From an uncultured Acidobacteriota bacterium (GTDB lineage Bacteria > Acidobacteriota > Blastocatellia > RBC074): a DNA stretch of 64,000 nt. The notes beneath the pieces are model-generated. The model worked only from the letters and a program-made list of their open reading frames with translations, ran no database searches and had not been told where the DNA came from. Of the stretch, positions 1 to 64,000 are shown piece after piece (the stretch's first letter is position 1; the number at the start of each line of letters is the position of its first letter). The stretch spans positions 224,001 through 288,000 of the forward strand of contig CAWCKY010000001.1 of assembly GCA_963796275.1 (NCBI GenBank), in the 5' to 3' direction. The position numbers were made by a program, and so were the translations under genes.

Positions 1-380
1 TTGTTCCAGAGTATCGCTGGAAATTTCGTGTCGAGATGCATTTTTTTTTCGTAGCTAAGAAGGGTTCGGAGCTGAGACGCATTGACATCACATACAATAG
101 CCTGATACATCTTTCGCAGGCAGAGTAGTAGATGAACTACTGGTTAGTTGTACTCCATTAGACTCGATGATGTCATACCTATCCGACCTGTAACAGCCAG
201 TGGGTAGCAGCGGTGTTTTGAACACTCGGCTGAAATGCAAGGGAGATAAGGATTGTGAATATAAGTGTGTTAGCGATCTGTTTTTTCCACGAACCCTCAC
301 GTTGACCAAAGCTGTAAGCCATTAAGCTAAGAACGAAGTAAGAGTTTATTTGTTACAACCAATCTCCATGGAGGACATGA

Positions 381-1597
381 ATGAAAAACCCAACTAACAA
401 TGATCGGTTATCTTCGGCTGCTAATCGCCGGTCATTTCTCAAAGGAATCGCGGGAAGCGCGGCAATGCTGCCGATTCTCCCACATTCGCTCGGTCCGGCT
501 CAACAGATGAGCATCCCCGAGTATCTGATGAGCACGTCTCCCTTGATTCAGCAAACGAATCGTATGAGCGTCTCGATAAACCTGTGGAAGTCCAGGGCAA
601 CACTGTGCGACTTTACCTGGAAGGCTTGATGTTCCTCGCCCTGAATGAGCAACAAAAGCGCCTTGAAGCGGGCATTCTCAATTTGAATGATGGGCATAGT
701 CTGAGTGTCAGAACATTCAGTCGCGAGTCTACAAAAGCTGAGGTTAATTCCGATGAAGTCTGGGAAAAGGTGAAGGTTGAAACCATTCCCGATACAGAGC
801 TTCAGCGCTATGATCGGGGTGAGCTCACCGTACTTTGCGATGGAGGTGAATCAAAAAATATAGTCACACCGACGGTACCCGGAAGCCGTGAGATTTGGAT
901 GCCATTCAATTTGATCCCTGATATTGAAGAGATAGTCGGAAGCAAGGTGACGCTGGATAGAAGCAAGGTTAGGCCGGTGTTGAGCATTACCGGCGGCAAA
1001 TTCTACTCCGTACTCAGGCCCGATCACGTGGAAGAGGAAAAGCCACCAAAGAAAAGAGTAGACACGCGCGGATTTATCCCGAGTTACGTCTTTGAAAAAG
1101 ATCAGGTGGTAACGGCAAAAACTAAGGCGCGTGGAAAAATTGAGTCGCTAGAAGAGGTGTTAAGATTGGGAGTTGCAGCCAATGATCTTTCTGTTCGGTC
1201 GTACACGGCAGCAACTATGATAACTCTGAATAAAGGCGAGGAGCTGGTTTGCGTGCTGAAAAGTGGGCAAGGTGAGCGGAGGGAGCTCTTTAGAGTAAAG
1301 TATGCCCCCAACTGTGAAGCTAAAGTAGTAATAGCGAACGATGCCGCCCAGTACATCAACGGTTCACATGAACATGCTCACACTGGAGAGAAAAAAAGCG
1401 ATCACAGACATTCTTTTCACTTTCTACATTATTACGGAGCCATGGAGGTAATCAATGAGAAGAAGCAATTTCTCCTGGCTAATGAAGAGATGTTAGTGGA
1501 TTTTGTGAATAATCAGATTGGACCTCCACCGCCGCCTACCGGAGGTGCAGATCCCGAATGCCCGGCAGTACGCAAGTCAGGGGGATTGTTTACCTGA
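381..1597 (+). CDS. Tat-signal hypothetical secreted protein, split by a 1-bp deletion near 480 (joins ORFs 381..629 and 584..1597)
   Basis: RBS GGAGG upstream of ATG 381; twin-arginine motif NRRSFLK followed by a hydrophobic stretch. The frame of ORF 584..1597 is open back to 425. Adding one C to the run at 479-481 gives ...AAMLPILPTFA-RSGSTDEH...VEVQGNTVRLY. Confidence 0.65.
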
Positions 1598-2069
1598 ATA
1601 GAAGCATGCCAACAAGCATCAGTAGCCAGCATCTGTGAAAGCGATTACACATAGACAGACCATGAAATTCGCAAAGAGTCATGGAGTCGGGTTTTCACCT
1701 GATGCGGGCACTCTGGCGGCTACTGCGGTTTTCCGATGAATACGTAGGTTTGAGGTTGCTTTGCAATCCTCAAATATGCTTATTCATCTGAGCACGGCTG
1801 TACTCAATAGATGGTTCAGCTGCCCAGGTCAATTCACACGATATGAAAGAATAACGAAAGCATCTTCCTTGATTTTTGGATAAGAGTTCGTGCCGATAGT
1901 CCATTGCCCGGGTGTGGCCGATCCAATCCAGGAGTCTCCTGGTAGATCGAGTATCGCCTGCCCCGGAGCGATTGCTATTAACAGGGACGCCGACTGATCC
2001 TGGTAACTGAGAGCGAAGATATTTGATACTCGATGGTTGATAGTTCGTATAAGTTGTTGCTACTGCATA

Positions 2070-2174
2070 ATCAACTATCAACTATCAACTATCAACTATC
2101 AACTATCAACTATCAACTCTCAACGATCAACTCTCATCGATCAACTCTCATCGATCAACTCTCATCGATCAACT
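2070..2174. repeat. Heptamer tandem repeat (ATCAACT)x7, then alternating CTCAWCG/ATCAACT in the same 7-bp register
   Basis: Read directly. A degenerate 7-mer tail (TCAATTA/ACAATTA) continues to about 2216. Confidence 0.95.
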
Positions 2175-2364
2175 TTCACCCGGCATTCTCAATTAACAAT
2201 TAACAATTATCAATTCCTGCCAGATCGGCCAATTCATTCAATCGTTGTGCACTTGGAAAAATGCGGTCATAATCGGAATCTTGCTATTGTCCCCCCTTGA
2301 GAGAGCCGCCCTCGAGTAGTGCGGCCCAATTCAGCAAATTGAAAAACAATTTCGTGAATGAATC

Positions 2365-3132
2365 TTGATTCTTGCGATTATGGCAAAACCTCAAGTGATC
2401 AATCGGCAATTCGTCAAAGTAAGGCAACTGGACAAGCGAAAGCTTGTATTGCGTTTATTATTGATCATTATCGCCATAGCTCTTTCGTATCATGGATTAA
2501 TTTTGTATGGCGTCATAAGGTTGAGGCATACGAACCCATCAAGTACGAACTTGATGGAGCAACGCGCCGATTCAGTGATAGAGCGTGGGGGGACGCCAAA
2601 GGTAGGGCATAGATGGGTCCCCTACCAAAAGATTTCACCGCATCTCGTGCGCGCTGTGCTGATAGGCGAAGACATCAGGTTTTTTCGCCATTCAGGGGTC
2701 GATTGGATGGGCGTAAATCTCGCCATGAAGAAAAACTGGGAAGAGAAAAGGTTTGCCCGCGGAGGATCATCCATCACCCAGCAGCTGGCAAAAAACCTTT
2801 TTTTATCGCCCTCCAAAAACCCGGCGCGTAAATTTCACGAGATGATAATTGCCTGGGAGATGGAACAAATATTGGGAAAACGTCGAATCCTGGAGATATA
2901 TTTGAATGTGATTGAATGGGGTGATGGAATTTACGGTGCCGAAGCTGCTGCTCGTCATTACTTCGGAACATCTGCAGCTTCTCTCGATTCGGGGCAGGCT
3001 GTATTCTTATCTGCGATTATACCTACACCGCTGAATGGATATAACTCGACTAATTATTCCAGTTACATTCGATCCAGAATAAATATGATCAGGGATCGTA
3101 TGCAATCGCCGATTCCTGGGGCAAATAAATGA
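2365..3132 (+). CDS. mtgA: Monofunctional peptidoglycan transglycosylase (GT51)
   Basis: N-terminal TM segment; GT51 motifs EDIRFFRHSG, GGSSITQQLAKNLFL, RKFHE, LEIYLNVIEWG, YGAEAAARHYF. Confidence 0.9.
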   Translation: MILAIMAKPQVINRQFVKVRQLDKRKLVLRLLLIIIAIALSYHGLILYGVIRLRHTNPSSTNLMEQRADSVIERGGTPKVGHRWVPYQKISPHLVRAVLIGEDIRFFRHSGVDWMGVNLAMKKNWEEKRFARGGSSITQQLAKNLFLSPSKNPARKFHEMIIAWEMEQILGKRRILEIYLNVIEWGDGIYGAEAAARHYFGTSAASLDSGQAVFLSAIIPTPLNGYNSTNYSSYIRSRINMIRDRMQSPIPGANK

Positions 3133-3273
3133 AGATTGTTTTGGCTCCGGAGTATCCTGGTATGTCTATAGTATTCGATTACCCAAGTCTCACACGCTGC
3201 GAAGAATCGTATATAGGATTTCATATGTCGCTCCTACTACGGAGCTTGTGATTCCCCTCATAGAACACTATCA

Positions 3274-3813
3274 GTGAAGACTCTTAAATCCAGACAAACA
3301 CGAATTATCATTTTTTGGTGTGGACTGATCCTGGTGCTAGGTCTGCTGTTGCCGCAGGAATTGATCATTCCCGTTAAGGGGGCGGCGCCAAGAGATTGGA
3401 ATCCGAAATCATGGTGGTATGAACCTTGGGGCATTTCTGGGGTTCATAAGGGAATTGATATTTTCGCGACCAAAAAAACGCCGGTTATTGCGCCTACCTA
3501 TGGGCTGGTTATTTATCAGGGGGAGCTTAAGCTTGGGGGCAACGTCCTGTTCATTCTCGGACCGAAGTGGAGAGTTCATTATTTCGGGCATCTGAATAAA
3601 TCCAAAGTGGGGTTAGGCCAGATTGTCATGAGGGGGCAGGAGATTGGGGAAGTCGGAGACAGTGGTAATGCAAGGGGTAAGGAGCCACACCTGCATTACG
3701 AGATCAGCAGCTGGCTGCCATATCCGTGGAGGTGGGACACAACATCCCAGGGGTGGAAGAAGATGTTCATTCTGAATCCTCACGAATATCTCGTAGAAAA
3801 CCGGCGCAGTTGA
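3274..3813 (+). CDS. M23 family metallopeptidase
   Basis: HKGIDI (HxxxD) and PHLHYE (HxH) zinc motifs; N-terminal TM segment. Confidence 0.88.
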   Translation: MKTLKSRQTRIIIFWCGLILVLGLLLPQELIIPVKGAAPRDWNPKSWWYEPWGISGVHKGIDIFATKKTPVIAPTYGLVIYQGELKLGGNVLFILGPKWRVHYFGHLNKSKVGLGQIVMRGQEIGEVGDSGNARGKEPHLHYEISSWLPYPWRWDTTSQGWKKMFILNPHEYLVENRRS

Positions 3814-3890
3814 AGCGATTGAGGCTTCGGTTATCAGCGGAAGAGTTGGGATTGCGACCCTCCGCCCTCCCGGGACCTCGGAGTGGGTCG

Positions 3891-5835
3891 CTATTTCGCC
3901 AGCTCCGCCAACTCCCCCCATCGTTCCACGTCGCGTTCTAGCGCTTGATCGAGCGACTGCAATTCTTCGTACAGCCGGGCGACCAGAACATGATCGCTGC
4001 CATTGGCGGCAAGTTCGGCTTCGGCTTCAGCCTTGCGTCCTTCCGCCGCTGCTATTCTTCTCTCCAATTCCTCCAGTTCACGGGCTTCTTTGAATGAAAG
4101 TTTGCGGTTAGCCGATGGTGCAGGGGCATGGGTAGGAGCAACAACCGCTCCCTGTTTCTGCGCGCGATTCTTCTCTTCCGTACGTTCGCGTTCGCGGATT
4201 TCCAGAAAGAAACTGTAATTGCCTGGGTATTCCCGAATATGGAACTTCCCGCCCTCAGATTTTTCGAACCTTAAGATGTAATCGATGGTGCGGTCGAGAA
4301 AATAACGGTCGTGGCTTACGATTACCAGGCAGCCGGGGAAAGTCTCCAGATACTCCTCCAGCGCGACCAACGTGGGGATGTCCAGGTCATTGGTGATCTC
4401 GTCCAACAGAATCATGTTCGGTGCGCTCATCAACATCCGCAGCAGGTAGAGCCTGCGCCGTTCTCCGCCCGACAGCGTCGCAATCGGCTGATATTGCATA
4501 GTGGGAGGAAATAGAAATCGGTCGAGCATCTGGCTGGCTGTGATGGCGTCACCTTCGCTGGTGACGATATTTTCGGCGACTTCTCTGATGTAATCGATCA
4601 AACGTTGCGATTCATCGAATTCGCGGTTCTCTTGATCGTAATAACCGATGACCACCGTCTCGCCCCTGTCGATCTCGCCGGTATCCGGTTGCAAGCGCCC
4701 TGCGATGATCTCCATCAGCGTCGTTTTTCCCGATCCGTTCGCGCCGATGATGCCGATGCGGTCGCCTCGTTTGAACTGATAGCTGAAATCTTCGATGACG
4801 GATTTTTCTCCGTACATCTTGCTGATGTCTTTCAGACCCAGAATCTTTTGGCCGAGACGGCTCGTGCCGAATGCTTCGAACCCGACATCGAGCGATTTTT
4901 TCCCGGCGAGTTCGCCGGCGACTTCGCGCGATTGCCGGATCAATTCGTTGGCGCGATCGATGCGGGCTTTGGATTTCGAAGTGCGGGCTTTCGGTCCGCG
5001 CCGCAGCCATTCCAATTCGCGCCTGGCCATCTGCTTCAACTTCTGTGCTTTTACGGCCTGGCGTTCTTCTTCGACCTGCTTCAGTTCCAGATATTGGCCG
5101 TAGTTCCCGGTGAACGATTGCACGCGGCCACGATCGATTTCAATGATGCGGTCGGTTACGCGGTCGAGGAAGTAGCGGTCATGCGTGACCAGAAGCACCG
5201 CACCGTTGAATTCGGCCAGCCAGCCTTCCAGCCATTCGACCGTTTCGGCATCCAGATGATTGGTCGGCTCATCCAGAATCAGCAGATCAGGTTTGATGAA
5301 AAGGCTGTGCGCCAGCGCGACCCGTTTGCGCATGTCCGCCCGACAGCGAGCTCATCCTGGCATTCAGGTGCGTGATCCCGAGTTCGTTCAGGATCGCCTT
5401 GAGTTCATTTTCGATTTGCCAGGCGCCGGAAATTTCCATTTGGCCGGCGAGATCGGATAGCCGATTGAGAAGCTTTTCGTCACCACCGCCTCTCTCTGCC
5501 AATTGCTCGCAGGCGGTTTCATACTGCCGCACCAGTTCCAGCTTCTGATGCAGCGCGTCGTTGCTTCCGGCGAAGACGGCTTCGATGACCGTCTGGTTTT
5601 CATCGAAGGACGGGTTTTGTGAAAGGGTGGCGACTACTTTGCCGTTGGCGATGACGACCCGGCCCGTGTCCGGACGCTCCTCGCCAGCAATCACTCTGAG
5701 TAGAGTTGATTTACCGGAACCATTTGCCCCGATCACGCCGACTTTGCCACGGTCATCCAGGCCGAACGATACGGAAGAGAAGAGCGGTTTGATGCCAAAG
5801 GTTTTACTGACGTTTTCGAGCGAGAGGATATTCAT
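3891..5835 (-). CDS. ABC-F family ATP-binding protein (Uup-like), frameshift near 5334
   Basis: Two NBDs (GANGSGKS and GANGSGKT), LSGG signatures, LILDEPTNHLD, C-terminal coiled coil. One extra base in LSGG|MRKRVALA joins ORFs 5287..5835 and 3891..5333. Confidence 0.88.
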
Positions 5836-5839
5836 TCTA

Positions 5840-7048
5840 TTAGTTACTCAGTCGGTAGAGATGAGCCCGGCTGCGTATAAAGATCGAAGCGCCCGATACC
5901 GCCATCGATGCCAGCGTCTGCTCATCGAGCTGGTTCCTGGCGAGCACCTTGAATTGCTTGCCGGGCGCGATCACGACCGATTCCCCTTCTTCGCTGAGAA
6001 AGTATATCCGCCCGTCGGCGTAGGTCGGGGACGCCGAGTGATTGCCGCCTAGGCGCGCTCGCCAGTGCTCGGTTCCGGTCTTCGCATCGACACACGTTGC
6101 GATGCCGTTGTCGCTGACCAGATACAATTCCTCGCCGATCAGAAGCGGTGACGGCGTCAACGATACGCCGCGTTTGAGCGACCATGCGACGTGAGTCTTC
6201 GTTACATCACCCCGGCCGTCCAATCTAACCGCCAACAGCGAGGGTTCGTAGAATCCTGTGCAGATGAATACCATTCCGTGCCCGTAGATAGGCCGCGGGA
6301 CATTTGAAAATCCTTCGCCGTAGCTCACCTGCCAGAGCTCTTTGCCAGTCCGCGGTTCGTACGCGATGGCTTTCATTGCCCCCGGGCTGATCACCTGATC
6401 GCCGCCGGGAAGCCGGACGATGAGCGGGGTAGTGTAGGCTTGATAGCCCTGGCGCGGCCGCTTCCAGCGTATCTTACCTGTCTGCTTGTCGAGCGCAGCG
6501 ACATACTGGATATCCTGGCCGTCACAACTCACTATCAGAAGGTCGCGATAGATGACCGGCGATCCGCCGGGCCCGTGCTGTCCGTTATCGTATGCGAGAC
6601 GGGTCTTCCATACTATCTCGCCGGACAGGGTTATACAGGCGGTGCCATTGGCGCCGAAATGCAAATAGATCCGGTCGCCTTCTATGATAGGCGTGGGAGA
6701 TGCCTGGCTGTTTTTGGAGTTGATCGAACCAGCGCTTTTCATGCGAAATATCTCGATGTTCTGCAGGATCGCACCGGTATTGCGATCAACCGAGACCGCG
6801 CGCAGTGACTTCCCTTCTTCGGTCGCTGTCGTCAGCCAGATGCGGTCACCCTGTATAGCCGGTGAAGACCATCCTCTGCCGGGTATGGCAACTTTCCACT
6901 TCACATTCTTGTCCTCGCTCCAGGTCAAAGGGAGACCGCGTTCGTCGGAATGGCCCTGGCCGGTGGGGCCACGGAATTCGGGCCAGTCTTGGGTCAGTGC
7001 GGTTGCGGCTAGACAGAGTGTCAGGCAAACATTTAAATACGAGTACAA
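5840..7048 (-). CDS. PQQ-binding-like beta-propeller repeat protein (secreted)
   Basis: Signal peptide, DWPEFRGP motif, repeated SP...G..W propeller blades. Confidence 0.85.
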   Translation of the reverse strand: MYSYLNVCLTLCLAATALTQDWPEFRGPTGQGHSDERGLPLTWSEDKNVKWKVAIPGRGWSSPAIQGDRIWLTTATEEGKSLRAVSVDRNTGAILQNIEIFRMKSAGSINSKNSQASPTPIIEGDRIYLHFGANGTACITLSGEIVWKTRLAYDNGQHGPGGSPVIYRDLLIVSCDGQDIQYVAALDKQTGKIRWKRPRQGYQAYTTPLIVRLPGGDQVISPGAMKAIAYEPRTGKELWQVSYGEGFSNVPRPIYGHGMVFICTGFYEPSLLAVRLDGRGDVTKTHVAWSLKRGVSLTPSPLLIGEELYLVSDNGIATCVDAKTGTEHWRARLGGNHSASPTYADGRIYFLSEEGESVVIAPGKQFKVLARNQLDEQTLASMAVSGASIFIRSRAHLYRLSN

Positions 7049-7267
7049 GATTATATGCTCCGATTTGACGGAAATATCCCAGGGGATGTTTCAGAAGCTG
7101 ATAAGGTCGAAATGAAGCGCATCGGGGACACTAGATAATAACCTGGGGCGGAGCGAAGCGTAGTCTCCGACTGATCTCCATAAACCCGGCAGGCTGCTTT
7201 CACGGCCGATTCGGGGATTCAAGGAGATTATAAAGACACTATTTTAGCGTCTTTACCTCAAAATCCA

Positions 7268-8497
7268 TTAAACGACCTGGAAAACTTCGCGCAATCTCCT
7301 GGCGACGATCTCAACTTCACCCGGCTGCATCTGCCAAACGCCGACCGACATTTGTTGCTTTTCGGCCGCGGCGGGAGATGAACCCGGCGCTATCTCGATC
7401 GATGGCTTCCCTTCGCGCAACTGTTTGCGAACGTCATCGACGGTGATATTTAGCGTAGCTTTATCCCAGCTGAATCCGACGGTCGGGACATGGTTCGCTA
7501 TCGGGGGAACGAAGATTTCGGCGCTTGATGGGTTTGATCGCGGCCACGCTCTCGGTGATCGACTTTGGCGCGGCGCTCCCATTCCTTCCATTCTTTCGCG
7601 GCATCGCGTTTCAAATACATCTCCACGGCAACCATCATCCCTACCATCTCTTCTTTATTGACTTTCATGCCGCGCCCGATTGAATCGCTGTTCGGCGAGC
7701 AATTCAAGCGCGCCGCTTCGATCAGCTCTTTTCGCCCGAGCAGCAGTCCCGCGCTTTGCGGTCCTCGGATTCCCTTACCGCCCGAGAAGGTCACGAGGTC
7801 AAAACCCATCTTCGTATATTTCGATAGGTTCTCAGTCGGAGGCACATCGGCGGCCGCATCGTTGAAGGTCGGGATGCCGTGCTTTTTTCCGAGGGCGATG
7901 AATTCGTCGATCTTGATCTTACCCTTCGGATCGGCGTCGTTGAAGAAGAGCATCATCGCGGTCCGTTCGTTGACGGCTTTTTCCAGCTCCTCCGCCGTCT
8001 CGACCTCGATCATTTTGATCCCGCAGTTGCGTACCGCGTGATCGTAACCGTAACGATGCGTTTTCTGAATGATCACTTCGCTCTTCATCCCGGTCAGGTC
8101 CGGTATGCGTTTGATAAATTCCGGATTTTTGCCGGTGAGGACACGCGGCTGTTCCGACGGTCAGAGCGGCCGCGGCACCCGAGGTCACCATCACTGCCTC
8201 GCAGCCGATGAGTTCGGCGATCCGTTTGCCGGCGGCGTCGTGCAGGTCGTTGAGTGGGACAAATTGTTTTGACGCGTAATTCATCGCCTCGACCACTTCC
8301 GGCCACATGAGCGATGCGGTCAGCGTCGTGAATGTGCCGGCCCCGTTGATGAACGGCCGCACGCCGAGCTCTTTGAAGTAATCGCGGCTCGCGCGTGATG
8401 ATATCGCCGCGACCGTAGAGGTGTTGAACATTCCACCGAGCACGGGAATGCTCGACATTATATGGATGAAGTTACGACGGTTCAGCATCGTGTTCAC
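7268..8497 (-). CDS. SelA-like/DgaE-family PLP-dependent enzyme with Tat motif; three +1 frameshifts (about 8140, 7560, 7523)
   Basis: LGVRPFINGAGTFT, VTSGAAAAL, DAAA and the PLP lysine motif FSGGKGIRGPQSAG; N-terminal NRRNFI. Spread over ORFs 7919..8497, 7498..8088 and 7268..7591. Confidence 0.8.
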
Positions 8498-8569
8498 CTG
8501 CCTTTCGTGCCTTTGATGTAATACTGACGGTTATTTTGGTGAATTCTCCTAAATAACTCAAACATTCCT

Positions 8570-11500
8570 TCAAAAGATCAACTTCAATCCTAACTGCATC
8601 TGCCGCATCGGCGCTACAAGGTTGGAGATTGATCCCGGGCCCCGTGTAATACCGGCCTGCGTCGGAAACGCCCCGCCTGCGGTACTCGGCAGAAATTCAG
8701 GCGCCGAGCTAAGCGCTGCATTCGGCACGGCAAACTGTGGCGTATTGAACAAATTGAAGACCTCCCAGCGGAATTGTAGCCGCATCTTTTCCGTAAACCT
8801 GATATTCTTAAATAACGAGAAATCAAGGCTCTTGTATCCCGGGCCTTCCAAAACGCTCTGGCCTGAACTCCCGTAATGACAGAACTGAGACAAATATTTA
8901 TTGCGCGCATCTCCCGCCGCGGTCATCTTGTCGCCTGGCTGTAAGCATGTCACCACGCGGAAAGCGTCGGGATCGAACCATTTGTCGATAGTCGGCTCGT
9001 CCAGTTTGCCGCTGCTCAACCGGTCAGGGCGCGCAGGCGCCTCGCCTGTGTTGATGGTGTTATTCTGCGATACCGTGAAGGGCAATCCCGAGCGTAGCGT
9101 GACGATGCCGTTAGTCTGCCATCCGCCGAAGATATGTTTCAACCCGTTATATTTGAAAGCAGAGATAACCGGCAATTCGTAGAGGAAGCTGATCACGGCG
9201 CTGTGCCTGAAATCAAAACCGTAACGAGCCTTTTCGGCTGCGCGGTTACGCGGGTTCTGATAAGTATTCTGCGTAGCACCGCCTGACTCATTGCGCCCGT
9301 ACCCCTCCCCCATCGCTTTGCTGTAGGTGTAAGCGAAATTCATTTGGAAACCATGGCTTAGACGTTTCTGCGCGTTTACCTGCATGGCGTGGTACCACGA
9401 ATTGGCGTTCGAATCGAGCAGTCGCAGACGCAACAGCTGGCGGCGCGGTCCATCGGGCCCGTCGATAAAGAACGGAATCGGGCGCCTCGTGTTCGGTAGT
9501 GCCAAATCGGGATCGGGCGAATTGAGTTCCACTGTGTTGTCGATATGGGTGCCTTTATTACCGACATAGCCGACAGACAGCACCGCATCGAACGGCAGAC
9601 GCCGCTGTATGTCGAGGCTCCACTGACTGATATACGGCTGATTATTCTTTTCATCGAGCATGTTCAGGCCGGTTGCGCGTGTATTGTCAATGGTTCCGAA
9701 CGGAGCGGAGTATGTTAAAACTGGATCCACCGGGGGATTATTGATTACGCCGCCTGTACCGAGGTTGTCGAATGTGGCCGTTCCCGATTTCGGCGGATTC
9801 AGGTTGAGGATCGAGAAGTTGTTCAACTGATGGACGTTGTAGTAAATGCCGAAGCCCGCTCGCATCACCCAATTCTCGGTCCAGCGATAAGCCAGCCCGA
9901 TTCTCGGCATAAAGATATTTTTCGGCGCATCGTAAAATTCAAACGGCGTGTCGATCGCCGGAATCAGCGTCGGTAGACCATCGGTCAACGTCGTGAAACT
10001 GAGACTGCGCCATAATCCATCGATGTCAGTTGCTGATGAGTTGTACTCCCAACGCAAGCCCAGATTCAGCGTCAGCTTGCGCGTCGCCTTCCAATCGGTA
10101 AGCCCGTAGAGCGCAATTCGGTTCTGCCGCACGTCGGTGAGCGGCAATCCTTCAGGGGTTGACGTGCTGCTCGGATAACCGAGCAAAAATGCCGCGAATC
10201 CAGTGCCCGCGATGTTACCGCTGAAATTCAAACCTCCTCGCGGTACGTTTGCTGCGCCGCGGTAAAGCGCTACGCGGCGAAAATCGAATCCGAATTTTAT
10301 ATTGTGCGCTCCGCGGCTCCACGTCAGATTGTCGCTCACTTGATGCAGGTTGTTGAAGTCGAAACCATTGCCGCCGTCCTGCTCGGCGAGCACGGAGAAA
10401 CCGTTGATCGTGATCGTGGGCAATCCCGTCTCGCGCGGCGTGAATTTGCGATTGCCGTCATTGACCACGCGGAAGCCGTTCAGCCCCAGCGCTTCGGGAT
10501 CGAAGTCGGTGTTTGCCCGCGGATTGAGCGTGTCGTTTACCGATCGGTTGTACCCGTACCGCAGTTCATTGATCAGATTCGGATTGAAGATGTGAATCCA
10601 GGCCAGCGCCACGTTATGATTGCGCCCCTCTACGAAATAAGAAAAGTTGGGGTTATCACCGGGAAGCACGTTATAAGTAACGTCATTGAAAGCATACCTG
10701 ACGAAAATTTTATCCCCCTCCAAAAAATTGTGGTCGACGCGGGTGAAGAACTGATGATCATCGATTGTGCGCCGTTCGAAGCCTGTGAAATTGATGCCGG
10801 TTAGCGGATCAGGATTGTCTCGCTGCGGTTCGGGCCAGTACTTCATCAATTCTTTCGCGACCGGAGAGATTCTGTCGTCTGGGATGATGTTTCCTTCGAA
10901 TGGGTCACCGGTAAGAGGATCCACGATCTCTATCTTCTCCGCCGGCCGGCCTTGTGCATCGACCCGATTCAGCAGCGAACTGAAATCGCCCCGTCTAAAC
11001 GCGAGCGAAGGATGATTGGCTGTTTGCGCAAGATTCCCCTGGCGGCGCGTGCGCGCTTCGTAATTGGCCATAAAGAAAGTTTTGTTCGCGCCGTCGTAGA
11101 TTTTCGGAATACGAACCGGCCCGGTCAGCACACCGCCGAAATTATTCTGTCTGAGCGAATCCTTGGTAGAGCGCGGCGCGCCGGGGGCGTTGAAGTAGTT
11201 CTGGAAGAAATTCTCGGCGTCGAAGATGTCATTGCGAAGGAATTCGAATGCCGAGCCGTGCAAGTCGTTGCCTCCGGATTTCGTCACGATTACCACCTGC
11301 GCGCCGGAGTTGAAACCGTACTCGGCGGAGTAGCTGCCCGATAGCACGCGGAACTCCTGCACGGCTTCAGGCGAAGGGCTGAATGGGATCGTATTGACGC
11401 GCGCCTCGGTCGCCACGACTCCATCGATCGTGCCGTGCCCATTCGTTTCGCGCTGGCCATTGGCCACGAACGAGAGGCCGATGCCGGGAATCGGAATACC

Positions 11501-12067
11501 GTGCGAGCCCTGGCGTTGTCCGAAGCCCTGACCGTCCGTTCCGCTGCGCGGGCCGTATTGCACACCGGGCTGCAGAATCGCGAGCGCCCCGAGGTTACGG
11601 TTGTTGAGAGGCAGCTCCTCGACGCGTCTCTGCTCGACAGTCTGGCCGAGCGTCGCGTCGTCGGTGCGCAGCGTCGCCGCTTCAGCGGTCACTTCCACCC
11701 GCTCATTTGTCGCGCCGACTTGCAGGGTGAAGTCCATGCGCACCTTCTCGTTGATTGCGAGAACGATGTCGCGGCGGATCTCCTGCTTGAATCCTTGCAC
11801 ATCGACGGTCAGGTCATAGACTCCGACATCGAGCAGGGGGAAGCTGAAATCACCGGTAGATGAGGTGACAACCTCGCGCTTGACGCCCGTCCGCGTATTG
11901 ATGGCGGTCACCTTGGCGCCTGACAGTATCGCGCCCGAAGCATCGGAAACCGTCCCCAGGATCGTGGTAGATGTCGTTTGCGCTGAAATCGAAATGCAGA
12001 GGGTGGATAAAGAAAGCAGGCACCGGCAGAACCACCGCCGACCTTGCCTCGCGACATTGTTGGTCAT
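8570..12067 (-). CDS. TonB-dependent receptor (Oar-like, N-terminal carboxypeptidase-regulatory-like domain)
   Basis: Signal peptide, GTVSDASGA N-domain, plug VQEFRV...YSAEYG, C-terminal RQMQLGLKLIF. ATG 12067 has a GGAGG RBS (the ORF track starts at 12136). Confidence 0.92.
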   Translation of the reverse strand: MTNNVARQGRRWFCRCLLSLSTLCISISAQTTSTTILGTVSDASGAILSGAKVTAINTRTGVKREVVTSSTGDFSFPLLDVGVYDLTVDVQGFKQEIRRDIVLAINEKVRMDFTLQVGATNERVEVTAEAATLRTDDATLGQTVEQRRVEELPLNNRNLGALAILQPGVQYGPRSGTDGQGFGQRQGSHGIPIPGIGLSFVANGQRETNGHGTIDGVVATEARVNTIPFSPSPEAVQEFRVLSGSYSAEYGFNSGAQVVIVTKSGGNDLHGSAFEFLRNDIFDAENFFQNYFNAPGAPRSTKDSLRQNNFGGVLTGPVRIPKIYDGANKTFFMANYEARTRRQGNLAQTANHPSLAFRRGDFSSLLNRVDAQGRPAEKIEIVDPLTGDPFEGNIIPDDRISPVAKELMKYWPEPQRDNPDPLTGINFTGFERRTIDDHQFFTRVDHNFLEGDKIFVRYAFNDVTYNVLPGDNPNFSYFVEGRNHNVALAWIHIFNPNLINELRYGYNRSVNDTLNPRANTDFDPEALGLNGFRVVNDGNRKFTPRETGLPTITINGFSVLAEQDGGNGFDFNNLHQVSDNLTWSRGAHNIKFGFDFRRVALYRGAANVPRGGLNFSGNIAGTGFAAFLLGYPSSTSTPEGLPLTDVRQNRIALYGLTDWKATRKLTLNLGLRWEYNSSATDIDGLWRSLSFTTLTDGLPTLIPAIDTPFEFYDAPKNIFMPRIGLAYRWTENWVMRAGFGIYYNVHQLNNFSILNLNPPKSGTATFDNLGTGGVINNPPVDPVLTYSAPFGTIDNTRATGLNMLDEKNNQPYISQWSLDIQRRLPFDAVLSVGYVGNKGTHIDNTVELNSPDPDLALPNTRRPIPFFIDGPDGPRRQLLRLRLLDSNANSWYHAMQVNAQKRLSHGFQMNFAYTYSKAMGEGYGRNESGGATQNTYQNPRNRAAEKARYGFDFRHSAVISFLYELPVISAFKYNGLKHIFGGWQTNGIVTLRSGLPFTVSQNNTINTGEAPARPDRLSSGKLDEPTIDKWFDPDAFRVVTCLQPGDKMTAAGDARNKYLSQFCHYGSSGQSVLEGPGYKSLDFSLFKNIRFTEKMRLQFRWEVFNLFNTPQFAVPNAALSSAPEFLPSTAGGAFPTQAGITRGPGSISNLVAPMRQMQLGLKLIF

Positions 12068-12232
12068 AAGCAAGCCTCCGATTAGATCGACATTTTTAAA
12101 AGTGTGATGCTGGTGCCAATTAGGTGAAAACACCATACTATCCGCTCACCAAAGCGTCAAGTTGACATATACGAATCGAGCGTCATTCCGTATAATCACG
12201 GCGATACGATCAATCCCAATAAAACAAGGACG

Positions 12233-12706
12233 GTGCCAATGGATTCGCAAAGAAGACGAATAATGAAAGCAGCGGCTGTCACCGCTATCGCCGCTCCGGC
12301 GGCCAAGGCCGCGGGCAGCCAATCGAGCAACTCCCAATCCCCGAAGAAAAAAGTGCATTATCGGGGCGGAAAAAAACCTGAGAAAACGCCGCTCTTTTCC
12401 GGGGCAGTCTCTTACGGCAATCTGCTTTTCATCTCCGGTAAAGGCGCTCACTTCAAGGGCGATATCAAGGAGCACACGAAACACGTGCTCGATGAGATCG
12501 AGAAGGAGTTGGTCAATGCCGGGTCTTCGATGGACAAGGTTCTCAAATGCAATGTCTATCTTAACGATCTGAAAGATTACCAGGCGATGAACGAAGTGTT
12601 CCGCGGGCGATTCGGCGAAGAGCCTCCGGTTCGTACCACGATCGCAGCGGCCGGCGGCATCCCAGGCGATTCGCTCGTCGAGATCGACGTAATCGCTTAT
12701 ATATGA
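12233..12706 (+). CDS. RidA/YjgF family imine deaminase with N-terminal twin-arginine-like leader
   Basis: FSGAV, LFISG, KCNVYL, MNEVF, PPVRTTI (catalytic Arg), VEIDVIA; leader SQRRRIMKAAAVTAIAAPAAKAA. Confidence 0.9.
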   Translation: MPMDSQRRRIMKAAAVTAIAAPAAKAAGSQSSNSQSPKKKVHYRGGKKPEKTPLFSGAVSYGNLLFISGKGAHFKGDIKEHTKHVLDEIEKELVNAGSSMDKVLKCNVYLNDLKDYQAMNEVFRGRFGEEPPVRTTIAAAGGIPGDSLVEIDVIAYI

Positions 12707-12710
12707 AAAA

Positions 12711-12793
12711 GGAAGCAAAAATAGCGAAAGTTGCAAAAAGGCAAAAAGCCAGGACTTTTTGCCTCTTTTGCCTTATTTGACCCATTGCTTTCC
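12711..12793. repeat. Imperfect palindrome with A-rich and T-rich arms (dispersed intergenic family)
   Basis: GGAAGCAAAA...GCAAAAAGGCAAAAAG faces CTTTTTGCCTCTTTTGC...TTGCTTTCC; a similar element is at 39866-39958. Confidence 0.75.
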
Positions 12794-12818
12794 TTTTCCA
12801 TCCTGAGGTGGAGGAATC

Positions 12819-13967
12819 ATGGAACGCAGAGAATTCGTCAAACTCCTTGCCGCAACCCCGATCGCTTCGCGGATTCACGCTGAGGAGCCCAGAGAGATAC
12901 CGAAATACAAGATCGTCAGCACTTACAAACCAGCCGCTCACCCGGGTATGCCGGGGCCGTATCCGGGTAAAGTCATCAGCATCAAATCAGCCAATTGCCT
13001 AAACGAAACGGGCGAGCAGATCAATGCTGAAGTCGTGCGCGAGATGATGGAGCGCGGCATGCGCGAGTTGACGGGAGAGGCGAAAACGATCGATGCGTGG
13101 CGCCGCTTCATCGGGCCGGATGACGTGGTCGGCATCAAGGTCAACGTCAACGGCTATCCGTGGGTCTTTTCTACGCATCCGGTCGTTGCCGAGGTCGTCC
13201 GTAACCTGATGGATATAGGGGTAAAACCGCCGCAGATCTACGTCTACGACCGTTTTCAGGACCAGTTGGATAGGGTGAATTACGCTCCGCATTTGCCGGA
13301 AGGCGTGAACTACGTTGCCGCCGAAGCCGGGAACCGGCGCCTCGATAACAGCAACTACGATCAGCTGACTTATGTTGAGGCCGACATGTTCGGCGAAGAG
13401 GATACGCGCTCGAATATGATGAAGCTCATCTCGCAGAAGCTAACGAAGATCATCAACATCCCGAATATAAAAGATCACGGCGCTACCGGGGCCACGGGAT
13501 GTCTGAAAAATATCGCTTACGGCGGCTTCTCAAATGTCGCGCGCACACATTCCAACGGCGTCTCACACACGTATTCGTTCGTCGGCACCCTGGCCGCCGT
13601 CGAGCCGATTCGGTCGCGGACGGTCCTCCAAATCATGGATGGTTTGCGCGGCGTGTGGCACGGAGGGCCGTTTGCCCGAACGCTCAAATACGTTTTCTTT
13701 CCCAAGCAGATGATGTTCGGGACCGACCCCGTGTCCATCGACCGTCTGCTGCTCGATATCATCGATAATGAACGGAAGTCGCGCGGCGCGATCTCTATCT
13801 GGGATCGTTCGGAGAAGTTTCTGAATACGGACGATGTTCGGGCTCGCGATAATGATCCGAACGTCAATATCATTATCAGAGAACCGGGTCACGTGGAATA
13901 CGCGGCAAAGCTGGGGCTTGGAATTTCCGATCTCGATAAGATCAGTCTCAAGGAGATCGAAGTATGA
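12819..13967 (+). CDS. DUF362 domain protein, Tat signal
   Basis: MERREFVKLL leader; VGIKVN, INIPNIKDH, GCLKN and GTDPVSID motifs typical of DUF362. Confidence 0.78.
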   Translation: MERREFVKLLAATPIASRIHAEEPREIPKYKIVSTYKPAAHPGMPGPYPGKVISIKSANCLNETGEQINAEVVREMMERGMRELTGEAKTIDAWRRFIGPDDVVGIKVNVNGYPWVFSTHPVVAEVVRNLMDIGVKPPQIYVYDRFQDQLDRVNYAPHLPEGVNYVAAEAGNRRLDNSNYDQLTYVEADMFGEEDTRSNMMKLISQKLTKIINIPNIKDHGATGATGCLKNIAYGGFSNVARTHSNGVSHTYSFVGTLAAVEPIRSRTVLQIMDGLRGVWHGGPFARTLKYVFFPKQMMFGTDPVSIDRLLLDIIDNERKSRGAISIWDRSEKFLNTDDVRARDNDPNVNIIIREPGHVEYAAKLGLGISDLDKISLKEIEV

Positions 13968-15046
13968 GTTTGCCCTTGTTGCCCCTCTTGCTCCGTTTGC
14001 CCCGTTTGCCACGGGTGCCCGTGTTGATATTGATTTACGCATTTGTTCTGAACGTACCGGTTGGGGAATCTTTACTTTATGGACAAGTGAAGGGACCTGA
14101 AGATTCTCCGCATCAATTACCCTATATTTATTGGCCATATGGAATTGATACCGCTCAGGCGTTGAAAGAGGCGGGAATAAAAGAAATTTGCGTTCCGGAC
14201 GATCAGGCAAAGGCATGGCGCGCAGCAGGATTTAAGACGCTGACCAACAGTTACTTGAGATTCGAGCAACGCGAAAAATTGCTGGTCCCCGGCATCGTCA
14301 GACGCGCCAATGTGGCTTCAGCGACAAGCCGCCCCTGGATAGATGCCAATGGGTGGCGATTTATAAGGAACTCGGCCGGCAAGTTTTATTATGAATTGCC
14401 GTCCGGCAAAGGCAGCCTTGCCGCTGCCGAAGCATTCGCCTACAAGGGAGATGCAGTTTTAAAGATCGATCAGGCCGACCTTGAAGAAGTCGGAAAAATG
14501 CTGAAATTCCAGCGCGGCTTACCGGGAAATAATCTACCGGTAGTTGCCGATATCGCGGTAGTTGACGATAGATCTCCGCTGACCGGAGAGGTAATGAATC
14601 TGCTTGCTCGCCGCAACCTGCTGTTTAAAATCGTCGATGCGCCGTCGCCTCAGTATCCCATCAACATCAAAATCGGAACGAAAGAATTTCCCGAATCTGA
14701 CGCAGCCGACCCCAGCGACTTCGCGCAAAAGATTCGCCGCCGGCTCACTGATGAGAGAAGAACTCTGCGAATATATGGCAATGAAGTAGTCATCTGCCGC
14801 GTTACCGGCGATAAATCGCGCCTCAGGCTCCACCTCTTAAATTACAGCGGACGCGAAATCTCCGGCATGCGTGTTCGTTTGCGAGGAACTTACGGCAAGC
14901 CTCAGGTCAGAGCGTTCGGGTACGACCAGATCGAGCCCGAAGATATCGAAGTCGCCGGGGGCGCGACCGAATTCACAGTCCCGAAAATGGGTAACTATGC
15001 GATGGTCGATTTGCCGAGGATCGTTACCGGAAAACAAAATCGGTAA
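13964..15046 (+). CDS. Hypothetical secreted protein, translationally coupled to DUF362 (ATGA overlap)
   Basis: 360-aa ORF, hydrophobic N-terminus, C-terminal LHLLNY strand motif. Confidence 0.7.
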   Translation: MSLPLLPLLLRLPRLPRVPVLILIYAFVLNVPVGESLLYGQVKGPEDSPHQLPYIYWPYGIDTAQALKEAGIKEICVPDDQAKAWRAAGFKTLTNSYLRFEQREKLLVPGIVRRANVASATSRPWIDANGWRFIRNSAGKFYYELPSGKGSLAAAEAFAYKGDAVLKIDQADLEEVGKMLKFQRGLPGNNLPVVADIAVVDDRSPLTGEVMNLLARRNLLFKIVDAPSPQYPINIKIGTKEFPESDAADPSDFAQKIRRRLTDERRTLRIYGNEVVICRVTGDKSRLRLHLLNYSGREISGMRVRLRGTYGKPQVRAFGYDQIEPEDIEVAGGATEFTVPKMGNYAMVDLPRIVTGKQNR

Positions 15047-15223
15047 TGAGGCAACATCTATTTTTTTCTTTTTTGTTAGCTGTTTGCCTGCCGTCTCCGC
15101 TTCCGCTTTTCACCTCATAAGTATTTCTTTTTGCTGATTTTATGGACACAGAGTCTAATTCTGATATAATCCCCGCAATAAATTTCCCCCGTAGATTTCT
15201 GAAGAGGTATTCATTGTATTCCC

Positions 15224-15502
15224 ATGAAAACTGATTGGTTGTTTGGGCTGTATTTCGGACTCGTTGGATCACTTGTAAAGCTTCTGATTTTTGATTCAGT
15301 CACCCCATACAAGCCGACAGCTTACAGCAGTTCGATATTGGTCACGCTTCTGATTGCCTACCCTATATTCATATGGGGGAGCAAGCAGCCGAAGACTCGG
15401 TGGGGCCATGGCGGTAAAGAATGGACCTTCACCGGGTGGACGTTGTTAAGTGTGATGGGGGCTGCCTTATCTTTTCTTGTCGGCATCATCGTCCTCGAAT
15501 AG
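15224..15502 (+). CDS. Small hypothetical membrane protein (about 3 TM)
   Basis: 92-aa ORF with three hydrophobic segments; GAGG upstream; fills the intergenic gap. Confidence 0.5.
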   Translation: MKTDWLFGLYFGLVGSLVKLLIFDSVTPYKPTAYSSSILVTLLIAYPIFIWGSKQPKTRWGHGGKEWTFTGWTLLSVMGAALSFLVGIIVLE

Positions 15503-15517
15503 CCGATGGGCAGGCTA

Positions 15518-16588
15518 TCAGGGATAGACTCGAATCATCTTCCAATCCTGACTTGTATCCGGGAGAAAAAAGATCACTTCGGTGATCAGATATTTCTTTA
15601 TCAATTTTCTAGTCCTATCGATTCCGAGAACAAAGAAGACGTTATCCAAAGCATCGCCTGCTGTGCCTGTATCTGTCAGTACGGCGACGCTTAGCAGGCC
15701 TTGCACTGGCATTCCCGTGCGCGGATCCATAATGTGCGAATATCGCACCCCGTTGACTTCGAAAAATTTTTCATAACTGCCCGAGATCGAGAGCGCCCGG
15801 TTATTCAAGTTGACAGTTAAGGCAAATTTTTTGTTATCGACCGGGTCTTGAATCTTGATCTCCCAGCCCGATGAATCCGGTGGCGAACCGAGCCCATAGA
15901 TCGTGCTGCCGCCTGCGTTGACCAATGCTCTTTCGATGCCGCGCGATTTAAGGAGGCGCACGGCGCGATCGACGGCATACCCTTTGGCAATGCCTCCGAG
16001 GTCGAGTTCGATGCCAGCCATATCGAAGCGGACCGTCTTCTCATTATCATTGAGAATTATATGCTGGTAACCGGTGCTGCGCCGCGCGCTCGATAATTCA
16101 GAGTCCGAAGGCAGCCTGCCCTCATCGCGAAAGAAACCCCAGGCCTTCATCAGTGGGCCGACCGTGATATCAAATGCGCCGTCCGATTCGCGGCTGTACT
16201 TAATGCATTCCGAGATAAAATCGAATAACTCCGGCTCGACCCGGACCGGCCGTTTGGATGCTTCGCGATTGATTTTTGAAAGCTCGCTCTCCTTTTTGTA
16301 ATGGCTCATTAACCGGTCGATCCGGTCGATTTCATCAAGCGCCTCGTTCAATATCTTTTTCAGCTCATGTTCTTCGCGGCCGTATGCGACGATGCTGTAG
16401 GTGCATGCCATTGAGATGCGGCTCTCTTCAAAACGTATCGGTTTATCGTTCTGAGAACTGCTCTGAGTATTGTTTTGAAGGGAGAATATGAAACAGACGA
16501 AAATATAGGGAAAGAACGAAAAGGCGGGTATTTTTCGTTTGAATCGTTTATTTTCGTCCATGCCGTATTCTCTTTTGTCTTTCTCCAT
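15518..16588 (-). CDS. apbE: FAD:protein FMN transferase (ApbE)
   Basis: GAFDITVGPL, LDLGGIAKGYAVD, SGSYEKFF, YSHIMDPRTG. The start may be 16561. Confidence 0.92.
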   Translation of the reverse strand: MEKDKREYGMDENKRFKRKIPAFSFFPYIFVCFIFSLQNNTQSSSQNDKPIRFEESRISMACTYSIVAYGREEHELKKILNEALDEIDRIDRLMSHYKKESELSKINREASKRPVRVEPELFDFISECIKYSRESDGAFDITVGPLMKAWGFFRDEGRLPSDSELSSARRSTGYQHIILNDNEKTVRFDMAGIELDLGGIAKGYAVDRAVRLLKSRGIERALVNAGGSTIYGLGSPPDSSGWEIKIQDPVDNKKFALTVNLNNRALSISGSYEKFFEVNGVRYSHIMDPRTGMPVQGLLSVAVLTDTGTAGDALDNVFFVLGIDRTRKLIKKYLITEVIFFLPDTSQDWKMIRVYP

Positions 16589-16646
16589 ATTGCGATGATG
16601 TCACATTTGAGAGAAGATGCGCACCAGAAAGGCATAAAGCTCAAAT

Positions 16647-16680
16647 CATAAAGGACCCAGAAAAGGACCCATAAAGGACC
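16647..16680. repeat. 11-12 bp tandem repeat CATAAAGGACC x3
   Basis: Lies between divergent apbE and CBM9-like genes; the last unit supplies an AAGGA RBS. Confidence 0.7.
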
Positions 16681-16686
16681 GGCGAT

Positions 16687-17397
16687 ATGACAAAATTATA
16701 TCAATTTCTGTATCTCTTACTCACCGTCGTGATTTTACAAGGTTCGTCAAAAAATGAAGATCCCTCATTGATAAAAAGCTATCGCGTTCAATCAGACTTC
16801 GCACTCACGGCTGACCCTGAGTCAAAGTCTTGGAAGGAGATTAAAGGTGCGATCGCCGAACGCGGGCCGAGAGGTGATTTGACGCCGGGTCATCGCACAG
16901 AAATTCGTTCGCGCTGGTCCGAGAAAAATCTTTATCTGCTGTTCATCTGCCCTTACCAGGAGCTTTTCCTCAAGCCCGGACCGTCGACCACCGCCGAAAC
17001 CAACAAACTCTGGGAATGGGACGTAGCCGAGGTCTTCATCGGGACGGACTATCAGAACATCAAACGTTATACAGAGTTTCAGGTCTCGCCGCAGGGCGAA
17101 TGGGTCGATCTGGATATCGATCGCAACCCCAATCCGGCAGTCCACGATTGGCAATGGAATTCCGGATTTGAAGTAAAAGCCCGCATCGATGGCGAGAAGC
17201 GGATATGGTACGGTGAAATGCGCATCCCTCTTGCGAAGATCGATAAGCGCGCTCCGAAAACCGGCCTGGAGATGCGGATCAATTTTTATCGGTTCCAGGG
17301 ACCGCCGCCCGATCGCAAACGTATAGCGTGGCAACCGACCAAAACCGACAACTATCACGTCCCCGAAGCTTTCGGCCGTTTGATCCTGGAGAAATAG
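16687..17397 (+). CDS. Carbohydrate-binding family 9-like (DOMON-like) secreted protein
   Basis: RSRWSEKNLYLLF, LWEWDVAEVFI, EFQVSPQG, WYGEMRIP, RINFYR, WQPT...YHVPEAFG. Confidence 0.8.
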   Translation: MTKLYQFLYLLLTVVILQGSSKNEDPSLIKSYRVQSDFALTADPESKSWKEIKGAIAERGPRGDLTPGHRTEIRSRWSEKNLYLLFICPYQELFLKPGPSTTAETNKLWEWDVAEVFIGTDYQNIKRYTEFQVSPQGEWVDLDIDRNPNPAVHDWQWNSGFEVKARIDGEKRIWYGEMRIPLAKIDKRAPKTGLEMRINFYRFQGPPPDRKRIAWQPTKTDNYHVPEAFGRLILEK

Positions 17398-17402
17398 AGA
17401 TC

Positions 17403-18341
17403 GTGAAGTTCATACATCAGGCAGCTCCGTTACTATTAGCGATTTCACTGAGCTCGATTATTTACGCTCAATCACCCAAAAATTTACCGGGGTTCCCTTC
17501 GACCGTGGCCGATGGCGCCAAGCCCGTAGTAGTCTATGAAGAAGATGCGTTTTTCGAGGGACCAGCCTGGGACCCGGTGACCGGCAAACTCTACTTCACC
17601 GCATTCAAAAAGGATAACCAGCAGATACTCCGTCTGGATGGCAACAAGAAAGCCGTAGTCTGGATGGACAAGACGCAGGGCGTCAACGGAATGCGCACGT
17701 CGCGCAGTGGTCGTCTGCTGGGCGCGCAGGCATACGGTCACAACTTGTTGAGCATAAAGATAGGCGCCAGTGGGCCGGAAGATATGAAGAGCCTGACCGC
17801 GAACTTCCAGGGGCAGAAATACAATCAACCGAACGATCTGGCAGAAGCGCCTAACGGCGGGATTTACTATACCGACCCCGATTTTAAGGGAAAGGCACGA
17901 AGCGCAGTCTATTATTTGAGTTCCGAAGGAACGGCGAGCCGTATCATCACGCATTTGAAAATCCCCAACGGGATTGTGGTCTCGAATGATGGAAAGACTT
18001 TATACGTAGGCGACAGCTTCGAGAAGCGAATCTATTCCTATGCCATCAAGCCGGACGGTTCGGTCGATGAGGGAGCGGTCAAGATATTCTTCGATCCAGA
18101 GACGGACAATCGCAACGACCCCGATGGAATGTGTTCTGATGCCGAGGGCAATCTCTACTTCGCAATGCGCGGAGGGGTCTGGGTGGCCTCGCCGGAAGGT
18201 AAAACTCTGGGCTTCATTCCGATCCCTGAATTCACGAGCAACGTCGGGTTCGGCGGCAAAGACGGGAAAACGTTGTTTATGACTTGTGGAAAGAAAGTTT
18301 ACGCGCTGGAGATGAAGGTCAGAGGCTCGCAGTTTCGCTAA
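17403..18341 (+). CDS. SMP-30/gluconolactonase family protein (secreted)
   Basis: FFEGPAW, NQPNDL, IYYTDP, PNGIVVSNDG, PDGMCSDAEGNLY; Sec signal from GTG 17403. Confidence 0.9.
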   Translation: MKFIHQAAPLLLAISLSSIIYAQSPKNLPGFPSTVADGAKPVVVYEEDAFFEGPAWDPVTGKLYFTAFKKDNQQILRLDGNKKAVVWMDKTQGVNGMRTSRSGRLLGAQAYGHNLLSIKIGASGPEDMKSLTANFQGQKYNQPNDLAEAPNGGIYYTDPDFKGKARSAVYYLSSEGTASRIITHLKIPNGIVVSNDGKTLYVGDSFEKRIYSYAIKPDGSVDEGAVKIFFDPETDNRNDPDGMCSDAEGNLYFAMRGGVWVASPEGKTLGFIPIPEFTSNVGFGGKDGKTLFMTCGKKVYALEMKVRGSQFR

Positions 18342-18415
18342 TGGAAGGGCGAAAGGCAATAATTTGATTCTCGCTCCAGTTTACTTCTTCCGTTTGCCAC
18401 TTTTCGTCTTTCTGC

Positions 18416-18537
18416 TGCTAACGGATATTTGCTAACGGATATTGTGGATGTGAGTATTGTCCTCTCGCAGGCTAAATTGCATTGAAATAAGGACCATAAT
18501 CCCGAAGGGCAGATGCCACAAAATCCGTTAGCACCAG
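18416..18537. mobile_element. MITE-like element with terminal inverted repeats
   Basis: TGCTAACGGATATTGTGG (18430-18447) versus CCACAAAATCCGTTAGCA (18516-18533), 17/18 complementary; the left end is partly duplicated at 18416. Confidence 0.55.
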
Positions 18538-18560
18538 TCGCCGTTTTGTTTCCTTTACTT

Positions 18561-19784
18561 CTACTTTTCCCACGGCTCGCTGCTTCTTCCGTTGAGATCG
18601 TACATCACATCACCATCGAGGAAAGTCATTTCGCATGACAACTTCTGGCTCCCGTTCATTCGAGTTTTTTCCACATCGACGTAACCGAAGTCGCCGCGAT
18701 CAAGCCGGAACACGGCGATGTCTGCGGTCGCGCCGACGCTCAGGTGGCCGAATTTTTCGCGTTTGATCTCTTTCGCCGGATTCCACGTCGATTTCAGAAT
18801 CACGTCTTCAAGAGGCATCCCCATATTCAGGAATTTCGACATCACATTGACCATATCTCTCATCCCTCCGTTTGCGCTGCGCAGGTGCAGATCGGTCGAG
18901 ATCGAATCCGGAGAGAACCCCTGCTTCATAGCGGGAACGGCATAGCGAAAAATGAAACTGCCCGCCCCGTGTCCGACATCGAAGATCACGCCACGTTTCT
19001 TGCCCTCGAATAGGTAAGAGCGTACTTTCCCACCTTCGTCGAACATCGGAACGCGCGAGAGATAGGTGTGAGTGTAGATGTCGCCGGGGCGAAGCTTCTT
19101 CAGAATCAGGTCCCAATGCGGCCGTTCGGTTCGGAATTCACCAAAATCGACCATCAAAGGGACATTGGCCATCGCAGCTGCCTCAAGAGCGCGATCTACT
19201 GCGGTCCATTCAGGCCTGGCGAAATGTGCCGTCTTGATCCCGACGATGATGTCCTTATGTCTCTCTACCATCTCGGCGGTTTTCTTCGGGTCCATGTCGT
19301 CCGTATCCTGTTCGATGGGCCCGCCACCCATCCCCAGGCCGACGATATTGAGCAGCGCGAGGACGCGAGTGTTTGAGCGATCGATGACCCGTTGCTTGAA
19401 ATCCTCGAAGTTCTGCCACCCTGAGGTTCCTGCGTCGACCATCGTGGTCGTGCAGGCGCGAAAACTGTGCAGATCGGGGTAAACGCTCCAATCTCCCGTA
19501 TAACCCTTAACTCCCGTTCCCGCGTACGCATGCACGTGGATGTCGACCAGCCCGGGCGTCAGATAGAGCCCGTTGAGATCGACAACCCTTGCAGCCGTCG
19601 ACGGATCTATCGTCTGTTGGACGGCGGCTATCAGCCCCTTTGTGATAGCGACATCCCGTTTTTCATTGATGCTGTTCTTAGGATCAATTACGTGGCCGTT
19701 TTTGAGGAGCAGATCGTATCTCGGTTGAACTTCGGCACTTAAAATACCGGCTGCCAGCAATAGAACTGTGAGCAAGAATCTCAT
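18561..19784 (-). CDS. Amidohydrolase/deacetylase family metallohydrolase (dihydroorotase-like), Sec signal
   Basis: PGLVDIHVH, VDAGTSG, VGIK, RPGDIYTH, FDVGHGAGSF, SISTDLH, MSKFL, ADIAVF. Confidence 0.88.
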   Translation of the reverse strand: MRFLLTVLLLAAGILSAEVQPRYDLLLKNGHVIDPKNSINEKRDVAITKGLIAAVQQTIDPSTAARVVDLNGLYLTPGLVDIHVHAYAGTGVKGYTGDWSVYPDLHSFRACTTTMVDAGTSGWQNFEDFKQRVIDRSNTRVLALLNIVGLGMGGGPIEQDTDDMDPKKTAEMVERHKDIIVGIKTAHFARPEWTAVDRALEAAAMANVPLMVDFGEFRTERPHWDLILKKLRPGDIYTHTYLSRVPMFDEGGKVRSYLFEGKKRGVIFDVGHGAGSFIFRYAVPAMKQGFSPDSISTDLHLRSANGGMRDMVNVMSKFLNMGMPLEDVILKSTWNPAKEIKREKFGHLSVGATADIAVFRLDRGDFGYVDVEKTRMNGSQKLSCEMTFLDGDVMYDLNGRSSEPWEK

Positions 19785-19899
19785 GGTCCTCCTCAGCAAA
19801 TAGATGGGTTTCCGGTCGGGGTTTGATGGCGCTACGGCACATCACCGATAAGAAAGACGCAGTTAATGCCCGGAAATTAGCACTCTCGTAGAAAGGGAG

Positions 19900-20523
19900 T
19901 CAAGAATATCTCCCGTTAAGATAAAAATGCCAAAGCATCCGCGCGGCAATCGATCGATAGGGTCTCCAACTCTCACCGATCTCATCGAAGTGTTCCTGTG
20001 TCGGTTTGGTACTGAGACTTTTGAGTTTCTGCATAGCTATGAGCAGCGCTAAATCCCCTTTCGGCCAGATATCCGGACGGCGCATGGCCATCAGAAGATA
20101 GATATCCGCCGTCCAATCACCGACTCCCTTCAATTTTTTCAATTCAATGCGAACATCCTCATCCTGCAGCTTATTGAGCTTTTTGAGATCTAACTTCCGG
20201 TCGATCAAAGCCTGAGCTAACAACCTGCAATATGCCATTTTCTGGCGGCTGAAACCGATCGCCTTCAGCCTCGTATCATCAAGTGTGAGGAATCTGCCGG
20301 GAGTCACGGATGAAATAGTCGCTCGCAACCGGTTGAACGCTGATTTGGCGGAAGCCAGCGAGACCTGCTGCTCGAGAATGATGTGGACTAAGGTGGCGAA
20401 GCCCGGTCTTCGCGCCCATAAAGGCGGCAGACCTATTCTGTGCATAACTCGCGATAGATCGGGATCGCGTTCTGCAAGAGTAAGCGCGATTTGGGATAGG
20501 TTTTCTATGGTGACGATTTTCAT
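19900..20523 (-). CDS. alkA: DNA-3-methyladenine glycosylase II (HhH-GPD)
   Basis: IILEQQVS, HhH motif LKGVGDWTAD, WPKGD, WRPYRS. Probable start ATG 20523, since the upstream extension is a tandem repeat. Confidence 0.85.
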   Translation of the reverse strand: MKIVTIENLSQIALTLAERDPDLSRVMHRIGLPPLWARRPGFATLVHIILEQQVSLASAKSAFNRLRATISSVTPGRFLTLDDTRLKAIGFSRQKMAYCRLLAQALIDRKLDLKKLNKLQDEDVRIELKKLKGVGDWTADIYLLMAMRRPDIWPKGDLALLIAMQKLKSLSTKPTQEHFDEIGESWRPYRSIAARMLWHFYLNGRYS

Positions 20524-20567
20524 AGGTTCAATCGTAAACTGTGAAGTATGATTGAATGTGGTGCATT

Positions 20568-20632
20568 CGGAACATAAACGGAACATAAACGGGGCATAAC
20601 GGGGCATAAACGGGGCATAAACGGGAGATAAA
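20568..20632. repeat. 11-bp tandem repeat CGGRRCATAAA x6
   Basis: Six units read directly, one 10 bp long; in the divergent alkA/hydrolase promoter region. Confidence 0.9.
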
Positions 20633-20754
20633 AAGACATCGATGAGACATAAAGTAGCAAAAAGGGCAAAATCCTGGAATTTGTCTCGGTTTTATATTTT
20701 GCATTTTTTTCACTTTTTGTCTTTATCCTTCCCCATTTTCCTGGGAGTAATTTG

Positions 20755-21807
20755 ATGGATACGATCACGCAGGGGATTCTCGGCGCGGCTGCCTCGCAGT
20801 CGCTGTTAGCGCGGCGGTTGCCACGGGGCGCTGGTTTTATCGGTGCAGTAGGAGGGATGGCTCCCGATCTCGACATCTTTATCAGGTCGGCCGATGATCC
20901 GACGGTCGCCTGGCTCTTTCATCGCCATTTCACTCACAGCCTTATCTTCATCCCTGTCGGCGGTCTGATCGCCGCGATACCATTTCTATTCCTGAGCCGG
21001 TACAAGGATCACAAGAAGGAGGTGATACTTGCATCTATTATCGGCTATGCGACGCACGGATTGCTCGATGCCTTTACCAACTACGGGACGCAATTGTTCT
21101 GGCCCTTCTCGAATTATCGCGTCGCGTTGGACTGGATCGGAATCGTCGACCCGATCTATAGCTTGATCTTATTGATCGGGGTCATATTCACGGCGCGTAC
21201 GAAACAGATGAAACCGGTGCGCATCGCATTTCTGCTATCTAGCCTTTATCTTTGCTTCGGCGGATGGCAGCATCACCGCTCGCTTGAAACACAAAGGCAG
21301 CTGGCGGAGATGCGCGGACATCAGCTACAGCAATCGCGCGTCATGCCGGCGCCCGGCTGGTTAGTATTCTGGCGTTCCGTCTATCTGGCAGACGGCAGAC
21401 TGTACATCGATGGAATAAGAACTCCGTGGTTCAGTCCTCCCCTGATTCTGCCAGGTGGTTCGGCGGCTGCGACGACTTTTCTAGACCTGCCGGCGAACGC
21501 TCAGGCCAATGAGGAAACGAAGCGGCAGTTCCAGATTTTCAACTGGTTTGCAGATGGATTAATCGCACGCATCGGTGATGAGCCCAATGCCATCGGCGAT
21601 ATGAGAATCACGGCATCCGTGGAAAGTCTCATTCCGCTGTGGGGCTTGGAATTTGATCCTTCGTCGGGCCGTGCGCAGAGATGGAGTCCCTCTGGAAGCG
21701 TTCAACGAGATTTCGGAATTTTGGTGCGGGGTTTGTTTTTGGGGGATGTTCGTTACAGGTCATTGTCCGCCTTACCAAGGATGAATGTCGATAGACCGGC
21801 AAATTGA
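20755..21807 (+). CDS. Inner-membrane metal-dependent hydrolase (YdjM/LexA-binding family)
   Basis: MDTITQ, PDLD, HRHFTHSL, HGLLDAFTNYG, VDP motifs. Confidence 0.85.
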   Translation: MDTITQGILGAAASQSLLARRLPRGAGFIGAVGGMAPDLDIFIRSADDPTVAWLFHRHFTHSLIFIPVGGLIAAIPFLFLSRYKDHKKEVILASIIGYATHGLLDAFTNYGTQLFWPFSNYRVALDWIGIVDPIYSLILLIGVIFTARTKQMKPVRIAFLLSSLYLCFGGWQHHRSLETQRQLAEMRGHQLQQSRVMPAPGWLVFWRSVYLADGRLYIDGIRTPWFSPPLILPGGSAAATTFLDLPANAQANEETKRQFQIFNWFADGLIARIGDEPNAIGDMRITASVESLIPLWGLEFDPSSGRAQRWSPSGSVQRDFGILVRGLFLGDVRYRSLSALPRMNVDRPAN

Positions 21808-21895
21808 AACACTCACCAAATGGCGGAAAGAAAACGTCAGCGGTCTGCATTTTATACAGACGCTCTTCCTGTTTCTTTTGCCCGAGCAAGTGCGC

Positions 21896-22885
21896 CTAGT
21901 TTTCCGGTCCGCTCCAGCTGATAGCCATCATCGTCAAATCATCGGTCTTAGGAACACCCCCCTGGAACTTTCTCAGGTCTTCCAGGCATTTATCGATCAA
22001 TACGTGCGCATCACTCTGGCGACCGCTCCCCACCAGCTTTATGAGTCGCTCAACCCCATATTCATCGCCTGAGCTGTTACGCGCCTCTGAGAAACCATCG
22101 GTGTAAAGCAACAATGAGTCGCCTGGAGCCAATTGCACATTTGTGGCTGAATATTCCTGATTTATGAAAATACCGATAGGTAGCCCGGTGGATTTGATAG
22201 TTCGGACATCGCCTGCTTGCCGCCAGAGGATCGGTAAATGACCGGCATTTGAAATCTCCACTGCTCCCGCTCTGGTTGCCTTACCACATACCAGGGTCGC
22301 ATATTGCATAAGCAGCGTACTTTTACCGAGGAGGCGGTTGGCGCGCTCTACCAACTGGCAGACCGAGAGTTTCAACGAGATCAGAGTACGGAACATAGCA
22401 TGTAGTTGTGTCATAACCATTGCAGCAGCGACCCCCTTTCCCGAAACGTCGCCCAGCATGAAATAGATGCTATTGTCTTCCCCTTCCACCAGATCACAAT
22501 AATCGCCGCTGACGGGGCCGAAAGCTTCGTAGTGGAGCGCTACGCGCCAGCCGTTCAAGGTAAAATCGCGCTCCGGCAGTAATCTCGTCTGTATCTCTGC
22601 CGCCAGATGCAAATCCCGTTCGAGCGCTTCCTGCTCCAACGGCGTCAGGTGATCCAGACAGAAACGAACGAGCGGATCCGATACCAGGCGATCTTTCTCG
22701 ATCGGATCGTGACAGACTTCACATAATCCGTATGATTCATTGTTCAAACGGTCCAGCGCTGTATCCACTTCGTGCAGCAGATTTCGTAACTGAGTTGATT
22801 CACCTATATTGACGATTGCGGATTCAAGTTTCTGTTGGCGATCGATTAATTGATCGCGCAGGTTGGTCTCGATTATGGTTGCCAT
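21896..22885 (-). CDS. SpoIIE/RsbU-type PP2C phosphatase with N-terminal TraR/DksA-like zinc finger
   Basis: N-terminal ALDRL...YGLCEVC...IEKDRL..DP...FCLDH; PP2C motifs SGDY, GDVSGKG, NAGH, YTDG, DDLT. Confidence 0.85.
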
Positions 22886-23032
22886 TTTCCCCTCCATCAC
22901 ACCTCTACATTGTGCAGATATAAACGTGATTAACACAAGCGATGTTTCGGGGAAGATTCACTGCAAAAAACACAAAAAGAGTAAAATCACGGAGGAGCGT
23001 GGTTTGTAGATAAGCTTCTTTTCTGAGAGATT

Positions 23033-24556
23033 TTAGTGCCGCCTCTTCCAGTCAAACCATTTCTTCAATAATTTCAGCCACGGTTGGAGTTGCGTCTGAC
23101 TGTAAGCATCGCCGATCTTGTGAAGCGCTTCAGCTTGAGTCGGGTATGGGTGGATCGTTTTCGCTAACGCTCCCAACTTCAATCCGGATGTGATCGCCAA
23201 AGTGAGTTCGCTGATCATCTCGCCGGCGTGCCGGGCGACGATGGTTCCGCCCAGGATTTTTCCCGTCCTGCGTTCGTAATGTACCCTTGCGAAACCATGG
23301 TCCTCGCCATCCAAAATCGCGCGATCGAGATCGTTGAAATACTCGGTGATTGTTGCAACATCCAAGCCTGCCTCTCGGGCGTCGGCTTCGTAATAACCGG
23401 TATGCGCTACTTCGGGATCTGTAAAAGTGACCCAGGGCATTACCGCAACTTTGCTGTGCCCGTAAAAGAGAGAGTTGCGCAGGGCTGTGCGCGCCATCGC
23501 GTCCGCCGCGTGAGTGAATTTCTGCCTGGAACATATGTCGCCCGCCGCATAAATTCGCCGATTCGATGTTCGCAGGTGATCATCGACGATCACGCCGTCG
23601 CGCGAAAAGTTCACGCCCGCGGCCTGCAGGTTCATGTCTTCGATGTTTGGCACTCGTCCTGCAGCCAGGAGGATCGCCTGACAGATGACCTCGGATTTCA
23701 AGCCATCGCGCGAGAATACTATCGCTCTGTCCTTGCCTCTGGTTTCAACGCGCAGTATTTCAGCCCGATTGATGATCGTCATACCTTCGCGTTCGAACTG
23801 CCGGTGGACGATAGCGGAAGCGTCCTGATCTTCACGAGGCAGGATCTGGCCGGCATCGTTGATGATCGTGATTGCGCATCCGAATCGAAGAAATGCCTGT
23901 CCCAATTCGCAGCCCGTCGCCCCTCCTCCGATAACAACCATATGAGCCGGCAGGGCGGTCAATTTAAAGATGGTTTCATTCGTGTAGAAGCCTGCCTCTT
24001 GCAAACCCGGTATCGGTGGATTCGCCGGACGGCTTCCCGTCGCAATCACTGCCCGATCGAATTCCAATCGTTTATCATCAACCTCGATTACGTTTGTACT
24101 GACGAACTTCGCAGCGCCAAGATAGACATCGACATTGTATTTGGTGCTGAAACGTTGGACCGCGTCGGCCAGGCTGATGCGGGCGCGCAACCGCCGCATT
24201 CTCTCCATGGCTGCCGCAAAGTCGATCTGTGGTTCGGAACTAAAACGAACACCGAACTCATTCGCGATGCGCAGGTCGTAGACGGCGCGGGCCGCACGAA
24301 TCAGCGCTTTGGAAGGAACACAGCCGGTAGTCAAACAATCGCCTCCGGTCAGCGCCCGCTCAATAAGAGCGCTCTTCGCTCCCAGGCTGCCGGCGCCGCC
24401 CGCGCTCACCAACCCGGCAGCGCCTGCGCCGATAGCGACCAGGTTATATCTCCCTGCGGGAACCGGATTTGAGTAGTCGGGCGGATGGCAATTGGCGATA
24501 ACCTGCTGGTCGTGCGGATCGCTTGGCGTCAGAATTTGTTCGATCTTCATTTTCAT
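23033..24556 (-). CDS. Pyridine nucleotide-disulfide oxidoreductase (MerA/LpdA-like, no C-terminal CysCys)
   Basis: GAGAAG, GGDCLTTGCVPSK redox disulfide, IATGS, GGGATG, YAAGD, HPYPT. Confidence 0.85.
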   Translation of the reverse strand: MKMKIEQILTPSDPHDQQVIANCHPPDYSNPVPAGRYNLVAIGAGAAGLVSAGGAGSLGAKSALIERALTGGDCLTTGCVPSKALIRAARAVYDLRIANEFGVRFSSEPQIDFAAAMERMRRLRARISLADAVQRFSTKYNVDVYLGAAKFVSTNVIEVDDKRLEFDRAVIATGSRPANPPIPGLQEAGFYTNETIFKLTALPAHMVVIGGGATGCELGQAFLRFGCAITIINDAGQILPREDQDASAIVHRQFEREGMTIINRAEILRVETRGKDRAIVFSRDGLKSEVICQAILLAAGRVPNIEDMNLQAAGVNFSRDGVIVDDHLRTSNRRIYAAGDICSRQKFTHAADAMARTALRNSLFYGHSKVAVMPWVTFTDPEVAHTGYYEADAREAGLDVATITEYFNDLDRAILDGEDHGFARVHYERRTGKILGGTIVARHAGEMISELTLAITSGLKLGALAKTIHPYPTQAEALHKIGDAYSQTQLQPWLKLLKKWFDWKRRH

Positions 24557-24893
24557 AGAAGCACATTAGGGAAGCCAAAAGTCAAAAATGCAGTATGCGG
24601 AGCGTAAGCCGTGGGCGTCAGCTTAGCGATCGTCTTTTTGCTTTTGATGGCGGCTCTTGTGCTGCCCTTAACTTTATCTATTCGAGTTATATTCGAGACT
24701 CAGCATAGAGATCGTCGGCCGTAAACGGTGCCAACCGGCGCTCCAACCCATTACGGAAGCGACCGATCCGTTGCCTCCTGAATTATATCCACATTCTCCG
24801 GTTGAGCGTGGCCGAGCAGAACACGGCGAGACTGGAAGAAAGAACCATATCTGCGTCATGATTGGTTTCGGGTGAGACGCGGTCTCATCAATC

Positions 24894-26108
24894 ATGGGAT
24901 TCAATCAGACAAAAAGCGTAGGGCGAAAGTTTAACGGTTATCTATTCGCAGCCGGTGGTATCGCCCTCGCGACTGCGGTTCTCGCGCCATTTCACGACAG
25001 GCTAAGTTCTACAACCGTGGCGTTGGCTTTGTTGCTGATTGTGCTATTTTCGGCGACCGGATGGGGCATTCGTCCCGCCATGGCCGCTTCACTGCTTGGC
25101 GTTCTCTGCTTTAACTTCTTCTTCCTCCCGCCGCTTCATACTTTGACGATTGTCAATCCGCATAACTGGGTAGCGCTCGCCGCATTCCTCATTACGGCGA
25201 TTACGGCCGGGGGGCTCTCGGCTCGTGCGAACAGGCGTGCCGAAGAGGCTGAGGCGCGCAGACGAGAAATCGAACGTCTTTATCATGAATACCAAAATGC
25301 CGTTGACCGCGCGAAACAGGCGGAAGTTCTCGAACAAAGCGAAAGGCTGAAATCAGCATTACTCGATGCTGTCACGCATGATCTGCGGACACCGCTCACT
25401 TCGATCAAGGCTTCCGTCACGACGTTGCTCGCCGAGGTCGAGGGCGACCAACCCGTTGCGCTCGATCGGGAGGCGCGGCATGAATTTTTGGTGGTAATCA
25501 ATGAAGAGACCGACCGGCTCAACCGTTTTGTCGAAAACCTGGTCGAGCTGGCGAGCATCGAGGCGGGGGCAATGCACTTGCGGCGGCGGTGGTTTTCGGT
25601 CGAAGACCTTATCGCTATGGCACGCGAACGTGCGGCTTCCTTAACGACTGAACATCGCCTCATCATCGACATCGAACGCGAGATGCCGGTTGCCCGCCTC
25701 GATGCCGCGCTGATCGCTGAGGTTCTTTACTCACTCATCGACAATGCCACGAAGTATTCGCCTGCCGGGACGCCAGTCCGCATCACCGCTGAACGCGCCC
25801 AGAACGAGATGATACAATTCGTCATTGAAGATGAAGGCCGCGGCATACCTCCGGAACTGCGAGAGCGCGTTTTCGATAAATTTTTTCGCGCGACGAACGA
25901 AGGCGCCGCGAGCCTGGGAAGGCCGAAGGGGCTCGGGATGGGATTGGCTATCGCGCGTGGTATCGTTGAAGCGCACGGTGGCCGCATCTGGATCGAGAGC
26001 GGCGGGAATAGAAAGGGAACGCGCATCACATTCCTCGTCCCGATCGGGGACGAGGAACCCGATCAATCGAACGAACCCCATCCTTTCTTTTCTGGTACGA
26101 CGAAATGA
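24894..26108 (+). CDS. kdpD: KdpD-like sensor histidine kinase, C-terminal part only (DUF4118 4-TM + HisKA + HATPase)
   Basis: FNFFFLPP membrane motif, SERLKSALLDAVTHDLRTPLTSI, DNATKY, DEGRGI, GLGMGLAI. No N-terminal KdpD or Usp domains. Confidence 0.8.
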   Translation: MGFNQTKSVGRKFNGYLFAAGGIALATAVLAPFHDRLSSTTVALALLLIVLFSATGWGIRPAMAASLLGVLCFNFFFLPPLHTLTIVNPHNWVALAAFLITAITAGGLSARANRRAEEAEARRREIERLYHEYQNAVDRAKQAEVLEQSERLKSALLDAVTHDLRTPLTSIKASVTTLLAEVEGDQPVALDREARHEFLVVINEETDRLNRFVENLVELASIEAGAMHLRRRWFSVEDLIAMARERAASLTTEHRLIIDIEREMPVARLDAALIAEVLYSLIDNATKYSPAGTPVRITAERAQNEMIQFVIEDEGRGIPPELRERVFDKFFRATNEGAASLGRPKGLGMGLAIARGIVEAHGGRIWIESGGNRKGTRITFLVPIGDEEPDQSNEPHPFFSGTTK

Positions 26109-26800
26109 CTGAACCTTATCGCATACTGGTCGTGGATGATGAACTACAGATTGGCCGCGTTTTGCGGCGCAGCCTCTCTGCTCGAGGGTACGAAGTACAG
26201 GTAGCCGGAAATGGCGAGGAGGGGCTGGATGTATTCAAAAGTTGGACGCCGGACCTGGTCATCACCGATCTTTCCATGCCGAATATGGGTGGGATCGAGC
26301 TTTGCCGGCGTCTACGCGCCGTCTCGCAAGTACCGATCATAGTGATTTCAGTAAAGGGAGAAGAGCGCGTTAAAGTCGAGGCGTTGGATGTCGGGGCGGA
26401 CGATTACATCACCAAGCCTTTCGGCATCGATGAGCTGCTTGCCCGCGTACGAGCCGCGCTGCGCCGCATTCCGGTCAAGACCGGGACTCAAGGCAGGACA
26501 GTTCACGCCGGAGATTTTCATCTCGATACCGAGGCCCGCACGATCAAAGTCCGCGGTGTGGATGTGCATCTAACGCCGAAAGAATACGACCTGCTGGTTT
26601 TCCTGATTCAGCATCCGAATAAAGTCCTGACACATAGAGTTCTGCTCGGCGCAATCTGGGGCGGCGATTATGTCGAACAGACTGAGTACCTGCGCGTGTT
26701 TATTGGTCAACTGCGCAAGAAGATAGAAGCGGATCTATCGAAACCTCGCTACATCCTCACCGAACCCTGGGTGGGATATCGCTTCGATCCGGGGGCATAG
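26105..26800 (+). CDS. kdpE: KdpE-family response regulator
   Basis: VVDDE, GADDYITKPF, VHLTPKEY, KVLTHR, YLRVFIGQLRKKIE, PRYILTEPWVGYRF; ATGA overlap with the kinase. Confidence 0.88.
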   Translation: MTEPYRILVVDDELQIGRVLRRSLSARGYEVQVAGNGEEGLDVFKSWTPDLVITDLSMPNMGGIELCRRLRAVSQVPIIVISVKGEERVKVEALDVGADDYITKPFGIDELLARVRAALRRIPVKTGTQGRTVHAGDFHLDTEARTIKVRGVDVHLTPKEYDLLVFLIQHPNKVLTHRVLLGAIWGGDYVEQTEYLRVFIGQLRKKIEADLSKPRYILTEPWVGYRFDPGA

Positions 26801-26826
26801 GGTATCTGGCATGTTGGCATAAAAGA

Positions 26827-26864
26827 TTTACGAATTTTTTATGCGCCATTTACGCCATTTTTAT
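26827..26864 (+). promoter_or_regulatory. Putative KdpE-binding site: four TTTAY half-sites at exact 11-bp spacing
   Basis: TTTA at 26827, 26838, 26849 and 26860; same TTTA-N7-TTTA geometry as the E. coli kdpFABC operator. Confidence 0.65.
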
Positions 26865-26923
26865 AACTCATGTCATAACATCATCGTTCGATAAATCGAA
26901 CGCGGAGTTCAAACGGCGAGGAT

Positions 26924-28393
26924 GTGGACGCTGTTTCTTTGACGGCATACGCATTGCATACGCAAAAATACCATATGCAAGAGATTGACCTATTTTTTGT
27001 TATTCCTACCTACCGTCTACGTGAAGTAGGAGAAACGGTGGAAGAATATGACGAACACTTCTGGTGTAACGGATATTCGGTACGAATGATCGTCTTCGAT
27101 GATTCCAGTCCGGCAAACCAGCATAAATATTATTCGCTTCTAGAACAGACCAGAACGCACAATGACCTCTTTTATGTGGGCCCGCAGGAAAAAGATCAAT
27201 TCATCGCATACATAAATGGGCGCTTGCGAGACAAACGGCTGGAAGGGCTGGTCAAAAACTTGTTTCGGCCCAGTTATGGTGGGAACCGCAACTATACGCT
27301 CATGTATACTCTCGGCGGCCTGATGGTCAGTTCCGATGATGATATGCGTCCTTATGCATTGATGGAATACAGCCCTGAATCTCTTAACCCAAATGAAGTT
27401 TGCCGCGGACGATTACACAAAGTTGGTGAAAACAGTTACAACCGCAAGTCATTTGACATAATTGCATCCTTTCTGGACGTACTGGGGAAGCGCGTCAGCC
27501 AGACGCCGGACAACTATGAGCGCGGCGAATCGCTGATGGACACGGCAATGCATTTGGAGACCAACTCCACCATGGGGCTGGCGCAGGAGAATTCGCTTCT
27601 GTTGAAGCGCGGGCCGATCTCTGAGGATGCAGTGGTGAAGATAGCTCAGACGTTTCGCTCGGGGACCAACGATATCGACGCCATCGATTTCGTAGAGATG
27701 TTCCTCGACGACGAGCAGCAGACAAACCCTGACGATCTCAACAATCTTTATGTACTGGTAAATTTTCGTCCGGTAGTGACCAAGAAGAATTGGCGTATGG
27801 ACTGCGGCATAGCGGGTTACGACAACACCTTCGGGTTACCGCCGTTCTTTCCCACGCGGCTGCGCTTCGAGGACTATATCTATCGACTCTGGGTACAACA
27901 GGAAGGCATAGCGGCGTCTCATATCGATGCCGCGCAGAATCACATCAGAAGCAACTATATGCGTAACCCGCCCACGTCCGAGATTTTCAATGAGGAGGTA
28001 TCCAACCTGCTCAAGCGGAAGATCAAGGATTCGCTATCGCGCATCGACGAACTGAGCATTGCGTTCGACTACGATGGCGAGGTGAAGGCGCAGGATGCGC
28101 AGGAGATACTTGATAAGATCGGAAGACTGTATGGAAGAGCCGCTGAGACGGCTGCCAAGACGCCCAATCTAGAGCGGGCCGATGCACTGCGCCGGTTCGC
28201 AGCCAACCTGCAGAAATCGTTCTATGGGTTCGAACCGGATTTTTTTCAGCAGAACCTGCTGCGGATCGCGGATGACGTCATCAGCGTCATCAAGGGATCG
28301 ATCGAACTATGGCCGAGCCTGGTAGAGATCTGCTACTTCCAGAAAGGGCGCAAAGGGCTGCCGCAGGTGCGAGTGAAGAATCAGAAGAAGTGA
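26924..28393 (+). CDS. Uncharacterised GT-A-fold glycosyltransferase-like protein
   Basis: VIPT, IVFDDS, SYGGNRN, SSDDD (DxD-like), RFED and a late His, the usual GT-A motif order. Alternative start ATG 26975. Confidence 0.6.
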   Translation: MDAVSLTAYALHTQKYHMQEIDLFFVIPTYRLREVGETVEEYDEHFWCNGYSVRMIVFDDSSPANQHKYYSLLEQTRTHNDLFYVGPQEKDQFIAYINGRLRDKRLEGLVKNLFRPSYGGNRNYTLMYTLGGLMVSSDDDMRPYALMEYSPESLNPNEVCRGRLHKVGENSYNRKSFDIIASFLDVLGKRVSQTPDNYERGESLMDTAMHLETNSTMGLAQENSLLLKRGPISEDAVVKIAQTFRSGTNDIDAIDFVEMFLDDEQQTNPDDLNNLYVLVNFRPVVTKKNWRMDCGIAGYDNTFGLPPFFPTRLRFEDYIYRLWVQQEGIAASHIDAAQNHIRSNYMRNPPTSEIFNEEVSNLLKRKIKDSLSRIDELSIAFDYDGEVKAQDAQEILDKIGRLYGRAAETAAKTPNLERADALRRFAANLQKSFYGFEPDFFQQNLLRIADDVISVIKGSIELWPSLVEICYFQKGRKGLPQVRVKNQKK

Positions 28394-28400
28394 GCCCCCG

Positions 28401-29472
28401 ATGAGAATTGCGCAAGTCGCTCCTTTATTCGAGAGTGTTCCCCCGATGCTTTATGGGGGAACTGAGAGAATCGTATCTTACCTGACAGAAGAGCTCGTGC
28501 GGTTGGGTCACGAAGTGACTCTGTTCGCCAGCGGCGACTCGGAGACGAACGCGAAGCTGGTGGCAGCATGCCCGGCGGGCGTTATGGCGTGATACCGATT
28601 GCAGAGAGTCATTGCCCCATCACGTCCGCCTGATGGAGTTGGTTTTCCAGGACATCTCACGCTTCGACGCCATCCATTTCCATTGCGACTATCTGCACTA
28701 TCCGATGCTTCGGCGACATCCGTGCCCGAATGTGACAACTCTGCACGGGCAGTTGCACCTTCCCGATATAAAACCTTTGTTTGCGGAATATCCTCAACTG
28801 CCGCATGTCTCCATCTCCAATCATCAGCGCCGTCCGATCCCGGATGCTAATTGGAAGGCTACTGTCTATCACGGGCTTCCCCTCGACCTATATAGCTACC
28901 GGGAAAAATCCGGCAATTACCTGGCCTTTCTCGGTCGCTTTTCTCCCGAGAAGCGGGTAGACCGGGCAATCGAGGTCGCTCGGCGTACCGGGATGAAATT
29001 GAAGATTGCCGCCAAGATCTATCCGGAAGAGCGCAGTTATTTCCAGGATGCCATTAAACCGTTGTTGCGGGATTCCCAGTCATGGGTTGAGTTCATCGGC
29101 GAGGTCGGTGATCAAGAAAAGTATGAGTTTTTGAGTAACGCTCTTGCGCTGCTCTTCCCGATTGACTGGCCTGAGCCGTTTGGGCTGGTGATGATCGAAG
29201 CCATGGCGTGCGGAACTCCGGTCGTCGGATGGCGCAAGGGTGCTGTGCCCGAAGTTATCACGGACGGTGTTACAGGCTTCGTGGTAGACAGCATCGAGGA
29301 AGCTGTGCGGGCAGTCGAGCGAGTTCCAGGCCTGAGCCGCAGAGCATGCCGCCAGGTGTTTGAGGAACGCTTCGATGCCGTGCGTATGGCCCAGGAATAC
29401 GTCGAGGTTTACCGGAGGCTGGAACCGGCCGGACTGAAACCGGCGATGCTTTTTAACGCCTCCACGGGATAA
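28401..29472 (+). CDS. Glycosyltransferase family 4, frameshift near 28575
   Basis: MRIAQVAP...VPP..YGGTER, GHEVTLFASGDS, LGRFSPEK, WPEPFGLVMIEAMACGTPV; one extra G joins two ORFs. Confidence 0.88.
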
Positions 29473-29574
29473 TCTATTTAATTCCGCTTTCCGATCCCGC
29501 CATAGATAGGAGGCCGGCATCCAGGGGGACGGTATATTTATAGATTATTCAAGCTCGCAAAGAAGCTCGCTTTT

Positions 29575-31797
29575 ATGACTGACTCGAATACGAATAGCAT
29601 AAAAGATAACCGCACGAGGAATGTATCTGAGATGTCAAAGATCCCTGATGAGGGCAGCCATTATCATATCCTGGCGGCGTCAAGCCCCGCGGACGAACGG
29701 ACCCGCGTGCTCAAGCACGGAGAGACGTTTGCGGTCTTCGATCATTACGGCGACATCAAGCCAGGTGGGTTGGGGGAGGAGGGGCTTTACCACGGAGGCA
29801 CGCGCTTCCTTTCTTGCTTTCTGCTGGATTTGGAAGGCAGACGCCCATTCTTTCTGAGTTCCACGGTCCGGGATGAAAATGACCAGCTGGCCGTCGCTCT
29901 CACCAATCCAGACCTGCTCCAGGATGATCAGGTAAGGCTTCCGTTGGGCGCGCTCCAACTTTCGTTGAGGAAGTTTCTCTGGAGAGGCGTCTGCTACCAG
30001 CAATTGCGCGTCAAGAATTATGCACTGAAGGCGGTGGAAACATCGCTCTCCTTATATTTTGAGGCCGATTTCGCGGACATTTTTGAAGTGCGAGGAATGA
30101 AGCGCCAGAGCCGCGGCCAGGATCTGGCTTCTGAAGTCACAGGCGACCGGGTGATCCTGCGCTACCGGGGATTAGACAACATCGTGCGGCGCACGCGCCT
30201 TGATTTCTATAAGCCGCCGTCATCGCTCTCGGCTACCACGGCCCGGTTCGACCTGTCGCTTCAACCTCAGCAGGAGACCGTCTTCACAATGGCTATCGCT
30301 TGCGAACGAGCTCCGGCGGCTCCGGTTATACTCGGCTTTGATGATGCGCGCACCCAGGCCCAGGCAGATCTGGAACGATACAACGCGTGGTCCTGCCACA
30401 TTCGAACGTCGAATGGACAGATCAACGCATGGATCAATCGGGCGGTCTCCGATCTCCACATGCTGACCACCGAGCTTCCCACCGGCCCTTACCCATATGC
30501 AGGCATACCGTGGTTCAACACTCCATTCGGCCGCGATGGAATCATCACCGCATTCGAATCGCTATGGCTCCGGCCCGCTCTGGCCCGCGGCGTGCTGGCT
30601 TATCTGGCAGAAGTGCAGGCCACAGAAGTGATTCCGGAGCAGGATGCCGAGCCGGGAAAGATACTGCACGAAACCCGCAGCGGCGAGATGGCTATACTGA
30701 AGGAGATACCATTCGGCCGCTATTACGGTAGCGTCGATTCGACGCCGCTCTTCGTCCTGCTCGCGGGCTCATACTACGAGCGGACCGGCGACCTGGGGTT
30801 CGCTGAATCGATCTGGCCCGGTGTGGAAGCGGCACTGGATTGGATCGACCGTTATGGGGATCGGGATAAAGATGGTTTTGTGAAGTACCAGCAGCAGTCG
30901 AGCGACGGTCTGCTTCATCAGGGATGGAAGGATTCCGACGATGCCATCTTCCACGCGGATGCCTCTTCAGCCAGCGGCCCCATTGCTCTGTGCGAAGTGC
31001 AGGGCTATGTCTACGCGGCCAGAAAGGCCGGGGCGGTATTGGCCGCGGCTCTGGGGTTGAGCCAGCGGTCGATTGAACTGGAGCGGCAGGCTGAGAGGCT
31101 GCGGGAACGGTTTGAGCAGTACTTCTGGTGCGATGAGTTGTCTACCTATGTGCTGGCTTTGGACGGGGAGAATCAGCCCTGCCGGGTGCGCTCGTCAAAC
31201 GCCGGACAGTGTCTGTTCACGGGCATCGCCAGCCAGGACCGCGCTCAGCGATTAGCCCGGACATTGATCAAGCCCGAGTCTTTTTCCGGATGGGGGATCA
31301 GGACCCTCGCCGCCAACGAGCCGCGCTATAACCCGATGGGCTATCACACCGGGTCGGTCTGGCCACACGATAATGCCTTGATAGCCCTGGGACTTTCGCG
31401 TTATGGCCTTGGCGAGAAGGCGCTACAGATTCTGACGGGTTTGTTCGAAGCGAGCCTCTACTTCGACTTACACAGGATGCCGGAACTATTCTGCGGCTTC
31501 ACACGACAACCTGGGGAAGGGCCTGTTCTCTACCCGGTGGCCTGTGCGCCGCAGGCCTGGTCAGCGGCCTCCGTGTTCCTCTTATTTCAAGCCTGTCTCG
31601 GTCTGAGAATAAGTGGCCCTGACTCGCAAATCTCTTTCACCCGCCCGTGCCTGCCCGCCTCGTTGAACGAATTGCGAATACATAATCTTGAGGTCGCTGG
31701 ATCGTCTGTCGACCTGTTGTTGGTGCGCCACGAGTACGACGTAGGGGTTAACGTACTGCGCCGCGAGGGAGACGTCAGGATCATAGTGATTAAATGA
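29575..31797 (+). CDS. Amylo-alpha-1,6-glucosidase / glycogen-debranching-like (alpha/alpha)6 glycoside hydrolase
   Basis: YAGIPWFNTPFGRD, EPGKILHE, YYGSVDSTPLF, QGWKDS, EVQGY, YHTGSVWPHDN, ACAPQAWS. Confidence 0.9.
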   Translation: MTDSNTNSIKDNRTRNVSEMSKIPDEGSHYHILAASSPADERTRVLKHGETFAVFDHYGDIKPGGLGEEGLYHGGTRFLSCFLLDLEGRRPFFLSSTVRDENDQLAVALTNPDLLQDDQVRLPLGALQLSLRKFLWRGVCYQQLRVKNYALKAVETSLSLYFEADFADIFEVRGMKRQSRGQDLASEVTGDRVILRYRGLDNIVRRTRLDFYKPPSSLSATTARFDLSLQPQQETVFTMAIACERAPAAPVILGFDDARTQAQADLERYNAWSCHIRTSNGQINAWINRAVSDLHMLTTELPTGPYPYAGIPWFNTPFGRDGIITAFESLWLRPALARGVLAYLAEVQATEVIPEQDAEPGKILHETRSGEMAILKEIPFGRYYGSVDSTPLFVLLAGSYYERTGDLGFAESIWPGVEAALDWIDRYGDRDKDGFVKYQQQSSDGLLHQGWKDSDDAIFHADASSASGPIALCEVQGYVYAARKAGAVLAAALGLSQRSIELERQAERLRERFEQYFWCDELSTYVLALDGENQPCRVRSSNAGQCLFTGIASQDRAQRLARTLIKPESFSGWGIRTLAANEPRYNPMGYHTGSVWPHDNALIALGLSRYGLGEKALQILTGLFEASLYFDLHRMPELFCGFTRQPGEGPVLYPVACAPQAWSAASVFLLFQACLGLRISGPDSQISFTRPCLPASLNELRIHNLEVAGSSVDLLLVRHEYDVGVNVLRREGDVRIIVIK

Positions 31798-31926
31798 GCG
31801 AAGATTGCTTGATGTCTTGGTGACGCAAAGGTCCAGAGGGATTTTTTTAAAGGACCAGAATTGAAGGGCCCACTAATGCCCCTATCTGCTGCCTCACTGA
31901 AAGAATTATCTTGAAGGTTCGATCTC

Positions 31927-32135
31927 ATTTCGGTGAAGGATGCGAAAGCGGAATTTCACCGGAATATCTATCGAGTATCTTCGATCGATTCGCCCGCGTG
32001 ACGGGCTCGGATGAAGCGGGACTCGGGCTCGCGATCGCAAAAGCGGTTGGTGGAAGCCCACGTCGGGCAGTTTACCGCGCAATCCGATGTCGGACGGGGA
32101 AGCACATTCACTTTCACTTTGCCAATTGAAAGATG
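31927..32135 (+). pseudogene. Histidine kinase HATPase C-terminal remnant
   Basis: ISVKD / [22 protein letters not shown] / [22 protein letters not shown], broken by frameshifts, with no N-terminal part. Confidence 0.75.
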
Positions 32136-32296
32136 CCGGAAGGCGATGTTGATGGACGGCCATATCTATGATGAGAAAATTCATCGCAGATAAAAACAGA
32201 TGCGACGGACAGACACGAAATTATAAAAATATTGTGTCGATCCGTCGCATATTTCCTGTGGCGAAGTTCGCCCCGCTCCAATCCTTTTCCCGGCCT

Positions 32297-32599
32297 TTAC
32301 TTCTTCCCCGGGACGATGGCGTCCTTGGCAGCCTTTGCCACGCGGAATTTGACCACCGTTTTGGCGGGTATCTTGATCGGTGTGCCTGTCATCGGATTCC
32401 TACCCATACGAGCTTTGCGGTGCGCTTTAACAAGCTTTCCCAGCCCAGGGAGCGTGAATGCGCCGACCTTTTTGGTCTGCATGACGGCAACAGAGGCGAG
32501 TTCATCCAGTATCTCATTCGCCGACTTCTTCGAGAAATTGAATTTTTCGGCGATATGGGCCGCCAATTGGCTCTTGGTCATCTGTTTTGTTGTAGCCAT
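32297..32599 (-). CDS. HU family DNA-binding protein
   Basis: MTKSQL, LPGLGKL, RKARMGRNPMTG..IKIPAK..VKF; AGGAG RBS before ATG 32599. Confidence 0.92.
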   Translation of the reverse strand: MATTKQMTKSQLAAHIAEKFNFSKKSANEILDELASVAVMQTKKVGAFTLPGLGKLVKAHRKARMGRNPMTGTPIKIPAKTVVKFRVAKAAKDAIVPGKK

Positions 32600-33231
32600 A
32601 TTTTTTCTCCTTGTTGTTTGTTTCTTTAGGGTGTGCAACACCGCGCTTCTTCTAGCACCAAAGCGCGAGGGCAGCCTCCGTGGCCGAACCTGCTCTCAGC
32701 TCTGCGTAGCAACTATTGCAGCGTCGATCTACTGCAGCGTCAATGCCGCACGGTTCCTGCATAAAATACCACGCAATTCCGGGCGTTTCGCGTCAAGTGA
32801 AACGAGGCAAAACTGCGATCACATTATCTAGTGCAGAACCGCGGCGCAGTATACCGAATCTTGTATGGAGGCGCAAGAAAAATTTTCGAAGAAAATGCAT
32901 AAAATACCTTATTTTTCGGGGTGATAAGACGACTACCTCTGTAATGCCCCTATCAATATTGGCTGATAACACCTCGAGCTGAGCGAGTGGAGCAAACTCC
33001 GGCGTGCCGGCGACCAACTCATATCGCAGAAGGGGGCAGCGCTGCCGTTGACTGAAAGAGGGCTGGGGTTGAATCTGTCTCAGCAGCATTGCCAACATCG
33101 AAGCTTTGGTTTAGATTTTCCGCTCGTGCGCCAAGGGTATCGTTTGCAAATTCACCTGCCCGCTGGCGAATGGGTCTTTATTACTGCGCGCACAGAAAAT
33201 CATACTTGCTATATTACGGAGGATAAATATT

Positions 33232-33420
33232 GTGCCACTAGCTGCCTGTCCTGAATGTGAGGCTGAAATTCATGTCGATGAAGACGTCGATAAGGGTGAG
33301 ATCCTCAATTGTGAGGAATGTGAAGTTATGCTCGAGGTCGTCGGGCTCGATCCGATTGAACTCGATATCGCACCGGACGAGGATGATGAAGATGATTATG
33401 ACGATGAAGAGGGATATTGA
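33232..33420 (+). CDS. LysW/ArgW-like zinc-ribbon carrier protein with atypical C-terminus
   Basis: CPECEA...GEILNCEEC...LEVVGLDPIEL plus acidic tail; GGAGGA RBS; ends DDEEGY rather than EDWGE. Confidence 0.75.
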   Translation: MPLAACPECEAEIHVDEDVDKGEILNCEECEVMLEVVGLDPIELDIAPDEDDEDDYDDEEGY

Positions 33421-33424
33421 ACGC

Positions 33425-34384
33425 CTATTTTACCGGGGCTGTATATCCATTGCGGCTGACGCGTAGCATCACGCCCGGGCGCGATGTTTTCACCCGCAGT
33501 TCGTGGAACTTGCCATCGCGCAAATCCGGATAGTACGACAGCGCATAGCTCGCACGAATCTCTTCGGCCAGCGCCTTGAAGACGGGGGTGAAATCCTGAG
33601 CATCAGCGGCGAAATCGCGACCGCCCGTCCCATTCACGACCTGCGTGGCATCCAATGGAGTAATAACGCGGTCTATCGAGCGACTCGGCGAAAGCATATA
33701 GGATGGCAGTGTGATGGAATATACCGTCACTCCTGCAGCATTTGCTCGGCGCACCAGTTCCTTCCTGTCGATGACGCTGGCTGAATCGAAGCCATCGCTG
33801 ATTACTATCACGACGCGCCGGAGCGGGCGGTTCTTGCGTATGCGCGGAGCCTTTCGATCGAGCATCACGATGGCTTGATCGATCGCGTCATATATTCTGG
33901 TCGAACCCTCGAACCCGCGTATCTTTCCGAGCGCGCTCTCGATCTTTCGCGAATCGCCCGTGAAATCCTGGAGTATTCTCACCTTATCGTTGAATGCCAT
34001 GGCGGCAAAGACCGATTCGCCTTTCATCAACTCAGCAAATTTGAGAGCCGCTTCGCGCAAGGTGACGGTCTCTTCCGGTTTGAGGCTACCGGAAATATCG
34101 AGCGCGAATATCGCCGCCAACGGCCGCGAGAGTGTGGACTCATCCGTCATCGTAAAGAAATCTATCTTCCGCGGCTTCCCATCCTCAAACAGCACGAATT
34201 CGTCGGCACGCAGGTCTCTTATATAATTTCCGTTGGCATCCGTGGCCGTGACGTCGATGGCGACCAGATCTGTGTCCATCCGAATAGTCAGTGGCGGGCG
34301 AGGTTCCTGTGGCCGGCGGTCTTGTGCGACGGCGATCGTCGAATCTAAAATCAACAGTGCTGAAATGATGAATAGTGATTTCAT
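33425..34384 (-). CDS. VWA domain protein (Acidobacterial VWFA-related)
   Basis: LVAIDVTATD, FEDGKP, MIDAS motif DISGS, T.IYDAI, ISDG, TGG, Y.LSYYP; signal peptide. Confidence 0.88.
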   Translation of the reverse strand: MKSLFIISALLILDSTIAVAQDRRPQEPRPPLTIRMDTDLVAIDVTATDANGNYIRDLRADEFVLFEDGKPRKIDFFTMTDESTLSRPLAAIFALDISGSLKPEETVTLREAALKFAELMKGESVFAAMAFNDKVRILQDFTGDSRKIESALGKIRGFEGSTRIYDAIDQAIVMLDRKAPRIRKNRPLRRVVIVISDGFDSASVIDRKELVRRANAAGVTVYSITLPSYMLSPSRSIDRVITPLDATQVVNGTGGRDFAADAQDFTPVFKALAEEIRASYALSYYPDLRDGKFHELRVKTSRPGVMLRVSRNGYTAPVK

Positions 34385-34421
34385 GGCAGCCTCAATCTTC
34401 GACAACGATCTGAATACTATT

Positions 34422-35036
34422 ATGAAGCATCAACTGAAATACGCAATGGTGATCGGGCTTTTTCTCATGATCCAGGCGAACGCCCAAACGGGAACGGTCA
34501 AAGGACGAGTGAAAGAGCAAAACGGCAAGGCCCTCGAGGGTGTACTTGTGCGCGCCAACAGCGCGAACGACAAAGATGAGAGTCATGAAACCCGGAGCGA
34601 CAGCAAGGGGGATTTTGAATTCATCGGGCTGCAGCCAGGCGATTATTCATTCACTTTTGAAAAACAGGGATTCAAGACATTCAGCACGCGCAAACTCGAG
34701 CTGGCTGCCGGTGATACCCTCAAACTGAGCCGCGGCATAGAGCTCAAACGCGAAGGAGAACCATTCTCCGTTATTCGAGGGGCGGTACTCTATGATGCCG
34801 GGTTCACGCTGCCCAATGCGGCTGTTACGATTGAGCGCATCGACGGGGGAAAGAAATTCAAACAGGAGACCGTATCGCGCGAGGGAGGCGAATTCGCTTT
34901 CCGGGTTAAATCCGAGAAGGCTCGATATCGCATATCTGCCAGCTCCCGCGGCTTCCAGCCTGGGTCCATTGAAATAGATATCGTGGGAGATGAATTGCGG
35001 TCGGTGGTGGTGACGCTGCAAAAAGAAAAAGAATGA
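34422..35036 (+). CDS. Secreted protein with two carboxypeptidase-regulatory-like domains
   Basis: Signal peptide from ATG 34422; GTVKGRV...SDSKGDFEF.GLQPGDY...GF pattern repeated. Confidence 0.8.
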   Translation: MKHQLKYAMVIGLFLMIQANAQTGTVKGRVKEQNGKALEGVLVRANSANDKDESHETRSDSKGDFEFIGLQPGDYSFTFEKQGFKTFSTRKLELAAGDTLKLSRGIELKREGEPFSVIRGAVLYDAGFTLPNAAVTIERIDGGKKFKQETVSREGGEFAFRVKSEKARYRISASSRGFQPGSIEIDIVGDELRSVVVTLQKEKE

Positions 35037-35140
35037 TCGCGTAAAGATTCTCCGCAAAAACAAAAGACAAAAAACACAAATATACTTTTGTGTCTTTTGT
35101 CCCCCCTATAATTGTTGGCGGTGAATCACTGCGCGATCTC

Positions 35141-36475
35141 TTACGAGTTCATCGAAGCCAGAAACTCCGCGTTCGTCTTCGTCTTCTCGAGACGCTCGAG
35201 CACGAGTTCCATCTGTTCAACCGGAGAAAGCGGGTTGAGCACGCGGCGTAAGACCCAGATGCGGTCGAGGTCTTTCTTCAGAATCAGCAATTCTTCTTTG
35301 CGCGTCCCTGATTTTTGCAGGTCGATCGCCGGGAAGACGCGTTTGTCGGAGAGCTTGCGGTCGAGATGGATTTCCATGTTACCCGTTCCTTTGAACTCCT
35401 CGAAGATAACGTCGTCCATCCTGCTGCCCGTTTCGATCAAAGCCGTCGCGATGATCGTCAGCGAGCCGCCCTCTTCGATGTTTCGTGCCGCTCCGAAGAA
35501 ACGCTTCGGGCGCTGTAGCGCGTTGGAATCGACGCCGCCCGAGAGGATTTTGCCGGATGGCGGTACCACCGCGTTATGCGCGCGCGCGAGGCGCGTGATC
35601 GAATCGAGCAGGATCACCACATCGCGTTTGTGCTCGACCAGGCGCTTCGCCTTCTCGATCACCATGTCGGCCACCTGCACGTGGCGCGATGCGGGTTCGT
35701 CGAAGGTGGATGAAATCACCTCGCCATTGACCGAACGCTGCATGTCCGTTACCTCCTCCGGACGTTCATCGATCAACAGAACGATAAGCGTCACTTCGGG
35801 ATGGTTCTCCGTAATGGAGTTGGCGATCGATTGCAGAAGCATGGTCTTGCCCGTCCGCGGCGGCGCAACGATCAAACCGCGTTGCCCTTTGCCGATCGGC
35901 ATAAAGAGGTCGATGACGCGCGCTGATGCGTTCTCCGTCGCCGTCTCCATTCTCAGATGTTCGTTCGGATAGAGCGGCGTGAGGTTGTCGAAGAAGACCT
36001 TGTCGCGGGCTATCTCGGGCGGCTCGAAGTTGATCGCCTCGACCTTGATCAGGGCGAAATATCGCTCACCCTCCTTGGGAGGACGTATCTGACCGGAGAT
36101 CGTATCGCCCGTCCGCAAATCGAATTTGCGAATCTGCGATGGGCTGACGTAGATGTCATCCGGACCTGGTAAATAGTTATATTCCGGAGCCCGTAGGAAT
36201 CCGAATCCATCAGGTAAGGTCTCGAGCACACCCTCCGAGAAGATCAACCCCGACTTCTCGGTCTGCGCCTGCAGGATTTTGAAGATCAACTCTTGCTTCC
36301 GCATTCCTGTGGCGCCGGGCACGTCCAACTCTTTGGCGATCTGCGTCAGCTTGGAGATATTCATCTCCTTCAGGTCCGCTATATCCAAAAAGCTGTCATA
36401 ACTTTCATCAAAGTCGCTGATTTCATCGTCGTTGTTGCTATGGTTTCTTGGTCTATTTGTGATTTTCTCTGGCAT
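35141..36475 (-). CDS. rho: Transcription termination factor Rho
   Basis: [56 protein letters not shown]. Confidence 0.98.
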
Positions 36476-36663
36476 AAAATTACCTCTGGTTCTTCAACAT
36501 AGGGTATGCATGCATCCTCAGTCATTACTCAATGCCATAATCGATGTAAGCCGGGAAATCAGTGCGCGAGAAATCCGTGTCGTTGCGGTGAGTATCGCAA
36601 TTGACTTGTCAGGGAGATGTGTCTCGTTATTGTTCTATTTCTATGTTACTGGTATAAGGGGTT

Positions 36664-37248
36664 TTATTGTTTTTCTGCGATGCTGGCCAGGATCACATCC
36701 CAAACCTGACTCGCGCCGTCGCGCGTGATTGATGAATACTGGATAATATCTTCTGTATCAAAAATCTTCTTTGTAAGTTGCCGGGATTTGCTTTGTTCGT
36801 TAGCTTTCAGTTTATCAATTTTCGTTGAGACCACCAGAAAAGGAAGCCCATAGTGCTGGAGCCAGGATTTCATCTGAAGGTCTAACGGGGAAGGCTCATG
36901 CCGAGCATCTACGATTAAAATAGATAACACAAGCTGCTTCCGTTCTGCAAGGTATCTCTCGATTAATTTGCCCCAAGCGCGGCGATTTTCCTTTGATGTC
37001 TTGGCAAATCCGTACCCGGGTAGATCTACGAAATAGAACTCTTCATTGATCAGAAAAAAATTGATTGATTGAGTCCTTCCCGGCGTCGAACTGGTACGCG
37101 CGAGCCCTTTCACTTCCAAAAGGCTATTGATCAGGCTCGATTTGCCCACATTGGAACGGCCGATGAAAACAATCTCCGGACGCCTGTCGCTTGGAAATGA
37201 ATCCACATTTGTGGCGGCAGCAATGAATTTTGCGCTTCTGACTCTCAT
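36664..37248 (-). CDS. engB: Ribosome biogenesis GTPase YihA/YsxC
   Basis: GRSNVGKSS, TPGRT, DLPGYG, TKID. Confidence 0.95.
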   Translation of the reverse strand: MRVRSAKFIAAATNVDSFPSDRRPEIVFIGRSNVGKSSLINSLLEVKGLARTSSTPGRTQSINFFLINEEFYFVDLPGYGFAKTSKENRRAWGKLIERYLAERKQLVLSILIVDARHEPSPLDLQMKSWLQHYGLPFLVVSTKIDKLKANEQSKSRQLTKKIFDTEDIIQYSSITRDGASQVWDVILASIAEKQ

Positions 37249-37348
37249 CAAAAGGCCTTCACCACAAGACCACAAAATGAAAGCCCGATGGGCGAAAGAA
37301 TTTTGCTCTCGCCGTTCGGGGTTTCATTTTGCGTATTTTGTCGTGAAC

Positions 37349-39796
37349 CTATCCGGTCACCGGCCCTTCCGCGGGCACAGTGCCTGACGGCGGCTGCTGC
37401 CAGACCGGAGCCGCCATTTCTAGATTTGTTGGCGGAATGCGTTCGAGAGCTAATTGCAATACTTCATCCATACCGTCCACGAGGTTGATTTGTATGGCAT
37501 CGAGCACTTCCGGAGGGACATCGCTCAGGTCCTTCTCGTTCTCTTTGGGCAGAATGATCATGGTCAGGCCGATGCGGTGAGCCGCCAGCAGCTTCTCTTT
37601 CACTCCGCCGATCGGGAGGACTTTGCCCCTCAGCGTGATTTCACCGGTCATCGCTACTTCTTTATGGACCGGGACCCTCGTCAATGCCGAAGCCATCGCG
37701 GTGGCCATCGTTATTCCGGCTGATGGGCCGTCTTTCGGGATAGCGCCTTCCGGCACGTGCACGTGCAGATCGTAGTTTTTGTGGAGGTCGGTTGGGATGC
37801 CCAGTTCCGCCGCGCGCGACCTGATGTATGTGATTGCGGCGTGCGCCGATTCCTGCATGACATCGCCCAGCTTGCCGGTGAGCGTCAGCTTGCCTGAGCC
37901 TTCGATAAGCGTGGCTTCAATCTGCAGCACATCGCCGCCGACTTCGGTGACGGCCAAACCGTTCGCCAGGCCCACTTCGCTCCGTTCCGTCATGCGCTGC
38001 GATCGATATTTCAAAGGACCAAGCATCTTTTTGACCGCCGCGCCATCGACCACGTAATGGAACTGATCCTCTTCACCGCCATCTTTATCGGTCAACTGCA
38101 CCACCTGGCGAGCCACTTTGCGGCAGAGCGATCCGATCTCGCGTTCGAGATTGCGCACACCCGCCTCGCGCGTGTAATTTTCGATGATCGTCTTGATTCC
38201 CTCGTCGAGAAACTCCACCTGCGCGTCCTTCAGTCCATTGCTTTCCGTCTGTTTCCTGACGAGATGCCGCTTGGCGATCTCCATCTTTTCGCGCTCCGTG
38301 TAACCTGCCAGCCTGATGATCTCCAGCCGGTCCTGCAACGCCGGCGGGATGGTATGCAAAACGTTGGCCGTCCCGATGAACATGACCTGCGACAGGTCGT
38401 ATTCGACATCGAGATAATGATCGTGAAATGTGTGGTTCTGCTCGGGGTCCAGCACCTCCAGGAGTGCGGCCGACGGATCTCCGCGGAAATCCGAGCCTAA
38501 TTTGTCCACCTCATCGAGCAGGATGAGCGGGTTGATTGTGCCGGCCTTCTTCATCATCTGGATGATCTGTCCGGGGAGAGCGCCGATGTAAGTGCGGCGA
38601 TGCCCGCGGATTTCCGCTTCGTCGCGCACGCCGCCCAGCGAAAGCCGCACGAAATTTCTCCCCGTGGCTTTTGCGATCGATCGGCCGAGCGATGTCTTTC
38701 CGACGCCGGGCGGGCCGACGAAACAAAGGATCGAGCCGCGCGGCTTCTCGACGAGCTGGCGCACAGCCAGGTATTCCAGGATGCGCTCTTTAACTTTTTC
38801 GAGCCCGTAGTGATCGGCCTCCAGGACTTCCTGGGCGTGCCGGATATCGCGGATCTCCTCGCTTCGCTTATTCCACGGAACGTTGAGCAGCCAGTCCAGA
38901 TAGTTGCGCGAGACGGTAGATTCGGCTGACATCGGCGGCATCTGCTCGAGCCGCTTCAACTCGTTGATCGCCTTTTCGTACGCCTCCTGCGTCATCCCCG
39001 CATCGTCGATCTTCTGCCGCAACTCCTCGAATTCGGCACGTTCGTCCTTGCGCCCCAACTCCTTGTGGATGGCCTTGATCTTCTCGTTTAGATAGTACTC
39101 GCGCTGCTGTTTCTCCATCTGTCGTTTGACGCGCGTCTGGATGGTCCGGTCTACATTGAGTTTGTCTATTTCGATCTCGAGCACCTCGATCATCCGCAGC
39201 ATCCGCTCGTAGGTCGAATAGGTCTCGAGCAATCCCTGTTTGTCCTCGATCTCGAGCTTCATTCTGTCGGCGAGCTGATCGACCAGCTGCCCCGGATCGT
39301 TGGCCCGCAGCGCCGCCTGTATCTGCTCGGGATTTCCCTCCTGCGCCAGCTTCATGTACTGCTCGACCAGCGAAACGACGCGAGAAACGAGCGGAGCTAT
39401 CTTCTTGTTGTTCTCCGCCACGACGGGCGCGCGACGCAGAGTCGCGAGATAATACCCGTCGCGCTCCTCCACCCGAACTGCGCGCGCTCGCTCCCTGCCC
39501 TCTACCAGGACCTTAATCGTCGATTCTTCCGGCTTGCGGAGAAAATTTTTGATAATGGCGAGCGTTCCCACCTGATAAATCTGATCGGGAGTCGGGTCTT
39601 CGACCGTGGCGTCGTGTTGGGTCGCCAGAAAGATAATACGATCCTCCGTCGCCAACGCCTCTTCCAGAGCCCGCACCGATGAGGGACGGCCGATATTGAA
39701 GGGCGCTTTCGTATGCGGAAAGGCGACAATATCGCGAATAGGAACCATCGGATATTGGACTACATCGCTCGGTGTACCATCGTGGAATTCTTGCAT
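37349..39796 (-). CDS. lon: Lon protease (endopeptidase La)
   Basis: N-domain, [27 protein letters not shown] catalytic Ser, PIGGVKEK. Confidence 0.98.
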
Positions 39797-39865
39797 CGTT
39801 GCCTAGACCTCGGAATTATGGGGCTATTAATGAACGAGAGCTATTTCAATGGAGTTAGGAGAAGT

Positions 39866-39958
39866 TAAAAAGGGCAATAATTTGCAAAAAAGGCAAAAAG
39901 CCTGCAATTTTGTTTCAATTTGCCCTTAATGCCTCTTCTGCTTCCCTTTTTACCTTTG
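39866..39958. repeat. Imperfect A-rich/T-rich palindrome (same family as 12711-12793)
   Basis: AAAGGGCAATAATTTGCAAAAAAGGCAAAAAG faces TTTGCCCTTAATGCCTCTTCTGCTTCCC, between clpX and lon. Confidence 0.65.
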
Positions 39959-39967
39959 AGCTCTATT

Positions 39968-41197
<1,230 letters not shown>

Positions 41198-41305
41198 CTT
41201 GCGGCCTCCACCTTGGGTTCATATATTTGCATTACGGATGATTACCTTTAGGATGATTACGTTTGATTGATGTTTATGATAAACAAGTGTCCGACTGCGC
41301 GCAAG

Positions 41306-41722
41306 CTATCCTCCCAGACCGGGGCTGGGACCGGACTTGAGTATTTCGCATGCGCGTATGCATTTATCGCATATCCGCGCGTCGATGCCCGGGAAAAGGC
41401 GCTCTCCCTGTTGATTGCTGCGGTCATGGTTGTTGAAGCTGCAGGCATTGGTCCCGCTCAGAGAGTCGCCGAGAATTTTCTTATACCACGGCTGTTCGAT
41501 TTTCGGCGGGCTCATTCCCATCTCGCGATAGTCGTGCAGGAGTTGCACGCAGACATCAACGCATTCATCGCAGATATAACCCGAGTGTCCCTCGAAGAGA
41601 CGTGCGACTTCACCATAGGCGAGGCCGCAGAATGAGCAGCGCAAAACCTCTCGCTGCCCTTGTAAGTCCATCGTCCCGATGTAGTTATTTAGCGAATTGG
41701 AAGGGGAATTGCCGCTGTTCAT
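41306..41722 (-). CDS. Stand-alone protein with two ClpX-type C4 zinc-binding domains
   Basis: CSFCG...EVARLFEG..GYICDECVDVC and CSF...RLFPG..ARICDKCIRAC; the start may be ATG 41671. Confidence 0.75.
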   Translation of the reverse strand: MNSGNSPSNSLNNYIGTMDLQGQREVLRCSFCGLAYGEVARLFEGHSGYICDECVDVCVQLLHDYREMGMSPPKIEQPWYKKILGDSLSGTNACSFNNHDRSNQQGERLFPGIDARICDKCIRACEILKSGPSPGLGG

Positions 41723-41743
41723 AATATTTTTCTTCTTAAACTA

Positions 41744-42346
41744 TTATTCGCGGTGTTTGATCACCTGATCGATGATCCCATATTCCTTAGCCTGACTGGC
41801 CCCCATAATCCGGTCCCGTTCGACATCGCGTTCGATCGCTTCTACCGTCTGCCCCGTATGAAATGCGAGGATTTCATTGAGACGTTCGCGCAATCGCAGT
41901 ATCTCTTCCGCCTGAATTTTAATATCCGTCGCCTGCCCTGATATCCCGCCCGCAGAGGGTTGATGGATGAGAATTCGGGAATTCGGTAGCGCGAACCGCC
42001 TGCCTTTGGTCCCGGCAGCGAGCAGAACGGCGGCCATCGATGCGCACTGCCCGATACAGAAGGTCGTTACCGGGCACCTGACAAACTGCATCGTGTCATA
42101 GATCGCCATTCCGGCAGTGACGGCTCCGCCCGGCGAATTTATATAAAGCGATATCTCGCGATCGGGATCTTCCGATTCGAGGAAGAGCATCTGTGCCACG
42201 ACGAGGTTCGCGATAATGTCGTCGATCGGCACTCCGATGAAGATGATATTGTCTTTGAGCAGACGCGAGTAAATATCGAACGCGCGCTCGCCGCGCGCCG
42301 TCTGCTCGACGACCATTGGCACTAAATGAGCGTTTGGATTAATCAT
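41744..42346 (-). CDS. clpP: ATP-dependent Clp protease proteolytic subunit
   Basis: [27 protein letters not shown]. Confidence 0.98.
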
Positions 42347-43701
42347 ACAGCTTCCTGTTCTTCGGTCTTCGTTTCAGTCTGATTTTCAATATCCGGTTCT
42401 TCACTGAGTTCTGTTAATGTGACCTCGGCGCTTTCTGTAATGACCCCCAGCGCCTTTTGATTGATCAACCTGCTCTCGATACTAGAAAGCGACTCTTCCT
42501 TTGTCAAGCGCGCTTTCAGTTGTTCGTATCGTTCGCCTCTCTCGTGCGCCATCCGCGCGATCTCTTGATCGATTTCCTCCGGCGTTGCTTCGATCCCTTC
42601 GGCATTTGCGATGCGGGCGAGCACGATATAAGTCCGCATATCGGCCACCGCTTGCGCGCGCAAACCTTTCATCTGCTCTTCCCAGTTCATCGCTCTGATC
42701 GATTCGGGCGAATATCCCCGGCGCATCAGGTCGTAGCTGAACTCGCGCGCCAGCTGGGTCGCCTGCTCATCGACCAGCGAATCGGGCACCTCGAAATCGT
42801 ATCCGCTGATGACCTGCGACAGGAGCTCATTGCGCAATCTCATATCGGCATGAAGTTCGGCGGTTCGATTGAGGTCTGCGTTTATTTCCTCGCGCAGCTG
42901 TTGGAGGGTCTCGCGCTCGCCGTATTCCTGGGCAAATTCGTCGTCGAGTTGGGGCAGCTCCAGTTTGCGAACGGCGACTACATCGGTGGTGAAGTCGACG
43001 CTCTTTCCCGCCAGCCTTTTCGTTCCGAAGTTTTCGGGATAATTTACGCGAAACTCGCGCTTATCGCCCGCTTTGACGCCGCGCAGGTTTTCGTTGAACT
43101 CAGCTTGCACGTCATCGGACCCCAGTTTGATCTGGGCGTCATCGGTTTTAATGGCTTCGGCATCCGGTTCATCGACGAATTTACCGGTGAGATTGACCGA
43201 AACAAAATCGCCGTCTTCCGAGGGGCGGTCTTCGATCGGAATGAATTCGGCGGAATTTTCGCGCCACCGCTCGAGGGCCGCGTCGACATCTTGTTCGGTT
43301 ACGCGCGCCAACGGCTTATTTGCTTTCAGCCCTTTGTAAGGTATGAGCTCGAAGTCGGGCAGGACTTCGATGCTCGCCTTGAACCTGAGCGGTTCGCCTT
43401 CATCGAATTTGACTTCGCCAATGTGGGGTTGTCCGATGATATTAAGATTGCGATCGACGACGGCGTGTTGTAATGCGTGTATCATCAGGCGCTCGAGCAC
43501 ATCGTCTTTGACCTCTTTAGCGAAGCGTTGTTTGACAACTCCGCGAGGCACATGGCCGGGGCGGAAGCCGGGCACGCTAACTCTTCGAGCCAAATTCTCG
43601 TAGGCTTTCTCGAACTCCGCTTTCACTTCGGCCGCGTCAACTTCGATACTCAGATCCTTCTTTGATTGCGAGATGTCCGCGACGTCAACTGCCAATTTCA
43701 A
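42343..43701 (-). CDS. tig: Trigger factor
   Basis: [10 protein letters not shown] ribosome-binding motif, FKBP-like domain, position upstream of clpP; probable TTG start at 43701. Confidence 0.95.
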
Positions 43702-43903
43702 CTTAATTCCGCCTTTCTTCTTTATTGATTTCTCCGTATCTCTTTCTTCGCGCCCGTGCCGCAGTGGCTGATCTCGGTGGTTCGAAGTAGTAGGCAAGGA
43801 TGTAATATGGGGAAGCATTAGCGGATCGAATCTCGTCAAAGAAACTTTTCAATCGCACCTCATGCGCATCTCAACGTCGCTTGCGCTCCCCCGTACTGTA
43901 TAG

Positions 43904-43986
<83 letters not shown>

Positions 43987-43991
43987 AGATC

Positions 43992-44059
43992 ATTGCTACT
44001 CTGATTGCTACTCTGATTGCCACTCTGATTGCCACTCTGATTGCCACTCTGATTGCCAC
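43992..44059. repeat. 12-bp tandem repeat ATTGCYACTCTG, about 5.7 copies
   Basis: Read directly; starts 5 bp from the tRNA 5' end. Confidence 0.95.
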
Positions 44060-44214
44060 ACGATAGCAAGCCGATAAGTAGAGAGTCAGAGAGACTAACA
44101 AATTTCGCATGGTGGCGCAACCAATGCGCACGAAGCGGTTTGACAGCGACTTGCGTGCAACCTATAAACTAATGGCACATTCCGAATGACGATCAATAAG
44201 AGGGGGGGATTGCG

Positions 44215-44670
44215 ATGACATTCCTGGATCGGATCAACGGCGACCTGGTGGCCGCAATGAAGAATAAAGAGGCCGAGCGCCTCTCGACCCTGCGCATGGT
44301 GAAGACCGCCATCAAGAACCGCGAGATAGAGAAGATGTCGCCAATCAGCGACGAAGAGGCGATCAAGATATTGCAGTCGCTCGTCAAGCAGCGGCGCGAT
44401 AGCATTGAGCAATATAAACAGGGCGGTCGCCCGGAACTCGCCGAAAAGGAAGCGGTCGAGATCAAAATCATTGAAGAGTATCTACCCGCCGCCTTAGACG
44501 AAGCTGCGATCATCAAAATCGTCGAGGAAGCTATCGTTCAGACCGGCGCCAGCTCGATGAAAGACATGGGAAACGTCATGAAAGACGTCATGGCCAGGCT
44601 CGCCGGGCAAACCGTCGACGGTAAAGCAGTCAATCAAATCGTCAAGTCGAAGCTGGGAGATGCCGGCTGA
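44215..44670 (+). CDS. GatB/YqeY domain protein
   Basis: AMK...[31 protein letters not shown]. Confidence 0.92.
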
Positions 44671-44854
44671 TGCGGAACAAAGATTTCCATAGCGTCGTAA
44701 GCCGATCTGTAAGGCAGCGTTATTTTATCAATTTGCCGAAAAACCGCTGCTCTCTGTTTGACGGCAGGGTGCAACGAGATTGATTGTGATGATCGGGGTT
44801 GAAATATGATGATTTGCGAATAGCCGATCGAACTTTAGGAGACAAATAACTGCG

Positions 44855-45025
44855 ATGAAAACTTTCCTGCTAGCCGCGTATGCGATTCTCAGCCTCTATG
44901 CGATCTCTGACGTGCTGAAATCGTCGCGCGACTGGGCAACCAAGGTTGTATTGGTGGCTATCATTTTAATCCCGTTCGTCGGCGCCGGCCTCTATCTATT
45001 CGCCTTCCGAGATAAGGGTTACTAA
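44855..45025 (+). CDS. Small 2-TM membrane protein (PLDc N-terminal-like), 56 aa, not in the ORF track
   Basis: AGGAG RBS; MKTFLLAAYAILSLYAISDVLKSSRDWATKVVLVAIILIPFVGAGLYLFAFRDKGY, with the D...K...P.VG..LY pattern. Confidence 0.7.
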   Translation: MKTFLLAAYAILSLYAISDVLKSSRDWATKVVLVAIILIPFVGAGLYLFAFRDKGY

Positions 45026-45199
45026 CGAGAACAAAATTCACCTCAAAAATTATTAACCGGTAAAAACTATAAACTTAAATCGCGAATTTGTACTTTATTT
45101 GTCCGGTTTATGATTTGCGGTGGATTTTGCTCTGAGTCGCTTAATTTATTGAGTTGTCATGGGGGCTTGCGCTTGGTATGTTATCCGAAGTAAATTTAG

Positions 45200-45214
45200 T
45201 AAGAATAATTCTCA
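45200..45214. promoter_or_regulatory. Fur/PerR-like 7-1-7 inverted repeat
   Basis: TAAGAAT-A-ATTCTCA, one mismatch from a perfect palindrome, upstream of the SOD gene. Confidence 0.4.
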
Positions 45215-45380
45215 CCCCCGCGTCATTTCCCCTTGCCTAGTTGCTCCAACCAACAATGCGCATTCATACATTTATGGAGGCGTTAATGGTTTGGATTTCG
45301 ATGGGGGAATCAATAATAAACACGAGGACACTGTAGCCACACGGCGTGGATATTATTCTGCGCTGCGAAGGAGAAACCAA

Positions 45381-46133
45381 ATGAGCAACATTTCCAGACG
45401 CAAAGCGATTGAAACCATGACTCTCGGCAGCGTTGCGCTGCCGTTTGCCAGCCTGGTGACGGGTGAAGCCCAGACCCCGCCGGCTGCGGCCCAATCCAAT
45501 CAGATCAAGGCTTTTGCGGGCCAACATCAACCGAAGCCGCTGCCCTTCAATCCGGCGAAGCTCAATGGCCTCTCTGAGAGGTTGATCAAATCACATTGGG
45601 AGAATAACTACGGCGGGACGGTTAAAGCGCTCAACACGGTTGAGCTGAAGCTGGCAACGATGGTGAACGATAAGGACCTCCCGGCATATATGTATGGCGA
45701 TTTGAAACGCGAGGAGTTGATCCGCACCGGGTCGGTTATTATGCACGATCTCTATTTCGGCAACCTCGGCGGTGAGGGCAAACCGGGTAGCGAAATCCTG
45801 TTTGCGATCAGGCAGACCTGGGGCAGCTTTGAACAATGGGAAGTGGAATTCAAAAAGACGGGAAATGCGCTCGCCGGCGGATCGGGATGGGTCACTCTCG
45901 GGTATAACTTCCACACCGGCGTATTGCACAATTACTGGGGCTGGGATCATATGCATAACGCCCCGTTCAGCTGCCCGCTGCTAGTCATGGATATGTACGA
46001 ACATGCCTATGCTATCGATTTTGGCGCGGCCGCCGCAAAATACGTCGATGGCTTTATGCTCAACGCTGATTGGGAAGAAGTCAATCGCCGGTATAAGCGA
46101 GTGATGAAGGCGACCCAGGAATTGACCGTCTAA
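45381..46133 (+). CDS. Fe/Mn superoxide dismutase (ChrC-like subtype) with Tat signal
   Basis: AAGGAG RBS; SRRKAI leader; metal ligands in SHWENNY, HDLYF and DMYEHAY; GSGW. Confidence 0.88.
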
Positions 46134-46202
46134 CTGGGGGTAATACCGGATACTAGGAAGCCTCATAATAACAGCGCTGAAATTATTACTATTATCTTCA
46201 CC

Positions 46203-46258
46203 AACCGTCGGGACGCCGTCTGCTATTTACTTGCGTCAACGGCGTCCCAGCGGTTTTC
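46203..46258 (+). terminator. Putative intrinsic terminator after the SOD gene
   Basis: GGGACGCCGT / ACGGCGTCCC stem followed by a T-rich tract. Confidence 0.5.
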
Positions 46259-46417
46259 TGTCAAATTGCACCCAACTTTATAAGCTGCTGTCTTTTCTAA
46301 CCTTTTTACGCCTGCCTCTTGTCAGCCATACAGATTGAAGCTCGGCCTCTATAGGATGTACTGGACTCCGTATCCGTGCGGGGGAGAGAATAAGAGCACT
46401 GAAAGAGGAACAAAACC

Positions 46418-47440
46418 ATGCATGTATCAACGAAATCCGTTGGGGTTTCTCGTTTCGCTATTCATCGATCGGTCTCGCAATCGAATCCCGACAGGTTTGC
46501 CTATGATGTCCGGCTCGGATTGTCCAAAGAGCCGAAATCTTTAGCGCCCAAATATTTCTACGACGCGCTCGGGTCGCAGCTATTCGAGGCGATCTGCCTC
46601 CTGCCCGAATATTATCTTACGCGCGCCGAGGCCGAAATTTTCCAATCTCATGCGATGGAGATCATCGCGCCGATGTATGCCGCGCTTCCCACGTTTGGCT
46701 CGGTTGGTATCGTCGAACTGGGGAGCGGCAGTTCGGTCAAGACAAGGCTATTGATCGAAGCGATCAGGGCGCGGCAAGATCGATTGCATTACCGCCCGAT
46801 TGATATTTCGGCGACGATCCTCGAACAGAGCGCGAGTAAATTGCTGGGAGATTACCCGGATTTATATATCACGGGCCATGTCAGCGATTACACGCAGGGC
46901 TTGAGCTCCATAGTCAGGCGCGATGGCGAGAGGATTTTGGTACTCTTCCTCGGCTCCAACATCGGCAATTACACCCCGGATGAAGGCCGGGCGCTTCTCG
47001 TTCAGATTCGCCGCGCCCTACGTCCTGGCGATGGATTACTGCTCGGAGCCGATTTGAGGAAATCTCCCGGCATTATCGAGCCGGCATACAATGACGCCCT
47101 GGGAGTGACGGCGGCTTTCAATCTGAACCTTTTATTACGCATGAATCGCGAGCTGGATGCGAATTTCGCCCCAGATCGCTTTCAACATCACGCGTATTAC
47201 AACGAACGCGAAGGGCGGGTTGAGATCTTCATCCGAAGTCGCGTCTGGCAGAAAGTCGAGATCAACAAAATCGGATTGCAGCTGGAGTTTCGCGAAGGGG
47301 AGTTGATCCATACCGAAAACTCGTATAAATACGATCCGGAGCAGCTTGAAGCGTTGGCTCGGGAGACGGGCTTTAAATCACAACGGACCTGGCTCGATTC
47401 GGAGAAGCGATTCAGCTGCAATTTCTGGGCTGCCGATTGA
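46418..47440 (+). CDS. egtD: L-histidine N-alpha-methyltransferase
   Basis: [56 protein letters not shown]. Confidence 0.93.
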
Positions 47441-47449
47441 TCCGATACC

Positions 47450-48124
47450 GTGCTGATTTCTATCATCATTCCCACCCTGAACGAGAGGACCACCATGCGC
47501 GATGCGGCGGTCTCGCTCGCCGGCCTGTCCGGCGAATTCGAGGTCATCGTCGTCGATGGTGGCAGCGATGATGGAACAGTCGATATCGCTGTTGAATGCG
47601 GTTTGACGATAATCGACGCACCACGCGGGCGCGGCCATCAGATGAATGCCGGCGCGGCTCGGGCGAAAGGCGATGTATTGGTTTTTCTGCATGCCGATAC
47701 GCGATTGCCCGCGAACGCCCTGCTTTATATCGAAAAGGCGTGTGAGGATAAGCGGGTTTGCGGCGGCAATTTCCGCCTGAGATTCGATGGCGACACGATC
47801 AGCGCCCGGGCGTTGAGTCTGCTCTATCCTTTTTTGCGATTGGGAGGCATGTGTTATGGCGATTCGGCTCTCTTTGTGCGGCGCGCAATCTTCGAGAAGT
47901 CCGGGGGATATCGCAATTATCCGATTTTCGAAGATTGCGATCTCTATCGCCGGATGAAGCGAATGGGTAGATTCGTGCGGTTGCCCGCAGAGGCGGCGAC
48001 CTCATCGCGTCGATTCGAGGGCCGGTTCGTCCGCACCTTCGCGTTCTGGTCCGTACTTCAGATTCTCTACTGGCTGGGGGTCGATCCGGTAGTGCTCGGG
48101 AGACTTTATAAGCCTGTTCGTTAG
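47450..48124 (+). CDS. GT2 glycosyltransferase resembling the TIGR04283 (rSAM/selenodomain- or arsenosugar-associated) family
   Basis: [47 protein letters not shown]. Confidence 0.82.
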
Positions 48125-48189
48125 CTGTGAGTCAAAGATTTTCAGCTTATCATCTCATCTCTCGCACATTTCTAGATATCGGCGTCAAG

Positions 48190-48780
48190 TTAAAGACGCG
48201 GCGTGACCAATCCGACTTGGTCCTGATATTTACCTGAGCGGTCTCCGTAGGATACCTCGCAATCCTCGTCAGACTCGAAGAAGGTCACTTGAGCGATGCC
48301 TTCGTTGGCGTAAATACGGATCGGCAGATCGGCGGAGTTGGAAAATTCGAGCACCAGCCGCCCGCGCCAGCCTGGTTCGAGCGGCGTCGTATTCACAATC
48401 AATCCGCTGCGCGCATAAGTGCTCTTCCCGACACAAAGCCCTATCACTCTTCGCGGCATATTGAATGTCTCCACCGTCACCCCGAGCGCATATGAATGGG
48501 GAGGTAGGAGCCAGTACTGTGATCCGTCCTCGGTTACCCGCAGCGGCGATTCGACAAGGGAATTCTCATCGAAGTTTTTGGGATCGATCTCTGCGCTCGC
48601 GATCGGGGAAAATACCCGAAATCCATCCTGGGCGAGCCGCATATCATAACCATAGGAAGATATTCCCGATGATATGATTCTCCTGCCCTCGACTTCGCGC
48701 ACCAGCCTCTCCTGAAACGGCGTGATCATCCCCTGCTCACGGCACATCCCCAATATCCACCGGTCAGATTTAACGCTCAT
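48190..48780 (-). CDS. dcd: dCTP deaminase
   Basis: KSDRWI, SSYGYD, GKSTYAR.G, TPLEPGW.G, YANEGIAQ, GKYQ.Q. Confidence 0.95.
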   Translation of the reverse strand: MSVKSDRWILGMCREQGMITPFQERLVREVEGRRIISSGISSYGYDMRLAQDGFRVFSPIASAEIDPKNFDENSLVESPLRVTEDGSQYWLLPPHSYALGVTVETFNMPRRVIGLCVGKSTYARSGLIVNTTPLEPGWRGRLVLEFSNSADLPIRIYANEGIAQVTFFESDEDCEVSYGDRSGKYQDQVGLVTPRL

Positions 48781-48872
48781 TAATTTAGCCCTTCCTAAAA
48801 TAAAATTGTCAGTATTCGGGGGTACATTACGTGATCTCGATCAGCGACTGAAACTGGAATCTGGAAACAATC

Positions 48873-48901
48873 TTGACACTCCAGAAGTGCGTTTCTATAA
48901 T
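48873..48901 (+). promoter_or_regulatory. Consensus sigma70 promoter for the HU/IHF gene
   Basis: TTGACA - 17 bp - TATAAT. Confidence 0.85.
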
Positions 48902-48990
48902 TCGCCCTGATTTAGCATAGTAACCTCAAATCAACGAAACAGATAAATGTGATATAGCGAAGTTCTTCCTTAATTGGAAGGGGAGGTAAT

Positions 48991-49254
48991 GTGATTAAAC
49001 TAGACATCATTAACAATGTCGCGGAAAAGACCGGTGTTCCGAAAATGAAAGCGGAAGTTGCGGTTGAGGCTCTCTTTGAAGCTATGAAGGATGCGATGAA
49101 GCGAGGGGAGCGCATCGAGTTGCGCGGCTTCGGCGTTTTCGTAGTAAAACCTCGTAAACGCGGCATTGGGCGCAACCCGCGCACTGGGACTCAGGTAGCG
49201 ATACCTGAAGGCAAGACGATTCGCTTCAAACCCGGAAAAGAACTGCAATCATAA
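48991..49254 (+). CDS. HU/IHF family DNA-binding protein
   Basis: GERIELRGFG.F, GRNPRTG, RFKPGKEL; GGAGG RBS. Confidence 0.93.
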   Translation: MIKLDIINNVAEKTGVPKMKAEVAVEALFEAMKDAMKRGERIELRGFGVFVVKPRKRGIGRNPRTGTQVAIPEGKTIRFKPGKELQS

Positions 49255-49289
49255 TTTTCTAGCTCACACTTTCACTCTTTGACTCTACC

Positions 49290-49325
49290 GGCGGCTCCCG
49301 ATGGTCCGGAGCCGCTATTTTTTTT
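49290..49325 (+). terminator. Intrinsic terminator after HU/IHF
   Basis: GCGGCTCC / GGAGCCGC stem followed by T8. Confidence 0.85.
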
Positions 49326-49725
49326 GTCTGTGCAGTTGCAGGCAGGGTGGAATCAAAAGCAAGAAGCGGTAAAAGCGACAAAAATTCCAAGCTTTTTGTC
49401 GCTTCATACCGCGTCTCTCTTTTAACTTTTTCCGTCTTTTGGCTTATTTCTTGGCTACCCGCCGGCATAGGGGCGGCTAGAGATCATCCCAGCAAAGCTC
49501 TTAATCCCAAATCTAGAGAATCGGCTCTCCTTCCCTCCTTCTCCTGCGCTTTCGCACTAAACCAGATAAGGAGACATACCGATCACATACGTTAATCGCG
49601 AAAGCTGAGTATATTATGGTGACCGAGTTGCCATTTGTCCAACTCATTGTTCTAATCCATCCAATCAATTATGCTAATGGCTTGTATGTCGATATCAAGG
49701 CAGGAGACCTGAGGGGGGGTAAAAA

Positions 49726-50655
49726 ATGGAAATGTCGCAACTGCGCACATTCAGGGCAGTGGCTGAGACGCTCAATTTCACGCGAGCGGCGGAACGGCTG
49801 AATTTGACGCAATCGGCCGTCAGTCATCAGATCAAAGCGCTCGAAGAAGAGCTAGGTGAGCCGCTCTTCATACGCGCCAAGCGCGGAGTAAAATTATCGC
49901 AGGCAGGCAAGACAGCTCTCGAGTATGTAGAGCGGATACTCGACGGCGCCGAGGAATTAAGGGAGAGAATATCCGGCCGCGAGCGTTACCCGATAGGCCG
50001 TGTGCGGGTGGCGGCAGCCACACAGGCTCTCGTGCATTTATTTGCGCCGCTTTTCGAATCGTTTATGGATTCGCATCACGGCATCGATCTTTCATTTAGA
50101 ACCACGGTCAGCACCGAGCAGACAGTCGCCGATATATTGAACGGAGCTGCTGATGTCGGGTTCGCATCATTAGCGGTCTACTCGCCGAATTTGCAGGTGA
50201 CCAAGCTTTTTGATGACGAACTGGTTTTGGTGGTGAGCACGGACCACCGGCTGGCGAAGAAGCGCGCGGCAACGATCGAAGAGATTCATCAGGAGAAACT
50301 GATTCTATTCGAACGCGGGGCATCTATTCGCCGCGCGACCGATCAGTTCTTCGATCAGATCGGAGTGCGGCCCGGTCTGGCGCTCGAATCGAATGACACA
50401 TATTTCATCAAGCGGATGATCGAGCGTGGTCTTGGGGCTTCGCTGCTGCCGAGTTGGGCGATCCGGGATGAAGTGCAGGCCGGCAAGCTGGCTCAGCTGC
50501 AGATCACTGGCCATCGCCTGCGCCGATCGGTCTCAATGGTTTCGCTCGGGCGCTTTCAGCCTTCACCGACGAGGGCATTTATCGATTTTATCTTGCGCCA
50601 AAAAGACAGGCTGCAAATGATGGCCGATGGCGAGAAGCGACTGAAATCTGCTTGA
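49726..50655 (+). CDS. LysR family transcriptional regulator
   Basis: HTH NFTRAAERLNLTQSAVSHQIKALEEELGEPLF plus substrate-binding domain. Confidence 0.95.
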   Translation: MEMSQLRTFRAVAETLNFTRAAERLNLTQSAVSHQIKALEEELGEPLFIRAKRGVKLSQAGKTALEYVERILDGAEELRERISGRERYPIGRVRVAAATQALVHLFAPLFESFMDSHHGIDLSFRTTVSTEQTVADILNGAADVGFASLAVYSPNLQVTKLFDDELVLVVSTDHRLAKKRAATIEEIHQEKLILFERGASIRRATDQFFDQIGVRPGLALESNDTYFIKRMIERGLGASLLPSWAIRDEVQAGKLAQLQITGHRLRRSVSMVSLGRFQPSPTRAFIDFILRQKDRLQMMADGEKRLKSA

Positions 50656-50703
50656 GAAGGCTGGACTTAACAAGCTCAAATCTTAAATTTGAGATTTAAC
50701 GTA

Positions 50704-51156
50704 ATGAGAATCATGGCGATCGATTACGGGTCTAAAGCGATCGGAATTGCCATTTCTGATGAATTGCAATTAACCGTGCGCCCGTTAACGACGATCAGGC
50801 GCAGCCGCAAAAAATATACGCGCGTGATCGAGGAAATCTGCTCACTGGCCGGCGCAAACGAAATCGGCGTATTGGCTGTGGGCTTACCCCTCAATATGGA
50901 TGGGACTCGCGGCGAGGCGGCCGCCCGCGTCGAAAAGTTCATTGGCGACTTGCAAATTCGCCTTGCCATCCCCATTGTTATGGTCGATGAAAGGCTAACC
51001 TCATATGAAGCAGACCGGATATTACGCGACCGGGGTGTGAGAGAACGGCGCGCACGGTCTGATGAATACGCTGCTGCTATCATCCTGCAAGATTATCTGG
51101 ATCAGGAAGAGCGCAGGCATAAAACTGAGAGCGCACCATCTCAGTCCTCACAATAA
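50704..51156 (+). CDS. ruvX: YqgF/RuvX putative pre-16S rRNA nuclease
   Basis: MAIDYG...IGIAISD, VGLPLNMDG, DERLTS, AAAIILQ. Confidence 0.92.
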   Translation: MRIMAIDYGSKAIGIAISDELQLTVRPLTTIRRSRKKYTRVIEEICSLAGANEIGVLAVGLPLNMDGTRGEAAARVEKFIGDLQIRLAIPIVMVDERLTSYEADRILRDRGVRERRARSDEYAAAIILQDYLDQEERRHKTESAPSQSSQ

Positions 51157-51165
51157 ATTTATAAA

Positions 51166-52254
51166 ATGAATAAGATTCCACGAAAAAAGTCCTGGCTGGG
51201 CTTGGCATTCAGAACATTACTCGTTCTCTTTACCTTTCTATTCATATCGACGGTCGCGGGCTGGTTTTGGTTGAGCCAGGAGATCGATCGCCCGCACACT
51301 CACGAGGCGGCAGACAGGACGATCACGATCGAACAGGGGACCGGAACGGGCGCTATTACCGAACGTCTCAATAAAGAGGGAATTCTGGCGAGCCCCTGGC
51401 CCACTCGTATATGGCTGCGAACGATCGCACGCAATCAGAGTTTCAAGGCGGGGGAATATGAATTCAAATCGCCCATTTCCCCCCGCCAGGTCATAGATAT
51501 TCTGGTGCGAGCCGTCATCGCAACGCGCGAGTACACGATACCCGAAGGCTACAACCAATATGACATAGCGCGGGTGCTTGCGGGACTGACGGCAATAAGA
51601 CAGCAGGAATCGAGTCCGGAAAAGGTCTTGCGATTGTTCAAGAAGACGAGTCTCGTCGCCGATATCGATCCGGAAGCTCAGACGCTCGAAGGCTATCTAT
51701 TCCCGGATACCTATGAATATTCGCCCAACACTACGCGCGAGCAGCAGGTTGATGCGATGGTCAAGCGGTTCCGTAAAGTATATACGCCAGAGATGCAAAA
51801 ACGGGCCAAGGAACTGGGGATGACATCGCGTCAGGTCATCACGCTTGCCTCGCTCATCGAAAAAGAGGCGAGGGTCGACAGTGAACGCGAGCTCATCTCA
51901 TCGGTCTTCCACCGGCGCTTGAAGCTGGGAGCCCCGCTGGCTTGCGATCCGACGTTGATCTATGCAGCGTTGCTCGAGAATAAATATCGGGGAAAGATTT
52001 ACAGGAGCGATCTCGAGCGCAAGTCTCCATACAACACATACAAGAACGCCGGGCTGCCTCCCGGCCCGATAGCCTCGCCGGGGCGTCGCTCGATCCAGGC
52101 TGCGCTCTTCCCGGCCGATACGGACTATCTATTCTTCGTCGTCGATGTCACAAAGAACGACGGCTCGCATAAGTTTTCATCCAGCTCGAGAGATCACGAT
52201 GCGGCGGTCAAGCGTCTGCGGGAACAGGAACGCGAGCAGAGTTCACAGCGCTGA
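51166..52254 (+). CDS. mltG: Endolytic transglycosylase MltG
   Basis: TIPEG, LEGYLFPDTY, LASLIEKE, SPYNTY...GLPPGPIASPG. Confidence 0.95.
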   Translation: MNKIPRKKSWLGLAFRTLLVLFTFLFISTVAGWFWLSQEIDRPHTHEAADRTITIEQGTGTGAITERLNKEGILASPWPTRIWLRTIARNQSFKAGEYEFKSPISPRQVIDILVRAVIATREYTIPEGYNQYDIARVLAGLTAIRQQESSPEKVLRLFKKTSLVADIDPEAQTLEGYLFPDTYEYSPNTTREQQVDAMVKRFRKVYTPEMQKRAKELGMTSRQVITLASLIEKEARVDSERELISSVFHRRLKLGAPLACDPTLIYAALLENKYRGKIYRSDLERKSPYNTYKNAGLPPGPIASPGRRSIQAALFPADTDYLFFVVDVTKNDGSHKFSSSSRDHDAAVKRLREQEREQSSQR

Positions 52255-52406
52255 ATCGGCTTTGCATGATCGAGGAAATATCCTCACGCGAAGTCGCAAA
52301 ATAGAAGAGAAGGGCAAAGAGGATTTATCGATATCTTCATCTTTGCCACTTCTCTTCTTTTTCTTTAAGTTTGAGTCTTTGCCGCTTTTTGCGAGGTTCA
52401 TTCGCG

Positions 52407-53417
<1,011 letters not shown>

Positions 53418-53675
53418 ATTAATTGCAAATCGATAATTGAACGTGTAAAAGGGAGACGCAAATCTATACCATCAAACAATTGCCATCAACTGACAAACGT
53501 AGATTAGCAAGTTTCGCCAGGGACAGATCACGCTTGAAAAAAGTCGGTTTGAGGAGATTCGGCGGATTGGAAATGAACAGGAAGATGTGAGGCAGGAAAA
53601 AAGGCGCTTTTAACCGCCTCACACGTTCCTCTTTAAAAATCGGAAAGACTGTCAATGATATCTTTAGATAATGAT

Positions 53676-54332
53676 TTAGAAACGGAACCCGAAACCGACA
53701 TTTAGTTGCAGGTTGTTGGAATTTATCCCATTAGAGACGCCTCCATCATTGCTCGGGAATAAACCTTTGAGGCGAATTATCGTATCGCCCAGGTCGAAAC
53801 GAACCATGGTGTTTCGCGATGGATAATATTCGAGCACACCGCCAATATCCATTGCGAAGGAGGTGTAGCCCCCGGCAATCTGGGAAAGCGGGTTCGGATT
53901 AAGATTGCCGTTGGGTAGAAATGCATCGATTCCGCCTTGCCCGGATCCGTTGAAACGCATAAATCCCGGTCGGAGTTTACCGCCGATCCCAAACTTATCT
54001 CCGCGCAGGAAGGTGTACTTGACCCCGAACAGCCCCTGTGTGCGGCTCTGACTATAATTCAAATCAGAGGTGCCTCCTCCGAGTGTCGGGACGGTGACGG
54101 ATAGATTTTTACCGAAATAACTGAATTCGCCCTCGGCGGCAATGGTGCTCGTGAGGTTATATGTAACGCGAAGGCCCATTCCCGGATCGGTCTCCTGTAA
54201 ATCTCGTAGCCTGAGTAAGGAGAATTGCGCGCCGACTTCCAGTTTCGGGATATCCGATTGGGCAAAAGCCAATGCCGTGGCGAATGACATCATGATGGTG
54301 ACAGATAGCATGCGAACGCAGTGTTTCAACAT
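53676..54332 (-). CDS. Outer-membrane beta-barrel protein
   Basis: Signal peptide, amphipathic strands, C-terminal GFGFRF. Confidence 0.8.
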   Translation of the reverse strand: MLKHCVRMLSVTIMMSFATALAFAQSDIPKLEVGAQFSLLRLRDLQETDPGMGLRVTYNLTSTIAAEGEFSYFGKNLSVTVPTLGGGTSDLNYSQSRTQGLFGVKYTFLRGDKFGIGGKLRPGFMRFNGSGQGGIDAFLPNGNLNPNPLSQIAGGYTSFAMDIGGVLEYYPSRNTMVRFDLGDTIIRLKGLFPSNDGGVSNGINSNNLQLNVGFGFRF

Positions 54333-54609
54333 ATATTAAATTTACCTCCGTGAGGGCGTCTCCGCGCTGATATCTCGACTATCTGGGCAGGGACGCATCG
54401 TTAGTGAAACGAACGTTAATGATGTGAAAAGAACCGCCTATGAAATAAGCTGAACCAGTGAGGGGCATGCGGTTCTTGGGCTAGGGGTGGGGCTCAGCAT
54501 AGCACAACTCTCATGCCACAGCTATGATCATGTCTGCTTTTTAATTATTCCATGAGGAGTCCGCTGTTCGTCGTCCGGGCATTCATGTTAGCTCCGAACC
54601 AGAGCACAG

Positions 54610-54637
54610 TTGCGGCTATCCCGCCGTGGGTTATAAT
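54610..54637 (+). promoter_or_regulatory. Putative sigma70 promoter of queD
   Basis: TTGCGG - 16 bp - TATAAT. Confidence 0.5.
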
Positions 54638-54670
54638 TTAAGTTCGCATAGATTTGGAGGAAAAGATTAA

Positions 54671-55051
54671 ATGCCAACCCGCGAAGTAATGATCCAGATG
54701 GATTTTTCATCCGCACACGCTCTGCGCGGATATCAGGGCAAGTGTGAAAATACGCACGGACACAATTATAAAGTGGAGGTCTACGTGCGCGGTAATGAGC
54801 TCAACACCATAGGGCTGCTGATCGATTTCAAGGATCTTAAGGCGGCGACCAGAGAAGTGGTTGATTATCTCGATCATAAAAATATCAACGATCTTCCGCC
54901 GTTCGATAAAGAACTCAATCCGTCGGCGGAGGAATTGGCCGGTTATTTCCTGCACGAAGTCGCGAGGCAGATTAACAACGGTCGCGTAGAAGTCTTCAAG
55001 GTGCGCGTGTGGGAGACGGATACTTGTGCGGCGACCTATTCAATCGACTGA
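54671..55051 (+). CDS. queD: 6-carboxy-5,6,7,8-tetrahydropterin synthase
   Basis: FSSAH, C...HGHNY, DF, LDH, NPSAE, WET. Confidence 0.92.
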   Translation: MPTREVMIQMDFSSAHALRGYQGKCENTHGHNYKVEVYVRGNELNTIGLLIDFKDLKAATREVVDYLDHKNINDLPPFDKELNPSAEELAGYFLHEVARQINNGRVEVFKVRVWETDTCAATYSID

Positions 55052-55080
55052 TCGCTGATTGGTCGAATGGAGTATTACCA

Positions 55081-55332
55081 ATGGCAGACAAAGAGACAGA
55101 CAATAATCCTTTTTGTTTTCTGATCGATTCATTCTGGGCTAGTCTACCTGAAAAGACCGCCGATCAACTGGCAACCTTCAAGAAAGACGTGCTCAAAGCG
55201 ATCAAAGAATCGGTCGACTCGTGCGTTGATCGGGAAATCAGGTGGACTGATCAGCACCTGGAAAACGCCCGTCGGATGCGCGAGCAATACCGGGAGAAGA
55301 GGTCTGAAGGGGCACCGCCGAATCCCGCCTGA
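55081..55332 (+). CDS. Hypothetical helical protein (83 aa)
   Basis: GGAG RBS before ATG 55081; fills the queD-thiO gap on the same strand. Confidence 0.6.
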   Translation: MADKETDNNPFCFLIDSFWASLPEKTADQLATFKKDVLKAIKESVDSCVDREIRWTDQHLENARRMREQYREKRSEGAPPNPA

Positions 55333-55357
55333 GTAATTCCGGCTGATCTATCTTTTA

Positions 55358-56536
55358 ATGACCGGATTCGTCGCACAATTTGACGCAGTCATCATCGGCG
55401 GCGGCGTTATCGGCTGCTCGATCGCGTGGAGGTTGGGCCAGGCCGGACTGCGCGTCGTCGTGGTCGAGCGCGGCAGCATAGGCAAGGAAGCCTCATGGGC
55501 GGCGGGAGGAATCTTGTCGCCATTAGCCGAAGCCGACAGCCCGGATGAGTTCTTCCAGTTATGTGCGGCAAGCCGTGCGCTGTATCCCGATTTTGCCAGC
55601 GAATTGCGCGGAGCATCAGGCCTGGATATCGAATACCGCACCGATGGCACAATCTACCTGGCGCTGACAAAAGAAGACGAGGAGGAGCTCGAGGTCCGCT
55701 GGCGGTGGCAGCACGAGATCGGGTTGAACGTGAAGCGTTTGAACGCTGCTTGCGTTCATAAACTTGAGCCGTCGGTCAGCGACCGGCTGCGCTGGGCACT
55801 GAAATTCCCGGACGACCATCAGATCGATAATCGGCGCTTGATAAAAGCGCTCGAAATCGCATGCAGAAGAGCCGGCGTAGCATTTTTAACGCACACCGAA
55901 GTAATCTCCCTATCGCTCGAGGGCCAGCACGTCCGGGGCGTCTTCACCCCTCATAACGAGTTGAAGGCGAAAACGGTCATCGTCGCTGCCGGGGCCTGGT
56001 CTTCGCTGATCGGAGCACGGAGAGATGAGCCCGAGTTCGCAAGATCTTTTTCCATCGAACCGATCCGCGGTCAAATGCTGGCGATCGAGATGGCCGATCG
56101 ACCTCTGAATCACATCGTCTACTCGCGGAGGGCGTATCTCATACCGCGCTACAGCGGATACGTAATCGCCGGATCGACGGTCGAAGAGGCGGGATACGAT
56201 GCGCGCGTGACAGCCGGGGGGATCGGCTCGATCATTCAACGGGCAATTGAAATCGCACCTCCGCTGGCCGATCGCGTAATAGTCGAGACCTGGGCCGGAT
56301 TAAGGCCGAAAGTGAATCGCGCGTGTTTTCGCGACGAATGGCCGGTGCTTGGTGAAGATGCGGTCATCAGCGGCCTGATATATGCGACCGGCCATTTTCG
56401 TAACGGCATACTGCTGACGCCTATCACCGCCGAAACGATAAGCGAGCTCGTTTTGCGAGGAGAGTCTTCGCAAAAGATCGCTCCTTTCAGCCCTCTAAGG
56501 TTTTATGCGCCGGAGGGCGAAAAACAGACCGACTAA
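55358..56536 (+). CDS. thiO: Glycine oxidase (FAD-dependent)
   Basis: GGGVIG, ASWAAGGIL, P.RGQ, YLIPR, GST.E, WAGLRP, ATGHFRNGILL.P. Confidence 0.85.
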   Translation: MTGFVAQFDAVIIGGGVIGCSIAWRLGQAGLRVVVVERGSIGKEASWAAGGILSPLAEADSPDEFFQLCAASRALYPDFASELRGASGLDIEYRTDGTIYLALTKEDEEELEVRWRWQHEIGLNVKRLNAACVHKLEPSVSDRLRWALKFPDDHQIDNRRLIKALEIACRRAGVAFLTHTEVISLSLEGQHVRGVFTPHNELKAKTVIVAAGAWSSLIGARRDEPEFARSFSIEPIRGQMLAIEMADRPLNHIVYSRRAYLIPRYSGYVIAGSTVEEAGYDARVTAGGIGSIIQRAIEIAPPLADRVIVETWAGLRPKVNRACFRDEWPVLGEDAVISGLIYATGHFRNGILLTPITAETISELVLRGESSQKIAPFSPLRFYAPEGEKQTD

Positions 56537-57091
56537 AGTCTTGGCGTCGCGTATCTGGCCGTTTCCGATCGACGCTTCAATCTCAGAGACGCTGAACCCC
56601 CTGATTTCATAGATTATCTCTCCGCTATCGAGATCCTGCTGGCGTTTAATCAGGTCTCGCGCGAAGAAGAGATGAATGAGTTCGTCGCTGCTGCCCGGCA
56701 TCGCGTAACATTCGCATATCTTCTCCCACCGCGCAGCCTCGTAACCTGTCTCCTCCGACAGCTCCCGCGCGGCGCACTGATCAGGAGATTCGATCGGAAC
56801 CATTCGCGAATTTTCCTCGCGCCCCTCGATTGTACCGGCCGGCAATTCCCAGAGAATCTCATTTGCGGCATAACGGTATTGATGCATCATCACTATATGT
56901 TCGTTATCGAGGAAAGGTACGATGACGCAAATTCCGGGATGTCGCAGAGTAGAGAGCGTCTGAGTCCGTCCGGTGGCGACGTTTAATATCGTCTCGCGGT
57001 TGACGAGCCAGCGTAGTTCCGTGCCGTGTTTCCCTTCTCTCAATTCGCGGTATTCAGTCTTGGTCTCCAACCATTTGAATTGATTGTTCAT
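56495..57091 (-). CDS. NUDIX hydrolase (ADP-ribose pyrophosphatase-like)
   Basis: HPG, QYRY, ELPAG, AARELSEETG, DAKT. Confidence 0.88.
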   Translation of the reverse strand: MNNQFKWLETKTEYRELREGKHGTELRWLVNRETILNVATGRTQTLSTLRHPGICVIVPFLDNEHIVMMHQYRYAANEILWELPAGTIEGREENSRMVPIESPDQCAARELSEETGYEAARWEKICECYAMPGSSDELIHLFFARDLIKRQQDLDSGEIIYEIRGFSVSEIEASIGNGQIRDAKTLVGLFFALRRIKP

Positions 57092-57208
57092 GCAAAACTC
57101 CCAGAAAAAGTTGATTTTAACGGGTTATTCGGACTGCTATGCGGTAAATGTCGATAAAATCCTGAAAAATCCTATCACTCCAAAAATTGACAAAGATGCA
57201 ATCCGGTG

Positions 57209-57237
57209 TTGACACATAGAATCTCATCCGTCAGAAT
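57209..57237 (+). promoter_or_regulatory. Putative sigma70 promoter for the riboswitch-lysC operon
   Basis: TTGACA - 17 bp - CAGAAT. Confidence 0.55.
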
Positions 57238-57273
57238 CACGATTCTTTTTAACCACGATCTTTATAGATTTGC

Positions 57274-57464
57274 AATCGAGTAGAGGCGCGGCTTTCAAGA
57301 GTAACTCATCCGACAGCGCGGATATCTGGGTGAAGATGAGCGAAAGGGAAGAGCCGCCGAAGCCAACGCGAACCTTCGCAATCGCGCTGGCTGGCCGTCA
57401 GGGCTAAATCCCTCAGGCTGTCATCGCTCACCCAACTTAATTGGGCGTTGGAGTGCTCTCGGTA
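57274..57464 (+). promoter_or_regulatory. Lysine riboswitch (L-box) aptamer
   Basis: Conserved AGAGGCGC, GAGTAA, GAAAGG, CGCCGAA, CTGTCA and GGAGTGCT in order; P1 CGAG/CTCG; upstream of lysC-dapB-dapA. Confidence 0.92.
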
Positions 57465-57517
57465 ACCGCAGTCATCATTTTAGCGCCAGGCGCTCCCGCC
57501 TGGTATGAAATAAAGGC

Positions 57518-57554
57518 ATGGGTTAGCAGGCATTCCGCTGCTAACCCATTTTTT
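57518..57554 (+). terminator. Riboswitch expression-platform terminator
   Basis: ATGGGTTAGCAG / CTGCTAACCCAT perfect 12-bp stem followed by a T-run. Confidence 0.88.
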
Positions 57555-57671
57555 CATGTGAGAGAAGAGTCGGGATTCTTATAGCGTGGTCAAGTATTTC
57601 GCAGCGACAGGGTTGGACAACGTGTCATACCCCGTGTGCGTTCGAAGCTATCCGTCGATAATTAAGGAAAG

Positions 57672-59085
57672 GTGAATGGAAAAATGATCGTCATGAAATT
57701 CGGCGGCTCCTCCGTAGAAGATGTATCCGCCATAAAACGCCTGGTCTCCGATGTTCGGACACAACTACACCGTCATCCGGTCGTTGTCGTTTCAGCCATG
57801 GGTAAGACGACAAATGGCCTTCTTGAATGCGCGCGGCTGGCAGCGGGAAAAGATTTACCAAAGGCGCTCTCCCGGCTCGAGTCGATCTCTGCGCATCACT
57901 TCAACACGGCGAAGGATCTGGCTCTGCCAGAAGATATAGATACATTGCGCGTGGCGTTGAGCCGTCGTTTTGATGAAGTCTGTCGGGTCATCAAGGAAAT
58001 CGGCGAAGAGGAGGAGTTAACTCCCAAGCTCTCCGACGCGCTGTCATCCAATGGCGAGTTGCTCTCCTCGCTCATCGTAGCTGCCGCTTTACGCGCTGAC
58101 GGGATGGGCGGAGTGTGGGTCGATATCCGACCTGCGATGCGGACAAGCGATGATTTCACGCGCGCGGCGGTACGCTTCGATACGGCGAATCCGACAATAA
58201 ATGAGGTTTTCCAGTTTGCCCGGACTGATGGCGCAGTTCCTGTCACACAAGGGTTCATCGGGTCAACCTCTGACGGTCTGACGACGACGATCGGACGCGG
58301 CGGCTCGGATTATTCGGCCTCGATCATTGGAGCGGCGCTCGATGCCGAAGAGATACAGATCTGGACCGATGTCGACGGTATCATGACGACGGACCCGCGA
58401 ATTGTGCCCGAGGCTGTCAAGGTGAAAGTCATTTCATTTGCTGAGGCTTCGGAATTGGCTTATTTCGGTGCGAAGGTTCTACATCCGAGCACCCTGCTCC
58501 CCGCGATGGCTAAGGACATTCCGGTCTGCGTCTGCAATTCGCGCCGTCCGGAGATACCTGGCACCGCCATCGTGCGGAAATCTCCGGCATCGCGCGCGTT
58601 AATCAAGGCCATCGCCTTCAAGCGTGGTATCAGCGTGGTCAACGTCGCATCGGATCGGCATGCTGATGTCGCACGGTTTTCTGGCCCGTCTGTTCGATGT
58701 CTTCAACAAACACGAAACATCGGTAGACATGGTCGCGACATCCGAGGTCAGCGTGTCGATGACGCTCGACGATACGCGCCATCTCGAACTGATCATCGCG
58801 GATTTGAGGGAGTTCGGCGAGGTTGTGGTAGAACGTGATCAGGCCCTCATTTGTCTGGTTGGAGAGAATCTGAAATTCACCCCGGGCGTTGCCGCGCGTA
58901 TCTTCTCGAGCATCGAACAGGTGAACGTATCGATGATCTCGCACGGCGCCTCCGCTATCAATGTCAGTTTCATTGTCAGCGATAAGGATACCGAACGAGC
59001 CGTCAAAGCGTTGCATAGTGAATTGTTCAGAGAGCTCGATGCCGAGACTTTCGAAGCGCCCGCGTCGATGATGGCCGGGGCGTAA
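57672..59085 (+). CDS. lysC: Lysine-sensitive aspartokinase, frameshift near 58659
   Basis: KFGGSS, VVSA, TQGFIG, TIGRGGSDYSA, WTDVDG...DPR, GAKVLHP and two ACT domains; one extra C in SDR|MLMSHGF. Confidence 0.92.
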
Positions 59086-59132
59086 TGGTGAACGAAACGG
59101 AACCATGCGTGATCTGCTGAGGAAAAAAAACG

Positions 59133-59825
59133 ATGAAGATAGCCATTGTCGGCTACGGCAAGATGGGGCGAATGATTGAGCGCATCGCTAGCGCGCGAGG
59201 AAACGAAGTCTCCGTGCGCTTCGATGTTGACAACAACATAGCCGGCGCAGGATTGACTGCCGAAACTCTGGCCGGGGTCGATGTGGCGCTTGAATTTTCG
59301 ACGCCCGAGACGGCGGTCGAAAACATTCGCCGGCTCGTCTCCCTGCGTGTTCCGGTCGTAGTCGGAACCACCGGCTGGTACTCGCGGCTCGACCAGGTCA
59401 GAGACATGGTTGGAAAAGCGAATAGCGCACTCGTTTATGGCGCCAACTTTTCCATTGGTATGAATATTTTCTTCAAAATCACCCAACAAGCGGCGGCGCT
59501 CTTTGCGCGGCATGACGAATATGCTCCGTTTCTATTCGAGCATCATCATCAGTTCAAAAAAGACGCGCCATCGGGCACCGCGCTTGTCATCTCAGGGCTG
59601 CTGCGCGAAAGTTATGGTGACGGAACTCCTGAAGCGGTAAGTCTTCGAGCGGGCTATGCGCCGGGCACGCATGAGGTCGGATTCGATTCGGAGGCGGATA
59701 CCATAACGCTCACGCACACTGCGCGCAGCCGCGAGGGGTTTGCTGCCGGCGCCCTGCTGGCGGCTGAAAAGATCATCGGAAAACGGGGAGTATACGAATT
59801 TTCCGAATTACTATTCGATAATTGA
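59133..59825 (+). CDS. dapB: 4-hydroxy-tetrahydrodipicolinate reductase
   Basis: GYGKMG, GTTG, NFSIG, EHHH..KKDAPSGTA, H.A.SR..FA.GA. Confidence 0.95.
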   Translation: MKIAIVGYGKMGRMIERIASARGNEVSVRFDVDNNIAGAGLTAETLAGVDVALEFSTPETAVENIRRLVSLRVPVVVGTTGWYSRLDQVRDMVGKANSALVYGANFSIGMNIFFKITQQAAALFARHDEYAPFLFEHHHQFKKDAPSGTALVISGLLRESYGDGTPEAVSLRAGYAPGTHEVGFDSEADTITLTHTARSREGFAAGALLAAEKIIGKRGVYEFSELLFDN

Positions 59826-59844
59826 ATTTGAAAGCAGAGGGACA

Positions 59845-60771
59845 ATGGCAAATTTAAATCGACTATCTAAAGTCATACGAGGGTGTGGCACTGCGCTGAT
59901 CACCCCGTTCAATCGCGACGAAGCAATCGATGAAAACGCGCTACGCCGACTGGTCGACTTTCAAATCGAGGGGGGCGTCGATTTTCTGGTCTCTTGCGGT
60001 ACGACCGGGGAAAGCGTCACGATGAGCGAAGATGAACAGGCGCGGGTAATAGAAATCACCATCGACGCGGCGGCGGGACGAGTCCCGGTAGTAGCCGGTG
60101 CAGGTGGATATAATACGCGCGAAGTGATCGAGAAGATCGGTCGTTTCACAGAGCTGGGGGCCGATGCGATTTTGTCGGTCACGCCTTACTACAATAAACC
60201 GACGCAGGAGGGGCTTTTCCAGCATTATCGTGCGATCGCCGAGGCCAGTTCGCTGCCGATCATCCTCTATAACGTGCCGGGAAGAACCGGCTGCAATCTT
60301 GAGCCGGCGACGGTCGAGCGCTTGTCACACTGGAAACCGATCCACGGGATCAAAGAAGCATCGGGCAATATCTCGCAGATCGCCGAAACCGCTTCGCTGG
60401 TCGATGAATCATTCAAGATTTTTGCGGGAGACGACAGCGTGGTTCTGCCGGTCGCGGCGCTCGGGGGAGTCGGCGTGGTCTCGGTAGCATCGAACCTGCT
60501 GCCGAAACTGGTGAGCGATCTCTGTCATGCATGCATCGAAGGCCGGTTCGCGGAGGCTCGTCAATTGAACCGCGAGCTCACCCCGATCTTCAAAGCGATG
60601 TTCATAGAGAGCAATCCGATCCCGGTTAAGGCTGCGCTGGCTATGATAGGAATGATCGAGGAGAATTATCGGTTGCCGCTCGTACCCATAAGCCCGGGAA
60701 ATCGCGATCGCCTGGTACAGGTGCTGGCCGAGAGCGGTGTTCTGGCGAAAGTCGCGAGTGAGGCGAAATAA
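59845..60771 (+). CDS. dapA: 4-hydroxy-tetrahydrodipicolinate synthase
   Basis: ALITPF, GTTGE, PYYNKP, YNVPGRT, GIKEA, NPIPVK. Confidence 0.96.
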   Translation: MANLNRLSKVIRGCGTALITPFNRDEAIDENALRRLVDFQIEGGVDFLVSCGTTGESVTMSEDEQARVIEITIDAAAGRVPVVAGAGGYNTREVIEKIGRFTELGADAILSVTPYYNKPTQEGLFQHYRAIAEASSLPIILYNVPGRTGCNLEPATVERLSHWKPIHGIKEASGNISQIAETASLVDESFKIFAGDDSVVLPVAALGGVGVVSVASNLLPKLVSDLCHACIEGRFAEARQLNRELTPIFKAMFIESNPIPVKAALAMIGMIEENYRLPLVPISPGNRDRLVQVLAESGVLAKVASEAK

Positions 60772-60870
60772 ACGCGCCGATCAGGAAGATCTTCATTACA
60801 AAAGCGCTGAAGGAAAGGGCGATATCCTATTGTGTTTTTATCTTTTGTAATCTTGTGGTGAATCAATCAT

Positions 60871-62058
60871 TCAGAGGCAGGCTTCGAAAAGCCCCGCAGC
60901 GCCTTGCCCTCCGCCGATGCACATCGTCACGACGCCATACTTCGCCTTGCGCCGAACCATCTCATTGGCCAATGTGCCCACCATCCTCGAGCCTGTCATC
61001 CCGAACGGATGGCCGATCGAGATCGAGCCGCCATTGACGTTGAGCTTCTCCGGATCGATACCCAGCCGGTCGCGGCAATAGATGACCTGTACCGCGAAGG
61101 CCTCGTTCAGCTCCCATAAATCTATGTCGTCGATCTTCAGTCCATGCCGATTGAGCAGCTTGGGAACGGCGAAAACGGGCCCGATGCCCATTTCGTCGGG
61201 CTCGCATCCGGCGACAGCAAATCCGCGAAAGATCAGTTTCGGTTTAATACCAAGCTTCTCGGCTCGTTCGAGCGACAGCATCAATGTGGCCGAAGCTCCG
61301 TCGGAGAGTTGCGATGAATTGCCCGCAGTCACCGTCCCCTGTCCGCTGTTGGGATCGAAGTGCGGTTTCAAGGCGAGTAATCCCGCCAGCGTGGTATCCG
61401 GGCGATTGCATTCGTCCTTCTCGAGTAAATATTCCTCGTTCCCAGTGATCTCGCCGGTCTTTTTGTCTACGATTCCGCGAGCGACTTGCATCGGCGCTAT
61501 CTCTTGCTCGAAAAACCCCTCGGCCTGGGCGTGCGCCGTGCGTTGCTGGCTGGCGAGCGCGTACTCGTCCTGGGCCTCGCGGCTGATGCGATAGCGCTTG
61601 GCCACAACTTCGGCAGTCTCGCCCATCACCATATAAATACCGGGATAATGCTCCTGCACCCAGGGATTGGGCTTATTGTTGCGCTCCATCATGGTGATGC
61701 TTTCCACTCCCCCGCCGATCGCCGCATCGGCGCCGCCAATAATGATCTGGTGCGCCGCCATCGCGATCGCCTGCAGACCGGAAGAGCAGAAACGGTTGAC
61801 CGTGGTTCCCGCGACGGTGACCGGCAGCCCCGCCAGCAGCGATGCGATGCGCGCGACGTTCGAGCCTTGTACGCCAGCCGGATAGCCGCAGCCGATAATC
61901 ACGTCTTCGATCTCCTCACGGACGAGTTCCGGAGTCTTGCGGAATACGTCTTTTAAACAATGCGCGAGTTGATTATCGGGGCGAGTCAGATTGAATGATC
62001 CGCGGAATGACTTGGCAAGCGCTGTGCGCGAACTGGCGACAACTACTGCTTCTTTCAT
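60871..62058 (-). CDS. Acetyl-CoA C-acyltransferase (thiolase)
   Basis: NRFCSSG, NEAFA, GHPFG, MCIGGG. Confidence 0.95.
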   Translation of the reverse strand: MKEAVVVASSRTALAKSFRGSFNLTRPDNQLAHCLKDVFRKTPELVREEIEDVIIGCGYPAGVQGSNVARIASLLAGLPVTVAGTTVNRFCSSGLQAIAMAAHQIIIGGADAAIGGGVESITMMERNNKPNPWVQEHYPGIYMVMGETAEVVAKRYRISREAQDEYALASQQRTAHAQAEGFFEQEIAPMQVARGIVDKKTGEITGNEEYLLEKDECNRPDTTLAGLLALKPHFDPNSGQGTVTAGNSSQLSDGASATLMLSLERAEKLGIKPKLIFRGFAVAGCEPDEMGIGPVFAVPKLLNRHGLKIDDIDLWELNEAFAVQVIYCRDRLGIDPEKLNVNGGSISIGHPFGMTGSRMVGTLANEMVRRKAKYGVVTMCIGGGQGAAGLFEACL

Positions 62059-62138
62059 GTCTACTCATCTTTCACAATTTTGACCGGAATCGGTCAGATT
62101 TGATTTCACTGCAGAAAATGGGCGATCTCAATGGACGA

Positions 62139-62780
62139 TCAGCTCAATTTCCGATTAAACCGACTGCGGCTGCGTAAATGTTCAACAACTTCCGCCGGAG
62201 CTTTGCCTGGCGAACCGGCATCGAAAGGCGGTTGCGGATCGTACTCTATTCCGAGTTGAATTGCCTGAGCGGTGCGCTCACCGCATTCGCGCGCAACCAG
62301 CGTTAACGCCATATCGATGCCCGCAGAAACTCCGGCAGATGTAATTATCTTGCCCTCGATCACGATTCGCTCCGCCACCGGCTCTGCGCCAAGCGAACGC
62401 AGTACATCATAGGCCAGCCAGTGACTCGTGGCTTTCAATCCTTTGAGCAAACCGGCTGCGCCCAATATCAATGAGCCGGTGCAGACCGATGCAGTCCAGC
62501 GCGACGTTTCGTGCGACCGCCTTATCCAGCTCAGCACATATTCGTCATCCATGAGGGCATCCTGACCCGGCCCGCCTGGAACGACTATGATGTCTGGGCG
62601 CAGAACCTGATCGATACAGAACTCGGCCACGAGCGCAAGGCTGCCGATATCGGTGCGTTTTGGCCCCGGTTCTCTCGCCGCGAATTTCACAGTGGCGTTG
62701 GGAATACGGCTCAGCACTTCGTACGGGCCGACTGCGTCAAGCGCGGTCAACCGGTCGAAGAGCAGGATGGCGATCTCCAT
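62139..62780 (-). CDS. DJ-1/PfpI family protein (isonitrile hydratase-like)
   Basis: LDAVGPYEVL, PGG, SVCTG, TSAGVSAGID, EYDPQPPF.AGSP. Confidence 0.85.
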   Translation of the reverse strand: MEIAILLFDRLTALDAVGPYEVLSRIPNATVKFAAREPGPKRTDIGSLALVAEFCIDQVLRPDIIVVPGGPGQDALMDDEYVLSWIRRSHETSRWTASVCTGSLILGAAGLLKGLKATSHWLAYDVLRSLGAEPVAERIVIEGKIITSAGVSAGIDMALTLVARECGERTAQAIQLGIEYDPQPPFDAGSPGKAPAEVVEHLRSRSRFNRKLS

Positions 62781-62861
62781 GGAGCCTCCTGTATGAATCT
62801 TGAGAATGCGGGGCAAATTACAAACCAGACGAAAACCATTCGTACCGATTGTATATTTTCC

Positions 62862-64000
62862 CTATTTCGCACTCTCCTTGTCGAATTCGGCAAATGTCTT
62901 ACCAGATTCGGCAAGCTTTTTAAGTAGCGGCGCCGGCTTCCACAATTCGCCGTGCTCCTGGTGGAACTGGCAGACGCGCTCGTAGACTCGCTTCAGTCCG
63001 ATGGAATCCGCATACCACATCGGCCCGCCGCGCCACGCCGGGTACCCATAACCGTTGATATAAATGATGTCGATATCGACCGCCCGCAGCGCTATCCGTT
63101 CCTCCAGAATCTTCGCCCCCTCATTGATCAATGAATATTGAGTGCGTTCGATGATCTCCTCATCGCCGATCGCGCGGCGCGTTATTCCGGCTGCAGCGGC
63201 GATCTCATCAATAAGTTTTTCGACATCGGGATCGGGAATCGCCTTGCGGTTCTCATCGTAAATGTACCAGCCCGCCCCGGTCTTCTGTCCGAATCGTCCG
63301 AGTTCGCACAAACGATCGGCGATAAGCGGCGTGCGCACGCCGGGCTGCTCCAGATGCTTGTGTTCCTTGCGTATCCGCCAGCCGACATCGAGCCCCGCCA
63401 GGTCGCCGACTGCCAACGGTCCCATTGCCATTCCGAATTGATAAAGAGCGCCGTCGACGTCCTGCGGTTTCGCTCCCTCTTCGACCAGGAACTGCGCCTC
63501 GCGGCCATACTGGTGGAGCATCCGGTTGCCGACGAACCCGTAGCAGTTTCCGACGAGCACTCCGACTTTCTTCAACCGCCTCGCCAGCGCCATCGAAGTC
63601 GCTATCACGCTTTTGCTTGATGTCTCCCCGCGCACGATTTCGAGGAGCCGCATGACATTTGCAGGGCTGAAGAAATGATGGCCGATGACGAACTCGGGGC
63701 GCGAGGTTGCCGAAGCGATCTCATCGATGTTCAAGGTCGAGGTATTCGAAGCCAGGAGGGTGCCGGGTTTGCACACCTGATCGAGTTCCGCGAATATCTG
63801 TTTCTTCAATTCCATCCCTTCAAATACCGCTTCGGTAACGATATCGACCGCTTCGAATCCATCGTAGGTCAGAGTGGGAGAGATGAGTGCCATTCGCCGA
63901 TCCATCTCTTCCTGAGTGAAGCGGCCCTTCTTGACGGAATTTGTGTAATTTTTTCGGATCGTCGTCAGGCCGCGATCGAGGGCTTCCTGAGTCGTCTCTT
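62862..64000 (-). CDS. 3-hydroxyacyl-CoA dehydrogenase / multifunctional beta-oxidation protein (5' part outside the window)
   Basis: EAVFE, SNTS, HFFSPA..M.LLE, GFVGNR, DLAGLD, GQKTG.G, GGPM; the frame is open to the window end. Confidence 0.92.
   Translation of the reverse strand, partial: ETTQEALDRGLTTIRKNYTNSVKKGRFTQEEMDRRMALISPTLTYDGFEAVDIVTEAVFEGMELKKQIFAELDQVCKPGTLLASNTSTLNIDEIASATSRPEFVIGHHFFSPANVMRLLEIVRGETSSKSVIATSMALARRLKKVGVLVGNCYGFVGNRMLHQYGREAQFLVEEGAKPQDVDGALYQFGMAMGPLAVGDLAGLDVGWRIRKEHKHLEQPGVRTPLIADRLCELGRFGQKTGAGWYIYDENRKAIPDPDVEKLIDEIAAAAGITRRAIGDEEIIERTQYSLINEGAKILEERIALRAVDIDIIYINGYGYPAWRGGPMWYADSIGLKRVYERVCQFHQEHGELWKPAPLLKKLAESGKTFAEFDKESAK

Follow-up and report, generated by a model that had tools for sequence, protein, structure and literature searches.

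We consider it reasonably probable that the genes described here form a catabolic locus that is linked to a TonB receptor, is conserved in Acidobacteriota and encodes enzymes acting outside the cytoplasm; their sequences point to a likely periplasmic route of deacylation, deamination and imine hydrolysis. In the proposed order of steps, the receptor would import an N-acylated beta-hydroxy-alpha-amino acid, for which a 2-acylamino-2-deoxy-aldonic (amino-sugar) acid is the most plausible candidate. A Sec-exported NF006689 amidohydrolase would take off the acyl group, a Tat-exported DgaE-like PLP enzyme would eliminate the beta-hydroxyl to give an enamine/imine, and a Tat-exported RidA would hydrolyse this to a 2-keto-3-deoxy acid and ammonia. 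Stripping an imported amino-sugar-type acid of both its acyl and its amino group would, outside the cytoplasm, be chemistry without an earlier description. A sequence-only reading had proposed such a pathway, and an ORF and profile check of the window (the whole 64,000-nucleotide stretch of DNA that was analysed) found all genes of the block where that reading had placed them. Exported deacylation, deamination and imine hydrolysis gained support from linkage, leaders and kinship with DgaE; a propeller and the lactonase as a core member did not. The host is a soil acidobacterium.

Export signals were called from motifs and inspection by eye. Twin-arginine N-termini are present on the DgaE/SelA-like enzyme (MLNRRNFIHIMSSIPVLGG), RidA (MDSQRRRIMKAAAVTAIAAPAAKA) and a DUF362 protein (MERREFVKLLAATPIASRIHA), and Sec-type leaders on the amidohydrolase (MRFLLTVLLLAAGILSA), the SGL lactonase as read from the GTG at 17400 (VKFIHQAAPLLLAISLSSIIYA), the CBM9-like protein (MTKLYQFLYLLLTVVILQG) and the PQQ_2 propeller (MYSYLNVCLTLCLAATALT), all as first described. 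The N-termini of ApbE and of a 360-aa protein are hydrophobic, a cleaved signal being uncertain in the latter. Among relatives, an RR-x-F motif occurs in 69 of 72 DgaE-like N-termini (56 by regex and 13 by eye inside over-long ORFs), the other three being second tandem paralogues, and in 17/18 single-domain RidAs and 17/17 DUF362 proteins. Clustering of Tat-like leaders at the locus exceeds chance, because a strict Tat-like pattern matches 125 of the genome's 12331 ORFs of at least 150 aa, and just six 5-kb bins contain at least two matches. The genome encodes TatC, and we infer export of the locus enzymes from their leaders.

The conserved core consists of the TonB-dependent receptor, the DgaE-like lyase, RidA and the NF006689 amidohydrolase. 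The receptor-type outer-membrane protein (1188 aa; 8570..12136, minus strand) has CarboxypepD_reg, OMP_b-brl_4 and TonB_dep_Rec_b-barrel domains (PF25183, 717.7 bits; PF13620, 71.5 bits; PF00593, 34.7 bits). RidA, a RidA/YjgF-family imine deaminase (12233..12706, plus strand; likely start, ATG at 12239), matches PF01042 at 74.6 bits and TIGR00004 at 70.5 bits, below the cut-off of 106. The amidohydrolase/deacetylase-family metallohydrolase (18561..19784, minus strand; COG3964 type) scores 423.6 bits against NF006689, above the curated cut-off of 371, and matches PDB entries 8je0 (amidase, E 5e-49), 2ogj and 2ics. The lyase (7268..8497, minus strand) belongs to the SelA-related DgaE family (SelA Pfam on its middle piece, E 3.9e-11; TIGR01437, 184.7 bits; PDB 7lc0, E 1.8e-34). 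It aligns over its full length with Salmonella DgaE (profile, E 1.3e-45), shares its fold and family and keeps the PLP lysine Lys213 and carboxylate-binding Arg226, so that beta-elimination on an aminoaldonate-type substrate would be expected. It nevertheless scores far under the curated DgaE-type cut-offs (162 versus 600; 184.7 versus 385.3), bears a Tat leader that DgaE lacks, and in the alignment does not conserve His162/His163 or, in a poorly aligned C-terminal stretch, the phosphate-binding Arg301/332/346 (residue roles from passages of PMC9529869). Absence of the His–His pair and the three phosphate arginines fits an unphosphorylated substrate, and with it the phosphorylation-independent route put forward by the earlier reading. 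The DgaE system differs further in its PTS and DgaF-type aldolase, neither of which is at the locus, where the lyase is instead paired with RidA and the amidohydrolase. Less favourably for the proposed route, a profile search of the window revealed neither an aldolase nor a KDG kinase, and no inner-membrane transporter.

Linkage of the four core genes extends across Acidobacteriota and to two Bacteroidota MAGs, as had been anticipated. In ten related genera, receptor orthologues (71–76% identity) adjoin the lyase gene in six, alongside RidA (7/10), DUF362 (7/10), the 360-aa gene (6/10), ApbE (4/10) and the amidohydrolase (4/10); the corresponding counts for 43 loci of at least 15 kb were 20 for RidA, 20 for a receptor, 13 for DUF362, 9 for the amidohydrolase and 8 for ApbE. 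Weighing against the main reading, the amidohydrolase is adjacent in no more than those 9 of the 43 loci, and a search with the 163-aa middle piece of the lyase found no orthologue in either of two same-genus genomes (87% and 73% complete). Co-occurrence, proposed earlier as a check, was also found: of 201 genomes sampled from the phylum, 26 have the lyase and 24 the amidohydrolase (both, 18; lyase alone, 8; amidohydrolase alone, 6; neither, 169), and in 9 the two are no more than 1.5 kb apart. With the unpublished genome G076 left out, both occur in 17 of 25 lyase genomes and are adjacent in 8. Compact operons of receptor, RraA-like, lyase, RidA, lyase and amidohydrolase genes occur in other families (L107, L109, L113), and the neighbours of the core in other lineages are exported RraA-like aldolases, MFS transporters and further kinds of lactonase. 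The propeller, which had been counted as part of the cluster, was rejected as a member, with linkage in 0/10 related genera and 0/80 loci.

By analogy, the combination of a receptor with a deacetylase, a PLP deaminase and RidA follows the logic of the ong cluster for use of oxidised chitin (GlcNAc1A) in Pseudoalteromonas prydzensis, as described in portions of PMC9537276 and PMC12017989. Shared components are TonB-dependent receptors, an amidohydrolase-superfamily N-deacetylase, a PLP deaminase and a RidA-family protein (essential in ong), and the ong route, like the one proposed here, deacetylates and then deaminates without prior phosphorylation to yield a 2-keto-3-deoxy acid, acetate and ammonia (PMC9537276, in part). 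According to the same portions, a cytoplasmic location is predicted for OngB and OngC, with an SSS transporter as their supplier, whereas the enzymes of our locus all have export signals; OngB is of the D-aminoacylase type rather than the NF006689/COG3964 type; the DgaE/SelA-related lyase is a further difference; and the locus lacks the GH20, SSS transporter, KdgK and MurR/RpiR regulator of ong.

An amino-sugar-acid substrate is plausible from the gene neighbourhood. Exported RraA-like aldolases occur in 11/92 loci and SGSH_C sulfatases in 8/80; PF10282 lactonases with Tat leaders, a Tat UxuA-like protein, GH88 and MFS transporters are found at other loci. The carbohydrate or sugar-acid setting of the sequence-only reading is supported by recurring neighbours (two lactonase families, RraA-like, UxuA-like, GH88, SGSH-type sulfatases and a glycosidase-like fold); against it, LPMO_10 was not found in the genome (94.7% complete). 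The same exported chemistry could instead serve nitrogen and carbon scavenging from a non-sugar substrate, such as N-acyl-D-amino acids, beta-hydroxy amino acids (D-serine, D-threonine) or peptide/ester fragments, which we regard as unlikely, if a serious contender. The commonest extra neighbour, in 18/80 loci, is a signal-bearing Peptidase_S15 gene located after the lyase gene; its frequency suggests peptide or ester substrates and makes N-acyl-D-amino acids or peptides possible. Up to five lyase paralogues per genome (201-genome sample) imply several substrates, and PDB entries related to the amidohydrolase bear the name of an amidase or, wrongly, of a dihydroorotase. In work attributed to Ornelas in 2013, COG3964 enzymes reportedly remove the acyl group from acetyl-mandelate or from compounds of the N-acyl-D-amino-acid type in vitro. 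A precedent is the extracytoplasmic L-amino-acid oxidase of Chlamydomonas with its RidA-type subunit, presented in part of PMC5053998 together with a Gluconacetobacter Tat-LAAO/RidA cluster; as at our locus, an imine-producing deaminating enzyme and RidA would work outside the cytoplasm, presumably freeing ammonia from external substrates. Those systems use a flavin oxidase, in another organism group, rather than a PLP lyase, and export of the Gluconacetobacter RidA is unreported in the portion of PMC5053998 concerned, whereas our RidA has a Tat leader. Against a non-sugar substrate stand the recurrent sugar-acid neighbours listed above together with CBM9, and the lyase's closest characterised relative, which works on an aminoaldonate.

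Linked to the core is a second module (DUF362, the 360-aa protein, ApbE and sometimes CBM9 and lactonase), which would probably make the substrate ready from a glycan or lactone. The DUF362 protein (12819..13967, plus strand; PF04015, 60.8 bits) had been described as an exported unknown; its leader holds, and the label was incomplete, as its AF2 model (pLDDT 78.2) is predicted to have a LarA-like fold (nickel-pincer racemase type). Its only strong matches are five LarA-family chains (VIA-align Z 12.7–14.3; next best chain, 5.2), Foldseek concurs, DUF362 and DUF2088 belong to one Pfam clan, and a weak local alignment puts its invariant H220 and K230 opposite LarA His174 and Lys184. It differs from LarA in its separate Pfam family, Tat leader and linkage to ApbE, and in having neither the LarA C-terminal domain nor a His108 counterpart. 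The 360-aa protein (13964..15046, plus strand) has upwards of 1661 homologues, none of them named, and no Pfam, NCBIfam or PDB sequence match; its model (pLDDT 72.9), an alpha/beta barrel with a beta-sandwich, has a predicted glycoside-hydrolase-like fold (9m0b, Z 15.4; GH29 chain 6tvk, Z 14.2; then GH66 and GH42 chains). ApbE, an FAD:protein FMN transferase (15518..16588, minus strand; PF02424, 284.9 bits), belongs to one of the genome's three ApbE loci; the canonical ApbE target motif is absent from all 11 ApbE-bearing loci, a point against the proposed account. Neither ApbE nor the 360-aa protein figured in the earlier account. The CBM9-like (DOMON-type) protein (16687..17397, plus strand; PF06452, E 2.1e-9) has counterparts in 6/80 related loci, in L032 within one ORF with the lactonase. 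The SMP-30/gluconolactonase-like lactonase (17400..18341, plus strand; PF08450, 141.4 bits) best matches 3e5z (a putative gluconolactonase) and 3dr2 (an exported gluconolactonase). The SGL type occurs in 2/80 loci and L019, and lactonases in 5/92 loci as well as in L019 and the window; the lactonase is an exported occasional member rather than the core component it had been taken for.

Two unrelated neighbouring systems, one being the receptor, lyase, RidA and amidohydrolase route and the other a redox or glycan system of DUF362, the 360-aa protein and ApbE (CBM9, lactonase) acting on a substrate of its own, are possible yet, in our judgement, improbable. In many lyase loci RidA and/or the amidohydrolase is present while DUF362, the 360-aa gene and ApbE are missing (L092, L097, L098, L107, L109, L113), ApbE occurs only alongside DUF362 and the 360-aa gene (10/10 ApbE-bearing loci of the 80-locus set), and another ApbE of the genome sits in a separate receptor/oxidoreductase locus. 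Blastocatellia, however, keep the gene order, with the amidohydrolase and the lyase/RidA pair bracketing the DUF362 module (L024, L025, L032, L033, L045), and bacteria of other orders have even distant DUF362 paralogues (32–36% identity) next to lyase and RidA (L056, L076, L102).

Although the lyase lies where it had been placed, it is not one intact gene in the window, where one-base insertions near 8141, 7562 and 7525 split it into three frames; its orthologues are intact (401–410 aa). Real frameshifts would mean a decaying locus and a dead pathway in this genome, which we think rather doubtful. Three insertions fall in a 1.2-kb gene next to an intact 3.6-kb receptor gene, and sites 7525 and 8141 are uncovered by any run with 99%-alike contigs. 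The insertions are probably assembly errors, since contigs of related populations lack all three: each of the four frame breaks between 3.9 and 8.5 kb (5331, 7525, 7562, 8141) is a single extra base absent from contigs of two to three such populations, and the X1 read at 7561 likewise has no extra base. A nearby housekeeping gene (ABC-F) has the same kind of break, the assembly (9.46 Mb in 7 contigs) suggests long-read sequencing, and the remaining frames are undamaged and 77–93% identical to intact orthologues.

That the N-terminal motifs are non-working signals on enzymes as cytoplasmic as DgaE, OngB and OngC is very improbable, given the retention in relatives of motif, hydrophobic stretch and Ala-x-Ala-type site at the frequencies above, an outer-membrane receptor at a locus with no PTS or kinase, and leaderless tandem paralogues beside leader-bearing ones (L024, L025, L033), which mark the leader as a kept, separable feature.

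The block at 5840–19799 contains ten genes, and its flanks (a split ABC-F ATPase gene, AlkA, YdjM and housekeeping genes) are unrelated to it. A PQQ_2/BamB-like propeller (5840–7048), a SelA-related pyridoxal-phosphate (PLP) enzyme (7268–8497; hereafter the lyase) and a TonB-dependent receptor-type protein of 1188 amino acids (8570–12136) are encoded on the minus strand, followed on the plus strand by RidA (12233–12706), a DUF362 protein (12819–13967) and a 360-amino-acid protein without family assignment (13964–15046). The remainder comprises ApbE (15518–16588, minus), a CBM9-like protein (16687–17397, plus), an SMP-30/gluconolactonase-like (SGL) protein (17400–18341, plus) and an amidohydrolase (18561–19784, minus). 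A sequence-only reading had tentatively assigned the block to a periplasmic, phosphorylation-independent pathway for amino-sugar acids. Protein families, leaders and gene linkage support its extracytoplasmic deacylation, deamination and imine hydrolysis; the propeller, which it had included, is not a member, being found at none of the loci in ten related genera (0/10) or among 80 related loci (0/80) and adjoining only in near-identical populations. In the population of metagenome run X3, the 150-base spacer between propeller and lyase (window 7110–7261) is exchanged for 122 different bases. Elsewhere in the window, two ORFs have no Pfam match at E ≤ 1e-5 (584–1597, plus, 337 amino acids; 26924–28393, plus, 489 amino acids).

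The leaders on the block enzymes are as that reading had described them. The N termini of the lyase, RidA and DUF362 protein each combine a motif resembling (S/T)-R-R-x-F-L-K with a weakly hydrophobic segment and a site of the A-x-A type. This twin-arginine (Tat) motif is conserved among relatives: 69 of 72 lyase relatives have RR-x-F directly after the start (56 by regular expression and 13 more recognised by eye within over-long ORFs), as do 17 of 18 single-domain RidAs and all 17 DUF362 proteins. The three exceptional lyases (in L024, L025 and L033, loci from related genomes) are second, tandem paralogues without a leader. Sec-type hydrophobic N termini were present on full-length amidohydrolases, the lactonase, the CBM9-like protein and ApbE; for the 360-amino-acid family the signal is uncertain because the N terminus is very short. 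Leaders were called by motif and by eye, and export is a prediction. The genome contains a TatC gene, and the strict Tat-like pattern occurs in 125 of its 12331 ORFs of at least 150 amino acids, with only six 5-kb bins holding two or more. The tandem leaderless copies (L024:8636–9802, L025:8637–9803 and L033:11184–12395, all from Blastocatellia) directly adjoin the copy with the Tat leader, and such pairs would represent cytoplasmic and exported isoenzymes side by side.

The lyase gene of the window is spread over three frames, in contrast to its orthologues in 11 related genomes (one of them supplied by the unpublished genome G004), which are open over 401–410 amino acids and 77–93% identical across the middle part. 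We aligned contigs from four soil or plant metagenome runs (X1–X4) to window positions 5000–9000. At 5331, 7525, 7562 and 8141, exactly where the ABC-F gene is broken once and the PLP gene three times, one base is missing in every covering run (X2, X3 and X4), and a loose-ended X1 read at 7561 also lacks the extra base. Together with the genome being 9.46 Mb in 7 contigs, this makes it probable that the frame breaks of the lyase are assembly errors. Coverage at 5331, 7525 and 8141 comes neither from X1, the run nearest to the window, nor from any run at least 99% alike; that the frameshifts are instead real, with the locus decaying in this strain, is the less likely reading. Assembly error, and not a pseudogene, probably also accounts for the neighbouring ABC-F-type ATPase gene (3891–5835, minus), which is split into two ORFs (182 and 480 amino acids) by one extra base near 5331, since contigs of three related populations lack this base.

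By homology the lyase is a relative of DgaE (an ammonia-lyase for D-glucosaminate-6-phosphate), its nearest relative: alignment with 7lc0 (DgaE) is full-length (E = 1.8e-34 with a single sequence, 1.3e-45 with a profile). An intact orthologue (L014:9679–10911) falls below the family cut-offs, with 162.2 bits versus 600 for NF047797 and 184.7 bits versus 385.3 for TIGR01437. With residue roles taken from PMC9529869, the PLP-binding Lys213 and the α-carboxylate-binding Arg226 of DgaE match K240 and R254, both invariant among the orthologues. The His162/His163 pair, which PMC9529869 describes as strictly conserved in DGL sequences, lies opposite a gap (single-sequence alignment) or Ala-Asp (profile), in a segment, FFNDADPKG, without histidine. 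Arg301, Arg332 and Arg346 of the modelled 6-phosphate site lie opposite T/E/gap or T/S/W, in a C-terminal stretch that aligns poorly, and we consider it moderately well supported that the phosphate-binding arginine cluster is absent. From these comparisons, the enzyme probably acts like a β-eliminating ammonia-lyase yet is not a DgaE, and a 6-phosphate is an unlikely substrate; this is in keeping with the Tat leader and with a locus that has neither PTS nor kinase.

RidA scored 74.6 bits against PF01042 (gathering threshold, 27.3) and 70.5 bits against the TIGR00004 subfamily, under the cut-off of 106.25. Its sequence carries a conserved P-V-R-T-T close to the C terminus; the catalytic arginine of imine-hydrolysing RidAs is Arg105 in the numbering of the enteric protein. 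The amidohydrolase exceeded the cut-off for NF006689 (COG3964 type; 423.6 bits versus 371), carries the HxH metal motif as D-I-H-V-H and has 8je0 (annotated 'amidase'), 2ogj and 2ics as relatives in the PDB, among them entries misnamed as dihydroorotase or adenine deaminase. Among solved structures the SGL protein is best matched by gluconolactonases, of which one carries a description as exported, and the CBM9-like protein had no meaningful match among PDB sequences. Fusions of DUF362 with CBM9 have been reported (PMC5742341). In a Pyrinomonadaceae metagenome-assembled genome (MAG), a CBM9-like domain and an SGL lactonase share one ORF of 541 amino acids (L032:2777–4399, minus): either the fusion is natural, or the assembly has lost a stop codon.

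Linkage was assessed in ten related genera, at loci spanning at most 20 kb and in some cases truncated where a contig ends. The lyase was accompanied by RidA and DUF362 in seven each, by the 360-amino-acid gene and an orthologous receptor in six each, by ApbE and the amidohydrolase in four each, and by the CBM9 and lactonase genes in one each. The wider set comprised the best 80 of more than 544 relatives on genome contigs, including those ten genomes, and 43 of its loci span at least 15 kb; among these 43 we found a receptor and RidA in 20 each, DUF362 in 13, the 360-amino-acid gene in 10 and the amidohydrolase in 9; ApbE occurs in 8, CBM9 in 5, SGL in 2 and the propeller in none. The cultured Paludibaculum fermentans (L076) has the genes for the lyase, RidA and DUF362 next to one another. 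Counting against the linkage, the amidohydrolase and lactonase are missing from most individual loci. Clustering of the neighbouring genes followed by Pfam searches recovered signal-bearing Peptidase_S15 proteins (18/80 loci), Tat sulfatases with an SGSH_C domain (8/80), an exported RraA-like aldolase and Sec-exported multi-domain RidA proteins (10/80). The last are 330–400 amino acids long, have two or three RidA domains and are encoded between the receptor and the Tat-leader RidA (for example, L032:8537–9616 and L014:4805–5860, both minus); the window has no such gene.

Co-occurrence, which the sequence-only reading had named as a check, was counted across the phylum. In 201 evenly sampled genomes, each at least 85% complete, the lyase family was found in 26 and NF006689 in 24 (matches at E ≤ 1e-40): 18 genomes have both, 8 the lyase alone, 6 the amidohydrolase alone and 169 neither, counts in which kin are not independent. 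In 9 of the 201, no more than 1.5 kb separates the two genes. The unpublished genome G076 counts in both figures (18 and 9); without it, the numbers are 17 of 25 lyase-bearing genomes and 8. In two MAGs of the same genus as the host (87% and 73% complete), a 163-amino-acid lyase query returned nothing beyond weak matches, a result against the linkage.

The DUF362 protein matched PF04015 as its sole Pfam family, Lar_N (PF09861) not being matched, and its profile found only chance-level matches among PDB sequences (E > 0.2). Its predicted structure (pLDDT 78.2) probably has the fold of the LarA N-terminal domain, with the nickel-pincer racemases of the LarA family as the only strong matches among solved structures: VIA-align gave Z scores of 14.3 (9eia), 14.1 (4nar), 13.8 (7s91), 13.3 (9q3j) and 12.7 (5huq) over 212–228 aligned residues, with the next best chain after this family at 5.2, and Foldseek gave E values of 2e-5 to 1e-3. 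These matches span only residues ~31–270 (up to 333) of LarA, whose C-terminal domain is absent. DUF362 and the LarA-type family belong to a common Pfam clan (PMC11770544), in agreement with the modelled fold. In hhalign, a weak match of 24 columns (E = 0.39) places TKIINIPNIKDHGATGATGCLKNI opposite the LarA segment with His174 and Lys184, so that H220 and K230 of DUF362 face His174 and the tethering Lys184; both, along with H244, are invariant in all 18 aligned DUF362 sequences. From its spacing, H244 would be the counterpart of the nickel ligand His200, and the position equivalent to the second catalytic histidine of LarA, His108, has no histidine in DUF362. An Fe–S cofactor was rejected as unlikely, since the alignment has one semi-conserved cysteine only. 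The genome contains LarC and two Lar_N genes. The LarC gene (G000:C4:1476161–1477344, in the host genome) matches in two frames (open frames of 99 and 337 amino acids), the cause being an assembly indel or a frameshift of the LarC1/LarC2 type. The locus provides a first functional context, and a probable LarA-like fold, for a large exported DUF362 group of more than 4362 homologues.

The 360-amino-acid protein probably has a glycosidase-like fold and belongs to a family that has no name; the locus directs attention to its more than 1661 homologues, all of them unnamed. The model consists of a barrel and a β-sandwich (pLDDT 72.9) and matches 9m0b (Z = 15.4) and GH29 (14.2), followed by GH66 and GH42 chains (12.1–9.1). 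Searches of PDB sequences returned no meaningful match; the ESM Atlas returned unnamed Acidobacteriota clusters and, at 0.79–0.80 (chance level), named ones that were all glycosidase-like. The family has invariant Asp and Glu residues, from which a catalytic pair was not assignable; the model is poor over residues 104–144. ApbE (284.9 bits) belongs to a family with the target motif D-x-x-[ST]-G-A-[ST] (PMC12052999). In the called ORFs of the window and ten other ApbE-bearing loci (11 in total), the strict motif was not found, which led us to reject DUF362 as a canonical flavinylation target; the relaxed form [ST]GA[ST] occurs in 5/17 DUF362 proteins and 1/13 members of the 360-amino-acid family, and a non-canonical site of the form [AS][TS]G[AV]T is speculation. 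None of the three ApbE genes of the genome adjoins Nqr or Rnf genes.

Building on the observed families, leaders and linkage, we infer a series of steps in which the receptor would take up an amino(sugar) acid in N-acylated form, or as a glycoside or lactone, which could optionally be trimmed by the glycosidase-like-fold protein and opened by the lactonase. The amidohydrolase would then deacylate the substrate, the DgaE-like enzyme would catalyse PLP-dependent α,β-elimination and RidA would hydrolyse the resulting imine, releasing ammonia and a 2-keto-3-deoxy acid. In other lineages, an exported RraA-like protein may carry out aldol cleavage before MFS uptake. We lean towards this periplasmic deacylation, deamination and imine hydrolysis, and give somewhat less than even chances to an amino-sugar acid as its substrate. 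The DUF362/ApbE pair may serve in epimerisation or oxidation at a 2-hydroxy-acid or anomeric centre. A fuller version, in which the locus encodes a complete oxidative amino-sugar route outside the cytoplasm, is quite unlikely. In that version, the 360-amino-acid protein, as a new glycosidase-like family, would free the sugar, on which the Tat-exported, LarA-like DUF362 would perform hydride-transfer chemistry, with a His-x9-Lys...His site like the nickel-pincer site of LarA, its cofactor loaded in the cytoplasm. DUF362 would oxidise or epimerise the carbon beside the carboxyl or the anomeric centre, possibly aided by an ApbE-installed flavin and the DOMON-type CBM9 protein; opening of the product would fall to the lactonase, and removal of acetate and ammonia to the amidohydrolase, the DgaE-like lyase and RidA. 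In other lineages the exported RraA-like aldolase would cleave the keto-deoxy acid ahead of MFS uptake. Should this version hold, DUF362 would gain its first function, and the locus would supply the first exported enzyme of the nickel-pincer type and the first periplasmic pair of PLP lyase and RidA.

The preferred route would be a variant on a known type of pathway, with two poorly known families attached. In the known routes for amino-sugar acids, dga of Salmonella and ong of Pseudoalteromonas, deacetylation and deamination take place in the cytoplasm; the present locus differs from both in its predicted compartment, enzyme subfamilies and accessory genes. The oxidised-chitin cluster ong is nearest in logic, comprising receptors, a deacetylase, a PLP deaminase and an essential RidA leading to KDG. 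Its markers (GH20 OngA, an SSS transporter, KdgK and MurR/RpiR) were not detected by Pfam in block ORFs of at least 150 amino acids or larger ORFs elsewhere in the window, nor was LPMO_10 in the 94.7% complete genome. For Chlamydomonas, PMC5053998 cites a deaminating enzyme paired with a RidA-type subunit outside the cytoplasm. The non-subscription papers searched yielded no account of an exported bacterial RidA, a Tat-exported DgaE-like lyase, a DUF362 function, a periplasmic glucosaminate pathway or a PLP lyase paired with an exported RidA. The locus suggests that abundant soil Acidobacteria run the same chemistry in the periplasm through different enzyme families, a route in which ammonia and small keto acids would be set free ahead of uptake and which bears on how these bacteria scavenge nitrogen from oxidised or acidic soil glycans.

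Other receptor loci of Acidobacteriota hint, from their gene content, at a wider habit of extracytoplasmic sugar-acid metabolism. At loci of other families, the trio of lyase, RidA and amidohydrolase is accompanied by a receptor, signal-peptide RraA-like aldolases, Tat-leader PF10282 lactonases and MFS transporters, and also stands beside a Tat-leader UxuA-like protein, GH88 and a leaderless BBE-type FAD oxidase. The Pfam scan covered 27 ORFs without an assigned family at 7 of 12 such loci, the high-GC loci L110, L111, L114, L115 and L117 being left out for their noisy ORF calls; across 92 loci, tblastn detected RraA-like genes in 11 and a lactonase of one family or the other in 5. Another ApbE gene lies at a separate receptor locus of the host genome (L106, G000:C6:1676000–1691000). 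Its neighbours encode a GntR regulator, two oxidoreductases (one of the GFO/IDH/MocA type, the other an FAD oxidoreductase that carries an F5/8 type C domain), an MFS transporter and an SGSH-type sulfatase; ApbE here seems to go with loci for sugar oxidation in the envelope and not with Nqr or Rnf. The Tat-leader UxuA-like protein (mannonate dehydratase family) and PF10282 lactonases are encoded at L108:7739–8860, L107:15435–16655 and L109:10835–12001, all on the minus strand.
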